DNA of 60,816 nucleotides, counting the filler, from Hausera hauseri (taxonomy: Eukaryota): NCBI GenBank assembly GCA_046269625.1. It is 12 parts of 12 records of this genome, joined end to end, with 100 filler letters (N's around TTAATTAATTAA, not from the genome) between each part and the next. Parts side by side here need not be neighbours in the genome. Positions count along the whole stretch, not along the records: positions 41,874 to 46,157 come from JBJURY010657775.1; 11 more parts are not named here. The stretch is one strand, 5' to 3'. A model generated the notes under the pieces. That model was not told where the DNA came from, searched no databases, and worked only from the letters and a program-made list of their open reading frames with translations. The translations under genes were made by a program, and so were the position numbers. Below are positions 1 to 60,816 of the stretch, in pieces (the stretch's first letter is position 1; every line of letters starts with the position of its first letter).

Positions 1-173
1 AAGTTATATTGTTACTAAATAAATGTGTTATGAAATTAGTTGGTCTTAACCTATATAGTAGTTACTTAGTTTTACTTTGCCTTATCCTATATCCCACATT
101 ACTTGATCAAGAAGACAACATGATATTTCTGTATAACATTTATTAAAAAAAGAATAACAATGAATAACAATAT

Positions 174-2540
174 TTACCATGCCACATGTCCGTGAGGTAG
201 TGTGTGGATTCCATCTTCAAAAATGTGCCTTTTGTCATCGAACCAATCGAGACTTTTCTTCCGCAGCACAACCGTGGCAATCTGATGTTCCCGGGACTGG
301 ATCCTCTTCATTTCGCTGACGATGTGAGTTTGTTCCCGCAAAAATCTCTCAAAATCTACAAAGCCTATGTCTTTAGCTAATGTGGCCCTTTGAACTCCCT
401 TAACCCGCTTCCTTACCTGACCACTTCCATAGATGGCGTACATTTTTGATCTGAACGCAACGAAACGGGTGATGATCTTCCCATTCACATCGTCTTTAAA
501 CTTCCCCAGGACCTTCTTATTGACGGTTGAGTAATTTGGATGATCCTTCAAATAGTCCGAGGTATCCATATACTGCGCCAATTTTGCAAACTTTTCGAAA
601 ACATCATCTGTGTGGATCTGGTATATGAAACTGTCCGTATCCATGTACATTAGCTGGAGCTCCTTGAATGTGGGTACTATGATGTTGTAATGAAAGTCAT
701 ACATTAAGGTCTTGGATAGATCCAATATTGACATGCCCACATATATAGGCTTGTTGAACTCAAATGATGTCTTGAGCATATGGATGCTCACCAGGTTCTC
801 CGTGTAGATTGTGCTTCTGTGGAAGTTGGGCTTAGCGATGACTTTCTTTGCCTTCTTCCAGTCACATACAAGCTCGATGTTTATCCGGTTCCGGATGTTA
901 TCCATAGTTTTGCCAAAGACCGAGTTGTTATACAGATTGAATTGGTCCTTTTCAAACTCGTTTTTGGCATTGGCCCTCAACTGGATATTGAGGTCTATAT
1001 ATGGATTCAACCATTTGGACTGGCTGAACTGCAGGGCCCGATGAATCCTGATGACTCGGAGTCCATTTTGGATGGCCTGTTGGAGGTTTATGTAGTGGGC
1101 TACATACCTCTCCCTGTTTTCGAGGTGACATAGCAGCTTCTTATGCTTACCATTTGGTGGCCTCTTACTCTCCGAGAGAAAAGGCAGCTGTTCATGCCTT
1201 GTGTGGATGCCATGTGGGTATTCCACGTCCACCTCCAGTATGTAGCCCGTATTGGGATCCATACCTTCATTGGGATCCATACCTTTAATATCCAGGACTT
1301 GCGGCTGCTCCACCCATTGAAAGTTATCATAGGGCAATGGGTTGCTCACTGACCATCCATACAGATTGTTGGCATCCAGGTATGATATATATATGAGGAT
1401 TCCTTGGATGTATCATAATCTACCATGTATTTGTTGTTGGCCTTACTGTACCTGTGAATGGCCTGGCAAATTCCGCCTCTGATGCCTCTAAATCATTAGG
1501 ACCATATTGCAATCCTTCAAGATCTGGAGCCTTATGCCGGTATAGCGCAGCATAGCTGCCCAACACATTCCTGGAGCTGTAAAGAAATGGACTGGATCTA
1601 ACTTGTGGCTCTTAAGGGTCACATCCCGGAAGCTTTCGAAGACATCAATAAGCAACAGAACATTTGTGAGGAGATAAATATCACTATATTCCCCCATTGT
1701 CCTGCACTGGAAGGTCTGCCATACTTTTTGAGCGTGCTCATAGTCAGCATTTCTAATATGACTGTATGACAACTGACTATAGATGTCCTCCTTGACCGGT
1801 AATGCATCTTCATCCAGTGCTTTCCATGACGTTATATAGTCATAGGGTAACACTCCTTTCCGCTTCACCAGGTCAAATGTATTTGGAAAGAACCTTTTCG
1901 TCTCCTTGAGCTCATCAGCTAGAAGGTTCTTCACGAGGCTGTCCAGTGACGAGCTCATGAAGTGGACGCTATCAATGAAGCAAAGTCTGATGTAGCCCAC
2001 ATGCCTCGTAAAGGTAATATACTTCTCCGTACTATTTAAAATCACATCAATGTTCCCTTCAATATTACCCAATTCTCGAACAATGAAGTGGGATTCGTAT
2101 TCACTAAGAATGTGGAATACAACGGGAAGATATGTACATGTCTTGCAGCGTAAGTTGCAATTGTTGCACGCTGCGCCTCGGTATATGCCTGTAAAATGGT
2201 AGTGATCCCTGACTTTGTGATTGTCCCATGTAAATGGCTTTCTGCATAAGTATCATGTTGATGCTTTGCGCCATTCACATTTTTCTTGCTGCGACATCAC
2301 AATGTAGTCCTTATGTTGCTGCAACATGTCTTCACGTTTGTGGGCATACTGTTCCAAACGCTGCATAAAATGTGCTGCTGCATTTACACCCCTCTATAGG
2401 TATGGTTCTTTATCCAGTCCTTCGGCATACATGCAGTATGATGATAATTCATGGTACTGGTATGATGTAGTACTGTTCTCTGTGGATTGGGGCTGTAGCT
2501 GTGAACTTGACTGAGGGTGGCCTCAGTCACAATATATGAC
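174..2540 (-). pseudogene. Protein-primed family B DNA polymerase (Polinton/adintovirus type), 5'-truncated and frameshifted; copy 1
   Basis: Polymerase motifs YLDANNLYGW, NLYNNSVFGKT and YMDTDS; exonuclease-region motifs FIDS and RKGVLPYDY; endonuclease-VII-like DHYHFTGIYRGAACNNCNL. Split over ORFs 174-1349 and 1488-2072; homology ends near 2540. Confidence 0.92.
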
Positions 2541-3797
2541 TGTTATGTATTTATAGTAAATATCCGTTGAGAGACTGAGAATTGAAATTAAATTCCAAAA
2601 TGATTTGTAGAAACAGGAAATTCGAACTGAAATGGTAGCTTCAATACGTAAAATTTACAATTAAACAGTTAATAAATCAAAATGGCGAAATTAATCTTTT
2701 ATTCAAAAGTTCTCAACTTGTAGTAAATAATTTACAATATTAAAACAAATCAATTTTTTTCACTGTCAAATACATTTGTGCAGTCACTAGTTGGCTCATC
2801 TGAAGATGTCTCGTAACAGACTCCGTTGCTACATGATTCATTTCGACATGATTTATACAATTATTTTGATGGTGCTGCCAAATGCTGAGATTGATTGAAT
2901 CTGAATGATATTTCACATTGAATATACCTATTTGGAAATAGACTGGATTTGGTTCTGCTTAGCCGATTTTGGGTAATTGACTAGCCATAATTTGGCATAA
3001 TTTTCTGATCCAGCTTTCCTTTGTTAAATTATTGGATATTTTAGTCATTGGTAAATTATTACGAATTTTCAATCCGCCAGTATTTTTATCCACCATAAAG
3101 TTAATCAATAGTGGAACATATTTACAAATTATACAACCATAAATTTCAGTCAGGTTAACAAATTTCTCATTGCCCAACCATTTCACATGAATTCGAGGAT
3201 GATAGCTTGTCAGTCCAGCCAATAAATTCACAGCCAATTGATTCCCATTTCCAGCACGACTGTACAACAAAGTCTCTCCTACTGTTGTCAATGGCACATT
3301 AATTGATAAGGACTATGGAAATTTGTCCTCATTCACCTAAGGGAAGTTCCACTCTAAATAACTCGATTCACCTTGTCTGACGTCATATTCTGCATTAATC
3401 CATCGGCCGCCAATTATCAATAAAATTACTATCAAAATCATCAGTAATAAATTATTTCCTCAATTTTTTATTAGTACTCGCAAATTTCATTGGCAATTTC
3501 TAGAAAATCAATATAAATAAAATCAGACAAAATTTAAAATGATATTTCAATAATTGAGGATCAGTTACGCAACAGATCGACATTGCCCACACTGCTTCCA
3601 AATGAATCAGAACTGAGAAATGCCTGATCGTTACCTGTACAATTACTGCTATTGGGATTTGTAGGACTCATTCGATTGCATTATTGTTCGACTGCGTAAT
3701 CTCAAATGATTCTGCTAGGATGGATTGTATTAGCGACTATATCGTCGGCCAACTGTAGAATTTACCGCAGTTTAAGGATTGTAATTCACGGGATTGG

Positions 3798-4088
3798 TGT
3801 TACGTGTTCCACGAGACATCAAAATTTGTACGGACTTGTGAATGACGATAGCGATTCTTTATCGAATGAGATTAACGTTAAATCGATCTGTTTTTAATAT
3901 ACAATCAGAAAATCAACGGACACCGTTTTTCGTCTCTTGTTCACCGCTGCGATCATATAGTGCCGTTTGGAGGCGGAAGATCGGGGCCCGCCTATTGGCC
4001 CGATGAGGCGGCAACGGAGGCCTGGCCGTGCCCAACCGAATGGGCCAGAGGGCAGCGGTCGATGTGGGCACCACATCACCCCCCGTGG
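3798..4088 (-). repeat. Polypurine tract and 3' LTR of Gypsy copy A1
   Basis: The minus strand reads CCACGGGGGGTGA then TGTGGTGCC (LTR start at 4075). A similar PPT/TG(T)RG junction occurs in three other copies. The distal LTR end (about 3798) is a guess. Confidence 0.7.
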
Positions 4089-4152
4089 CAAAGTTAAAAC
4101 TATAAACAGTAAAAGGACAGAGAGAAAATTCGCAAAACGAAAAGTGTCTGTG

Positions 4153-7090
4153 TCAGTTGAGCTTAGTGTGAATAAGACGTTGAGTACCTTCGACTGATTT
4201 TTCCCTACTATACTTGCTGAACGTGACTGCTTGTTGTGTGTTTATGCGATGTGTTTGTTTGCAGAGATTGAAGTTGGGGAAAAAATTGTTAAATTTTGGT
4301 GTAGGTATTGTGTCGTGCGAAGATGAGTCGGAATAAAGAAAAGAAAAAGACGAAGAAGGAAGAGGGATTGTTGAAGACGGATGGTTAAAGGCATTGAAAA
4401 GAGTGTTAGAAGACGAAGGAGTGATGAAATATGTAGTGGCGAATAAAGGAAGAGACAAAAAAGTTAGAGTAGAGATTGGAATTGTGTTCAGTAAAAGAGT
4501 GGAAGAAGAAGATGATACAGAGGGAGTGGTAGGAATAGAAGTAAAAAGTGTAGAAAATGATGGAGCAGCACTAGGCGCGGAAAAGGAAGGTGGAAATGAT
4601 GTAGCAATAGATATAGGGATAGCAGGGAGTGGAAAAGTGAGAAAAGAGGTTGACATGTCGGTTGGTAAAATGTCGTCGACAAAGAAAGCGGGTTTAAGTT
4701 GGTAATGTGTACCGTAAAGTCTTTGCCGTCTTTAGAGATGATGGTGTTGTGTGAGTGGAGCTGTATAAGTTTATAGGGCCCCAGGTACCATGGCTGAAAA
4801 CCCCAAGGCGCTTGATTCTTTAGACATATGAATTTCGCCGAATACAAATCTACAAGTACGTATGTTTTGTCTTTGTGAAGTAGCCTGCAGAACGAATCTT
4901 TGCTAACCTCGACGAAGTTATTTTGCGCTGCCCGTATAGTCTCATCCGTGGGAGTGTCGTATAGAACGGTTAATTCGAATAATGATCGTACAGGAGCTCC
5001 GAATAAGGCTTCAGTAGGTGAACATTCCGTAGGACGGAGTGTTCCGCGAGCCCAGCAAAACAAACAGAAGAAGATTCGTCCAACTAGTGTTGGACTCTGC
5101 CAGAATTCTTAGTGACGTTTTCAATGTTCGGTGGAAGCGTTCAAGGAGGCCATTTGATTGGGGATGGTAAGGTGTAGTATGTATGTGATGGATCCCTAAT
5201 CGGTTAACAAGGGATTTAAACAGGTTGGATTTAAACTGTGGACCCTGGTCCGTGATGATGAAGCGAGGTGATCCAAACCCGCTAATTCATGTGCGAATGA
5301 AAACCTCAATTATGGTATCAGTGTTCGTGCTCCGCAGATGGATGGCTTCTGGCCATCGCGAGGAACGGTCCATCATGGTGAGAATGAATTGATGACCGTT
5401 GCCTGAAGGAAGAGGGCCAACGATGTCGATATGCACGGATTTAAAACGCGATGTACAGGGGAAGTGGAGCAGTGGTGGCCTTAAATGCCTAGTTGTTTTG
5501 AATTTTTGGCAAGCCACACACTCCTTAATCCATGCCTACACATCAAAACGCATTGACGGCCATATTACTTGTCGATGGAGTAAACGAAAAGTGGCTTTAG
5601 CACCAGGGTGGTGTAGCGAATGTACGCTATTAAATGCTTGCCTTTGCAATGATGGTGCTAGAATTATTACGGAATGACATGGTTTGGAAGTGCCTAAAGC
5701 CACACCGTCAACAATTGTGCAAGACGTTAAAGAATTAAGCATGTTTTAAGGTGGCTGGTTCTGTTGAAGTTGAGCTTGCGTAAAAATCTGAGAAAAATTA
5801 ATCGAACTAACCGACCTAGATAGAAAATCGGCAACTAAAATATTAACTCCATTAATATGTTTTATGTCGAAGTTAAATGTCGGCAAGTATGATATCTGTC
5901 CTTCTTGGTGTGTGGAAGGATGTTTCATAGCCATGATGTTAAGTAAAAATTTGTAATCGGTTTTTATAGTAAAATGGCGAGCGATAAGTAGGTGGGAGAA
6001 ATGCTTTAAAGCAAGAACGATGGCCAATAACTCTCGATTGAACGTTGAATATCTAGTTTCAAGGGATGTAGCTTGCAAGAGAAAAATTCTAGCTGTTGAT
6101 TTTCTCCTTTGTAGATCTGATGGAGTACAGCACCTACCGCAGTGGTTGAAGCGTTTGTAGTAAGGATGAGTTTTGCGTCAGGCTAGGGGAAATCAAGAAT
6201 GTCGACGGTCTTAATTCCTTCGCGTAGCTTATCAAATTTGCCTAGTAACTCAGGTGTCCACTGGATTGGATGATGTTTTTTCCACCATTTAAGTGTGCAA
6301 ATGGTGCTGTCAATTCGGAGCAATATGGTATATATTTATGTATAAAGTGTACCGTACCTAGGAAGCTGCGCATTTTGGTGGTCGTACAAGGCAATTGGAT
6401 ATTTTTAAGTGCTTCAACTCTGTCTGCTTGAGGAGAGTGGCCGTCTGGTGAAATAACATGGCCTAGAAAGCTGATGCACTTTTTGAAGAAATGGCACTTG
6501 TCAAAACTGACTTGGAGATTATGGTGGTTAAGGCGTTGGAATATTGCGCGAAGGTGTTTCTCGTGTTGTTTGGCCGAAGATGAAACGATCAGAATATTAT
6601 CAATATAAGGGTGCACAAACAAGAAATCTTAGAGAATTGAGTCGATATGTCGCCGAAGAGTCTGGGTGGAATTTCGCAAACCGAATGGTATAAACAGGTA
6701 CTCGTAGAGGCCAAAATGAGTAGTGACAGCGGTTTTTTCTGTCTTCGGGAGCCACCGTTATTTGGTGGTATGCTTGACCAAATCGATGGTCGAATAAATG
6801 GTAGTTGAATTAAGGTGATTCAAGATGTCCTTGATGAGTGGTAAGGGGTACGCATCCATGATTGTCAAGTTGTTCAACTGGTGGTAGTCACCGCATGGTC
6901 TAAAAGTACCGTCCTTTTTTTACAATGTGTAAAGGTGACGACCAAGAAGATTTGAAACGGAGTACAATGTCGAAGCGCTCTAATTCGCGAAATTCGGCTT
7001 CTACACCATGTCTACGACGAAGTGACAGTGGTCGTATCTTTTGGCGTATTGGCCGTTGATGCTGTATAATTATGTGATGTACAGGGCTGT
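4153..7090 (-). mobile_element. Ty3/Gypsy LTR retrotransposon family A, degenerate pol (RT-RNaseH-integrase); copy A1
   Basis: RT HPYIDNIL, RNaseH YSTFNRELLAI, integrase HHPG...CMAC, VHIDIVGPLP, TTPYHPQSNG and a GPY motif, in RT-RH-IN order. Many stops and frameshifts. Confidence 0.95.
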
Positions 7091-7190
7091 NNNNNNNNNN
7101 NNNNNNNNNNNNNNNNNNNNNNNNNNNNNNNNNNTTAATTAATTAANNNNNNNNNNNNNNNNNNNNNNNNNNNNNNNNNNNNNNNNNNNN
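7091..7190. other. Artificial contig spacer (N44-TTAATTAATTAA-N44)
   Basis: Identical 100-bp spacer with stops in all six frames. It recurs at 12081, 18270, 23855, 28275, 33286, 37613, 41774, 46158, 51665 and 56671, so adjacency across spacers means nothing. Confidence 0.98.
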
Positions 7191-7400
7191 GTAGGATGCT
7201 CTTCAAATAATCGTTTTCCAACTTCACTTCAGCTGATTTTATCTCCTCTTCGACTCACTCTTGTCAAATCTTTACAGCAGAATTTCTCTTAAAACGATTT
7301 TCAGTTTTTCTCTAAGAAGAGTTTTCTCTTCCATAAATTTTTCTCACTTCGAAGCAACTACCACAACTCTCTCTGTCTCTCGAATGGCGTTCTTTATATA
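7191..7400 (-). other. Possible degenerate small gene downstream of pPolB copy 2
   Basis: TATATAAA on the minus strand at 7393-7400, ATG at 7334, then MEEKTLLREKLKIVLREILL* and an E/K-rich continuation. No homology recognised. Confidence 0.3.
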
Positions 7401-7642
7401 CTGTCGTTATTTGACAGGATCCGTTACATAATTCATTTTTATACATTTTTGTGAATTTTCGACAATTTTCATGAGAATAACACACCGACTTTGCTGATTA
7501 GATCATTTTTGATTGTGAATTATTTTAATACTCCGGCGAATATTTTAATAAGATCGAAATACCAGCTTCGAAAAATTTGCAACATTTTTGTCCTCAAAAA
7601 GATTTATTACTAGATATTATAACAATAATATAACAAGGCTGT

Positions 7643-10600
7643 TTACAGCGTGTCCATAATTGCTACATGTCCGTGAGGCAGTGTGTAGATTCTGTCGTCC
7701 ATAATGTGCCGTTTGTCGTCGAACCTGTCCAAGCTCTTCTTCTGGGCGATATTGTTTGTATTTGATAGTCAAAAGACTGTGTTCGCTTCATTTCTGATGA
7801 TATAAATCTGTTCCTGCGGAACTCTCACATAGTCAGCGAAACTGATTTTCTTTTCCCAGGTGTTTTTTAACACCCTTGGTCCGCGTGTTTACTTGGCCAC
7901 ATAAATTAATGGCGTACATTTTTGATTTTAACGCCACGAATTTTGAGATGATTACTCCACGCACCTCATCTTTGAATTTGTCAAGGACCTTTTTGTTCTT
8001 AACAGAGAAGTTCCTATGGTCTTTTGGATAGTAGGACGTATCCATATGCTGCGTCAACTGAGCAAAGCCCTCATAGGTGTCGTCAATATGGATCTGATAT
8101 GAAATATCAGTATCCATATACATAAGCTGCAGAATTTGGAATGTGGGGACCATGATGTCGCAATGGAAGTCGTAAATTAAGATTTTTATATCCTGTATTG
8201 ACATGTCCACATACATTGGCTTGTTGAACTCAAGCGATGTTTTCAGCATAAGAATTCTGACCAGGTTCTCCGTGTATATGGTACTGTCGTAAAAGTTTGG
8301 CTTAGCAATCAGCTTCTTCACCCTTTCCTAATGACAAACCAGTTCTAAGTTGATTCTCTCTTATGTTTCCCATCGTTTTGCATAAAAACGCTGTTGTTAT
8401 ACAGCTTGAATTGGTCTTTCTAGAAATAGCTTTTGTCTTTGACCCGCAGCTGAGTGTTAAAGGAATGTATGGCTGCTGCCACATGGACTGGCTGAATTGC
8501 AGAATCCGATGGATCTTCATGAATCTGTTTATTCTTCATTGCTTGTTGGAGATTGATGTAATGGGCTAAGTACCTTGCCCTGTTTTCCAGACGGCAGAGC
8601 AGCTTTCTATGTTTACCATTAGGTGGTTGCTTGTTCTCAGGGAGGAAAGTTAACTGTTCATGCCTTGAGTGGATAAAATATGGGTATTTAACATCCACCT
8701 CAAGTATGTATCCCGTATCTCCATTGGGATTTACATCTTGTATTGCGATGTCCTCGAGATGCTTGATCTATAGGAAATTATCATACAGCAATGGGGCGCT
8801 CATTGCCCATCCAGATATATTGTTGGCATTCAAGTAGTTAATATATGAGGATGTCTTGGATGAATCGTATTTGGCCATATACTTGTTATTGGCCTCACTA
8901 TACCCGTGAATGGTCTGGAATATTCCACCTATAATGCCTCTCTCGATCATGAGGATCATATCACAATCCTTCAAAATCTGCAATCTAATACCGGTATATC
9001 GCAGCATAGCTGCCCAACTCATTCCCGGAGCTGTGAAGAAATGAGCTGGATCGAACTTGTGGCTTGCAAGTATTACATACCGGGAGCTTTCAAAGACATC
9101 TTTTAGCAGCAGCAGAGAAATATATCACTGTATTCTCCTATTGTCCTACATTTGAATGCTTTTCAGACCTTTTATGCATGTTGATAAACCGCATCGCTGA
9201 TATCACTGTCTCCGAGCTGACAGTACAAGTCTTTCTTGCCGATAATGCTGTTTCGTCCGGTGTTTTATATGATGTGATGTAATCATAGAGAAACACTCCT
9301 TTCCTCTTGATTAAGCCAAATGTAATAGGAATGAACAGCTTTGTCTCCTTAATATCTTCTGCTGGATGGTTCTTCACGAGACTGTCAAGTGAAGAAGATG
9401 TGAATTGAAAACTGTCTACGAAGCGGAGTCTGACTTTTCAAACATATTTCGTAAATGTGACATATTTTTCCTCGATGTTGTGAATCATATCGATGTTATT
9501 TTCAATGTTTCCCAATTCTCGGACTACTAAATGGGAGGTTATGGAATAATACAGGAACAAATGCTACTGTTCTGCAACGTAGACTACAACTGTTGCATGC
9601 TGCGCCTCGATATGTACCTGTAAAATGGCATTGATCCCTGACTTTGTGATTCTCCTTGGTGAAGGATTTAGAGCATAAGTTGTTGCTTACATGTTGTTGT
9701 CTTGCATCATTCTTCTTTGTGCTCCTTTGACATGGTCATTTTATCTAAATCCTTATGTAGCTTTAACATAACTTCAATCCTATTGGCCATTTCTTCTAAT
9801 CGCTTCATAAATTTTCCTGCTACATTTAGACCCCTGAATAGAAATTGCTTCTTGTCCAGTCCTTTCGCATTCATAGAATATGACAAGAGTTCGCGATATT
9901 GGTATGCCGTTGTGCTGTTATGTTGAGAACTCGGGCTAAAACTCTGAACTGGACGCAGGATTGCTTCAAAGTCACAATAAATGATTATTGGAACCTTGGG
10001 CTTCTTTCATTCTCTTTGAATTCTATATGATCTTCCTAGGGAAATTCTGTCCTGATAAAATAATTGTTGTTGCAGTACATCTTGCTCTCTGCAAGCCTCT
10101 CAATAGGTGCATCTCCACCGAAATGGGACTGACATCTTTTACAGATTTCAATTCTTCCATGATTTTGTGTTATTTGGGATTTTACTAGACGCTCAAAGTT
10201 CTTGATTCAAATGAAATGTTTCTGTTCTCCATCGTCTAGTAGGAACAGATGCCTATGACCTTCCAATTCGGCAACACATATTCGTAGGGGATAGAAATTA
10301 TTCTCCTCCAATCTAAAGTTATTAATGGATATATTATTGAGTTGCCCGAATTTTTTGACTTGATCTAAAGATGTGAAAATGCAATACTCGAGTAGCATTA
10401 TGTTGATCATTTATGAGTTTTGATAGAATGGGGTATTTAAAACACACTGCATCATCATTATGGACATTGGTGCATGCTTTTTTCTTAGAGATCCATTCCG
10501 GAAGCTGCATATAAGAGCTGCCAGCATGGGGGAAAACTTGTGCACAAAGACAAGCAATCCTTTTCTGGTTGCCAGAGTTCATCCACTCTTCCTACCCCGG

Positions 10601-11560
10601 CGGTCACCAGCTTCACGTATCAGCTTCGTATGTTTTTCATGCAGCCATTCTCAAATATTGGTGGTTTCCAATATTGGTCCATTTTTAGTCTTGAAGGCCC
10701 TATTTGATTCTCCGCCATCAACATTGGTGAATGTTGCCTCTAATTTTAAGTTGACTTTAAGGGCCTCGAGCTCCACCATATTATCTTGGACAATTCCCAC
10801 GGTCTCATCCTTTGTATATTCCAGAAACTCATGGAGTGTTGTTTGATCAGTTGCAGATATGACATAGCTTTGAACTTTTCTCTTCAATGCTGCTGTATCA
10901 ACTGGTCGCTGCCTTTGACTTTTTGGTAGAGCATCTGGAATGTCTGCCGCTGCGCGTGATGCCGCCGCACGTTTTAATCTTGTGTGCTGCTGTTGCACTG
11001 GCTGTGCAGCACCTGGAACTGGTTGTGCAGTTGCAACAGCAGGATTATATTGCTCATTGAAGATGGTCTTCTTGCACTTTGACTTTAAGTTTGTCAAATG
11101 AGCCTTGTAATTTTCATAAAAGTTCTTGTATAATGAGTCTCATACAGTCTCACAACCTGGACAAATATTATATTGGATCCGGTTGAATATGTGTACATAG
11201 TAGCGCTGTATTTTATAATGGCAGTTCTGCGGATTATGTGCTGCCGATGTGCAATACGCATAGGAACCGCAGTTTTGAACTTTTTGTATAACGTATGACA
11301 TAATCCACATATTTTTATTGAATATCTCTTTCTTCGACTTGGTAAAAGAAGTCAAATGTTTATGGATATTGTAGAATTCCTCATAACTGTTTCTGCACAC
11401 TACCCCATATGAGGGACATAAATTATGTTCAGTTCTGTTGTAATGGTAACTGAAGTATTTTTGCATTACATTTATGCAATTCTACGTCTCAGGAATCTGA
11501 ACCACACAGTCATTGTATAATGTACAATTGTAGAAATAGACCAACTAAAAAGCTCACCAT
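7643..11560 (-). pseudogene. Protein-primed PolB, near full length including N-terminal Cys/His repeats; copy 2
   Basis: Colinear with copies 1 and 4: Cys/His repeats, A/Q/P linker, ALKVNLKLEATF...GSSYMQLP...KKACTNVHN, endoVII-like motif, RKGVFLYDY, YLNANNISGW, YMDTD. Heavily frameshifted. Confidence 0.9.
11497..11557 (-). other. Predicted phase-0 GT-AG intron immediately after the pPolB start codon (copy 2)
   Basis: Minus strand AGA-ATG|GTGAGC...GTTCAG|ATT CCT GAG. Exon 2 is in frame with ORF 11140-11466 but carries one TAG where copy 4 has CAG. Copy 4 has the same arrangement. Confidence 0.75.
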
Positions 11561-12180
11561 TCTTTGAAGTGATTTCTGAAATAATGAGCAATATAACCAT
11601 ATCAACGCACACTGCGTTTTTANNNNNNNNNNAAATCCATATTTTGAATTTTACTGAATTTCGAATATTCTAGAACAAATTGTTTTAATGTATCAATTAC
11701 ATGAATTTGTTTACATGTTGTACTTGTCTCGTCAATGTTCTGCGTATATGTACCAACATTTGTTTTAATGCATCAAATACATGGACTGCACCGCGTCAAA
11801 TTTAACATATCATTAAGGTTTTCATATATGGGAAATCTAATGGACTAATCAGATGATTCGAATAATTTAAGCATTGACTGAGTTTTCGATTTCGAATATC
11901 TAATTAATCGATGTGGAATCTTGTTTTCAAATATCTGACGTAATATTCCAATTCCTCATATATGATTTCCTATATGTCTACTGTGAGGATATAATCGAGA
12001 ATGGACATTCTAAATTTAAATTAGAAACATTTATAAATTTTAAAAATTTAATTTAAAAGTGTAATATTAAAAGTATAATTNNNNNNNNNNNNNNNNNNNN
12101 NNNNNNNNNNNNNNNNNNNNNNNNTTAATTAATTAANNNNNNNNNNNNNNNNNNNNNNNNNNNNNNNNNNNNNNNNNNNN

Positions 12181-12269
12181 TCATCCTCATCCTCATCCTC
12201 ATCCTCATCCTCATCCTCATCCTCATCCTCATCCTCATCCTCATCCTCATCCTCATCATCATCATCATC
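12181..12269. repeat. (TCATCC)12 microsatellite grading into (TCA)n at the contig end
   Basis: Read directly from the sequence; the minus strand could encode poly-(Asp-Glu). Confidence 0.95.
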
Positions 12270-12417
12270 GTGGTATCGCTGGATGAAGGTATAATAAATG
12301 GACAAAATTTTCTTGAAGTAACATTTTAACTATGATTATGATCTTTCCGAAGCTGAAATTGCGGATTATGCACGATTAATTGGAATCTATCTAACAACCA
12401 AATAAAAATTTATGTAC
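12270..12417 (+). pseudogene. CEP164-like N-terminal fragment, frameshifted
   Basis: INGQNFLEV.../NYDYDLSEAEIADYARLIGIY resembles the CEP164 N-terminus ([33 protein letters not shown]). It has a frameshift and a stop, and no WW domain is seen. Confidence 0.55.
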
Positions 12418-13439
12418 TTCAGACATTTAAAAAAAGAGAATATATTAGCCAGAGAAAAGTCGGATTTTTGTTATTTTAATAAGTTTTTTACCAAAAACAA
12501 AATTTAATCAATTGTTGTAATCCACAAGATCGTTCGAAAAGATATAGTTTTTCTCATACCAATATTCAGACTTGTAATAATCGCTTAACTGGAAGGTACA
12601 GTCAGTATGAGCTCATGGTGACGTAAATTATTCTCAAACTGATGACCAAGCGATACTTTATGTGTCTTCGACACCTCGAGAAAAGACTGTTTTTGATGTT
12701 CTATATCTGCCAATAAGTCACACGTCATTCGTATCCGAATTGATAGGAAAGGTTTTTCAACCTAATTTAAGCGCAAATTCCAACAATGTTTGTGATGAAC
12801 TTTCAACTCCACCGATTGTGGAAATCACCGATCTCAATTCAATCTTGCCAAACAAAAGCACTCAGTGCATTTGTAGTTAATTCAACCCAAGATAATCTTT
12901 CGGAATTTTGTTTATCTACTACGAATTCTACCGATTCGATTAAATCTCAGATCTTTTCGACTGTACCATATCAACATACGAGTCGTCATGATAATCCAAT
13001 CGGACCGATAACGTTTAACAACTTTCAGGCTAATTCGAATGTCGATTTTTTCGGATTGGACTCAGATATCATTAAGCAGAATACCGATTTCAATTCTTCA
13101 CTGGGTAAAACCATGAATAGATCTAATCACAGTCCCTAGAATTCGGTCCTTATCCAGGAGCCCCCAGCAGTTATTTCACAAAATAAATAATAATAATAAT
13201 TTTCATCTTATCAATCAGCATAATACAAAAGCATAAATAAAATTACATATATATTTGTATACACGTATTAAGGTAGGCAAATCATCTTAAATAATTACTT
13301 TCTAACACAAAATAACACTAAAAAATACTACAAACTGTATAATTTGAAATAACTTACAACTATTTAACTCATAAAATTATGTACATTAACTTTACATAAA
13401 AAATAAAAAATATATTACATTAGAAATATTACAACGCGC

Positions 13440-16400
13440 GATAGGCACTACAATACCCTCCGTGGCTGACTTGAAAACTGTAATGATAAAATTGAAAGAA
13501 AATCCCGAGAACAAGCAGTCTAATTTGTCTAAGTTTTTATGCGTACAAGACGTTGTAATCCTTCGTTATTTAGCTGTCTACTATAGGTACTGAATGTAAC
13601 TGATTTGCAATGTATTTACCATTGTGTCTGACTGTTGGTGGGGTTTGGAAAAAGAAACATCAGATTTAGCATGATTGGGTGTTGTGTCTGTAGGAGGTAA
13701 GAGAGAAGAAAGAAGGGAGTGACTGTAGGTGAATTATTTTAGTTGTCTGTCATAGATTTTGAAGGTGATAAGTTGAGGGGAAGTAGAAATAGGTGAAGGT
13801 ATAGGAATAGGATGCGGTGTAGAAGTAGGGATAAAAATAGAAGAAGAGGAAAATGCAGAAACAGGGACAGTGATGGGATTAGGAGGTTAAGATATAGGCA
13901 CAGAAACGGGAGTGGGGGTATGGGATGAGGTAGACGGGGAAATTGAAGTCGGGGTAGAGGTGGATACAGGGATGAGAAATGAGGTTGGTTTCAATTAGAA
14001 AAGTATCGTCGACATAAAAAGCGGGTTTTAAGTTAGTAATGTGCACTACAAATTCTTTTCCGTCTTTGAGGATAATATTGTTGTGCGAATGCAGCTGTAC
14101 TAATTTATAGGGTCCTAAATGCTGTGGCTGAAAACCGTATGGAATTTGATTTTTTAACCATACGAACTTTTCCGAGTATAAGTCTTCGGGTATGTAAGTT
14201 TTGTCGTTGTGTAATAGCCTACAGAACGAATCCTTGCTGATTGTAACGAAGTGATCCTGTGTTGCTCGTATCCTGTCATCTGCAGGAGTCTTTTCTATGA
14301 CGGTTAGTTCAAACAAAGAAGTGGACGGGGTGTTCCGTCAGCCAAGCAGAACGAACGGAAGAAGGATACTCCAATTAGTGTTGGATTGTTCAAGGATTCT
14401 AAGTGATGTTTTCAGGGTTCGGTGGAAACGTTCGAGAAGGCCATTCGATTGGGGGTGATAAGGTGTTGTATGAATGTGACTTATCTCCAATCGGGTGACC
14501 AGGGATTTAAACAGGTTTGATTCAAATTGGGGGCCTTGATCTGAGATAATGTTATGAAAAGACTCGAACCTACTAATCCACGTACGAATCAAAGTATCGG
14601 CTATTGTGTCGGCCATCGCGAGGAACGGTCCATTATGGTCAGAATAAATTGGTGGCCGTTTTCTATTGGAAGAGGACCGATGATATCAATATGTACTGTT
14701 TTAAAACGTGATGTGCAGGGGAAGTGGTATAATGGTGGTTTTAAATGTTTTATGGTTTTAAATTTCTGAGAAGCCACGCACTCCTTAACCCATGCATGCA
14801 CGTCGTAGCGCATTGACGGCCAAACTATCTGACGCTGATTTAAGCAAAAAGCTGTCTTGGCACCAGGGTGATGTAATGAATGTACACTATCAAATGCTTG
14901 TTTGTGTCAAGATGGGAAAAGAATTATTTTGGATTGGCCTAATTTGGAAATATCTAAAACCACGCCGTCAACAATGTGGTGAGACTTGAACGACTTGAGA
15001 ATATCTTGAGATGGCTGATTTTCCTAAAGTTTTGTCTGAGTAAAATTGGTGAAAAATTGATTGAACTGACTGATCTAGATAAAAAATCGGCAACTAGGTT
15101 GTAAACACGTTAATGTGTTTAATGTCGAAATTAAATGTGGACAAATATGAAATTTGTCTTTCTTGTCGATTTGAAGGGTGTTTCATTGCCATTATATTAA
15201 TCAACGGTTTGTGATCAATCTGTATAACAAAATGACGGGCTGTAAGTAAGTGGGAAAAATGTCTTAAGTCAAGAACTATTGCCAGCCGTTCCCGATCGAA
15301 AGTTGAATATCTGGTTTCGGGCGGTGTTAATCTTCGGGAAAAGAATTCTAGGGGCTGATTTTCGCCTTTATACAACTGGTGTAGTACGGCGCCTACTGCG
15401 ATGTTTGATGCATCTGTGGTCAAAATTAGCTCAGCGTCAGGCTTGGGAAATGCTAGTATTTCAACAGTCTTTAGTCCTTCGCGTAGCCTATCAAACTTGT
15501 CAACCAGTTGTGGTGTCCACTGGATTTTCTCGTGTTTTTTCCTCCGCTTAAGTGGGTAAAATGTGCCGTGAGTTCCAAACAATATGGAATATATTTGTGG
15601 ACGAAATGTAAGGTACCAAGAAAACTGCACATTTCTGTGGTTGTCCTAGGTAGTTGGACGTTTTTAAGAATCTCAATTCGATCAGGCTGAGGTGAATGGC
15701 CGTTTAATGAAATAATATGTCCAAGAAAATTGACGCGTTTTTGGAAGAAATTACATTTTGCAAAATTGACCTGTAGATTGAACTGATTAAGTCGTTTGAA
15801 GATAGAGCGTAGGTGTTCCTCGTGTTGTTTAATAGAAGAAGAAGCAACCAAGATATCGTCAGCATATGGATGCGCAAAAGGAAAGTCCGAAAGGATTGAA
15901 TCGACGTGTCGCTGAAAAGTCTGTGCAGCATTTTGTAGACTGAAAGGCATGCACAAGTACTCATAAAAGTCGAAAGGTGTGGTAACTGGAGTTTTCTCAA
16001 TGTCTTGCTGTGCGACAGGAATTTGATGATATGCTTTTGCTAAATCGATTGTTGAATAAACTGTAGTAGAATTAAGTCGATGTAATGTCTTTGATCAATG
16101 GTAGTGGATATGCATCCATTATGGCTAAAATATTAAGCTGGCGGAAATCACCGCATGGTCGGAAGGATCCATCTTTTTTTGGACAACGTGGAAAGACGAA
16201 GACCATGGGGATTTAGATCTACGAATAGTACCTAATTGTTCGAGTTCAAAAAATTCCGCCTCTACTGCCTGCCAGCGACGAGGTGACAATGGACGAACCT
16301 TTTGACGAATTGGTCTTTGGTGTCGTGTAATTTTATGGTGGTAAATGCCGTTTATAGGAATGAAATTCCAATCTTTCTGAAGTATACGATGACAATAAAT

Positions 16401-17970
16401 ATTGATGAATTGTTGCAAACTTACGGGTAGTTGCGGAATATTGGAAGTGGCAATAAACCGATGTTCGTAGCAGTACTTGGTGAATGTTGGTTAATTGTTG
16501 GTGAAGAATCTAGTGAAATCTGATGTAAAACGGTCGTGTCAAAGACGTTATTTGAGGAAGTGGTGTTATTTAGTGATTTTATTGAAGATACAAGATCGTG
16601 AATGTCGACATTAAGCTGCGACTGACTATCAACATTATCCTTTGAAAGCTTACGAGGTAAAACGTGATAGTTAAGAGAATTAGGATGAGGTATTGACTGT
16701 TTCGAGATTGGTTGCCTACTTATTGCTAGCTGTGCTGTCGTCGGGGTGCTGCCTTCAGTTGTATCTGATTTCAGGCATTGTCGGTTACAATCGACTCGCA
16801 AGTTATAGTGCGACAAGTAAAAGGAGCCAAGTATTTCCGTCTAGATGTTAGCGACTGTAAACGTCCAGTAAAATGATGAGAGAAAATTTGGGAGAGTGAA
16901 AGATATTTTTTAAGTTACGAAAATATAGAGGGGTTGATCGGAGGCGGTGTATAACGGTTTTATTTTAAGTGAAGAATGCTGAACCGGAAAAGAAAGTGGT
17001 AGTAATAAGATCGCTGCACCGGTATCGATGAGAAAGTCTATGGATTGAATGTTAGAAGTAGAGATAGCAGGTTTTAATGTGAAGACTCCAAAAGAAGTGT
17101 GTCGGCAAGAAAAATTAAATAAGTTGCCTTTTACGGACTCTGCAGTAAATACTGGCGGCGAAATCAGTTTTTTTTGAATTGGTGAGTTAGGACGGTTATT
17201 GTTAGAGAGACTGGAAAGTCTATCAGTGATGTAGTTATTGTTAGTTTTATAGTTACAGCCTGAAATACAGATCCGAGCATTAGATCCAAATTTTGCATGA
17301 TAGATGCAAACAATGTTATTTGAATGTAGACTCGAAGAATAGTATCTACACCCTAAACAGCATTTATTAGCTTTGTTATCAAATTTGTTGTGATAATAAC
17401 ATATAAACGACCTTGCTGAAAACGGTGTTTGTTTTCTTGAGATAGAACGCGTGCGACGAAGAGCGGGAGCATTCCATCGCTGTGAGGAAAGGTCATTCAG
17501 CTTATCATTGATATTATGGATTGTATGTTGTAGTGCTGCATTTTCGGTGCGTAATTGGTTCAGTTCGTATTTTATAGTTAAATGTCGTTGATTGTCGTCG
17601 GTTGTGATTGCGACTGATATGATTGGATGTGATTGTATTTGTAAAACTTCATGTGCTTTATCGGCTTATTCGGCTAGTTTATCTAAAGCTGTCGAATCTT
17701 CAACGACAGTAAGTAAAGCCTTAATTTGAATGGGTAAAGCATTAAAAATAATGGCGAAGTAGATACGGATTGTGTTTCTTGGTGACCCCAAGGGTACATA
17801 AGTGGGCCAAAGAGGTGCATAAGAAATCACTAGGTTTTTGTATCCCCATCGCGTTTTCATTAAAGAATCTTTGTATTATCGAGTCAATTGGTGGTTCTGT
17901 TAGTTTTAATAAATCATTGAACAATTGCATATAAGGGTTAGAGTGTTGAAAGATGTCCAGTAAGTTATGG
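13440..17970 (-). mobile_element. Ty3/Gypsy family A, near-complete degenerate gag-pol with PPT and 3' LTR start; copy A2
   Basis: gag (LKLTEPPIDSIIQRF...KPSDFL, two C-x2-H-x8-C-x3-C knuckles), protease FLIDTGA, RT HPYADDIL, RNaseH TTDASNIAVG, integrase HIDIIGPLP/SDQGPQFES. PPT CCACGGAGGGTAT then TGTAGTGCC at 13452. Confidence 0.95.
17164..17175 (-). promoter_or_regulatory. Putative -1 ribosomal frameshift slippery site at the gag/pol junction
   Basis: Minus strand A-AAA-AAC directly before the gag TGA (…SKKN*), with the protease just downstream. This is a classic slippery heptamer. Confidence 0.6.
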
Positions 17971-18679
17971 ATAAATAAAATAAATAACACAAAATAAAAA
18001 TATGATAAATATCGAAATAAAATTGTGACATGAAACAGCTGTGGGGGGTTCATGGACTAAAGCAGGATTCAATATCTTGTGATGTGATATTAACAAATAT
18101 TGTTTTAAAGACAAGATAACTCAGAACAAAATTTTAAAGTTGAATTGAATTTCCTGAATAAATATTTATTCGTTTAAATCAACTTTTATTTTTGAAATTT
18201 AATGGGAACAAAAAAAGAAAACACATCATTATTTTCAAAGTGTTTCAAATGTTTGGGATTATCAAAATANNNNNNNNNNNNNNNNNNNNNNNNNNNNNNN
18301 NNNNNNNNNNNNNTTAATTAATTAANNNNNNNNNNNNNNNNNNNNNNNNNNNNNNNNNNNNNNNNNNNNATGATCAGTATCCCTCGATCATCGAATAGAT
18401 TGAGCAACGTCGGCAGGTCGACCATTCAATTTGTTATCGGTAATGATGACGATGTTGCAATGGCGTTTACAGCTGACGGCGACGATGTCTCCGATGCTGA
18501 TTTGGTGAAGTTGTGGATTTCCCCTTTTTGAAATGTTCCACCCTTCTGCTAATCGGTGGATTTAAACAAACGGGTTTAAATCCACAGGTTTTTGTGAATG
18601 ATTATACATATCGGCGATTTCGTGATTTTTTAGTATTTGAATGTTTTTGATCTTTGACTTTGTAAAGCATGCTTTACAC

Positions 18680-21600
18680 CTGTATTGAACCCGGCCTTCA
18701 CTTTCGTTTTTGAAGCAGCCGATTTTGTTTGTTATCGCTCTGCTGTACAGAGGATGGTTCTGCGGGTAGTTGAACGTGTCCAGTAGTCCATCTGACATCA
18801 TTTGTTGGAGCAGTTGATCTTTATTGAGGTTTTTCAGCTCAAAGAAAAATCTGTCTGTGTCACCAGCAACGATAATGATCTCACAGCCACCGCCGCCGCC
18901 GCCGCCGCCAAACATTTGCCGGCAACCTGCCAAATCGCGATACTGCAGCTCGTACATTCATATCTTGCTCAGGTCCAATACCACTTGTCCCATATAGCTT
19001 TGTCGGTCCAGTAAGACTTATTCTCTGTTTAACAGCACCGCAATCAATCCATAGGCAATGTGCATTGCCGCCTGAACTGAGTCTTCCCGGTGTTCTTAAC
19101 CAGTCGTTTTTCGTTGTTGCAAAGGTGCACATTGAGCCGCTTCTTCAGATTCTACACTGTACAAGTTGCGGCTCGTTTTTCTGGATTTCCATCAATGTAC
19201 GCCTTGAATATCGGCGCTTGATCGAAGGAGATTGCACGATGCAGCTGTGTGACGCGTACACCCAGCTTCATGTAAAACTGCAGTAGACGCCAATAAATCA
19301 CGTAATTCGACTTTGGTTTATGCGTCATGAGTAGTATCTTTAGCTTTGAGCCGGGCGGATATTGGCTGATTGGTGCCACGGGAAATTCGTCCACAGCGTC
19401 ATGCAGCTCATCTGGCACCAAAAGATCGACTTCCATTACGTAGCCGACTGAGCTACTTTCTGTCGTGTTTCCTGCTGGCAGACTGTCCAGCAATGTATCC
19501 AGTTCTTGTCTGTCCATTATCCATTCAAGTGAACCGTACGGAAAGGGTTGCGAAAGCACCCAGCCGTACAGGTTATTAATATCAATGTAAAACATTGACG
19601 TTGTGTCATCTTCATCACTGGTTACGTGATGCTTGTTAACAAATGTCATGCTGTTAAGAATATCAACACCAAATAGTCGGTACATTTCCGGGTCTTGCAA
19701 CAGCTCAATTTCCCTGACCAGCGACATTAGTGCCGATGCCCAACTCATTCCCGGTATGGAGTAAAAGTTTAGTGGCTCCAGCCTATCTTCCGCCAACGCC
19801 TTAGCACGAAATGTCTGAAACACATAGGCTAACATGTACACGTCCAGTTTCAGGTACTGAAGCATGTACTCCAAAATGTTTCTGCAGTCGAGCGCTGTCC
19901 ACGTTTCCTGTGCTCTGTTGTACTCGTCCTCTGTGATCTGTTGTCTGAAGCCGCTCATACGACACAGCAAAGTCATATGGGAATATGCCTTTGCTGGGTG
20001 AAATATGCGCAAGGAACTGTGTCAGCGTTATCGGTCCATCCGGCAAGGCACTTACGAGCTTTCCTAAAGATTCATTGAGGAACTTCAGTGAGTGAAGAAA
20101 CCGTACCTGGAACCGGTTTATGCGTGCCGATAGGGACAGGAACTTTTCCATCGTTGTTGGAATTATGAATAGTTCCCAGTGCGGAAATCCGTTTATGGCC
20201 CATTTCAGAATATGTTGACAGTCATAACCTCGAAAGTTATGAAATATCACCGATAGGAATGGCCGAACACGCCTTGGCAAATTGCATACATTACAGGCTG
20301 ATCCCAGGAATCGTCCGGTAAAGTGGTCGTAATCAGGTACGAGCCATTCCTGTACATTGAACGGCAATATTTTGTGGCACAGGAAATATTCGTCAGTGGC
20401 AGCAAAAAGCAGCGATTCATATTCATCTGCCCAGACCAATGGCTTTGAACTGTTATTCCGATACCACGGAGTGATTTCCGTTTCCTGTATTGTCTCCAAC
20501 TGATGCAGGAAATCGCGAACATAGTTCCATCCATGGAAAACGTAGTATTGTGGCTGTCCATCAGCTTTAATTGGCACAACCAGCATAACGACAGAGATTG
20601 GGACATGCTTTTGGTCGTAGATGTTGTGCCGTAGTAAAATTGCCTCGATATGGGCATATACCACATATGCCGGACTGTCGGTTTTTGACCAGTAACTGAA
20701 TCTCAGTTCCTTTTTGACTGGCATGACATACATTGTTGTTCCTGTTGCATTTTTCCTGCGCAGCGCCACATGCTTTTCCCATGTCACTTCTGACCTAAAG
20801 CCATGTAGACATATGGGACATCATTAGCAGCGTATGCGTTTTTGGACAAACTGATCATGGTCCATGTTTAGTAGTCTATCCAAATTTGTTACTACCACAT
20901 AATAAAAATTTTCTGCATTCTTCAACAGCAAAAAATTTACTGGGCGTCCATTTGGAATCCAACTGCGGTAGATTTTCTACATGGGAATTTTTGTATATTT
21001 CTTCATCTGTCGGTATCTCTATGATTGTGTTGTACAGGAATACGTTTATTGTCAATGTTGGATTGCGTCATTCAAATGTCTGGATGGTTTTGAGTTTCAT
21101 CGGCATCCAGCTTTCGTCGTAGACCAATTCGGAGAAATAATTACTGTACTGCTTTTGATAAGTTGCACTATGTCTGGACATATTTGATCATATTTTAATA
21201 CGACTAGAATACTGTAAAGAAAACAGTATTCATTGTTTGTTTTTTGCACATTCACTACCGCCAGAGACTGCTTCAAGGCTGCAGGTGTCCGTATGAATGA
21301 CCGTCCGGACAGGTATATCATGTCACTTGAATTTTTTATAATAAAGCCGAGAGTGAAAATCTTTAGAATTCGCCAGCCGCTGCCTATTCCGTATAATTGG
21401 CGATTTTCTCATGCAGCTTTTCGCCAATGTCCTCAGCGAAATCTTCGGTATATGGTACAGCTCGATGTGACAGGTACCATTGTTTCCTGTCACTTTGCAC
21501 GTTTTCTAATTCTGCAAGTGCATAATACTGCACTTTGAGGTGTTTAAATTTCCGCACTTCAACTTCCAGTCAATTTCGCACACTGGACAGGACATGTCTC

Positions 21601-22256
21601 AATTGCATTGTTGTTGTCGTTGCCGCTGACATGTCCACGTTCATGTCCACGTACAATCTGTTTAGATCGTACTTGACGGTAATGGGTGATTCCTGCTGTT
21701 GCTGTTACTGCTGCTTACTGCTGCTGCTTTGCGCGTATTCGTTAAGGCTTGTGAATGCTTAAGGTTTCCTACTGGTTGTTTTTGTTGTTGTTGAGGGGAT
21801 GCTTCTTTTTGTGGAGTCCATGACTAGTTGCTTTTTGGACCTCTTAAACTGGTTCAAGTGTTTCTTGTGCAAATTATAGAATTGTTAATAATTGATTTGA
21901 TCGTCAACTACAGAACATCCGAGACAAACATAGGCCCGTTTACCGTGCAGCGTTGTGACATAGTACTGCTCCATTGCAGTATGGCAACCATAAACGTTAT
22001 GCCCTCTACTACTACAGTAACGTGGGTATGTGGGGCAATGCGCAAGCAACTTCTTCTTGGACCGCGTAAACGGCCTGAAGTGAGGCTTGTGCATTTTGTA
22101 AAAGTCGGCGTACGGGCTCTGGGTTGTAGTATTGCATGTGGGACGTAGATATATGTCCGTCCCCACAGCGTAATACTTCGATATCTGCTGATGGCACTGT
22201 TCCTCGTCCACGCGTGTGCGTGATACTCAATACACGGTATAACAATTGAAATTCTG
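18680..22256 (-). pseudogene. Protein-primed PolB of a second, divergent Polinton/adintovirus family; copy 3
   Basis: FYIDINNLYGW, AGDTDR (degenerate motif C), DYDHFTGRFLGSACNVCNL, FHNFRGYD, SPSKGIFPYDF, AVVNVQKTNNEYCFLYSIL. Same N-terminal Cys/His repeats as copies 2 and 4; C-terminus truncated. Confidence 0.88.
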
Positions 22257-22360
22257 AATGAGAAACAAATTAAAGTAAGTCTAAAATGCTGTATATGTTA
22301 AATTATTTAAATTAAAATAAATCGCTACTTCTACGGCAGTGGTGGTTGTGGTCTAAGGGC

Positions 22361-22377
22361 GACTATAAATATTAGTC
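22361..22377. promoter_or_regulatory. Candidate bidirectional TATA element between divergent genes
   Basis: GACTA-TAAATAT-TAGTC inverted repeat, with TATAAA on + and TATTTATA on -. It lies between polB (-) and the + strand ORFs. Confidence 0.4.
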
Positions 22378-22404
22378 ACTCAATGCCACTACAAGTAAAA
22401 CACA

Positions 22405-22668
22405 TGGAATAGTACATAGAAAGTGAGATTCGGAGATTAACCAATAACATTTTGACCGGACGTGTTTGACGTACAGTACCTATGTGAGCCGTCGGAAACG
22501 ACACTAATGAGCAAACGAGAGTACATTAAATTAATAGTCCGGTCTCTTTTCGTGAAACGCATAGAAGATGAGGTGAACCAAAAGCAACGACGGATTAAAA
22601 TTTTCATGGGACTCGTATTTTCCGTTTCATTTTGTATTGCAATGAAAAAGTTGATTGAACGTACTTAA
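22405..22668 (+). pseudogene. Small element gene with a C-terminal hydrophobic segment, disrupted
   Basis: ATG after the TATA element, then a stop and frameshift into ...QRRIKIFMGLVFSVSFCIAMKK (possible transmembrane helix). No homology recognised. Confidence 0.35.
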
Positions 22669-22793
22669 CTGCATTTGTATTATAATGTATAATTTTCTAC
22701 GTATTTGTTTTTATGCATCCGTGTATTGTATTTTATGTTCTCGCTACATTGGAGTAGTATAAATGTTTATTGCGTTACCTGTAGGATTACAAA

Positions 22794-23303
22794 ATGTCCC
22801 ATTATACTCAACTCATTGCTCTGTATCACTCATTCGACGGTCTACGGAGTCACCTTTACAATCTCGATCGACCTTTGGATAATGACGCTTCGTATTCGTC
22901 GCCCGAAAAGATGGTCCTGCGTGCAGAGGAGAATTGGAAGACACGAAACCCCTATGTACGCCACATGAAACATATTGTTGGTGATATGAATGTGGTATTA
23001 GGTGTGCCTTTCCATACGCATAAGAAATTAGCGGATGATTATGCATTGTGCGATAATAAGTGTCAAATACGATTTCTGGATGGTTTTATAAAACGTGATG
23101 ATCCGGTTGAATTTGTTCTAACGTGGCAGTCAGAGAATGAGATTTGCTTGAGGCAACATTGCAATGTGATTACTTCAGATGGTCTTGATCACTATCCTAC
23201 CGAATTGGCTAATCCCCGTGGATTATATAATTCGAATAGATTTGAAAGTCTGGGTTGCAGAAGTAGTGATTCAATGTTAAAAGAAGATGACGAAGAAAAA
23301 TAA
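22794..23303 (+). CDS. Hypothetical 169-aa protein of the Polinton-like element
   Basis: Intact ORF with an ACAAAATG start context and an AATAAA overlapping the stop. It sits between polB and the protease. No family recognised. Confidence 0.6.
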   Translation: MSHYTQLIALYHSFDGLRSHLYNLDRPLDNDASYSSPEKMVLRAEENWKTRNPYVRHMKHIVGDMNVVLGVPFHTHKKLADDYALCDNKCQIRFLDGFIKRDDPVEFVLTWQSENEICLRQHCNVITSDGLDHYPTELANPRGLYNSNRFESLGCRSSDSMLKEDDEEK

Positions 23304-23360
23304 TAAATGTTTGTTGCAGACTTTGTTTTCACTACTCAACAAAATCGTTAAAGCGCGAAA

Positions 23361-23593
23361 GGTAGGGGAATTTAGGTGTCCGAAAACTGGGTCAAACAAA
23401 AATGTTCGTTACAGTCAGATAGGTGGATAAATGCGGTTGTCCGGAACTGGGTCACAGAAAAATTTTTCAAATGTTTTTTATAGTCAGACAGGTGGGGAAA
23501 TGTGGTTGTCCGTAACTAGGTCAGTCTAAAAATTTTTGAGACCCAACTCACCTCGCTGAGGCCAAATATGCAGGTGTCCGGAACAAGGTCAGT
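23361..23593 (+). repeat. Degenerate tandem repeat of about 60-80 bp, four cores
   Basis: Core GG(T)TGTCCG-[A/G/T]-AAC-W-RGGTCA near 23375, 23435, 23504 and 23573. The first three cores are followed by A/T tracts. Confidence 0.8.
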
Positions 23594-23599
23594 CCAACG

Positions 23600-23854
23600 A
23601 CAAACCGGCGGCTTTATTGTCAATACACACATTTCATCGTTGCTGGGCGAACATTGGATTGCTGTGTACGTCCACCCTCCGACCAACGTCGTCAGAGTAT
23701 TCGATCCGCTCGGATTTTACTATCCGCCATCATTAGTTTCTCAAATTGAATGGCAATCATCATATCGTGTTGAATATAATCGAGTTCATTATCAACATCC
23801 AATGACTATACTGTGTGGATATTACTGCTTATTGTGGCATATATACAATCACTT
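23600..23854 (+). CDS. Adenain-like (Polinton/adintovirus) cysteine protease, partial
   Basis: FIVNT...GEHWIAV (catalytic His), FDPLG (Asp), YQH...CGYYC (oxyanion Gln and catalytic Cys). The N-terminus is apparently lost and the ORF runs off the contig end. Confidence 0.85.
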
Positions 23855-23989
23855 NNNNNNNNNNNNNNNNNNNNNNNNNNNNNNNNNNNNNNNNNNNNTT
23901 AATTAATTAANNNNNNNNNNNNNNNNNNNNNNNNNNNNNNNNNNNNNNNNNNNNATGTGAATTTGGCAAATTGCTCGTCGGTTGATAAC

Positions 23990-26900
23990 GATACATTTAG
24001 TAGTTTATCTATTTTCTCAATTACATCTCAAATATTGAAGTCGATTTTAAAACAATCGGTTACACCGAATGTTTATGGCGGCGATGTCGTTTGTTTTTCG
24101 CCAATCACGGTCACTGCCTCCTCTGATAATATGCCTCAATCATTTTTATCACTAGATTCTAATCTCAAATCCTACATCATTTCTTCTTGTTCTCGAATAC
24201 TCAAAAAGGACTCTAGTTTTAATCCCCATCAACAACTTATCACCACATTGTCACCCAACACCAAAGACCTATCAGACAAAAGGTGCGACCATTATCTCCT
24301 CGTGGACGAAAAGCCGTGGAATTATAGTTTAACGAACTCGAAAAATTTGGTATCATTCGGAGGTCAAAATTACCACGGGCTTCACCATTACATTTAGTAG
24401 CAAAAAAGACGGTACTTTTCGACCATGTGGCGACTACCGTCAAACAAAACAATCTAACCATCATGGATACTTACCCATTACCGCTCATAAAGGACATCCT
24501 GCACAGTCTTAACAACATCAATACGTATTCCACAATAGATCTGCACAAATTCTACCATCAAATTCCCGTGGCATCCGATGACATTCCAAAGACTGCTGTC
24601 ATCATTCCATTTGACCTTTACGAATACATCTTTATGCCATTCAGTTTACGTAACGCAGCCCAAACCTTTCAACGCCACATCGACACCGTTCTCTCAGACC
24701 TTGATTTTTTTCATCCGTACATCGATGACATATTATTAGCCTCCAACTCCGTCAAACAACACCATGAACATCTCCGAATTAATTTTCACAGACTACATCA
24801 TAGCAACTTACAAGTTAACTTCTCCAAGTGCGACTTCATTCAGAAACGTATGAATTTCTTAGGCCACATAATCACTACTCACCGCCACTGTCCGCAACCT
24901 GATCGACTACAGCAATTGAAAAATGTAATACTTCCAACGGCCACTACAGATATGAGGAGTTTTCTTGGCACACTACATTTCGTCCATAAATATGCACCGC
25001 ATTGCTCTGAGCTTACAGCACCTTTCGCACACCTCGTATCTGGAAAGGAAAGACAGTTAATCCAGTGGACTCCTTATTTAGTCATCATATTTGATTACTT
25101 ACGTGAAGGCCAAAAACCGTCGAAATACTGACCCATCCAAAACCCGACGCGGAGCTGATACTTACCACCGATGCCTCTACCACAGCTACTGGTGCAATAA
25201 TACACCAGATTTCCAACGGCGTCGATGAACCTTTAGAATTTTACTCTCGAAAACTCACAACCTGAAAGCCAATATTCAACATTTGATCGTGAGCTACTAG
25301 TCATAGTTCTGGCAGTAAAACAATTCAAGCAGTCCTCCTCTCTCGTCCATTTATCATCCAAACGGACCGCAAGCATCTGCTGCACATCGTGTAACTAAAA
25401 CAGCCATAACCGAAGCAGAAACGACAGATATCATACCTATCTACATTTAGTATGGTCACAAAGTATACTTCATGTACTGAGAATTTGGTCGCGGATTTCC
25501 TGCCGCGGTCGATCGGCTCAATTAAGGTTAAAGCAATATTTTCTACCGAAATTCTAAAGCCCAATCAGCCGTCTGTTGATATTCTTAGCTCTTTCAAATC
25601 CTTTGAAATCATTGGTGGCATTGCATACCACATCTAACCCTAGTAATAAAAAAATGATTCTTGCTCCTTCTTTGCAAAAACCAGCTTTCTTTCACACGCA
25701 TTCAGTTCATCATCGAGGCTCGAAAGCCGCATTTCGCTTGCTCCAACGTCATATAGTTTGGCCATCAATGCGCACCGATGTACAATGTTGGGTTAAGGAA
25801 TGCGCAGCCTGTCAAAAATACAAAGTCAACAAACATCTTAAACTGCCGCTTTACAATTTCCCCTGTACGTCACGTTTTCATACCATCCATCTTTATCTCG
25901 TTGGACCCTTACCTTTTGACAACTGGTATCAACATATTCTTACTATGATGGATCGTGCTCCTCGCTGGCCTGAAACCGTTCCTCTCCGTTCAACAAACAC
26001 TGATTCAGTAGCAGATGCCTTCATTAAAATCTGTATTAGTCGTTTTGAATCCCCACGGCACATCATAGCGGACCAAAGTCCGCAGTTCGAATTGGAACTC
26101 TTTAAACCGCTTGTTAAACGCTTGGGGATATCACATTTCCATACAACGCCGTATCATCCACAATCAAATAGCCTTCTTGAAAGGTTCCATCGAACTATGA
26201 AAATTTCTTTAAAAATCTTGGCAGACAATCATCGTAATTGGACATCCATACTACCATTTGTTCTACTTGGTTGGCGCAACACTCCTTCCACCATCACGGC
26301 TTCTGCCCCATCCGAGGCACTTTTTGGGACTCCAATACGGGCTCTGTTCCAACTTTCCGACAGACGAAAACATTCGCGCGGCACAGTCTCACTTTGTTGA
26401 TGTTAACTCCGACTTCTTTTGTCACCTATTTAATAATAACAAATCGTACATTGCAAAGGATTTATACTCAGCCAAATTTGTATGGCTGAAGGATCAATCA
26501 CCTTCGGGTTTTCGACCTCAGTTTGTTGGCCCATACAAACTTCTTCACCTGTCATCTCATACAGTTACCATCTTACGCCAAGACAAATCCTACAACGTTC
26601 ACATTTAGAATCTTAAGCCCGCTTTCTTCGTTAATCATAATCCGGATATCGATTCTACTTCCAATTCTAACTCAACTCTCACTTCTTCCATTTCTTTCTC
26701 AAACTTTCTCCACGACTTCGCTCCGTTGCAGCAACCACTTTTATCTCACACTAAATCATACTTATCTTCCTCACCGCCTACTGTACCTACATCGCTTATT
26801 CCGTTTCCTCCGCCCGCCTCTCTTCCCTCTCTGTCATCATCTCCCAACGCCTTCAGTTTCTTCGCCTCTCTTGCTTGATTTATTCTCTTCACCATCTTCA

Positions 26901-27300
26901 AAGTCTTCATCACAAGCAACACAGCACATTGAATCAGAAAACCATACAAAACGTCTACCACAAAATATTGTTCAACAGCCAAGCACAAATTAATCAAATA
27001 AGGCATACAGAGTGACATTAAGTACCAATAGTAGGGAAAAATCCGTAGACGGAATACAACACCTCATACACACCAAACCAAATAGGCACTGAAAATTTTT
27101 TACGTTTTGTCTCTTTCTGTTTTTCTTTACGGTTTCTTTTCTGCCATGGGGGTGTGTGATGTAGTGCCACGGTCTATGCCATGGCCCTCCATTTTTGGCC
27201 ATCGGGTTACCTTTCGGTGCAGCTAGGCCGGCACGGTTTTCGTCCTGCCTTTTTACCTTTTGGCCTGTGTTTTTTGGCATCCGAACAGTCAATATCAGTG
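23990..27300 (+). mobile_element. Ty3/Gypsy family A degenerate pol with PPT and 3' LTR start; copy A3
   Basis: RT HPYIDDIL, RNaseH TTDAS, integrase CAAC/HTTPYHPQSN, GPY and an S/P-rich tail. PPT CATGGGGGTGTGTGA then TGTAGTGCC at 27160. Confidence 0.95.
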
Positions 27301-27683
27301 TCAAATAAAATCAATATCCTTATTTGGTTGTTTAGCAGGCTACCAATTATCCTATCTTTTAATTTTGACCGTTTGTTTCATAATCGTCGTTGAAAAGCCT
27401 GGATTGAAGTTGGAAGTAATGAATGACAACACAAGCCCAACTAAAGCATGTCGAGTACATAAAAATACCCACTGAATTCATCGGTTTTGCATAGTCTTGT
27501 AAAAAGACAAAATAGAGAAGCTAACTGAAGTTCCGTAAAATTTCTGGATTTTTACGGAAAGGGACTGACATGCCATCATTACGATTTCATTACCACAATA
27601 TCTTAATGCTCATCACCAATTATCGATCTGATGTAAAACATATCTCAACAACATTGCGTTAAAGAGAATTACTTTCCAATTCG

Positions 27684-27866
27684 GAATTTAATCTAAAAGA
27701 TTGTGGATATCATGATAAATCTCGTACAGTTCAATTAAATCGTAGTGAAAATGCCGGGTACATCAAATGCAAAATTTGCCTCGAAGATTATCAAACAATA
27801 ATATATTATTTAAGTCATGAAGTCGATGTATATAATGACTGAGTAAACGCATGTGAAGAAACAAGT
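27684..27866 (+). pseudogene. ELOF1: Transcription elongation factor ELOF1/Elf1 pseudogene
   Basis: EFNLKDCGYHDKSRTVQLNRSENAGYIKCKICLEDYQTIIYYLSHEVDVYND*VNACEE aligns with Elf1 (…[30 protein letters not shown]). The first Zn cysteine is lost and Trp is replaced by TGA at 27840. Confidence 0.85.
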
Positions 27867-28374
27867 AGCAAAAGGCAATTACTTTTGATTGAATATATTT
27901 TTGTACAGTTTCCGTTAGGATTTAGTATTATTTTACGACTAATTTAAAATTGCAAGTAACAGAGATTGCTGTAAATTATTCAGTATCACCGAACCCGAAT
28001 TATTTAAATAAATTTGTATATTCAAAATAAAAAAAGAATATATTTTCAAATTTGGAAAATGTCTTATTCTCAAAATTCTCCAAAACGGTATACAACATCA
28101 AAAATAACGGAGTCGTGAGGGGGGGGCAGTGCATGATAGTCTGATTCAACCGAACTTTTTATTTTTATTTCGTTGTTTTAATATATAAAAAATACTGGCT
28201 TTTTTCCTTTGTATCAGTCCCACATTTTTTTACGTTAATACAATTTCTGGTATTCCTTCATTTTCGAATGTGTCNNNNNNNNNNNNNNNNNNNNNNNNNN
28301 NNNNNNNNNNNNNNNNNNTTAATTAATTAANNNNNNNNNNNNNNNNNNNNNNNNNNNNNNNNNNNNNNNNNNNN

Positions 28375-28781
28375 AATCTATGTATTATGAAATCTATAGA
28401 CGGTTCCGTGAGTTCTAAAACTGCATTATAGAGATGGGTATACGGGTCGGATTGTTGAAAGTTGTTTAAAATATCGCGAAGAAAAGTCTTTACTGTGTTT
28501 GGTAAGAGACAAAGTAAGCTATGAGCTTTAACTAAGGGATCAGTAATGCTGTTAGACTGCAGCGAAAGTTTGTGGAAGTTAAGCTATGTTTTACTGGACT
28601 TTTCATGGTCAATAAAATATTCTGTGCACTAAGAAGTAGCGTGTTTGACTGGAGGAATGGTAGGAGTGTAAGTGGTTAAAGTAGATAGTGTGGTGACAGT
28701 CGTTGAATTTTGTAGAAAAGTGAAAGGTGTTGGTTTATAGTTAGTTTTATCAGTAATGTCCATGGTGGGTGAAGAATTCAT
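28375..28781 (-). mobile_element. Ty3/Gypsy family A gag N-terminus
   Basis: LRDILNNFQQSDPYTHLYNAVLELTEPSIDFIIHR matches copy A2 gag (LLDIFQHSNPYMQLFNDLLKLTEPPIDSIIQR). Confidence 0.8.
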
Positions 28782-29017
28782 GCCACCAAGGATACGAATC
28801 TGTACGTGAATAATGATTAATTAGGTTGAAAGTACTTAAAGGTTTTGAAAATTGCCATTAATTATAGGTAGGTTGTTGTAAGTGAGATAAACGTCAGAGA
28901 TATTAGCGAAGTATAATACATAATTGTGCAAGTAGGATGAGTCTATAAAATACGTTGTTCTGTGTCCGAAAAGTTGGTAATTATTTAGAAAAAAGAGAAA
29001 GGAGTGTTGGTGTGGTC

Positions 29018-30320
29018 CTAATGGGCGATGTGGTGACGTAAAGGACCGTTGTGTAGGCCCACTGACATAGGACAGACGGCCGGGTAGTCGGTTACAATGT
29101 GATATGCCTGAAGATCCGGGGTGATCGGATTCCCTCGGGTGGGTCCAGCCAGAGATGTATTTTGTTTCAATTGTACAACCGTATTGCCACGGGGAAAAGC
29201 CATTAACTGGATAGTATCAATAAAAACTTTGTTAATCAGTGGCATTGTCTAAAGAATAAGAATTGACGTATTCAGTAGATGTCGTTGAAAAATGAGTGTC
29301 GAAAATACCAAAATTGTACAAAAAATGTGGTAATGTGAGGAACATTCTTTTCGTAGTAGAATTCCGATATAAACCCGACTGCATGAGAGCACGAATAGAA
29401 GAACGCCAGATCCTAGAGAATGATGGTGGATACCAATCGAAGTGAAAAAAGGTGATCAGAAACTCAACAACACTGCTGCGCGTACTACTTAACCATTCGG
29501 GTAGACTTACTCCATTACGAACATATTGAACAAGAAACATCGAAGATGTCGATAAATGCGTTTCCGTCAAATAACCATATGTATTAAACAAAATTGAAAA
29601 CAATATAACAAGGGTAGTATCTATTACTTTTTTACCAGATCCACGTGTATTCGGCCAGATAAGAAGACTAAAACATTCGGTGAGTAATCGATGACTTCGG
29701 GAAAATATTCCGAAAGCACTAAAGGCGGTGGGGTTGACTGGAAAATAGTTTGAATTTTGATTTGAGACAAGGATGGCAAGTACTGTAGAAAATCATCAGG
29801 TAACTGAAGTGCAATATATCCCCAGATTATATCGTCGAGGGGAGTAAGAATCAAAGAAGTACAAACAGGTTTTATGTCTGGCCCAAAGTCAATATCAAAT
29901 TTATAGTAACTTTTAATACAGGGGCAGGAAAAATGTCGAAATAACGTTATAACGGGGAATTGAAGCTATAGGCGAGGTTACAACGGGAATATTGAAGTTT
30001 AAGGAATGTCGACATGAATTTCTATTTGTATCTGTTGACCGGTAATTTTATGTCGATAAAAGGAAGCAATTCCTTTCCAATGAATTGTGCACGGTTACAA
30101 ATCAGCGTAGCAGCCCAAGGACGAAAAGGTGAAACAACATCTGGATGGAACATATCGAAAGGTATCATAATTACTAATAATAAGACATCATTAGGCCGCA
30201 ATACGGAAAATGCGATATGGAAATATGACAAGATATGTTGTACAAACAGAGACTGGGAATCATATACAAAACATATAGCAACGGGAGGAAATAAAATTTT
30301 TCTGTAGATATGAAAAAACA
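29018..30320 (-). pseudogene. Degenerate unknown ORF upstream of and co-oriented with gag
   Basis: A chain of same-strand ORFs (30022-30231, 29624-29854, 29232-29603, 29018-29245) with strand composition like the Gypsy coding strand. No homology recognised. Confidence 0.4.
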
Positions 30321-30789
30321 GTCGCCGACGAATCTACATACAACAATCACTCTTACCCCGTCGTGCGCTAGTTTCTCCAACGAGCACAGTATATAAGTGT
30401 CTATAAAGACCGTAGATGGCCCTTGTGATTTCTGGCATGCAACATCGCCAAAACGGAGTTGATTGATCCTGATTAACCACTGACCAAATGCGTCAAGTTC
30501 CATTCGTGTCTCGCTTAGTGTCAACGGCAACTCACAGTGTGCCACATTGGTGTCATTGACGTAAAGAGTTGCAACCGACAAGAATCTGGGTTGCAGAACA
30601 AATCTGGTACAATCTGCCCTAGATGTGATTAAACTTTCCATATGCAACTGTTTAATGCTGCCCCCTATTACATTATTAATTGGGATAGTTTCATATGCAG
30701 ATGGTTCAAAATTTTTTCTATCAATAAAACGTTTACCAATTTTGCATACTGCTTGATGAGGATGAGAGTAACGTTTAGTGCGAAAGAAA

Positions 30790-32050
30790 CAATCATTGGT
30801 TGCGATCAACGAACAGGGCGATACCAACGTATCTTCATTAACAGACTCTAGTTGATTCATAGTTAATTCCAAAGAACTGACTAACGTTTTAAGAAGCTCT
30901 CCTGCATTCTGAGTATTCGTAAAACACGATTCCAAAACTGATAAGGTCACAGAACAACACTCGATGATTCATTCTCGGCTAGAGAAAACAAAATCGGTAC
31001 ACCATAATGTCGATTAATTTCGTTCATACAAATCGGATTTTTTGTGCAAGCTTGGATAATGTCAATCGCATGAATCAGAAGATTTGCGTCGTCCATTTGT
31101 AACAACGAAATCAAAAGTCTGGTCGGGCTTTTTTTCACTAATTAACTTTCGACCTATGTCAAACCTGGAAATTTCCGGCAGATCATCAGTACCTTTGACC
31201 GTAATTCGTTCGGTATTGTCCAAATCATTTAATTTATATGATGCCAATAACTGCGGTTGAAGGTCAACTTCAAACATGTTTGGTAGTTCTTCTAACCTAT
31301 TCAAAAAGATTAATGTTCTGCCTTTTGTTGTGAATCCTTTCGCATTAATCTGACATAAGCAGAATTTCCGTGCAGCTGCGGTTAAAGCATACAGAAGGTC
31401 TTGATCGGCAGTTTTATCCATGTTTGTAATGAAAATATCAATCCCATTTAGATTACGTATCGCTGTTCGTGTTTCTGGATCAACAGCGCGTTTGAAAATC
31501 GTATATCCAATTTGCCTTTTAGCCAGATGTTTGCGATATTGATATTTCTCACCAAAATAGGTAATATCCCTTCTGTTCGAATAGAAACACCATAGTAATA
31601 TTCGGAAGCACATTGCTGTAAAATCCCTATGACTGGGGTCAGAAAATGGTTGTTTGAGGTTTTTATCAATCTAGCCAACAACGGTAGTACTCTTGCTCTT
31701 TGCGTAAATACTCTGTTTCTTCTCGATTTACTGGCTTTCTATAACACTCGCAGCCTTTTGCATTACTGACACTTGTATATTGCCTTTCTGTATTACACTA
31801 ACTCTGCTCTTTTTAACTTGAAACCTTAGACTTCAAATCAACATCCAACAGATAAACGAGATAATTAAGACCATAAAATCGTCGGATATTTGATCTAGCC
31901 CTTATAAATACTGCCAATTTGGCTAGGGTCTCAGTAGGTAGACAATGCAAGTCAGCACTTTGATCTTTGAGGTTATCCACCTGCGGTTGTATACCGCCCA
32001 GAAATGTAAGACTTCTGCAGTAGGTAATTATTGACACCAATTCTTTACGA
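30790..32050 (-). pseudogene. ARMC4: Armadillo-repeat outer dynein arm docking protein ARMC4/ODAD2, intronless degenerate fragment
   Basis: Colinear matches LGGIQPQVDNL...LHCLPTETLAKLAVFIRARSNIRRFYGLNYLVYLLD; LPLLARLIKTS...PVIGILQQCASE; DPETRTAIR; NAGELLKTLVSSLELTMNQLES. Several frameshifts and stops. Confidence 0.85.
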
Positions 32051-32160
32051 CATACCAATTCATGGTATGTCGTATTGTAGGGAATGTCGACAACAAAGGC
32101 AGCATTCTCACCAGCTGTCACAAACTGATAGCCACTTTTTTTCGACCAAGACATTCGGTT

Positions 32161-33285
32161 TAAGTAGGGGAAAATGGCGGTTCGGTCCCACCCCGGGGTG
32201 TGCGAATCGATATTGCACATGTGCCAATCGATAGTGCACACGGAGTACTATCGATCCATAGAGTGCTAGGCAACGGTGCCGCTAGGGATGGTTGCTAGGT
32301 GCACTTTTGCACTTTTGACAAATCGATCGCTGCACAGTGCAGTATTGATCGAATCGATCGGGACAAAGAGCTATTCGATAGAGCACATCAGTTCGCATAG
32401 AATGATGCACATTCTAGGTGTGAGCGAGAACCAATTGAATGTGATCAACCATTGGCGCTGGAGTTATCAGAGCTATAAACAAAGTCGTTATTTCTTCTTG
32501 CAATTCTGCGATCATTTTAGCAAATAAAATAATTCTTTTCCACATTGTAGTCAATTCGGTATTTAATTGGAAAGTTGTAACCAGCAAAATTTTCATGATA
32601 GCTTTAATAAACTTTTCATCAATTTAAAAACGAATCTAGAAGATTTGAATCCGATGTTATTTGTATTCGAATCAATTTTATACAGTTTTTATACGCTGAT
32701 ACTAAATCGAGAACCGTGTGTTTATTCTAAATGTCGTGGAATTGAATATAAGATGTGAGCAATAGAAGATCGATTGAATTCATTAAAATGGTATTAATTC
32801 TTATTTGAGAAAATTGAGATGATATCTGATTCGGAATGTAGAAATTTTACTGCTTATCGATATTTCGAAATCTGAGCTCACGTTTCTCGCTATCAAATTT
32901 TGTGTACAGTGCTTTGATTTCTGTTTTGTATTAATAGCATCTGGTCCTATTGTTTCATGTCAGGATCTACTGCAGTATCGACTGTACACTGAATTTTTGC
33001 GAAAATTGGTAATGATGTTTGAAAAGATTTTTCTTCAACTTCTGAAACGTAACTATTGTGCTTACGGAAGTCTAAGTAGGAGGAAAAATGGCGGTTCGGT
33101 ACCACACCCCCGGGAGGTGTGCGAATCGATATTGCACATGTGCCAATCGATAGTGCACACGGAGCACTATCGATCCATAGAGTGCTAGGCAACGGTGCCG
33201 CTAGGGACGGTTGCTAGGTGCACTTTTGCACTTTTGACAAATCGATCGCTGCACAGTGCAGTATTGATCGAATCGATCGGGACAA
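32161..33285 (+). repeat. Two near-identical direct repeats of about 205 bp (32161-32366 and 33073-33285)
   Basis: Both begin TAAGTAGG..AAAATGGCGGTTCGGT and share the internal sequence. The left flanks differ, and the second copy runs off the contig end. Confidence 0.95.
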
Positions 33286-33385
33286 NNNNNNNNNNNNNNN
33301 NNNNNNNNNNNNNNNNNNNNNNNNNNNNNTTAATTAATTAANNNNNNNNNNNNNNNNNNNNNNNNNNNNNNNNNNNNNNNNNNNN

Positions 33386-33572
33386 AAAAACGTGTGCAAT
33401 TGATAGTTAAAATAAAACATTTAAATTTGTTCAGATTTAGTATTCAAATTTTTTGGATCAATTTTAAATAATTTTTTCATTGATTTTGGAAGTATCGTGA
33501 TATACATCGTGTATCGTGATATAGCCAAAATAATATGGGGATATAAGATTTTCCTCATATCGCCCAGCCCTA
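33386..33572. mobile_element. End of a teleost-type non-autonomous DNA transposon
   Basis: Terminus ATATCGCCCAGCCCTA (reverse complement TAGGGCTGGGCGATAT) with ATCGTGAT repeats, a pattern I associate with fish genomes. Confidence 0.55.
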
Positions 33573-33992
33573 GTGTGGACCATCTAGAACTGGGTCGGCT
33601 CCAGAACTTATTCATGTGTTAAACATCCAATGATTGTTTCCTGATTTCCTGATTGTTTAAAATCAATTATTAAACAAGAACAAAGTAAAAGAAAGTGAGA
33701 TCAGCACAAACATCAACAATCTACAAAGAACCTGCAGCAAATGAAAACTATACTGTAAATAAGGCCCATTACAATTCTTGTCTTTCAGGGTCAGTCAACA
33801 GTAAATGTTGAAGATGTTAATTCTGTCTTCTTATTTTTAGTTCACTTTAAAGTATTTACATATGATTTAAAGAGTAACTTACCCCAAAATTAACTCTTCT
33901 TTAATAAACTGTCTAAATTGTGTCTTAAAGGTTATATAGTGCTATTTCTGTGCTAATTTTGACGTTTTAGTGCATATTTGTTCAAATCTGCA

Positions 33993-35683
33993 CAGGGTGT
34001 CCGCGGGTCCTTGAAAAGTCTTGAAACGTCTTATATTCATGTTTCTAAAATGAAGGGTCTTGAAAGGTATTGAATTCATGAATAATGTGTAAGTTAAGTC
34101 TTGAATACGTTACTCAAGGGTCTTAAGTTTAGTCAGGCAGGACGGATTTAAGTTCTTCGTCTCCGCTGCAGATTTCCTAAAAGTGAGGAGGAAAACAAAA
34201 TAAACGTGTTGTTGTTGTGGACTTCTATCTGGCTGGATTTGACTGACGCTGCTTTCAACCAATAAAGAGAACCAGAGTCACAGTTTTAGCCAATCAGAGC
34301 AGAGCAGGGCGGGTCCTGCAGTCTGTAGAGAGCCAGACTGAAGGAGTAAACAAGGAGTAAACAACGTTTATCTACTTTTTTACAAGATGACACCTCGACC
34401 CACTGTCCTAACAGAACCACCCGCCGCCCTATGAAGGTGAAGTAATGTAATAAATTATTAAACATTTAAGAATTAAACGTATGTGTTCGCACGTGAGCAG
34501 TCCACTTCAACCGGGGTGATACCTAAACTGGTACACCGTTACCCCCCACCCCTCCTCCCGAACCGAGCCCCGACCTGCTAGTTTTGTTTCTAAAGTCTGA
34601 CTTTGTATCTAAAGTCTAACTTTGTATCTAAAGTCTAACTTTGTATCTAAAGTCTAACTTTGTATCAGACGTTAATGTGTTCGGAGCATCATGTTATCTC
34701 AGACATGTGTAGCTTGTGCGCGTGACCAAACTCCGGGTCCGACAGAGAGCTCCGCTGCGGGAGCGCGCTCAGCCTGTCTCTCTGACAGTGAGGCAGGAGG
34801 CAGCTGCTGCTGTAGTTCTTCTTATTAAACAGTATTAACACTAAATTAAAAGATGAATATTTGTAGATCCCAGATTACAGCAAAGACATGTCTCTGTTTA
34901 AATGTAATGTTCCTTAAACTCATGAAGTTCTCTCTGTGGGTCAGTTTCAGCTGGTTGTAGTTTATCATCAATATCTTCACAAGTTTATCTACAAAATGTT
35001 TTAACAATAATAAGGTGTTTTGTCTGTTTGGATGTGCTAAACTTTTAATATTTTTAAAACTAAACTGAGAGCTAACTACTGTGATAAATATAATTAATAC
35101 ATTATCAAATATGAAAAATAAATAGTATTAAATGACTTCATGAACTATGATCCTGTGTTCTCTTTGAATTAAAGTCATTTTAGGGGAGAAATCTGTCAAA
35201 TTGATAATATATATCAAAAATAATTTATACTTTGCAAAGAACTTTCTGTTAACACTTAAATTACTTCACAGTAAACTACAGAAAGGTTATAAAAAACCTC
35301 ACTTCCTTCAGAATGTTGTTGGTCTTGATGGTGGAGAGTAAAGTATAAATTTATAGATATATAGATTTATAGTTGCATGATTTTTTGTGTATAAAGGTAA
35401 AACTGGAGATTAAGACACAATTAGGCCCAAGTATTCAGTAGATGTGTTTTTGTTGGATGTTTCCAACCAAATAACTGCAGCTGTGCACACAGCTACTGAA
35501 CCAGAGCTGAATATCTTTATATTCAACGTGTTTTATTGAGTGACACGTGTGATTCTTGGTTATGAAACAGCACAATTCCCCAACCATCGCAGATATTTAT
35601 AGGTTTATCAGTCTTAAATTTCATACATTGTGGTATTGAAAAGGTCTTAAAAAGTCTTAAATTTGACTTGCTAAAACCTGCAG
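33993..35683 (+). mobile_element. Teleost-type non-autonomous hAT-like DNA transposon
   Basis: Starts CAGGGTGTCCGCGG and has subterminal GTCTTGAA/GTCTTAAA repeats at both ends. It finishes AAAAGTCTTAAATTTGACTTGCTAAAACCTGCAG; the right TIR is incomplete. Confidence 0.65.
34582..34666. repeat. 19-bp minisatellite (CTTTGTATCTAAAGTCTAA), about 4.5 units
   Basis: Read directly from the sequence. Confidence 0.9.
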
Positions 35684-37009
35684 CCATAGAAGATTTATCT
35701 TCTCCAAATCCAACCAAAATAGTTTCTGTAAAACATTAGAAAAGAAGTGGTTTGGATCTCTTACAGGACTATGTTTATAAAACAAAACAGTAAGCTCTTA
35801 AAACAGCTCTGGGTACCTTATTCCTTTAGTTTGTGATATTGACTATTCTAAATTACTTGCAAAGTAATTGACTGAAATGTCTAATGTTTTTAGGTTTTGT
35901 TTTTGTTGCCAGCGAGGCTGCACTTCAGGACACACATTTTACATTTTGTTTTGAGTTCAAATACATTGGAACCTGATTTAAGTCCTGACTGTTTATGTTA
36001 GCTTGTTCATTGTGTTGTTAAAAGCAATATTTTGCACTTTTCAAAGACAATTTTTATTAAACCTTGGCAATAGCAACAATATAGTATGGTTTCAGTCCTA
36101 TCACTACAACAAAAAAGTTTCAGGCTCAGGATTTTTTTTCACTTTAAGCCCTGTAGAAGTAACAAGGCTATTTTTTAAAATGTAAGAAGTCACAAGAATC
36201 TTTAAAAATTAATTCCCATCCACAGTGTGGAAAATTCCTCAAAGATCTCCGTTTGAAATAACTGCAGGAATTTAGCCTGGCCAGAAGCCAGAGCACAGCG
36301 CTGCTATAGGGAGATGGAAAAAACTGTTTGTTTCTTATGAAAACAAGATAGAATTTAAATTACACTTCTGAACGCTCTATATTTGAAGTAAGGTTCAAGT
36401 GCAGTTTAACTCGAGACAGTTTGAAAGGATGATATATGTAATCGATTGCCAAGCTTTATGTTCTCAGGGAATCTGTATTTGTTGTGCGGCCTCAGGCAGG
36501 AATCCCAGGCAACGATACTTTACATTATTGGTTTGATCAAGTTTCAGTTCGAGAAAACTGGCAAAACTGCTCCAAAATCTACTGCAGCAAAATAAATGGA
36601 TCGATCAGATTAAAAGCAATAATTCCTTCACCAGAGGAGCACGGTTAGGAATCACACCACAACATTAAGGCGCGAAATAACAGCAGCAGCTTGTCATGCC
36701 ATCAGGAAATGATTACATTTCAGCAGAAACTGCTTGTTCTGTTAATCTACTACAATATTAGCGTCAAAAATTGCAGGTATAATTTATTTTACAGGATCAT
36801 TGTAAAATACGTGGTTGACAAAAGTTCAGCATCGTAACATCTTTTTTTTTTTTTGTATTTGTTCAAGTGACGTTCTAGTTCATCATACTGAGATACAATA
36901 CGTTCATAGCAACTGTAAGCGGACAAAAATCTGGTATTCGATAGCTGAACTAGTCTGTGGGGATAATGTCCATAATTTAGTGTCCTGTACATGCCTGCAT
37001 AATCTATCT

Positions 37010-37204
37010 GATGTGCAAGGGAAGTCCATGCTCCCGACACTGCAGTCAGCAGTGTTGGGGTTAGATAGCCTATGTTTAGAAGAGTGAAAAGTGAAATATA
37101 GTAGGCTGCCAACCTCCCGTAGGACATCCAAGTCACCCCCACCTCCCCGTGGTGCACACCGGGGAACTGATGCCGCGAGGTCCCGTGCTAACGGGGCTCT
37201 GGCT
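37010..37204 (+). ncRNA. HDV-like self-cleaving ribozyme at the 5' end of an RTE LINE
   Basis: P1 GATGTGC(37010-16)/GCACACC(37154-60); P2 CCCC(37136-39)/GGGG(37193-96); P3 ACC/GGT; L3 TCCCCGT; P1.1 GG(37161-62); P4 hairpin; J4/2 GCTAA with catalytic C37188. Confidence 0.75.
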
Positions 37205-37396
37205 AGCTTGGAGAGGAGATTGCGCCGCCAAGTGAAACTGCCCAGGACTTAGGCGTTGCCTAGGACTTGGGTGTCAAAGACTCACGTGATGATATGACTC
37301 TCTATACCAGATCGGTCAAGCCCAGCTTATCAATGACCGTGCCAGAGCCTGAGTATCGGGGTGGAGGTGATAACTCAATTAATGATACAAAGAAAA

Positions 37397-37612
37397 TGAA
37401 TATTAGAAGAAATATAGATACGTGGAATGTGCGGGCATTTAACGGTGAAAGAAAACTGGTGGAACTGACGTATGAGATGCAGAGATACAAGTGGGACATT
37501 CTTGGACTGTGTGAAGTTCGATGGAAAAACTGTGGAGAATATGTCACTGAGGAACACAAACTATATTACAGCGGAAGAGACGATAAACATAAACATGGAG
37601 TCAGATTTCTAA
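37397..37612 (+). mobile_element. RTE-clade non-LTR retrotransposon, AP-endonuclease N-terminus (partial)
   Basis: TWNVR...EMQRYKWDILGLCEVRW...LYYSG...HKHGVRFL is typical of the RTE APE domain; the ORF runs off the contig end. Confidence 0.85.
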
Positions 37613-37750
37613 NNNNNNNNNNNNNNNNNNNNNNNNNNNNNNNNNNNNNNNNNNNNTTAATTAATTAANNNNNNNNNNNNNNNNNNNNNNNNNNNNNNNN
37701 NNNNNNNNNNNNGATTTACAAGATAAAAAACTTTCCTCAAGGAGCAAAAA

Positions 37751-38143
37751 ATGACTGTCCGATCTATTCATACTTCTAAGGCACCAAAAGCTATAGGTCC
37801 GTACTCTCAGGCAGTATTTACCGGGGACTTTCTTTTTATCTCGGGTCAAATTCCTTTAGATCCCACTACTGGAGAAGTAGAGATAGATTTTAAAAAAGCA
37901 GTGAGACGTTGTCTTTTGAATTTGCAGGGAATTTTGGAAGAATCACATCTAGGATTTGCAGATATTGTAAAAACTACAGTTTTTCTTACCGATATGAGCA
38001 AGTTTTCAGAATTTAATGAAGTTTATGAGGCTTTTTTTCAAGGGTGTTCTTTTTTTCCGGCACGATCTTTGGTGGAAGTACGGGCTTTACCTAGATCTGT
38101 TAGTGTGGAAATTGAAGCAGTAGCTCTTTGTGTTAAAAAATGA
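37751..38143 (+). CDS. ridA: RidA/YjgF family enamine/imine deaminase
   Basis: APKAIGPYSQAV, ISGQIP, PARS (catalytic Arg), VEIEAVA; SD AAGGAG at 37739-37744. Confidence 0.95.
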   Translation: MTVRSIHTSKAPKAIGPYSQAVFTGDFLFISGQIPLDPTTGEVEIDFKKAVRRCLLNLQGILEESHLGFADIVKTTVFLTDMSKFSEFNEVYEAFFQGCSFFPARSLVEVRALPRSVSVEIEAVALCVKK

Positions 38144-38167
38144 GGCAGAGTTTTTTTGGGGGACGTC

Positions 38168-39040
38168 GTGAGAGAAATATCTAAAGAGGAGATACGCAGT
38201 GCTTTTAAACCTATTTTAAAGCTTGCTATTGAAGAAGATCTGGGTTTTGGGGATATAACGACAGAGGCAGTTATCAGTTTAGATGAAGTCGTTACAGTAC
38301 ATTTATATGCCAAGTCTGCAGGAGTTCTCTGTGGACTCGATCTCTTTGAAGATGTTTTATCCTTGGATGGAGGCTTAAGGAAGATGAAGTTTTTTGCGAA
38401 TGAAGGACAGTTTGTTCCGGCAAAGACTTTGGTTTTGGAGATGGAAATTCTCCAAAACTCTATTTTGCGTTATGAACGTATTGCTCTTAATATTTTGCAA
38501 AGGCTTTCAGGTATTGCAACAAAGGCAAGGCAGTTTGTCGATGCCCTTGAAGGAACGTCTGTAAAGATTTTAGATACAAGAAAAACTCTTCCGGGGTATA
38601 GACTTTTGGAAAAGTATGCAGTTCGTACGGGAGGTGCTACCAATCATCGTTTTGGTCTTTACGATATGTTTTTAATTAAGGATAATCATTTGTCTATTGC
38701 AGGTGGGGTAAAACAAGCAGTTTCTAAGGTGAGAGAGTACCAAAAGAAAAACCCTCGTGTACAGCATTTACCAGTCGAAGTAGAGTGTAAAGATTTGTCC
38801 GAAGTTCAAGATGCAGTAGATATGGGAGTGGATATTATCATGCTTGACAATATGACGGAAAGTCTCTTGAAAAAGGCAATTGACATGATCCCAAGTCCCA
38901 TAAAGAAAGAAATTAGTGGCAATATCACCTTCGGAAGGTTAGGGTATCTGAGCCGTATGAATATTGATTATTTAAGTTGTGGAGCCATTACGCACAGTGT
39001 AGAAGCTGTGGATTTCTCTATTCGTGTTTTAGAAAAGTAA
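38168..39040 (+). CDS. nadC: Nicotinate-nucleotide pyrophosphorylase (quinolinate phosphoribosyltransferase)
   Basis: EDLGFGDIT, ERIALNILQRLSGIAT, DTRKT, NHRFGL, IKDNH, EVEC, MLDNM. The GTG start at 38168 follows a GGGGGA SD (the ORF track starts at 38156). Confidence 0.95.
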   Translation: MREISKEEIRSAFKPILKLAIEEDLGFGDITTEAVISLDEVVTVHLYAKSAGVLCGLDLFEDVLSLDGGLRKMKFFANEGQFVPAKTLVLEMEILQNSILRYERIALNILQRLSGIATKARQFVDALEGTSVKILDTRKTLPGYRLLEKYAVRTGGATNHRFGLYDMFLIKDNHLSIAGGVKQAVSKVREYQKKNPRVQHLPVEVECKDLSEVQDAVDMGVDIIMLDNMTESLLKKAIDMIPSPIKKEISGNITFGRLGYLSRMNIDYLSCGAITHSVEAVDFSIRVLEK

Positions 39041-39043
39041 GTT

Positions 39044-39727
39044 ATGGTAAGCCTTATTGCTAAGAGATTCCAAGAAGTAAGGCAGGAAATCCCTTCTGAC
39101 GTTTGTCTTTGTCTTGCAGCAAAAACGAGAACTTCTATGGAAATAATGGAGGCTCTTAATGCAGGAGCTACTGTACTGGGAATGAATTATGTTCAAGAAG
39201 CTAATCGCTTAAAACAAGAAGTGGAGGGACTTTGGACAGGAGAAAAGCCCTTTTGGTCTCTTATTGGACACTTACAGTCGAACAAAGTCCGATCTGCCGT
39301 CAAAATTTTTGATAGGATAGAGACAGTCGATAAAGAAGAGACTTTAGCTAAAATAGATAAAGAGTGCCAAATTTTAGGGAAAAAAATGGAAGTTTTTTTG
39401 GAAGTCAATATTGGCAAAGAAGTGGAAAAGTCTGGGGTTTATCCGGAAAAGGTAGAGGATTTATTACGAAAAAGCTGGAAGTTTTCTCACCTCACTGTTT
39501 TAGGTCTTATGACGATGGGTCCTGCCAGTTTAGACCCTGAGGCACTCAGACCGTATTTTAAGAAAACAAAGGATCTTTATGAAGAGCTTCGTGTTTTGCA
39601 TCAGAAAAATACGGGAGAGGATTTTACGTATCTTTCTATGGGTATGAGTGATAGTTATAAAGTTGCTATAGAAGAGGGGTCTAATTATATTCGTTTGGGG
39701 ACGAAGATTTTTGGAGAACGCCCTTAA
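39044..39727 (+). CDS. yggS: PLP homeostasis protein YggS/PLPBP
   Basis: AAKT (PLP Lys), NYVQE, IGHLQSNK, GLMTMG, LSMGMSDSY, IRLGTKIFGER. Confidence 0.95.
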   Translation: MVSLIAKRFQEVRQEIPSDVCLCLAAKTRTSMEIMEALNAGATVLGMNYVQEANRLKQEVEGLWTGEKPFWSLIGHLQSNKVRSAVKIFDRIETVDKEETLAKIDKECQILGKKMEVFLEVNIGKEVEKSGVYPEKVEDLLRKSWKFSHLTVLGLMTMGPASLDPEALRPYFKKTKDLYEELRVLHQKNTGEDFTYLSMGMSDSYKVAIEEGSNYIRLGTKIFGERP

Positions 39728-39735
39728 GAAATAAA

Positions 39736-40923
39736 TTACTGTCCTAACCAAAAACGTTTTACTTCATCCATGGAATTATTTTGCAACCCCTCTCGAATAT
39801 CTTTCATTAGCCTATTCATCTGATGGATATTATGCATAGTAACAAGCTCCAAGCCAAGAATTTCTTGGGCTTTAAAAAGATGATGAAGATAGGCTCTTGA
39901 GTATTCTTTTAAGAAAGGTACTTGAACGGTTTCATCGATTGGTCTTTCATCTAATTGATAACTACTATTTAAAAGGTTTAATTTTCCACTTTTTACAAGA
40001 CTTCTTGGCATGATAGCCCATCCGTGGCGAGCAATACGAGTAGGATGTACACAGTCTAGGGTATCGATTCCATGTGAAACAGCAAAAAAAACATCCTCTA
40101 CCGTTCCTATACCGAGTAGATGAACAGGTCTTTCAGGAGGAAGGAGACTTCTCGTGAGTGCAACCGTTGACTGCATCTGTGGTCTGTCCACCCCAAGGGA
40201 ACCACCGATGGCCATACCAAAAAAAGGCATTTCTTTTAAGCTGTTTGCACTGATGATACGTAAATCCTCATACACTCCCCCTTGAACAACGCCATAAATA
40301 GCTTGTTTGCCATCATTGGTGCGACTGAATTCGTCCAAAGAGCGTTTTGCCCAACGTAAGGAGAGGTGCATCGACTTTTCTGTGTAGGGTTTTTCCACAT
40401 GAAAGGGGGTACATTCGTCGAGTTGTACAATGAGGTCAGCACCGAGCTTTTTTTGAATTTGAATGCAAGATTCGGGGGTGAGCTCTAGGATTTTTCCATC
40501 TACATAAGACTTAAAAATAGCCCCTTCTTCAGAGATTTTTAAGAGGCTTTTTTTAAGGACTTGCCTTTTTCCTTTGATCTCTTGGCTAACACTACCGTGT
40601 CCCATTGCAAAAATTTGATACCCACCAGAATCGGTTAACATAGGAAGGTCATTATTCATAAATGGGTGTAGTCCACCTAAGCTTTCTATGGTGTCAGCAC
40701 CAGGGCGAAGGATGAGGTGATACGTATTAGAAAGGATAATTTGAGTGCCAAGTTCTTTTAAAAGGTGAGAGGGAACGCCTTTGATAGAGGCTTTTGTTGC
40801 ACAAAAAATAAAATTGGGAGTTTCGACGATGCCGTGAGGAGTTTGTAAGGTACCAAGTCGAGCTTTTTCCCAAGAAGTTTCTTTATAGGTGAAAGAAAAG
40901 TGAGGATAGGTGATAGGATTCAT
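39736..40923 (-). CDS. tgt: tRNA-guanine(34) transglycosylase
   Basis: ARLG..TPHG, SNTYHL, TDSGGYQ (catalytic Asp), LDEC, VQGG, HLLGIG, LDCVHPTR, YSRAYLHHL. Confidence 0.95.
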   Translation of the reverse strand: MNPITYPHFSFTYKETSWEKARLGTLQTPHGIVETPNFIFCATKASIKGVPSHLLKELGTQIILSNTYHLILRPGADTIESLGGLHPFMNNDLPMLTDSGGYQIFAMGHGSVSQEIKGKRQVLKKSLLKISEEGAIFKSYVDGKILELTPESCIQIQKKLGADLIVQLDECTPFHVEKPYTEKSMHLSLRWAKRSLDEFSRTNDGKQAIYGVVQGGVYEDLRIISANSLKEMPFFGMAIGGSLGVDRPQMQSTVALTRSLLPPERPVHLLGIGTVEDVFFAVSHGIDTLDCVHPTRIARHGWAIMPRSLVKSGKLNLLNSSYQLDERPIDETVQVPFLKEYSRAYLHHLFKAQEILGLELVTMHNIHQMNRLMKDIREGLQNNSMDEVKRFWLGQ

Positions 40924-40928
40924 AAATT

Positions 40929-41423
40929 TTATTCCTGTAAAAAAGATTCTACTCTTTTAAGAAAAGTTTCAGCCGTAAAAAATTCTGGCAAGATTTCATA
41001 GTTTCCTTTAGCATTATAGATAATAGTCAGGGGAATGCCTATTTTACCGTAGGATTTAATAAGTTTTGCTAGGGTCTCATCTTTTTTAGTCCAGTCGAAT
41101 AAAACGAGAGATATCCCTTTTTTGGTGAGAAAATTTTGGACTTCTTGTTGCTCAAAAGTCATTTTTTCATTTAACTTGCAATTAATACACCAAGATGCCG
41201 TAAAATAGAGTAAAAAAGGCTTTTTTGTGACTTTTAAATCGTCTATAAGACCTTCTTTATAGACGTTCCATGACAGCCCTCCATACTCACGTTTACCTTC
41301 TACGAATCTCTTCTCTGTTTCTTGGTTTTTCTGAGAGATATAGAAGGCAGAAATCGAGAGTATGAGTAATAAAACCAAAAAGAGTGCATATTTTTTATAT
41401 TCATTTCGGTAATTATTCATCAT
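40929..41423 (-). CDS. DsbD-like C-terminal thioredoxin domain with one transmembrane helix; probably a 5'-truncated dsbD
   Basis: LYFTASWCINCKLNE (CxxC), DWT and GIP (cis-Pro loop) are typical of DsbD-gamma. The DNA upstream no longer looks bacterial. Confidence 0.75.
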   Translation of the reverse strand: MMNNYRNEYKKYALFLVLLLILSISAFYISQKNQETEKRFVEGKREYGGLSWNVYKEGLIDDLKVTKKPFLLYFTASWCINCKLNEKMTFEQQEVQNFLTKKGISLVLFDWTKKDETLAKLIKSYGKIGIPLTIIYNAKGNYEILPEFFTAETFLKRVESFLQE

Positions 41424-42063
41424 GGGGCATGCCGGTAGGCGTGGTCAGTTAGCCTCTCTCACGACATGCAATTTTTGGTGCCAAGACTCCAATTTCACTC
41501 ATGATGTCTTGATTAGTTTTCCTGCCTTTCCTGGGAACGTGTCACATGTTTCTCTAGCATCCCATATTTCCATCATCAAACTGTATGTCACCTCTTTGTT
41601 TGTTGTCTGTGTATTTTTAAGACAGCAATGTACATAAACGAAATAACAATGTACTTATAAACCTGGCCTGTTTTGCTTTCCCGCCGATGATCTCTAGGTT
41701 ATAACGCAGATTTGTTTGTCTTTTCTTGTCAACAATCTATTTCTCTTTACATTTAATTGTTTTGTTTTCTCAANNNNNNNNNNNNNNNNNNNNNNNNNNN
41801 NNNNNNNNNNNNNNNNNTTAATTAATTAANNNNNNNNNNNNNNNNNNNNNNNNNNNNNNNNNNNNNNNNNNNNAAGTGTTTATTGTTATGCCAAAGTTAT
41901 GTTTCTATGAAATAAATATGTTATGAAAAATACTTGTTTTTTACTTGTATAGTAGTTATTTAGTTTTACTTGGCCTTATCCTATATCCCACATTACTTGA
42001 TCAAAAAGACAAGACGATATCTTTTGTAATATTTATTAACAAAGAATAATAATATTTACTTAT

Positions 42064-45000
42064 TTACAGTGCCACATACCCATGAAGTAGTGTGCTTATT
42101 CCATCACCAATGATCTGCCGCTTATCGTCCATCCAACCTAGACTCTTCTTCTGCAGCCTTACAGTTAGGATCTCATGAGCCCTAGATTGAATCCTTCGCA
42201 TATCTGATATAATGTGAGACTGCTCATGCACGACTGTTACATATTTATCGAAGCTAATTTTCTTAGCTAAAGTAGCCCTTTTTGAAAGTAGCCCTTTAGT
42301 CCGCTTCTTTATTTGACCACATATATCGATGGCATACATTTTGCTCCGCAGCGCCACAAATCTCGAGATGATTGCCCAATTAACCTCGTTTCTGAATTAC
42401 CCAAGGACCTTTTTGTTGGCTATTGAATAGTTGGAATGATCCTTCGGATCATCCGAGGTACCCATATGCTCTGCCAACTTAGCAAAATCCTCATAAATGT
42501 CCTGCGTATGGATCTGATAGACGAAAGTATCAGTATCCATGCAAATCAGCTGTATGGTCGTGAATGTGGGAACCATGATGTTGTAATGGAATTTATACAT
42601 TAGGGTCTTTGACAGATCCAGTATTACCATACCCACATACATGGGCTTGTTGAATTGCACGGATGTTTTCACCATATGGATACTGACCAAGTTCTCCGCA
42701 TATATAATGCTGCTGTGGAAATTGGGTTTGGCAATGAGCATCTTTGTCCGCTTCCACTCATAGACCAGTTCGATGTTAATCCTGTTGCGGATGTTTTCTA
42801 TGGTCTTGCCAGAAACGCTGTTGTTGTACAGCTTAAATTGTTCGTTCCTTGGCATTTGTCCACAGCTTCGTATTGAGATCTATGTAGGGCTGCAGCCAGT
42901 TGGACTGTCTGAACTACAAGGGCCAATGAATCTTAGTAATGCGGAGTTCATTCCTGTCCGCCTGCTGGAGAGTGGACTACATACCTCTCCCTACTATCCA
43001 GATGGCAGAGCATCTTTCTATGTTTTTTATGGGGCGGAGGCTTGCTCTCAGGGAGGAAAGGCAGCTGTTCATGCCTCGCGTGGATGGAAGACGGATACTC
43101 TACATCCACCTCCAGTATTTATCCCGTATCTCCACTGGAATCCAGGTCCGGTATAAGGATGTCTTCAGGATTCTCGACACATTTGAAGTTGTCGTACGGC
43201 AATGGGGCGCTCATTGCCCATCCATATAAATTGTTGGCATCCAGGTATGATATATATGAGGATTCCTTGGATGGATCATACTGGGCCTCGCTATACCGGT
43301 GAATGGCCTGGCATATTCCGCCTCTAATGCCTCTGTCAATCATGATGATCATGTCGTAATCCTTTATGATCTGCAGGATAATTCCGGTGTATCGTAGCAT
43401 TGGTACCGAGACCATTCCTGGAGCCGTAAAGAAATGATTAGGATCCAATGCATGGCTCTTCGTCGTAACATCTTGAAACTCTCAAAGGTATCTGTCAGCA
43501 GCAGTACGTCCATCTTGAGGTATATATCGCTGCATGCTCCCAATGTTCGGCATTAGAATGCATGCCAGACATTTTGAGTATACTGGTAGTAAACATTACT
43601 GATATCGCAATCAGAGAGGATATTGGAAAATCTGTCCGTAGCTGACAATGAGGTTTCATCCAGTGTTTCCCATTAGGTTATGTGGTCATAGGGAAACACG
43701 CCTTTCCTCTTAACATGGTTAAAGGTAGTGAGGAAAAACCGCTTTGTCTCCTTGAGTTCTTCTGCATGGAGGTTCTTCACTAAGGTGTCAAATGAAGATG
43801 ACATGAAACGGAAACTGTCCATTAAGCAAAGCCGCACTTTACCACCATGTTTGGTAAAAGTGACGTATTTTTCTTCACTATTTGGAATGACATCAATGTT
43901 CCCCTCAATGTTGCCCAGTTCCCGAACAATGAAATGGGAGTCATATCCACTGAGGTTGTGAAACACTACAGGCACATATGTACATGTTTTGCAACGCAAA
44001 TTTCAGTTGTTGCATGCTGTACTTCGATATGTGCCTGTAAAATGGCAGTGATCCCTGACTTTTCAATTCTCCCTAGTGAATGACATATCGCACAAGTAAC
44101 ATGATGTTGCCTTGCGCCATTCTTTTTCCTCTATATTTGACATGCTCATGTTGTACTTATGTTGTTGCAGCATATCTCCAATCCTACGAACCATGTTTTC
44201 AAGTCGTTTGGTGAAATGAGCTGCTGCGCCTGGACCCCTGAATACATATGGTCCACTGTCCAGTCCTTTGGCATACATGATATTGATATGTCGTTGTGCT
44301 GGTATGTTGTGGATTAGGGCTGCAGCTGTGAACTGGACGCAGGATAGCTTCAAAGTCGCAGTAGATTACTATTGGGTCCTTGATCTTCTTCTCGTACTCT
44401 TTAAATACGATGTACTCCTACTTGAGGAATTCTGATTTGACACAATATTTGTTTCGGCAGTACATTTTGTGCTCTGCAAGCTTGTCAACAGCTGCATCAC
44501 CGCTGAAATGGGAAAAGCATCGTTTGCATATTTCTATTTGTCCATGATGTTTTGTAATTTGAGATCTGACTAGACCCTCAAAGTTCTTCATCCAAAAATA
44601 ATGTTCCTTTTCTCCATCGTCCAGTAGGAGCAGATCCCTATGATTGTCCAATTCAACATCACATATTTGCAGGGATAGAATATGTCCTCATCATCCAATC
44701 CAATGATGTTGATGGATATATTGTTGATTCGACTGGAATTCTTGACTTCATCTATGGATGGCACATCCTTATATAACCAAACTCCTGAAGCATTGTGTTA
44801 ATCCCGTACCAGTTTTGATAGAATGTTAAACATGAAACACGTTCTCATTATTATGGACATTGATGCATGCGTTTTTCTGCCGATTCCATCCATGGACCTG
44901 AATATATAAACTGCCATGCATAGGGGAGTACTTGTGGACATACATAAGCAGTCCCTTGATGGCTACCAGGATCCATCCACACTTCTTATCCTGGCTCTCC

Positions 45001-46013
45001 TCAGCCTCGTGGATCAGCTTCCTATTTTCCTCATGCAGCCATTCCACTATATTTGTTGTTTCCAATATGGGTATATTTTGAATCTTTAAGGCCCTTTTGG
45101 ATTCTTCTCCATTAACATTGATGTATGTAGCCTCCAGTTTCATATTGACTTCAAAGGCTTTGAGCTCAGTCATACTGACCTGAAGAATGCCTCTGTTTCT
45201 TTCTTTGTGTATAAGAGGAACTCTTGGAGAGTTGTTTGACCAGTTGCATTAATAACATATCTGCGGACTTTTTTCTTTAACGCTGCTGTATTAACTGGCC
45301 GCTGTCCTTGACTTTTTAGTGGAGACGTTGTGTCTGATGCTGCTGCGCCTGATGCAGCTGCGCGTGTTGCCGTGCCTCTCAATTCTTTAATATACTTCGC
45401 AGCTGCTGCTGAATCTCCCGCGGGATACCACGAAGCAGAATACTGCGAAGCATCATGCTGTGAAGTAGAGGCATCTATATTATGTTGCTAATTGAAGATG
45501 GCCTTCTTTGATTTTGATGCGAAGTGACTCAAATGATGTTTGTTATCATAATAGAACTTTATGTAACCTGCACCGCATACAGTCTCGCATCCCGGACACA
45601 TATAATATTGGATCCTTTTGGATTTGTGTCCATAATACCGCTGCATCGTTTCATAGCACTGTTGCGGATTATGTGCTTTGGATGTGCAATAAGTATAGGA
45701 ACCGCACATCTGATTTGCTTTTGGAACACTTGTTATCATTGACATATTACTGTTAAATATTTCTTTATTCGATTTTGTGAATGAATCCAGATGCTGTTTA
45801 TACTGGTTGTAAAATTCCTCGTAACCGGTCCGGCACACTACCTCACATGCAGGACACACATAGTATCGAGTCCTGTTGTGTTGGTATCCAAAATATTGCT
45901 GCATTACACTGTGGCAATTCTGCTTCTCGTGTTTCTGCACGATGCAAAATTTGTAGAAGTTGCAAATGTAAACAAATCAATTATTTGAGGAGCACAAATA
46001 ACAAACTCACCAT
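42064..46013 (-). pseudogene. Protein-primed PolB, near full length; copy 4 (same family as copies 1 and 2)
   Basis: YLDANNLYGW, KLYNNSVSGKT, MDTDT, FHNLSGYDSHF, CYLC...DHCHFTG and the N-terminal tandem Cys/His repeats. Frameshifted. Confidence 0.92.
45935..46010 (-). other. Predicted phase-0 GT-AG intron immediately after the pPolB start codon (copy 4)
   Basis: AGA-ATG(46013-11)|GTGAGT...GTGCAG|AAA CAC GAG gives MKHEKQNCHS in frame with ORF 45488-45940. Confidence 0.8.
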
Positions 46014-46257
46014 TCTTAAAAGTGAATTTGGAAATAATGAAATATGTAGCCATGTCAACGTGCACTGTCTTTTTTTATTGATTTTTTTATTTTAATTTTG
46101 ATAATTGATGCAGCAAAACAAAACAAACATGTAAGGAAAAATACATAGTTTTAATGGNNNNNNNNNNNNNNNNNNNNNNNNNNNNNNNNNNNNNNNNNNN
46201 NTTAATTAATTAANNNNNNNNNNNNNNNNNNNNNNNNNNNNNNNNNNNNNNNNNNNN

Positions 46258-48935
46258 TCTTATAGAGGTCTTCGTCCTCTGTCTCCACTTGCCAGTATCC
46301 GGATTGTAACTCCAGAGTGGTAAACCATTTCGCTCCTGAGAGTCGATCTAATGCTTCTTTTACTGATGTCAATGGGAAAGAGTCTTTCATCATAAGATTA
46401 TTTAAAGCTCTGTAATCAATACAAAAATCGATGTTTTGTGGTACCTTTCTTCTTAACCATAAGGATGGGTGAATACCAAGATCTACAGCTAGGCCTGATT
46501 ATGTCTGACTTAAGCATTCGTTTGACTTCTTTTGTTATTTCGGGCTTTAATGAATGCGGCGGAGGGTACTATTTTGGCATCTTCTGGTCTTCCAAATCTA
46601 TTTTTTCGTTTGATCCTGGCTTTTTCTTCAGTGGAATAGTTAGTTTTAATGCTTTCGCTCTACCGATATTTTCTTCGTCCTTAGCAATAATCGATTTATA
46701 GCGGCATAACAATTCGTAGAATCGGCAATAATACTCAGGTGAAAACTTAGTTTCAACACGAGGTGAAAATTCGGCGTACTTGTAAGGCTTTTCTTCGATA
46801 GTTATTGACGATACTCTATATGTGTCTCCTAAAGTAGTATAAGCATGGAGCTTGACAGGAGTTTGCGCGTTATGAGCTATTCTAATTGGTACTCGGCTGG
46901 AGTGTACTCTCGTTAATACATTGCTGAGTAATATATTCGGATTTAACGTATCTCTCGGTTCAAAATATACTGGTTGATCATCATCTTGCTGTATCTGGGC
47001 ATAAATTATTATTTCTGTTCTTGGTGGAATGTTTTTGTCAATTGTTATCCACACTTCTCCAAATTTTCTAACCTTAGCGCTTTTCACGCCTTTATTTGGC
47101 CTGATTTCTATCAGCTTCCCTGTTTGTAAGTCAATTGCTATATTTGGCAGTCTTTTCAGTAGATCACATCCTAGAACTACGTCGTCGGTTAATTGTTCCA
47201 TAACCGCAAATTCATGCCGGAAAAGTTGTCCAACTAATTGAACTTCTGGGTTCCATTTAAACGAATATTTCGACATTTGACCAAAATCTCCTGTACTTCC
47301 TGGGTCCTTTGCAGACGGAGGATATAATTGTCCTCTTAGAGTTTGTGATATTGAACCATTTTTAATGTAAGACATTTCCGATCCTGTATCAATTAAGGCA
47401 TAAACGTCCCAATCTTCGATAATGATTTTGGCGAAGGGTCTCCCTTCTATTACTGTTCCGAAACAGTTCGGTGTATCCTTTGAGCGTTTCGCTGCCGATA
47501 TTTGTGTCCATTAATTCGGATTTCGGGAGAGGATACTATATTCTCCGATAATTGTCTTAATTCTTCATTTGGGTATAATTCGTTTTTTTCGATGTGTACT
47601 TCTTCCGCTTCGTGTGTACTGATTAATGGTTCTCGATTATTAGTATGTATTTCAGTATTCTGGAAAGTTTTTAACCTTGGATTGTCCCAAGCCATTGATC
47701 TAGTTTCTATATTCCGAGGTTCTCTCGGGGAATACAACATCTTGGGACCATCCGTGGATTGTCGATAACACATTTTCCGTAGAATTCCGTAACGCTTTGT
47801 TCCCTCATAAGGATCTTTTACATTAATTGTTCTTTTATAGATTTCCGTCTGATATGAACTCATGGATCGTTTTTCGCAATCTTCATAGAATTGAGCGGTA
47901 GGAGGTAACATGGGTAATGGTGCTTTAACGACAGAGTACATTTATTCCTGAAAGTACTTCTCCTCCCTTAGGCTCGTCATCATCTGAATTATTTCGTTGT
48001 GAATTGGGTTTTGTAAATTTCTGCTTTCGCAAGAATATGGTTTTTCCTTTTCGTTTACGATTATAATAGCCAACATGGCGTTCTACGTCCGATTTCCATC
48101 TATTTTCTTCGTATGCTTTCAAGAATTTTCCAAAGGGCGTTATGACTGCCGTCAATATATTACATGAAAATCCAGTCAATGTAAATATTACATAACCATT
48201 TATTACTGCCTGGATGACTGCTTTAATCAGAAGTATATCGCTAAAAATCCGGATGCAGCTTGTCCGAATATCAGAAATTTTCCGAACATTTTGTAAAGTA
48301 TTTCGGTTGTTACTCGCTGATAATGATTCACACCGAGTAAAGATTTCCATTTAGCTTGATATCGGGTGTCGTCTACTACAGACGCAATGGCTCGATTTAG
48401 CTCATGTGTTCGTTGTCGTGGAAAGGCAAGGAATTGTCTCAAAGCCTCAATTTCCTTCGGTCTGTATATGCCTTTCGATGAAGTGTCTTGAAATTTATCG
48501 TCTGATTTTCTTTTCGCGAGGTTGGTTCCTGTTAATTTATTTGGAGCGGCAATAATACCTCTGTAAGATTTACAGAGCATTTAATTAATAAATTCATTTT
48601 GATATGACATGGTTTGCCGGGCCCATTACTAGCAAACCTTTTTCTACAAATTATGTTTTCTATTATTAATTTTATTCTTCTTTTTGAAACCCATAATCCC
48701 AGTACCGGTTTCTTTTGTGGAAGACAAATTGTCATCTGAGAAGACTCCCTATTTCCACGTCTATCTTTGTTTGTAATCATCACTACCCCGTCGATTTCGC
48801 TTATGCCGAATATTTTTCCTGTTGACCGAAGTTTTATAACATCTGGTCTATATATCCCCATATACCCTTTACCCAATATATAGTCATATATAATATTCCT
48901 CAAATTAATTTCTTTAGTTTTCGCAGCCATTGATA
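46258..48935 (-). mobile_element. Ty3/Gypsy family B, degenerate gag-protease-RT start
   Basis: Protease ALIDTGSE; RT SPILMVKKK...RFCIDYRALN...DSFPL...WFTTLELQSGYWQV. Candidate LTR end and PBS ...TATCA-A-TGGCTGCG at 48918-48935. Confidence 0.88.
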
Positions 48936-49139
48936 TCGGAGGGCTGCTCTCCGGGGGAATTTCTCCACCATTAAATATGTGTCTGTAAACAAGCATACAG
49001 ATTTTATCAGACACACACAAACACACACAAACCCTGGCAGGGCTAGCCAAACCAGAAAAACGAGAATAACAATGGTAACTAATAACAATATTATTTATAC
49101 GACACACAAGTACCTTCCACGTTCCTGGAATAATCAAGT

Positions 49140-50012
49140 GAAACTCGGTCCTGAGTAATAAATCAAAGTAGTTCGTATTCGATACATTTTTGTTTCCAAC
49201 TTCAAACATAGACGCATCAGTGGATTTCCATTTCTGTATTAAATTTGAGCCTTGAATATCTTTTACTTTAACTATGATTTCCTTTAAATCACAATCATTT
49301 CGACAAAGGAGTTTTGGAACGGTTTTTAAACTTATCTGATCATTTTTTTCAAGTTCTGATATATATTTTTTCCATCTTTTCCCATCATCAGATCGAGATT
49401 TAATTTCAGAAATTCGCTGAGATATAGACACAGATCCAAATTTTAACACTTTAAATCTCAAAATAAACGTTTCAGAAATTTGTATTTGTTTCTGTAAATA
49501 AGACGATTGGGACAGTTTTGATCGTCTATATTTCTGAGGCCTCTCCTGGCCTGAATTTCGCATATTTTTCAGTGAGAGGCGAAAGACATAATCCGCGAAT
49601 TTGTCCGCGTCGAATGATACCTCATTTTCATCTTTTCTCTTAATATTTTGGGCAAATTTTAACGTTGTCGATTTTGTCCTTAATAGGACTTTTTGAGCAA
49701 TCATTTCAATTTTGTATTTAGAATTCATAATTTCTTTGATTTATATTATCAATATATCCATATTACTGCTATAGCAGTATTCTGTACATATATTAACATA
49801 TATATTGACATTCACACATTCGTTGTAAAAGCGCCTAGAACGGCCACGAATTCCCGAGCACAATCCTCGGAATTGATAATACTAATTGAAAAACAATAAT
49901 CTTCTACTGATAAATCATAGTCGCGATGATATTCAACACCTATAATGAATGAAGCAGAAAGTGGTCGCGAGATGACTACAAATGCTATCAATATAATGGT
50001 GGTTCCAAGCAT
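49140..50012 (-). other. Unidentified host coding fragment interrupted by the family B element
   Basis: Hydrophobic segments in ORF 49812-50012, followed by about 200 open K/S-rich codons. Possibly a membrane protein with a long loop; not identified. Confidence 0.3.
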
Positions 50013-52519
50013 TATGAATCTAAATATACAAATTATTTCTGCTCTTATCCATTAATTTGAATGTTTTACCATCTTAGTTTTCCTTTGATTGTTTACTTTT
50101 CGGCGATTGGATAACCTGCCACAATTCCAAACCCCAAATCCGTTTCGTTGCGCATTGCTATTTCTAACAACCGACAAAATTTGAAAATGACTTAACTCGA
50201 ATTGCAAGGTGAGAATCACCCTTTGTTGGATAAAAACTTACAAATTGCTTGTTTGTAAACATATGACTGCTACATGATCATAATATATTAGGTTTGACTA
50301 TTCATTGTATTACAAATAAATGTTATTCAGCTGAGAATTTCGAAGTGAAGTGAATTCAATTATTCAAATTAAAGATATTGGTACCAATAGTTTTGTTTTT
50401 TAGTTTGTGGATTTCCTCGCATGTCCAAAGGAATAATTGAAACAATTGAAAGTATGTTTACTACTGTGTATTACCTTCATTTTAGTGAATATATTTATGA
50501 ATCAACATTTTGTCAAATTTCAAAAAAAAACTTTGAATTTCGGTTTGCAGGGAGACTGAAACTTAATAAGCAAACTCTTCATAACAAAAGCAAACAATTT
50601 GACGATTAAATGGTTATATTTGATACCCCTAAAGTTGTTTTATGCAAAGGAAATTTTATAGTAAAAGTAACAGCCATATTGCTATTTGTAATTGAACGTT
50701 TGCTAAAATAAGCAAAACATTCTAACAGATGTGCTTATATCAACGTACGAATTTGTTTATAGTAATATGATATAATTCCAATAAAACTTAATTACCAGGT
50801 CTTAAGCATTATAATAACGGTGGTTGTGTAAATAGGTGAACAACAATAAATATGAATAACAATAAGTTCCATTGAATCGTTTTAGTTCATAATACAACGT
50901 ATGATGATAAAATCTAAAACAATTGAAGAAAACCTGAAGTTAAATAAGCAAAATTTTCCAATTAAATAGTCTTAAAACAAGAGTAAAATAACAAAGAACG
51001 TCGCTGCATGTATGTATTACATAGTATTCGTTATTTAAATGTAACAGATATTGATTGAGAAATCAATCAAATATGTAGTTATTATATTTTGTCTGTTATT
51101 GGGTATTAACCTAAAGTAATTCTTGAGAAATATTATATATTATATTACTTGTATATTTATGACAATTATGTTAACTTCTGTCGTTTCATCTGTTAGCAGA
51201 TGTATTGCATAATACTTTATACCAAGCTCTTTTCATTCTACACAAGAAGTTGCCTTGTACACTTTTTATTCATAACTGGAGTTGTTGTTAGTAAAGTTAA
51301 ATATTTTATTGTTTTCATTCATTCACGAATATTCGCCCAAAGGATCTCTTTTTACGGATTTTTATGCAGAAGAAATTACGTTCTTTGCTTACAAAGTATT
51401 GCAATAATAATGTTGTAGTTATGTTGCAGTTAAATTCCCGACATTTTCTCGCCGCTTAGATTCTGACATTTTCTTCAAATGTAAATATCAATTGTAGAAA
51501 TTTTCTTGGCATTTGTGCAATACAGTAATGGTAATTTAGAATTTAGAAAGTAGTTGAAAAGGCCATTTAAAAGATCGATAACCCAATATAAATGAAAAAT
51601 TTGCGAACGCCTACATCGCATGTCATATAAAATTACCCGAAATCGTGTATGCCTAGATAGCGAGNNNNNNNNNNNNNNNNNNNNNNNNNNNNNNNNNNNN
51701 NNNNNNNNTTAATTAATTAANNNNNNNNNNNNNNNNNNNNNNNNNNNNNNNNNNNNNNNNNNNNTTAGTAATAGCTAAACTTCTAACAGCTTCTAATTCT
51801 ACTACAAGATTAATCAAGTTTATATACTGGTGGATAATCACCCACATCAAAAGAATATAGTCACGCAGCCGCACCGTGGCGCTACCATTAGATTTACATT
51901 TGTCAGTCTTATCTACATCTTTCAGATTTTCTTATTTCCTCTTCGATCACGACAGAAATCAAATTCATCAAGCTGGCGGCTGAACAGTGACGTCAGCTGT
52001 TATTTTATTGTTTATCAGTATGGATTTATTGAAATGTATTACAAAAACTAATTTTGCGTCAACTCTGGATAATTCCATATTGATAATTTTTTACTAAACT
52101 ACGGAATATAATGATTTTAAGTAATTTCTTTTATAAGAATCTCCAGTAATATTATATAATAAGTAAGAAGTATGGATCACTGAACAAATCACTAAATCAA
52201 CCGATAACTTAGAAATGGATCAAGTTCTGTAATTGACAACTGTCCATTTCACCCATATGTCACAAATCTAAAGCATGTTGGAACACTTTCTTACAAACAT
52301 TGAAAAGTTCAAAACTTATGGATTGTGACGAACATAAAACATTTCTACATGAAAAAGCTGATAGTGAAGCATTTGACAATTCATGATGAAAGTAACGAAT
52401 TGTCTTTCAATCTTTTGGATAAGGTCGTGCTTCCACAAGAATCAGACATGCGGTGAAAATGGAAAAATACGGATGATTTTAGTAATATTTTTTCATTAAC
52501 TCGGAACATATTGACATCC

Positions 52520-52845
52520 TGACGCAATGTTATTCTCGTTCTATAGTATATTTTAGATGGAACCATCTCCGTCATCTCGATTTCTGACTGTGGGTTCTAG
52601 GGTTGTTCAGTAACTAGATTACCCGCGTCTGCATCTTATGATTTGATTGTCAGGGCGCGAGAAAAGTCGAAGTGAATAAACAAGCTTCTGAATATGACTG
52701 CAGAACCAAAAATCGCACGGCCTAAGGTCTGGAGGCCTAACGGACCATTCAGTGAAGAAAAGAGAAATGTCCTTTCGGATTTCTTTGGTATAGTCAAAGG
52801 CAGTAAAAACATTTATGTATTCGTGTACATGCTTTCTATTAATAT
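52520..52845 (-). mobile_element. Tc1/mariner-superfamily transposase C-terminal remnant
   Basis: EWSVRPPDLRPCDFWFCSHIQKLVY matches the WPxRSPDLxPCDFxLWGxLKxxVY motif. Confidence 0.75.
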
Positions 52846-54472
52846 TGTAATGGTGAGGCCCATGGTGATTTTGACCTCCGAATGATGCCGATTTTTCAAG
52901 TTCGTTGAATTCTGACTGTACATGTAGTAGCAAAGAAAGATTTCAATTATAGACCATTTGGTGACTACGGTAGGTGAACAATTTAATCATCATGGATGGC
53001 TTCCCTCTACCTCTTATATGGGATATTCTGCACAGCCCTAACAATACAAAAACATTATCCACAGTCGATCTGCACAAGGCTTACCATCAAATGCCTGTTG
53101 CATCCGATGTCATTCTAAAGACTGCTGTCATTACTCCATTTGGCCTTTATAAGTACCTCTTTATGCCATTCGGCTTATGAAGCGCATTCCAGACCTTCCA
53201 GCGCCACACTGATACTGTTCTCTCTGGACTTGATTTCCTTCATCCTCACATAGATGACATATTTGTTGCCTCCGCTTCCGTTAAACAACATCATGAACAT
53301 CTTCTAATTCTTTTACATAAATTACATCAAAGCAACTTACAAGTCAATTTCTCCAAGTGTAATTTCTTCCAGAAACGTGTCAATTTCTTAGACCACATTA
53401 TCACTTCTTACGATCATTCCCCAAAGCCTGATCGATTTCAGCTACCATCCACTACCACAGATATCAGAAGCTTCCTAGGCACATTCCGCTTTATGCATAA
53501 ATACGTGCCGCATTGTTCCGAACTAACGGTAGTATTTGCACATCTCTTATTCGGAAAGAAAATGTAGGAAAAGAAAAAAAGGATTCCTGAGCTAGTTAAC
53601 AAATTCGACCACTTGCGCGAATGTCCAAAAATTGTTGAAATTCTGGCCTATCCAAAACTCGACTCAGTACTCATTCTCACCACCGACGTCTGTCCCACAG
53701 CTATTGGTGTGATACTGCACCAAATATCCAACTGTGTCACCTATTCTCTAGAATTCTACTCTCAAAAACTCTCATCACCGGAAAGCCGCTACTGAACGTC
53801 TAACCGTGATCTACTAGCCATAGTTCTGGCAGTAAAGCATATCAAGAATCTCCTTCTCTCTCGTCCATTTGTCATTCAAACCAAACATAAGCCTCTCCTG
53901 CACATCATGTCTCTAAAACAAACATCATCGACGCAAGAACGAAAGATATTGTATCTGTCCACATTTAGTTTTGTTATAAAATATATTACAAGTACTGACA
54001 ATTTGGTGGCAGATTTTCTGTCGCTGTCGGTCAGTTCAATTGCCTGAGCCAATATTTTATTCCGAAATCTTAAAAGTCAATCAACCATCCACTTATATCC
54101 TTAATTCCTTCGTATCTTTTGAAATCACTGATGGCATTACATGTGATACATCGAACTCTGGAAATAAAAAAATTATTCTCGCTCTTTATTTGCAAATGCC
54201 AGCTTTTCTTAATACTCATTCACTCCACCATCCAGGTTCGAAGACAACGTTTCGCTTGCTCCAACGCCAAGTTGTATGGTCATAAATGCGCACAGATGTA
54301 CAGGTGTGTTAAGAAATGCGTAACCTATCAGAAATACAAAATATCTAGGCACCTTAATCCACCACTATTCCACTTCCCTTGTACATCACGCTTCGGCACC
54401 GTTCATCTGGATCTTGTAGACCCCTTACATTACGACAAGAGATATCAATACATCTTAATAATGATGGATCGT
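52846..54472 (+). mobile_element. Ty3/Gypsy family A degenerate RT-RH-integrase N-terminus with an inverted 5' tip; copy A4
   Basis: [32 protein letters not shown]. Truncated after IMMDR. Confidence 0.92.
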
Positions 54473-54929
54473 ATTAAACATTCCATGGTACAGCAAAACC
54501 TATTTCTGACTATACTGAAAATTCAAGCTTTCTCACATTTAAAATTAACGACTCAAATGAGTTTTCTTCTGCGAGTCCACATGAACGATATAAATCAGAG
54601 AAACACGTCCTTTAACAAGGGCATAAAGGCGAAGTTTAAAAGCGTTGTTCAGATCACAGTTATCAGGTCTTCAGTTGCATTTCGGTTAACCTCACCGATT
54701 CATAACTTTCTTTCATTTCATCAATTCCAATAGAGTCGAAACGATAATTCGACTCATACCAGCATTGCCACCGACTAACATCTCGAAAAGTCTTTCAAAT
54801 GGGCTTGATCCAAGAAATTTCCGAAACATATCATTTGGGTCTCTGAAATGATTTATCCAATTGAACTGACCCGTTCCTTGAGTTGTATTTACTGAATTTC
54901 TAATATATATATTTGGGAATCTTGAGAAA

Positions 54930-55711
54930 GTTTATACTGTTGTGTTTCTTCAACAGTTTTATCCAGAGATGCTATCCAGTCGATAATTTTTCCTAGCCGC
55001 AATTCTTTTCATCTTTTTGGTATCATAATGCCAAAAACAAGCGCCAAATAATCCTGATCTCTGTTTAGTCCCAATGAATTTAATGATTTTCGTTTGAATA
55101 TTAAACAAAATGACTTTTTCATTAGTTGATATTAACAAAAAGTCTTTGCAGTTATCCAATTGAACGATGCGCTGTTTATTCAACTTTAAAATGCTTTCAG
55201 ATGGAATGTAAAAGTAGTCTTTTGTTTGCTGCGGAATAATAATTAAATCGACATTCCCATTACTAAATCCACAAAATAATCTTGATCATTAAAAAAAATT
55301 ATCAAAAATTATCGTCTGAATGTCCCCATTACCGATGATGTCAACTTGTCGAACAATTTGATAAGACTTAGCGAGAATATCCAATTTATAAACGAATACT
55401 TGAAGTTTTGTATTTGCATAAGCGAAATAATTTTTAAAGCAAGAAAATTTCATACATTCAACCGGAATATCGTTTAACATAATGTTTGACCAGTACATGA
55501 GCTTGGCATTTTCCAAACAGAATAGGTAGATATTACCTGGGTTACATCCGAGAGCCAGAAGAGGATTTGTAATTATTACCCAACTGAATATAATTTGATG
55601 GGAAAGTTCGACTGAAAAATTTATCTGTTCGCTTAATGGTGTATCTAATAAACCAATCTCATAATTATTTATAAAGTACGATGACATCGGAAATTGAGAT
55701 ATGAAATTCAA
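54930..55711 (-). pseudogene. TECPR2/HPS5-like N-terminal WD40 propeller fragment
   Basis: LALGCNPGNIYLFC, KFSCF, RLFCG and IVQLD...LLIST...IGTKQRSGLFGACF match the TECPR2/HPS5 N-terminus. In-frame TAA TGA at 55286-55291. Confidence 0.75.
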
Positions 55712-56057
55712 TTCTTTACAAAATTTTATTTATTAAAACAAATCATTTATTTCAATGATTCAACAAATCTTATCCAAAAGATACAGTACAATACAACGAC
55801 AATTTGTCAGTAATATAAAATCACCTATCAAAATAAAAATATCCAGTCATAATGCCACAATTCATCCGATAATTCAATCATCGATAAGTATGTTGGATAA
55901 TAAACCAACAGTGTAACGCCAGCATATGCACACTCACACACTGACAAACTACTGCACTTACGTCATCACCAAATCGAACGAATGCGCACACGCAAAAGAT
56001 AAAAAATTTATCATATTTACAAAAATCCGTTGTCAATTTCAAACACTGGTATCGTCC

Positions 56058-56249
56058 TTATGACAACTGCTGGTCACCTTCGACCGACGTGATCATAACA
56101 GTGTACGGTCTGATCATAGGAATGAGGCCTTCAACGGGAATGCCGAATGTTATGTCGGGAAGGGCATTCTTTCTTCCGTTTGCTCGGCGTTTATAAAATT
56201 CCGAATTATCCGCAGAAATTGCTGGAAAGTCAATGGAATATCCATTCAT
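56058..56249 (-). CDS. Possible PKI-like (PKA inhibitor) small protein
   Basis: 63-aa ORF containing EFYKRRANGRKNALPDI, similar to the PKI pseudosubstrate F-x6-GRRNA[IL]xDI. Confidence 0.4.
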   Translation of the reverse strand: MNGYSIDFPAISADNSEFYKRRANGRKNALPDITFGIPVEGLIPMIRPYTVMITSVEGDQQLS

Positions 56250-56324
56250 TGAATAATGCAGTTAATATCCAATATATCAATGATATGAACTATTATAGAC
56301 TGTAGATGCTGCTTACATTCTCAA

Positions 56325-56427
56325 GTCGGAAGATCGGACCCGACTATGGGCCCGACGCGGCGAATACGGACGCCCGGCCGTGCCCGACCAAATGGGCCAA
56401 AGGGCATCGGCTGCTATGGGAACCACA
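56325..56427 (-). repeat. Isolated 5' part of a family A LTR
   Basis: About 100 bp colinear with 3970-4075 and starting TGTGG at 56427, with no PPT next to it. Confidence 0.8.
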
Positions 56428-56770
56428 CTTTCCATATGATATAAAGTTTCCATTAAATTGTAAAGGTACATTTAATTATATTTGTTATCTCATTCACTTA
56501 GTTTTGACTGTTGGTGTATGTTTGCTTGAAAAATTAGTTTTGAATGAAAATGTGCAAATGTTTAACGGTGAACAATGCCCCCAGAGAAGGGACATCCCGA
56601 AACCAATGGTCGTGAATGTTCCAAAAATTGAAGTACGTTTTTTGTTTCGCAAACGTTTCTTTTTCTCAATNNNNNNNNNNNNNNNNNNNNNNNNNNNNNN
56701 NNNNNNNNNNNNNNTTAATTAATTAANNNNNNNNNNNNNNNNNNNNNNNNNNNNNNNNNNNNNNNNNNNN

Positions 56771-58190
56771 TTGCATCACCCAGGTTCCAAGGCTACATTC
56801 CGCCTTCTCAAACGTCACGTAACATGGCCATCAATGAGGTCTGATGTGCAGAGTTGGGTTAGGCAATGTGTAGCTTGCCAAAAATTCAAAGTTGTTAAAT
56901 ACCTTAAACTACCATTATTCCATTTCCCATGTTCATCCCGTTTTGGGTCAGTACATATAGATATCGTTGGCCCATTACCTTCCGATAACGGCCACCAATT
57001 CATCTTAACAATGATGGACCGCGCGTCTCGCTGGCCTGAAGCCGTTTTTTTGCGCACCATCAACACAGACTCGATTGCCGATGCATTCATAAGGATTTGG
57101 ATTAGCCGCTTCGGTTCACCTCGCTATATAATTACAGACCAAGGTCCTCAATTTGAATCGAACCCATTCAAATCTTTAGTTAATCGACTGGGCATAAATC
57201 AAATACACACAACTCCATATCATCTCCAGTCGAACGGCTTATTGGAACGCTTTCATCGAACTCTCAAGATCTCGCTAAAAATCCTGGCTGAATCTCATAA
57301 GAATTGGACAACCATACTCCCTTTTGTTTTACTTGGGTGGCGCAACACGCCGTCTACTACCACCGGTTGCGCACCTGCTGAAGCACTCTTCGGTATTACA
57401 ATTCGTGCACTTTTCGAGCTCACTGATTTGAACAACACACCAACTGATGAAACAAATAGGCCTGTACAAAATCACTTCGTTCAGCTAAGCCAGGATTCTT
57501 TCTGTAAAATAAAACATGGAAACAAAACATACTTACCTGACTGGCTATTTAATGCAAAATTCGTTTGGCTAAAAACCCTTCACCTTCGGGATTCCAACCA
57601 AACTATTTAGGACCATTTAAAGTCCCCAACCTAAGTTCATACACGGTTACCATAGTCAAAAACGATAAAGAGCAAAACGTACACATAAATAACGTAAAAC
57701 TAGCCTTCTTCGTCGATGATACACCGGAATCTTCAGTTGAATCCACATAAAACTTTCTTGATTCTTTCAATTCTTCTCCCATGCTACCTGCACAAGAACC
57801 TGCTACTCCAAAACGTGTATCGACTCATAACATTACGCAAAACGACATACCGACTAGTTCTCGAGCTACTGATACGTCAAATCAAAATTTAACTTCCTCC
57901 CAACCAACTCAGCAAGCAATCAAACAACACAGTAAGAAACATAAGACAGATACCTTCAGAAAATACAGCAGAGAACAGAATGTCGATAAAATTCAACGCC
58001 TTGTTCATACAAAGATGCAATAACTCATAAAACGTATTCTTTCCACGTTTCTGTTTCAATCACATCAAAAACTTGCTTCTTTCAATATTTCGTCAACACC
58101 TCACTCTTTGTTTTCTTGCTTTCGCCTCGACAATGTCATTTTATAACGGGGAGTGGTGTGGCGTCACGGGCGCCGCCACGTTCCAACAAC
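56771..58190 (+). mobile_element. Ty3/Gypsy family A integrase, tail, PPT and LTR start; copy A5
   Basis: Open 279-aa integrase ORF (HHPG, CVAC, HIDIVGPLP, TDQG, ERFHR). PPT ACGGGGAGTGG then TGTGGCGTC at 58157. Confidence 0.95.
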
Positions 58191-59509
58191 AATGCAGAAT
58201 GCTTAACAATCTATCGTCAGTCCAAGTTGCTAATCAAGTACAACATTCTCAATGAAAACTATATTCTTAGTGTTGCTGCTGACAAATGAATGTCGTCAAA
58301 GCTATTTGTACCAGTCCTTTGAAATTGCTTTTATAAAGAATTTGTCATAATAAAGATGATCAGTCCAACAATATGAAAACAAGAGGTTTCTTTTGGAAAA
58401 AACAAAATCGTACGCCTACATTACGTGATTTTACAGCCGCAAGTGGTGAAACCATCGTTCGTCGAAGGTACGTCCAGGCGCTAAGTTTTTGAAGAAAACA
58501 CAATTAGTCCAATATTAATGGTCCATGTCGAAATTCTTCGGCATGTTATAAAATTCGTCAATTAATCGTACAAATGCCATTAGAGCAACCGAAACGCACA
58601 GAATTATATTTAGCAATATTAACATTTCCAAAACCTACATCCAGCCAGAATTTTTCAATAAGTCAGGAATTTAAAGATCAACGCTATTCTGCATGTGGAA
58701 ATATTTGTGATCCGTTAAAATGATCCAAGACAAGTAAGACGACAAAGATTGAGCACATCAGCAATATCAGACATACCTCCCGTTAATTCAATTTTAGACA
58801 TAATATTTTCCATCTATGATGCATTTGGTTCTGCGTATTTACGACGACGATCTAGTACATTATCTCAATCGGGACATAATCGATCGGATATGTCCTAACG
58901 TTATGCTCAAATCAAAAGATATTGCACAATAAAACATTTCATACAGCAAAACATTTTATGGACAACCTTTTTATTAGAGAACGCATTTTTTGTCTTTTAT
59001 CCAACGTATATCGTTGATATGTAAATATACAAATTGTGGTAATGTAGATTGATTTATAAAGAGTATAACGGCAGTAAAATTCTATTTTACTTACATTTTG
59101 TACTACTTAATTTTCAGTATGAGACGTGTTTTATATGTGTGTTTTGATTCTATATTTGTTACCTTGTTTTCTAGATGTTTACGTTTGGATTCAACATTGT
59201 TACGTTTTTTTACTTTTATTATTTGCGTTTTGTGAATATTATTATTGCAACTGTTATTAGTAAATATTTTTATTCGTAATGTTTCAGAAAATGACTCAAT
59301 AAAAAATTGATGACAAGTAATTGATAAAATTTTTTTAAAAACTGGTTGAGATAATAAACGTCATTAATAACCGTTTTGTTTTCTATATTACCGTTTATTT
59401 CTCATTCTGCCGTTCTACGTTCAATAAGTATAACAGAAGCGACTTCCGATTTGAATTATTTTTATACTCATTCATTATATAGAAAATTTTATTACGGTAA
59501 CAAATACGA

Positions 59510-60816
59510 TAATTCCAACTGCGTGGCACCCATCACTGATAGTACAGCTGTCAACACTATCTTCAAAACGAACATTCTGCACCTAATACCACCCTGTCAC
59601 AACACCTCGTCTACAACTCATACCTTAACTGCATCCACTCACGCTACATCGACACCATCTGAAAACTTTTCATCATTACCCTCTGACTTACAGCAATATA
59701 TTTCGACTTCCTGCGCGCGTCTCTTGCAAAAGGACAAATTATTCGTTCCACCTAAATCCACCTTCCATCACATAGTTACAGCACATTAAAGACCAATAGG
59801 TCAAAAGGTCCGCCCACTATTGCCTCTGCGCAGACAGGCAGTTCAGGCTGAGTTTCTCGAATTGGAAAAAGCAGGAATAATCAGAAGATCCAAATCCCCT
59901 TGGTCTTCACTACATGTGGATCCAAAAAAGGATGATACCTTTCGCCCATGCGATGACTACCGCCAACTCAACATCATAACAACAACGGATGCTTACCGTC
60001 TGACATTAATCTACGATATCATTCACAGGCTCCATGGTTCGACCATTTTTCCTGCATTGATTTGCACAAAGCATACCACCAAATTCCGGTGGCCCCAGCA
60101 GACATTCCAAAAACGGCTGTCATTATACCTTTCGGCCTTTTCGAATACGCTTTCATGCCTTTTTGACTCCGTAGCACTTCCCTGATCTTCCAAAGGCATA
60201 TTGATACAGTCCTCTCATGTGTAAACTTTGCTTATCCCTATATCGATGATATCCTAATTGCATCATCTTCCTCGAAACAACACTCCGAACACTTATGTTT
60301 AATCTTCTAGCGCTTGCACCAAAACAACTTGCAAATTAATTTCTCCAAATGCTCTTTTTTCAACATAAGGTCAACTACCTAGTACATATCATTAGCTCCT
60401 CTGGACATTCACCTCAGCCAAAGCGCATCACACAGCCCAAAAACATACAGATACCACGTACATCAACAGAGATGCGTTCTTTCCTCGGTACCTTGCACTT
60501 TATTCATAAGTATATTTTGCACTGCTTCACTCTAACCGCTCCATTTGCATCACTAAGCTCTGGCAAGAAGAAACATCCTATTCAATGGACCGCCAAGCTA
60601 GTCAACGCTTTCGATCACCTCAAGGAGAATTAAAAACCGTAGAAATCCTGGCCTATCCAGACTCCCATGCAGAACTCTTCTTAACCACGGACGCATACAC
60701 AACAGCTGCATGTGTTGTCCTCCATCAAGTCAAAAATGGATCCCATGAGCCATTAGAATTCTTCTCTCGAAAATTCACAGCACAAGAGCAAAGATATTCT
60801 ACCTTTGACAGAGAGT
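59510..60816 (+). mobile_element. Ty3/Gypsy family A degenerate RT-RNaseH; copy A6
   Basis: ELEKAGIIRRSKSPWSS, YPYIDDIL, MRSFLG, TTDA, LEFFSRK, YSTFDRE. Confidence 0.93.

Follow-up and report, generated by a model that had tools for sequence, protein, structure and literature searches.

In the available text of Krupovic et al. 2024 (PMC11071308, PMC11161782), D1 of pPolB, the polinton DNA polymerase of family B that is primed by a protein, is the terminal protein (TP), which is built from four strands and two helices and carries, after helix two and ahead of the last strand, a Ser or Tyr that often stands beside a Gly, and D2 is a vOTU protease proposed to cut between D1 and D2. The main text of that work names only D1 and D2 for polintons, and the word 'zinc' is absent from it. 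For adintoviruses, PolB of the Alpha group is described as matching pfam03175 and that of the Beta group as less than 30% identical to Alpha (Starrett et al., PMC8502044, available text). The accessible part of another study gives 6 bp as the target-site duplication of Polintons and reports that introns were not seen in intact vertebrate Mavericks (Barreat and Katzourakis, PMC8097293). In other protein-primed systems, DNA binding and targeting to the nucleoid are functions of the non-priming N-terminal domain of the phi29 terminal protein, and the adenovirus TP anchors the genome to the nuclear matrix (PMC4974454, available text).

In the genome assembly of Hausera hauseri, polymerases with this architecture were found to start with tandem Cys/His repeats. 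Judged from sequence comparison and modelling, these repeats are a real, conserved and apparently undescribed domain with two predicted zinc sites.

Results

Repeat copies in the analysed window

The window, i.e. the whole stretch of DNA that was analysed (60,816 nucleotides), is composed of 12 stretches drawn from the 869-Mb assembly (GCA_046269625.1). Tandem pairs of Cys/His-rich repeats were located on its minus strand at 45491-45967 (copy 4), 11056-11529 (copy 2) and 21816-22253 (copy 3). When copy 4 was used as tblastn query, copy 2 was matched with 56% identity (E 5e-52) and copy 3 with 27% (E 1e-13). Repeats 1 and 2 of copy 4 aligned with a score of 197 and copies 4 and 3 with a score of 182, the respective maxima of 1000 shuffles being 71 and 67. 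These matches and shuffle scores uphold the initial annotation, in which three broken pPolB copies were seen to start with two repeats, here measured at about 72 aa each. At least 150 matches in the assembly were obtained for each of two repeat families, with 10,916 and 7,385 first-look candidates. The families of copy 4 (family A) and copy 3 (family B) are far apart: over the body of the polymerase, identity to P0074, a public polymerase of 1286 aa with two units at its start, the first of them clipped by gene calling, amounts to 36-56% for copy 4 and to 25-31% for copy 3; the deep divergence of the two polymerase families noted before was thereby corroborated.

All features given in the following lie on the minus strand. 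In copy 4, repeat 1 (45752-45967, 72 aa) is of full length according to tblastn and the unit alignment, and repeat 2 (45491-45712, 74 aa) was the unit used for folding. Next come an in-frame stop (45488-45490) and a low-complexity linker with a basic cluster at its end (45281-45490 including the stop, lower bound approximate), a terminal-protein-like domain (D1; 44940-45280, bounds approximate) with a frameshift near 45200 and a degenerate conserved serine, and a broken vOTU-like domain (44560-44930, bounds approximate), which was placed by a Cys motif at 44839 and by the Cys and His motifs of relatives. The remaining pPolB, consisting of the exonuclease with an endonuclease-VII-like insert and the palm (42091-44550, upper bound approximate), contains many stops and frameshifts and is 49-56% identical to P0074 (tblastn). 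The stop after repeat 2 is missing in unbroken relatives, e.g. L051, L052 and L053.

The two repeats of copy 2 (11056-11529, by tblastn) contain stops at 11482-11484 and 11140-11142 and, when these two stops are read past, they are in frame with the downstream domain, as had been annotated; linker, D1, vOTU-like domain and broken pPolB occupy 7839-11055 (tblastn). In copy 3, the two repeats (21816-22253, by tblastn) have stops at 22227-22229 and 21885-21887 and are followed at 18679-21815, as delimited by tblastn with P0074, by the linker, D1, which starts at about 21683, the vOTU-like domain and a broken pPolB. The low-complexity linker reported after the repeats is present in all three copies. 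Repeat 1 had been regarded as shortened in copies 2 and 4, which proved incorrect: the actual starts are at 11529 and 45967, about 33 bases farther upstream than first annotated. In repeat 1 of copy 4 the first two Cys and the His are all present; in that of copy 2 the first two Cys are present, and the His position is degenerate and followed by a stop. A fourth pPolB of family-A type, 54% identical to P0074, was observed at window 1-2480 (copy 1) with its N-terminus absent, and LTR-retroelement pieces lie farther along the same stretch.

The repeat unit and its predicted zinc sites

A profile search of 1.84 billion representatives at E<=0.001 returned 72 hits, of which 70 truly contain the unit after removal of the false positives P0053 and P0057. 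Among 50 aligned hits, eight Cys/His are nearly invariant (C3 in 38/38, C9 in 40/40, H14 in 40/41, C19 in 40/42, C39 in 49/50, and C42, H57 and H60 each in 50/50). They are predicted to form two zinc sites, a CCHC site (site 1) with the pattern C-x4-6-C-x4-H-x3-5-C and a C2H2-like site (site 2) with the pattern C-P-x-C-x12-15-H-x2-H. As tandem units without site 1 exist, predicted site 2 is taken as the core. The Cys/His repeat of the earlier consensus was borne out, but the first cysteine of the unit had been left out; the eight nearly invariant residues agree with the metal-binding module that had been proposed to be kept across divergent polymerase families.

A model of the single unit (copy 4 repeat 2) with a pLDDT of 93.6 and a pTM of 0.81 consists of three short strands and three helices, with a helix leading and a helix that stops before the last His. 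An earlier two-repeat model, made from the own-genome alignment only, was of low confidence (pLDDT 49), and its fold search was uninformative. Most of the conserved non-ligand residues are aromatic and may belong to the core of the unit rather than to its surface. The net charge is positive in 52 of 66 units and negative in 11, with a mean of +2.2. Across copies, the dN/dS check called for by the initial annotation indicated purifying selection, with a net value of 0.11 for the units between two subfamilies and a similar raw value of 0.12 for D1; these values come from stop-free, top-scoring copies with dS near saturation (31 of 198 pairs saturated). Between one and three copies of the unit are present per polymerase. 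A tree of 104 units built with a quick method is mostly unresolved, 65 of 101 inner branches being open; in it, the units of families A and B from the assembly are not grouped with each other, and therefore no swap within the genome is claimed.

No named domain was matched in the libraries searched (Pfam, PDB sequences and fold searches), in keeping with the first impression. Fold searches with the pLDDT 93.6 model against solved and viral folds gave no match, which is not proof of a new fold. Word-index protein searches with copy 4 gave no match, PDB sequence searches with the unit nothing usable, and the ESM Atlas no usable feature match for copy 4 and P0001, with structure rows for P0001 of TM at most 0.32. 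Scans for related loci in viral contigs, metagenome contigs and a phage collection were without match. In Pfam searches of 70 own-genome sequences, scattered weak zinc-ribbon rows were the only result besides COX6A, which was the top row (14 of 70, best E 4.4e-6) and was dismissed as compositional; no zf-C2H2 row was among the matches listed for the own-genome units. A likeness to the polyomavirus large-T zinc finger or to papillomavirus E6 was supported by no search. The cluster records of 30 profile hits derive from ENA, JGI/IMG or Logan, and one is labelled hypothetical protein.

Neither this domain nor zinc fingers ahead of Polinton D1 were met with in literature searches or in the accessible text of Starrett 2021 (PMC8502044), Jeong 2023, Yutin 2013 (PMC3671162), PMC12721341, PMC13215967, 10.64898/2026.10.13.758929 and PMC7998265.

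Domain order and fusion to the polymerase

In unbroken frames the order is unit or units, linker with basic cluster, D1, vOTU-like domain and polymerase. Locus L112 of the same assembly has a frame of 1271 codons from repeat 2 through the polymerase end with polymerase motifs present, and frames of 467-595 codons run through unit, D1 and beyond in L113-L115. When intact copies were sought, unbroken repeat-polymerase frames were thus found, and not the repeats as a separate ORF, so that the fusion seen at the outset was retained. D1 or vOTU queries matched the same protein in 15 of 72 profile hits; such a match is absent in 55 of the 70 true hits, many of which are short or cut. The tails of the long hits P0069/P0073, P0062, P0066 and P0050 are unlike D1 and consist of unrelated sequence, so that proteins of other kinds may carry the unit as well. 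Of 14 fused proteins, 13 have a basic cluster ahead of D1, and Endonuclease_7 was matched in P0074 by Pfam.

Ordinary fingers were met in the same place. Pfam zf-C2H2 lies ahead of the units in 6 of 72 hits, P0063 combines two C2H2, two half-units, D1 and vOTU in one protein, and the polymerase L213 has a C2H2-like finger in the slot and no unit there. As a separate observation, P0041, P0063 and P0074 contain an internal finger-like motif C-x2-C...H between vOTU and exonuclease, for which matches to PRDM9 fingers were weak (E 0.3).

In an alignment of 29 D1 rows (15 loci and 14 public proteins), one serine is invariant (29/29), with Gly next to it in 23/29 and Trp after it in 29/29, and the vOTU Cys and His motifs lie downstream of D1. 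Between the two polymerase types D1 identity is only 13-19%. From the strand-helix pattern and the Ser motif, the domain after the linker can be assigned by motif only as terminal protein-like D1; searches of PDB sequences with the D1 profile matched no terminal protein or little-finger chain. The initial annotation had placed the repeats in the terminal-protein region, which did not hold, as a separate D1 with the invariant serine and then a vOTU-like domain lie downstream of them. The 'usual N-domain' expected after the linker is present, but is itself this terminal-protein-like D1. The repeat unit does not have the PRD1-like terminal protein (LF/PAD) fold, its modelled strands and helices being ordered differently; the pattern of a four-stranded sheet, two helices and a Ser/Tyr loop is seen in D1 and not in the unit. 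Being an extra piece ahead of the terminal protein, the repeats are therefore unlikely to be the primer.

Gene start and predicted splicing

In nearly all family-A copies, a single codon separates the first Cys from an in-frame stop that can be read as a splice acceptor. Of 29 copies, 28 have the AG acceptor at this position, copy 4 being the exception, and 19 have a donor motif 42-45 nt ahead of exon 2, directly preceded by ATG in 16 of these 19. In family B, 36 of 39 copies have an upstream stretch that ends in AG at the corresponding position, and an ATG with two codons and a donor-like motif lies 187-273 nt upstream in 15 of 41, many others being short of flank. Phase-0 introns whose ends lie no more than one codon ahead of the first Cys were predicted for L112 (ATG, then 48 nt), L115 (ATG, then 46 nt) and L114 (three codons, then 46 nt), and a second intron of 47 nt was predicted between the repeats of L112. 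Due to the fact that splice signals precede the first cysteine in five lineages, the start codon is likely on a tiny upstream exon, and the polymerase gene is very probably spliced from a first exon of one to three codons. Such splicing would explain why repeat 1 looked shortened, and the likely mini-exon would also be the reason why gene callers miss the start of the domain.

In the window, the family-A motif counts point to a likely start codon of copy 4 at 46011-46013, at the mini-exon end right before the splice donor, and the family-A comparison to a predicted phase-0 intron of 43 nt with a degenerate acceptor at 45968-46010. By motif reading, copy 2 has an ATG, a donor and a degenerate intron-like stretch shortened to 28 nt (11530-11560). 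For copy 3, a three-codon exon 1 (22442-22450) and an intron of 188 nt were predicted from the family-B comparison (together 22254-22450). Since a 43-nt intron occurs in an enolase gene of the assembly, at least one of the organisms represented there can have introns of such a size; the enolase loci L097-L109 represent several different genes with differing intron patterns. In one run of unknown kind, no joint was seen where the intron is predicted, an outcome that counts neither for nor against splicing.

Element type and neighbouring genes

The motifs of L112 and identities of 25-56% to P0074 characterise the polymerases as protein-primed family B, and TP (D1) and vOTU (D2) lie ahead of the polymerase by motif only. 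PF03175 stayed under the cut-off in copies 1 and 3, and no PF03175 row was obtained for P0074 or L112. The left ends of family A are sharp and start with AGTAG in 23 of 30 loci, as counted by eye; Polinton termini begin with AG. Polymerase, D1, vOTU-like domains and sharp AGTAG ends fit Polintons or adintoviruses.

An inverted left-end copy was found after the polymerase in 1 of 25 loci, and no contig covers a whole element. About 2 kb of upstream sequence and the downstream loci of families A and B, on contigs that are short, showed no integrase, packaging ATPase, protease or capsid gene. At L211 (G000:C45553), an integrase, an A32-type ATPase, a double jelly-roll capsid and further ORFs lie behind another pPolB, which is 39% identical to P0074 and the start of which lies beyond the contig edge. 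In the whole assembly, the capsid family PF21738 gave 11 matches among 29 candidates, compared with 10,916 and 7,385 candidates for the repeats, where first-look candidates are not copy numbers and the PF21738 model may miss these families. Family-A elements may often be without a capsid module.

Inverted or doubled ends were observed at L154 (G000:C104297), L206/L217 (C484353), L208/L218 (C269175) and L210. Among these family-A loci, one has an inverted left end (554 bp, 77%) just past the polymerase, two have a second polymerase tail to tail, and a third has an inverted N-terminal piece. Fold-back and nested insertion are indistinguishable here because the arm identity (83%, 78-81%) is near the 76-80% of unrelated copies. 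RING-finger ORFs were seen beside polymerases in two lineages (L136:754-1029 and downstream of L112). Upstream of family B (window 22300-23850, L133), two unnamed ORFs of 118 and 168 codons had no Pfam match.

Remaining parts of the window and composition of the assembly

LTR retroelement remains with protease, reverse transcriptase, RNase H and integrase were observed at window 46258-51664, 12181-18269, 23955-28274 and 56771-60816, and a viral fusion-glycoprotein-like piece (PF24664) lies within them at 47925-48350. Compact bacterial-looking genes (quinolinate phosphoribosyltransferase, alanine-racemase-like, queuine tRNA-ribosyltransferase, thioredoxin-like) occupy 37713-41773, which is probably a symbiont or contaminant contig. 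L094 encodes a divergent ubiquitin in GC-rich, gene-dense DNA and may be viral. With this ubiquitin and the several enolase genes the assembly looks mixed, and the compared polymerase lineages need not share one host.

Discussion

To our knowledge, no factor is known by which Polintons find their origin or host chromatin. The explanation regarded as best, to which an even chance is given, is that the unnamed domain of about 72 residues, with its two predicted zinc sites, extends the terminal protein and grips DNA or chromatin. D1 would prime synthesis on its invariant serine, and the vOTU-like domain would cut between D1 and itself, as in the model of Krupovic et al., which is a hypothesis in the literature. 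Given a cut after D1, the zinc module would not be parted from the terminal protein and would be located at both 5' genome ends, where it could help to engage the origin at initiation and could hold the linear genome on host chromatin. The gripping of DNA or chromatin is preferred because ordinary C2H2 fingers fill the slot in relatives, and it is further favoured by the mildly basic character of the units, by the basic cluster ahead of D1, and by the N-terminal part of the phi29 terminal protein, which does such a job with a different fold, and the anchoring by the adenovirus TP. The mildness of the positive net charge, with 11 of 66 units being negative, counts against it. Of the two roles suggested in the initial annotation, priming or origin recognition, action of the module in origin or DNA recognition is plausible. 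A bolder version, according to which a zinc fold without a solved relative, limited to a large, under-sampled group of spliced animal Polinton polymerases, rides on the terminal protein at the genome ends and tethers the incoming linear genome to chromatin and the finger slot is exon-shuffled, is considered possible but doubtful; if true, a swappable, exon-shuffled finger array would set where and in which hosts the elements replicate and integrate.

Some cellular OTU enzymes use zinc fingers to present substrate, and two domains away from the module lies a vOTU-like domain in which the Cys and His motifs are intact, so the module could instead bind a host protein, for instance ubiquitin or a chromatin or defence factor that is ubiquitylated, and feed the neighbouring vOTU deubiquitinase. 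RING-like ORFs beside relatives (Pfam RING at L136, a RING-like pattern downstream of L112) point the same way, as do 2 of 72 hits that match Pfam zf_UBZ weakly (E about 0.003). Both zf_UBZ matches are under the cut-off, however, and a UBZ finger was rejected: fingers of the polymerase-eta type that bind ubiquitin carry an acidic residue between the His, whereas none is conserved between the two His of the unit, and the modelled helix stops before the last His. Considering also that ordinary C2H2 fingers occupy the same slot, such an adaptor appears unlikely. Release of the module as a regulatory protein of its own (a transcription or cell-cycle factor) by cleavage, alternative splicing or intron retention would suit the second predicted intron of 47 nt between the repeats of L112, the many public hits of 70-146 aa that end soon past the unit, the non-polymerase tails of some long hits, and the small Cys-rich 'Oncoid' genes described upstream of PolB in the available text of Starrett et al. 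(PMC8502044). It is nevertheless judged distinctly unlikely, as unbroken fusions occur in both polymerase types and the short hits often end in hydrophobic runs, which we interpret as reading into an intron.

Little chance is given to a docking or structural piece which, within a polyprotein, keeps the terminal protein attached to the polymerase or times the vOTU cut. Helical extensions of stand-alone terminal proteins have been suggested to mediate TP-polymerase contact (Krupovic et al., PMC11071308, available text), and the module is kept where D1 domains share only 13-19% identity, but there may be one, two or three units, site 1 can be missing, the linker between module and D1 is long and variable, and related polymerases have other fingers or none in the slot. 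That the repeats form a gene of their own, or were inserted by chance or are the decayed rest of an insertion, and are fused in appearance only, could be read from the stop immediately after repeat 2 of copy 4; however, frames are unbroken over that point in L051, L052, L053, L072, L073 and L112-L115 and in 16 of 74 public proteins, and the units are under purifying selection. This reading is largely refuted by the unbroken fusions and is regarded as highly improbable.

The unit differs from a classical C2H2 finger by a longer Cys-to-His spacing and by the H-x2-H, and it has in addition a helix at its front and a second predicted site of the CCHC type: instead of C-x2-4-C-x12-H-x3-5-H, its H-x2-H usually lies 14 residues past the second Cys. 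The retroviral CCHC zinc knuckle is C-x2-C-x4-H-x4-C; predicted site 1 resembles it in ending with C-x4-H-x3-5-C and departs from it in a first spacing of 4-6, a last Cys in a helix and an attached second site. With the phi29 TP N-terminal domain and the adenovirus precursor TP, as far as their available descriptions go, the module shares the position of a non-priming N-terminal extension of the terminal protein; those are unrelated helical folds with no such zinc module, so that the likeness is one of analogy only. The nematode and oomycete pPolB2 (Jeong et al., 10.1101/2023.08.22.554363) have a similar Endonuclease-VII/HNH-like insert in the exonuclease region, whereas no N-terminal finger is described in the available text of that work.

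The closest match is the pPolB of Polintons/Mavericks as described in the accessible text of PMC11071308 and PMC11161782, with which the polymerases studied here share the Ser-Gly loop of D1 before the last strand, the vOTU motifs, the exonuclease and the palm. The zinc module does not define a new kind of element. It offers a small, well-modelled unit for testing how integrating protein-primed viruses find their origin or host chromatin. The difference lies in an extra predicted zinc module, in one to three copies, ahead of D1, by which the known picture of TP, vOTU, exonuclease and palm gains a third N-terminal domain, one that is matchless in the libraries searched.
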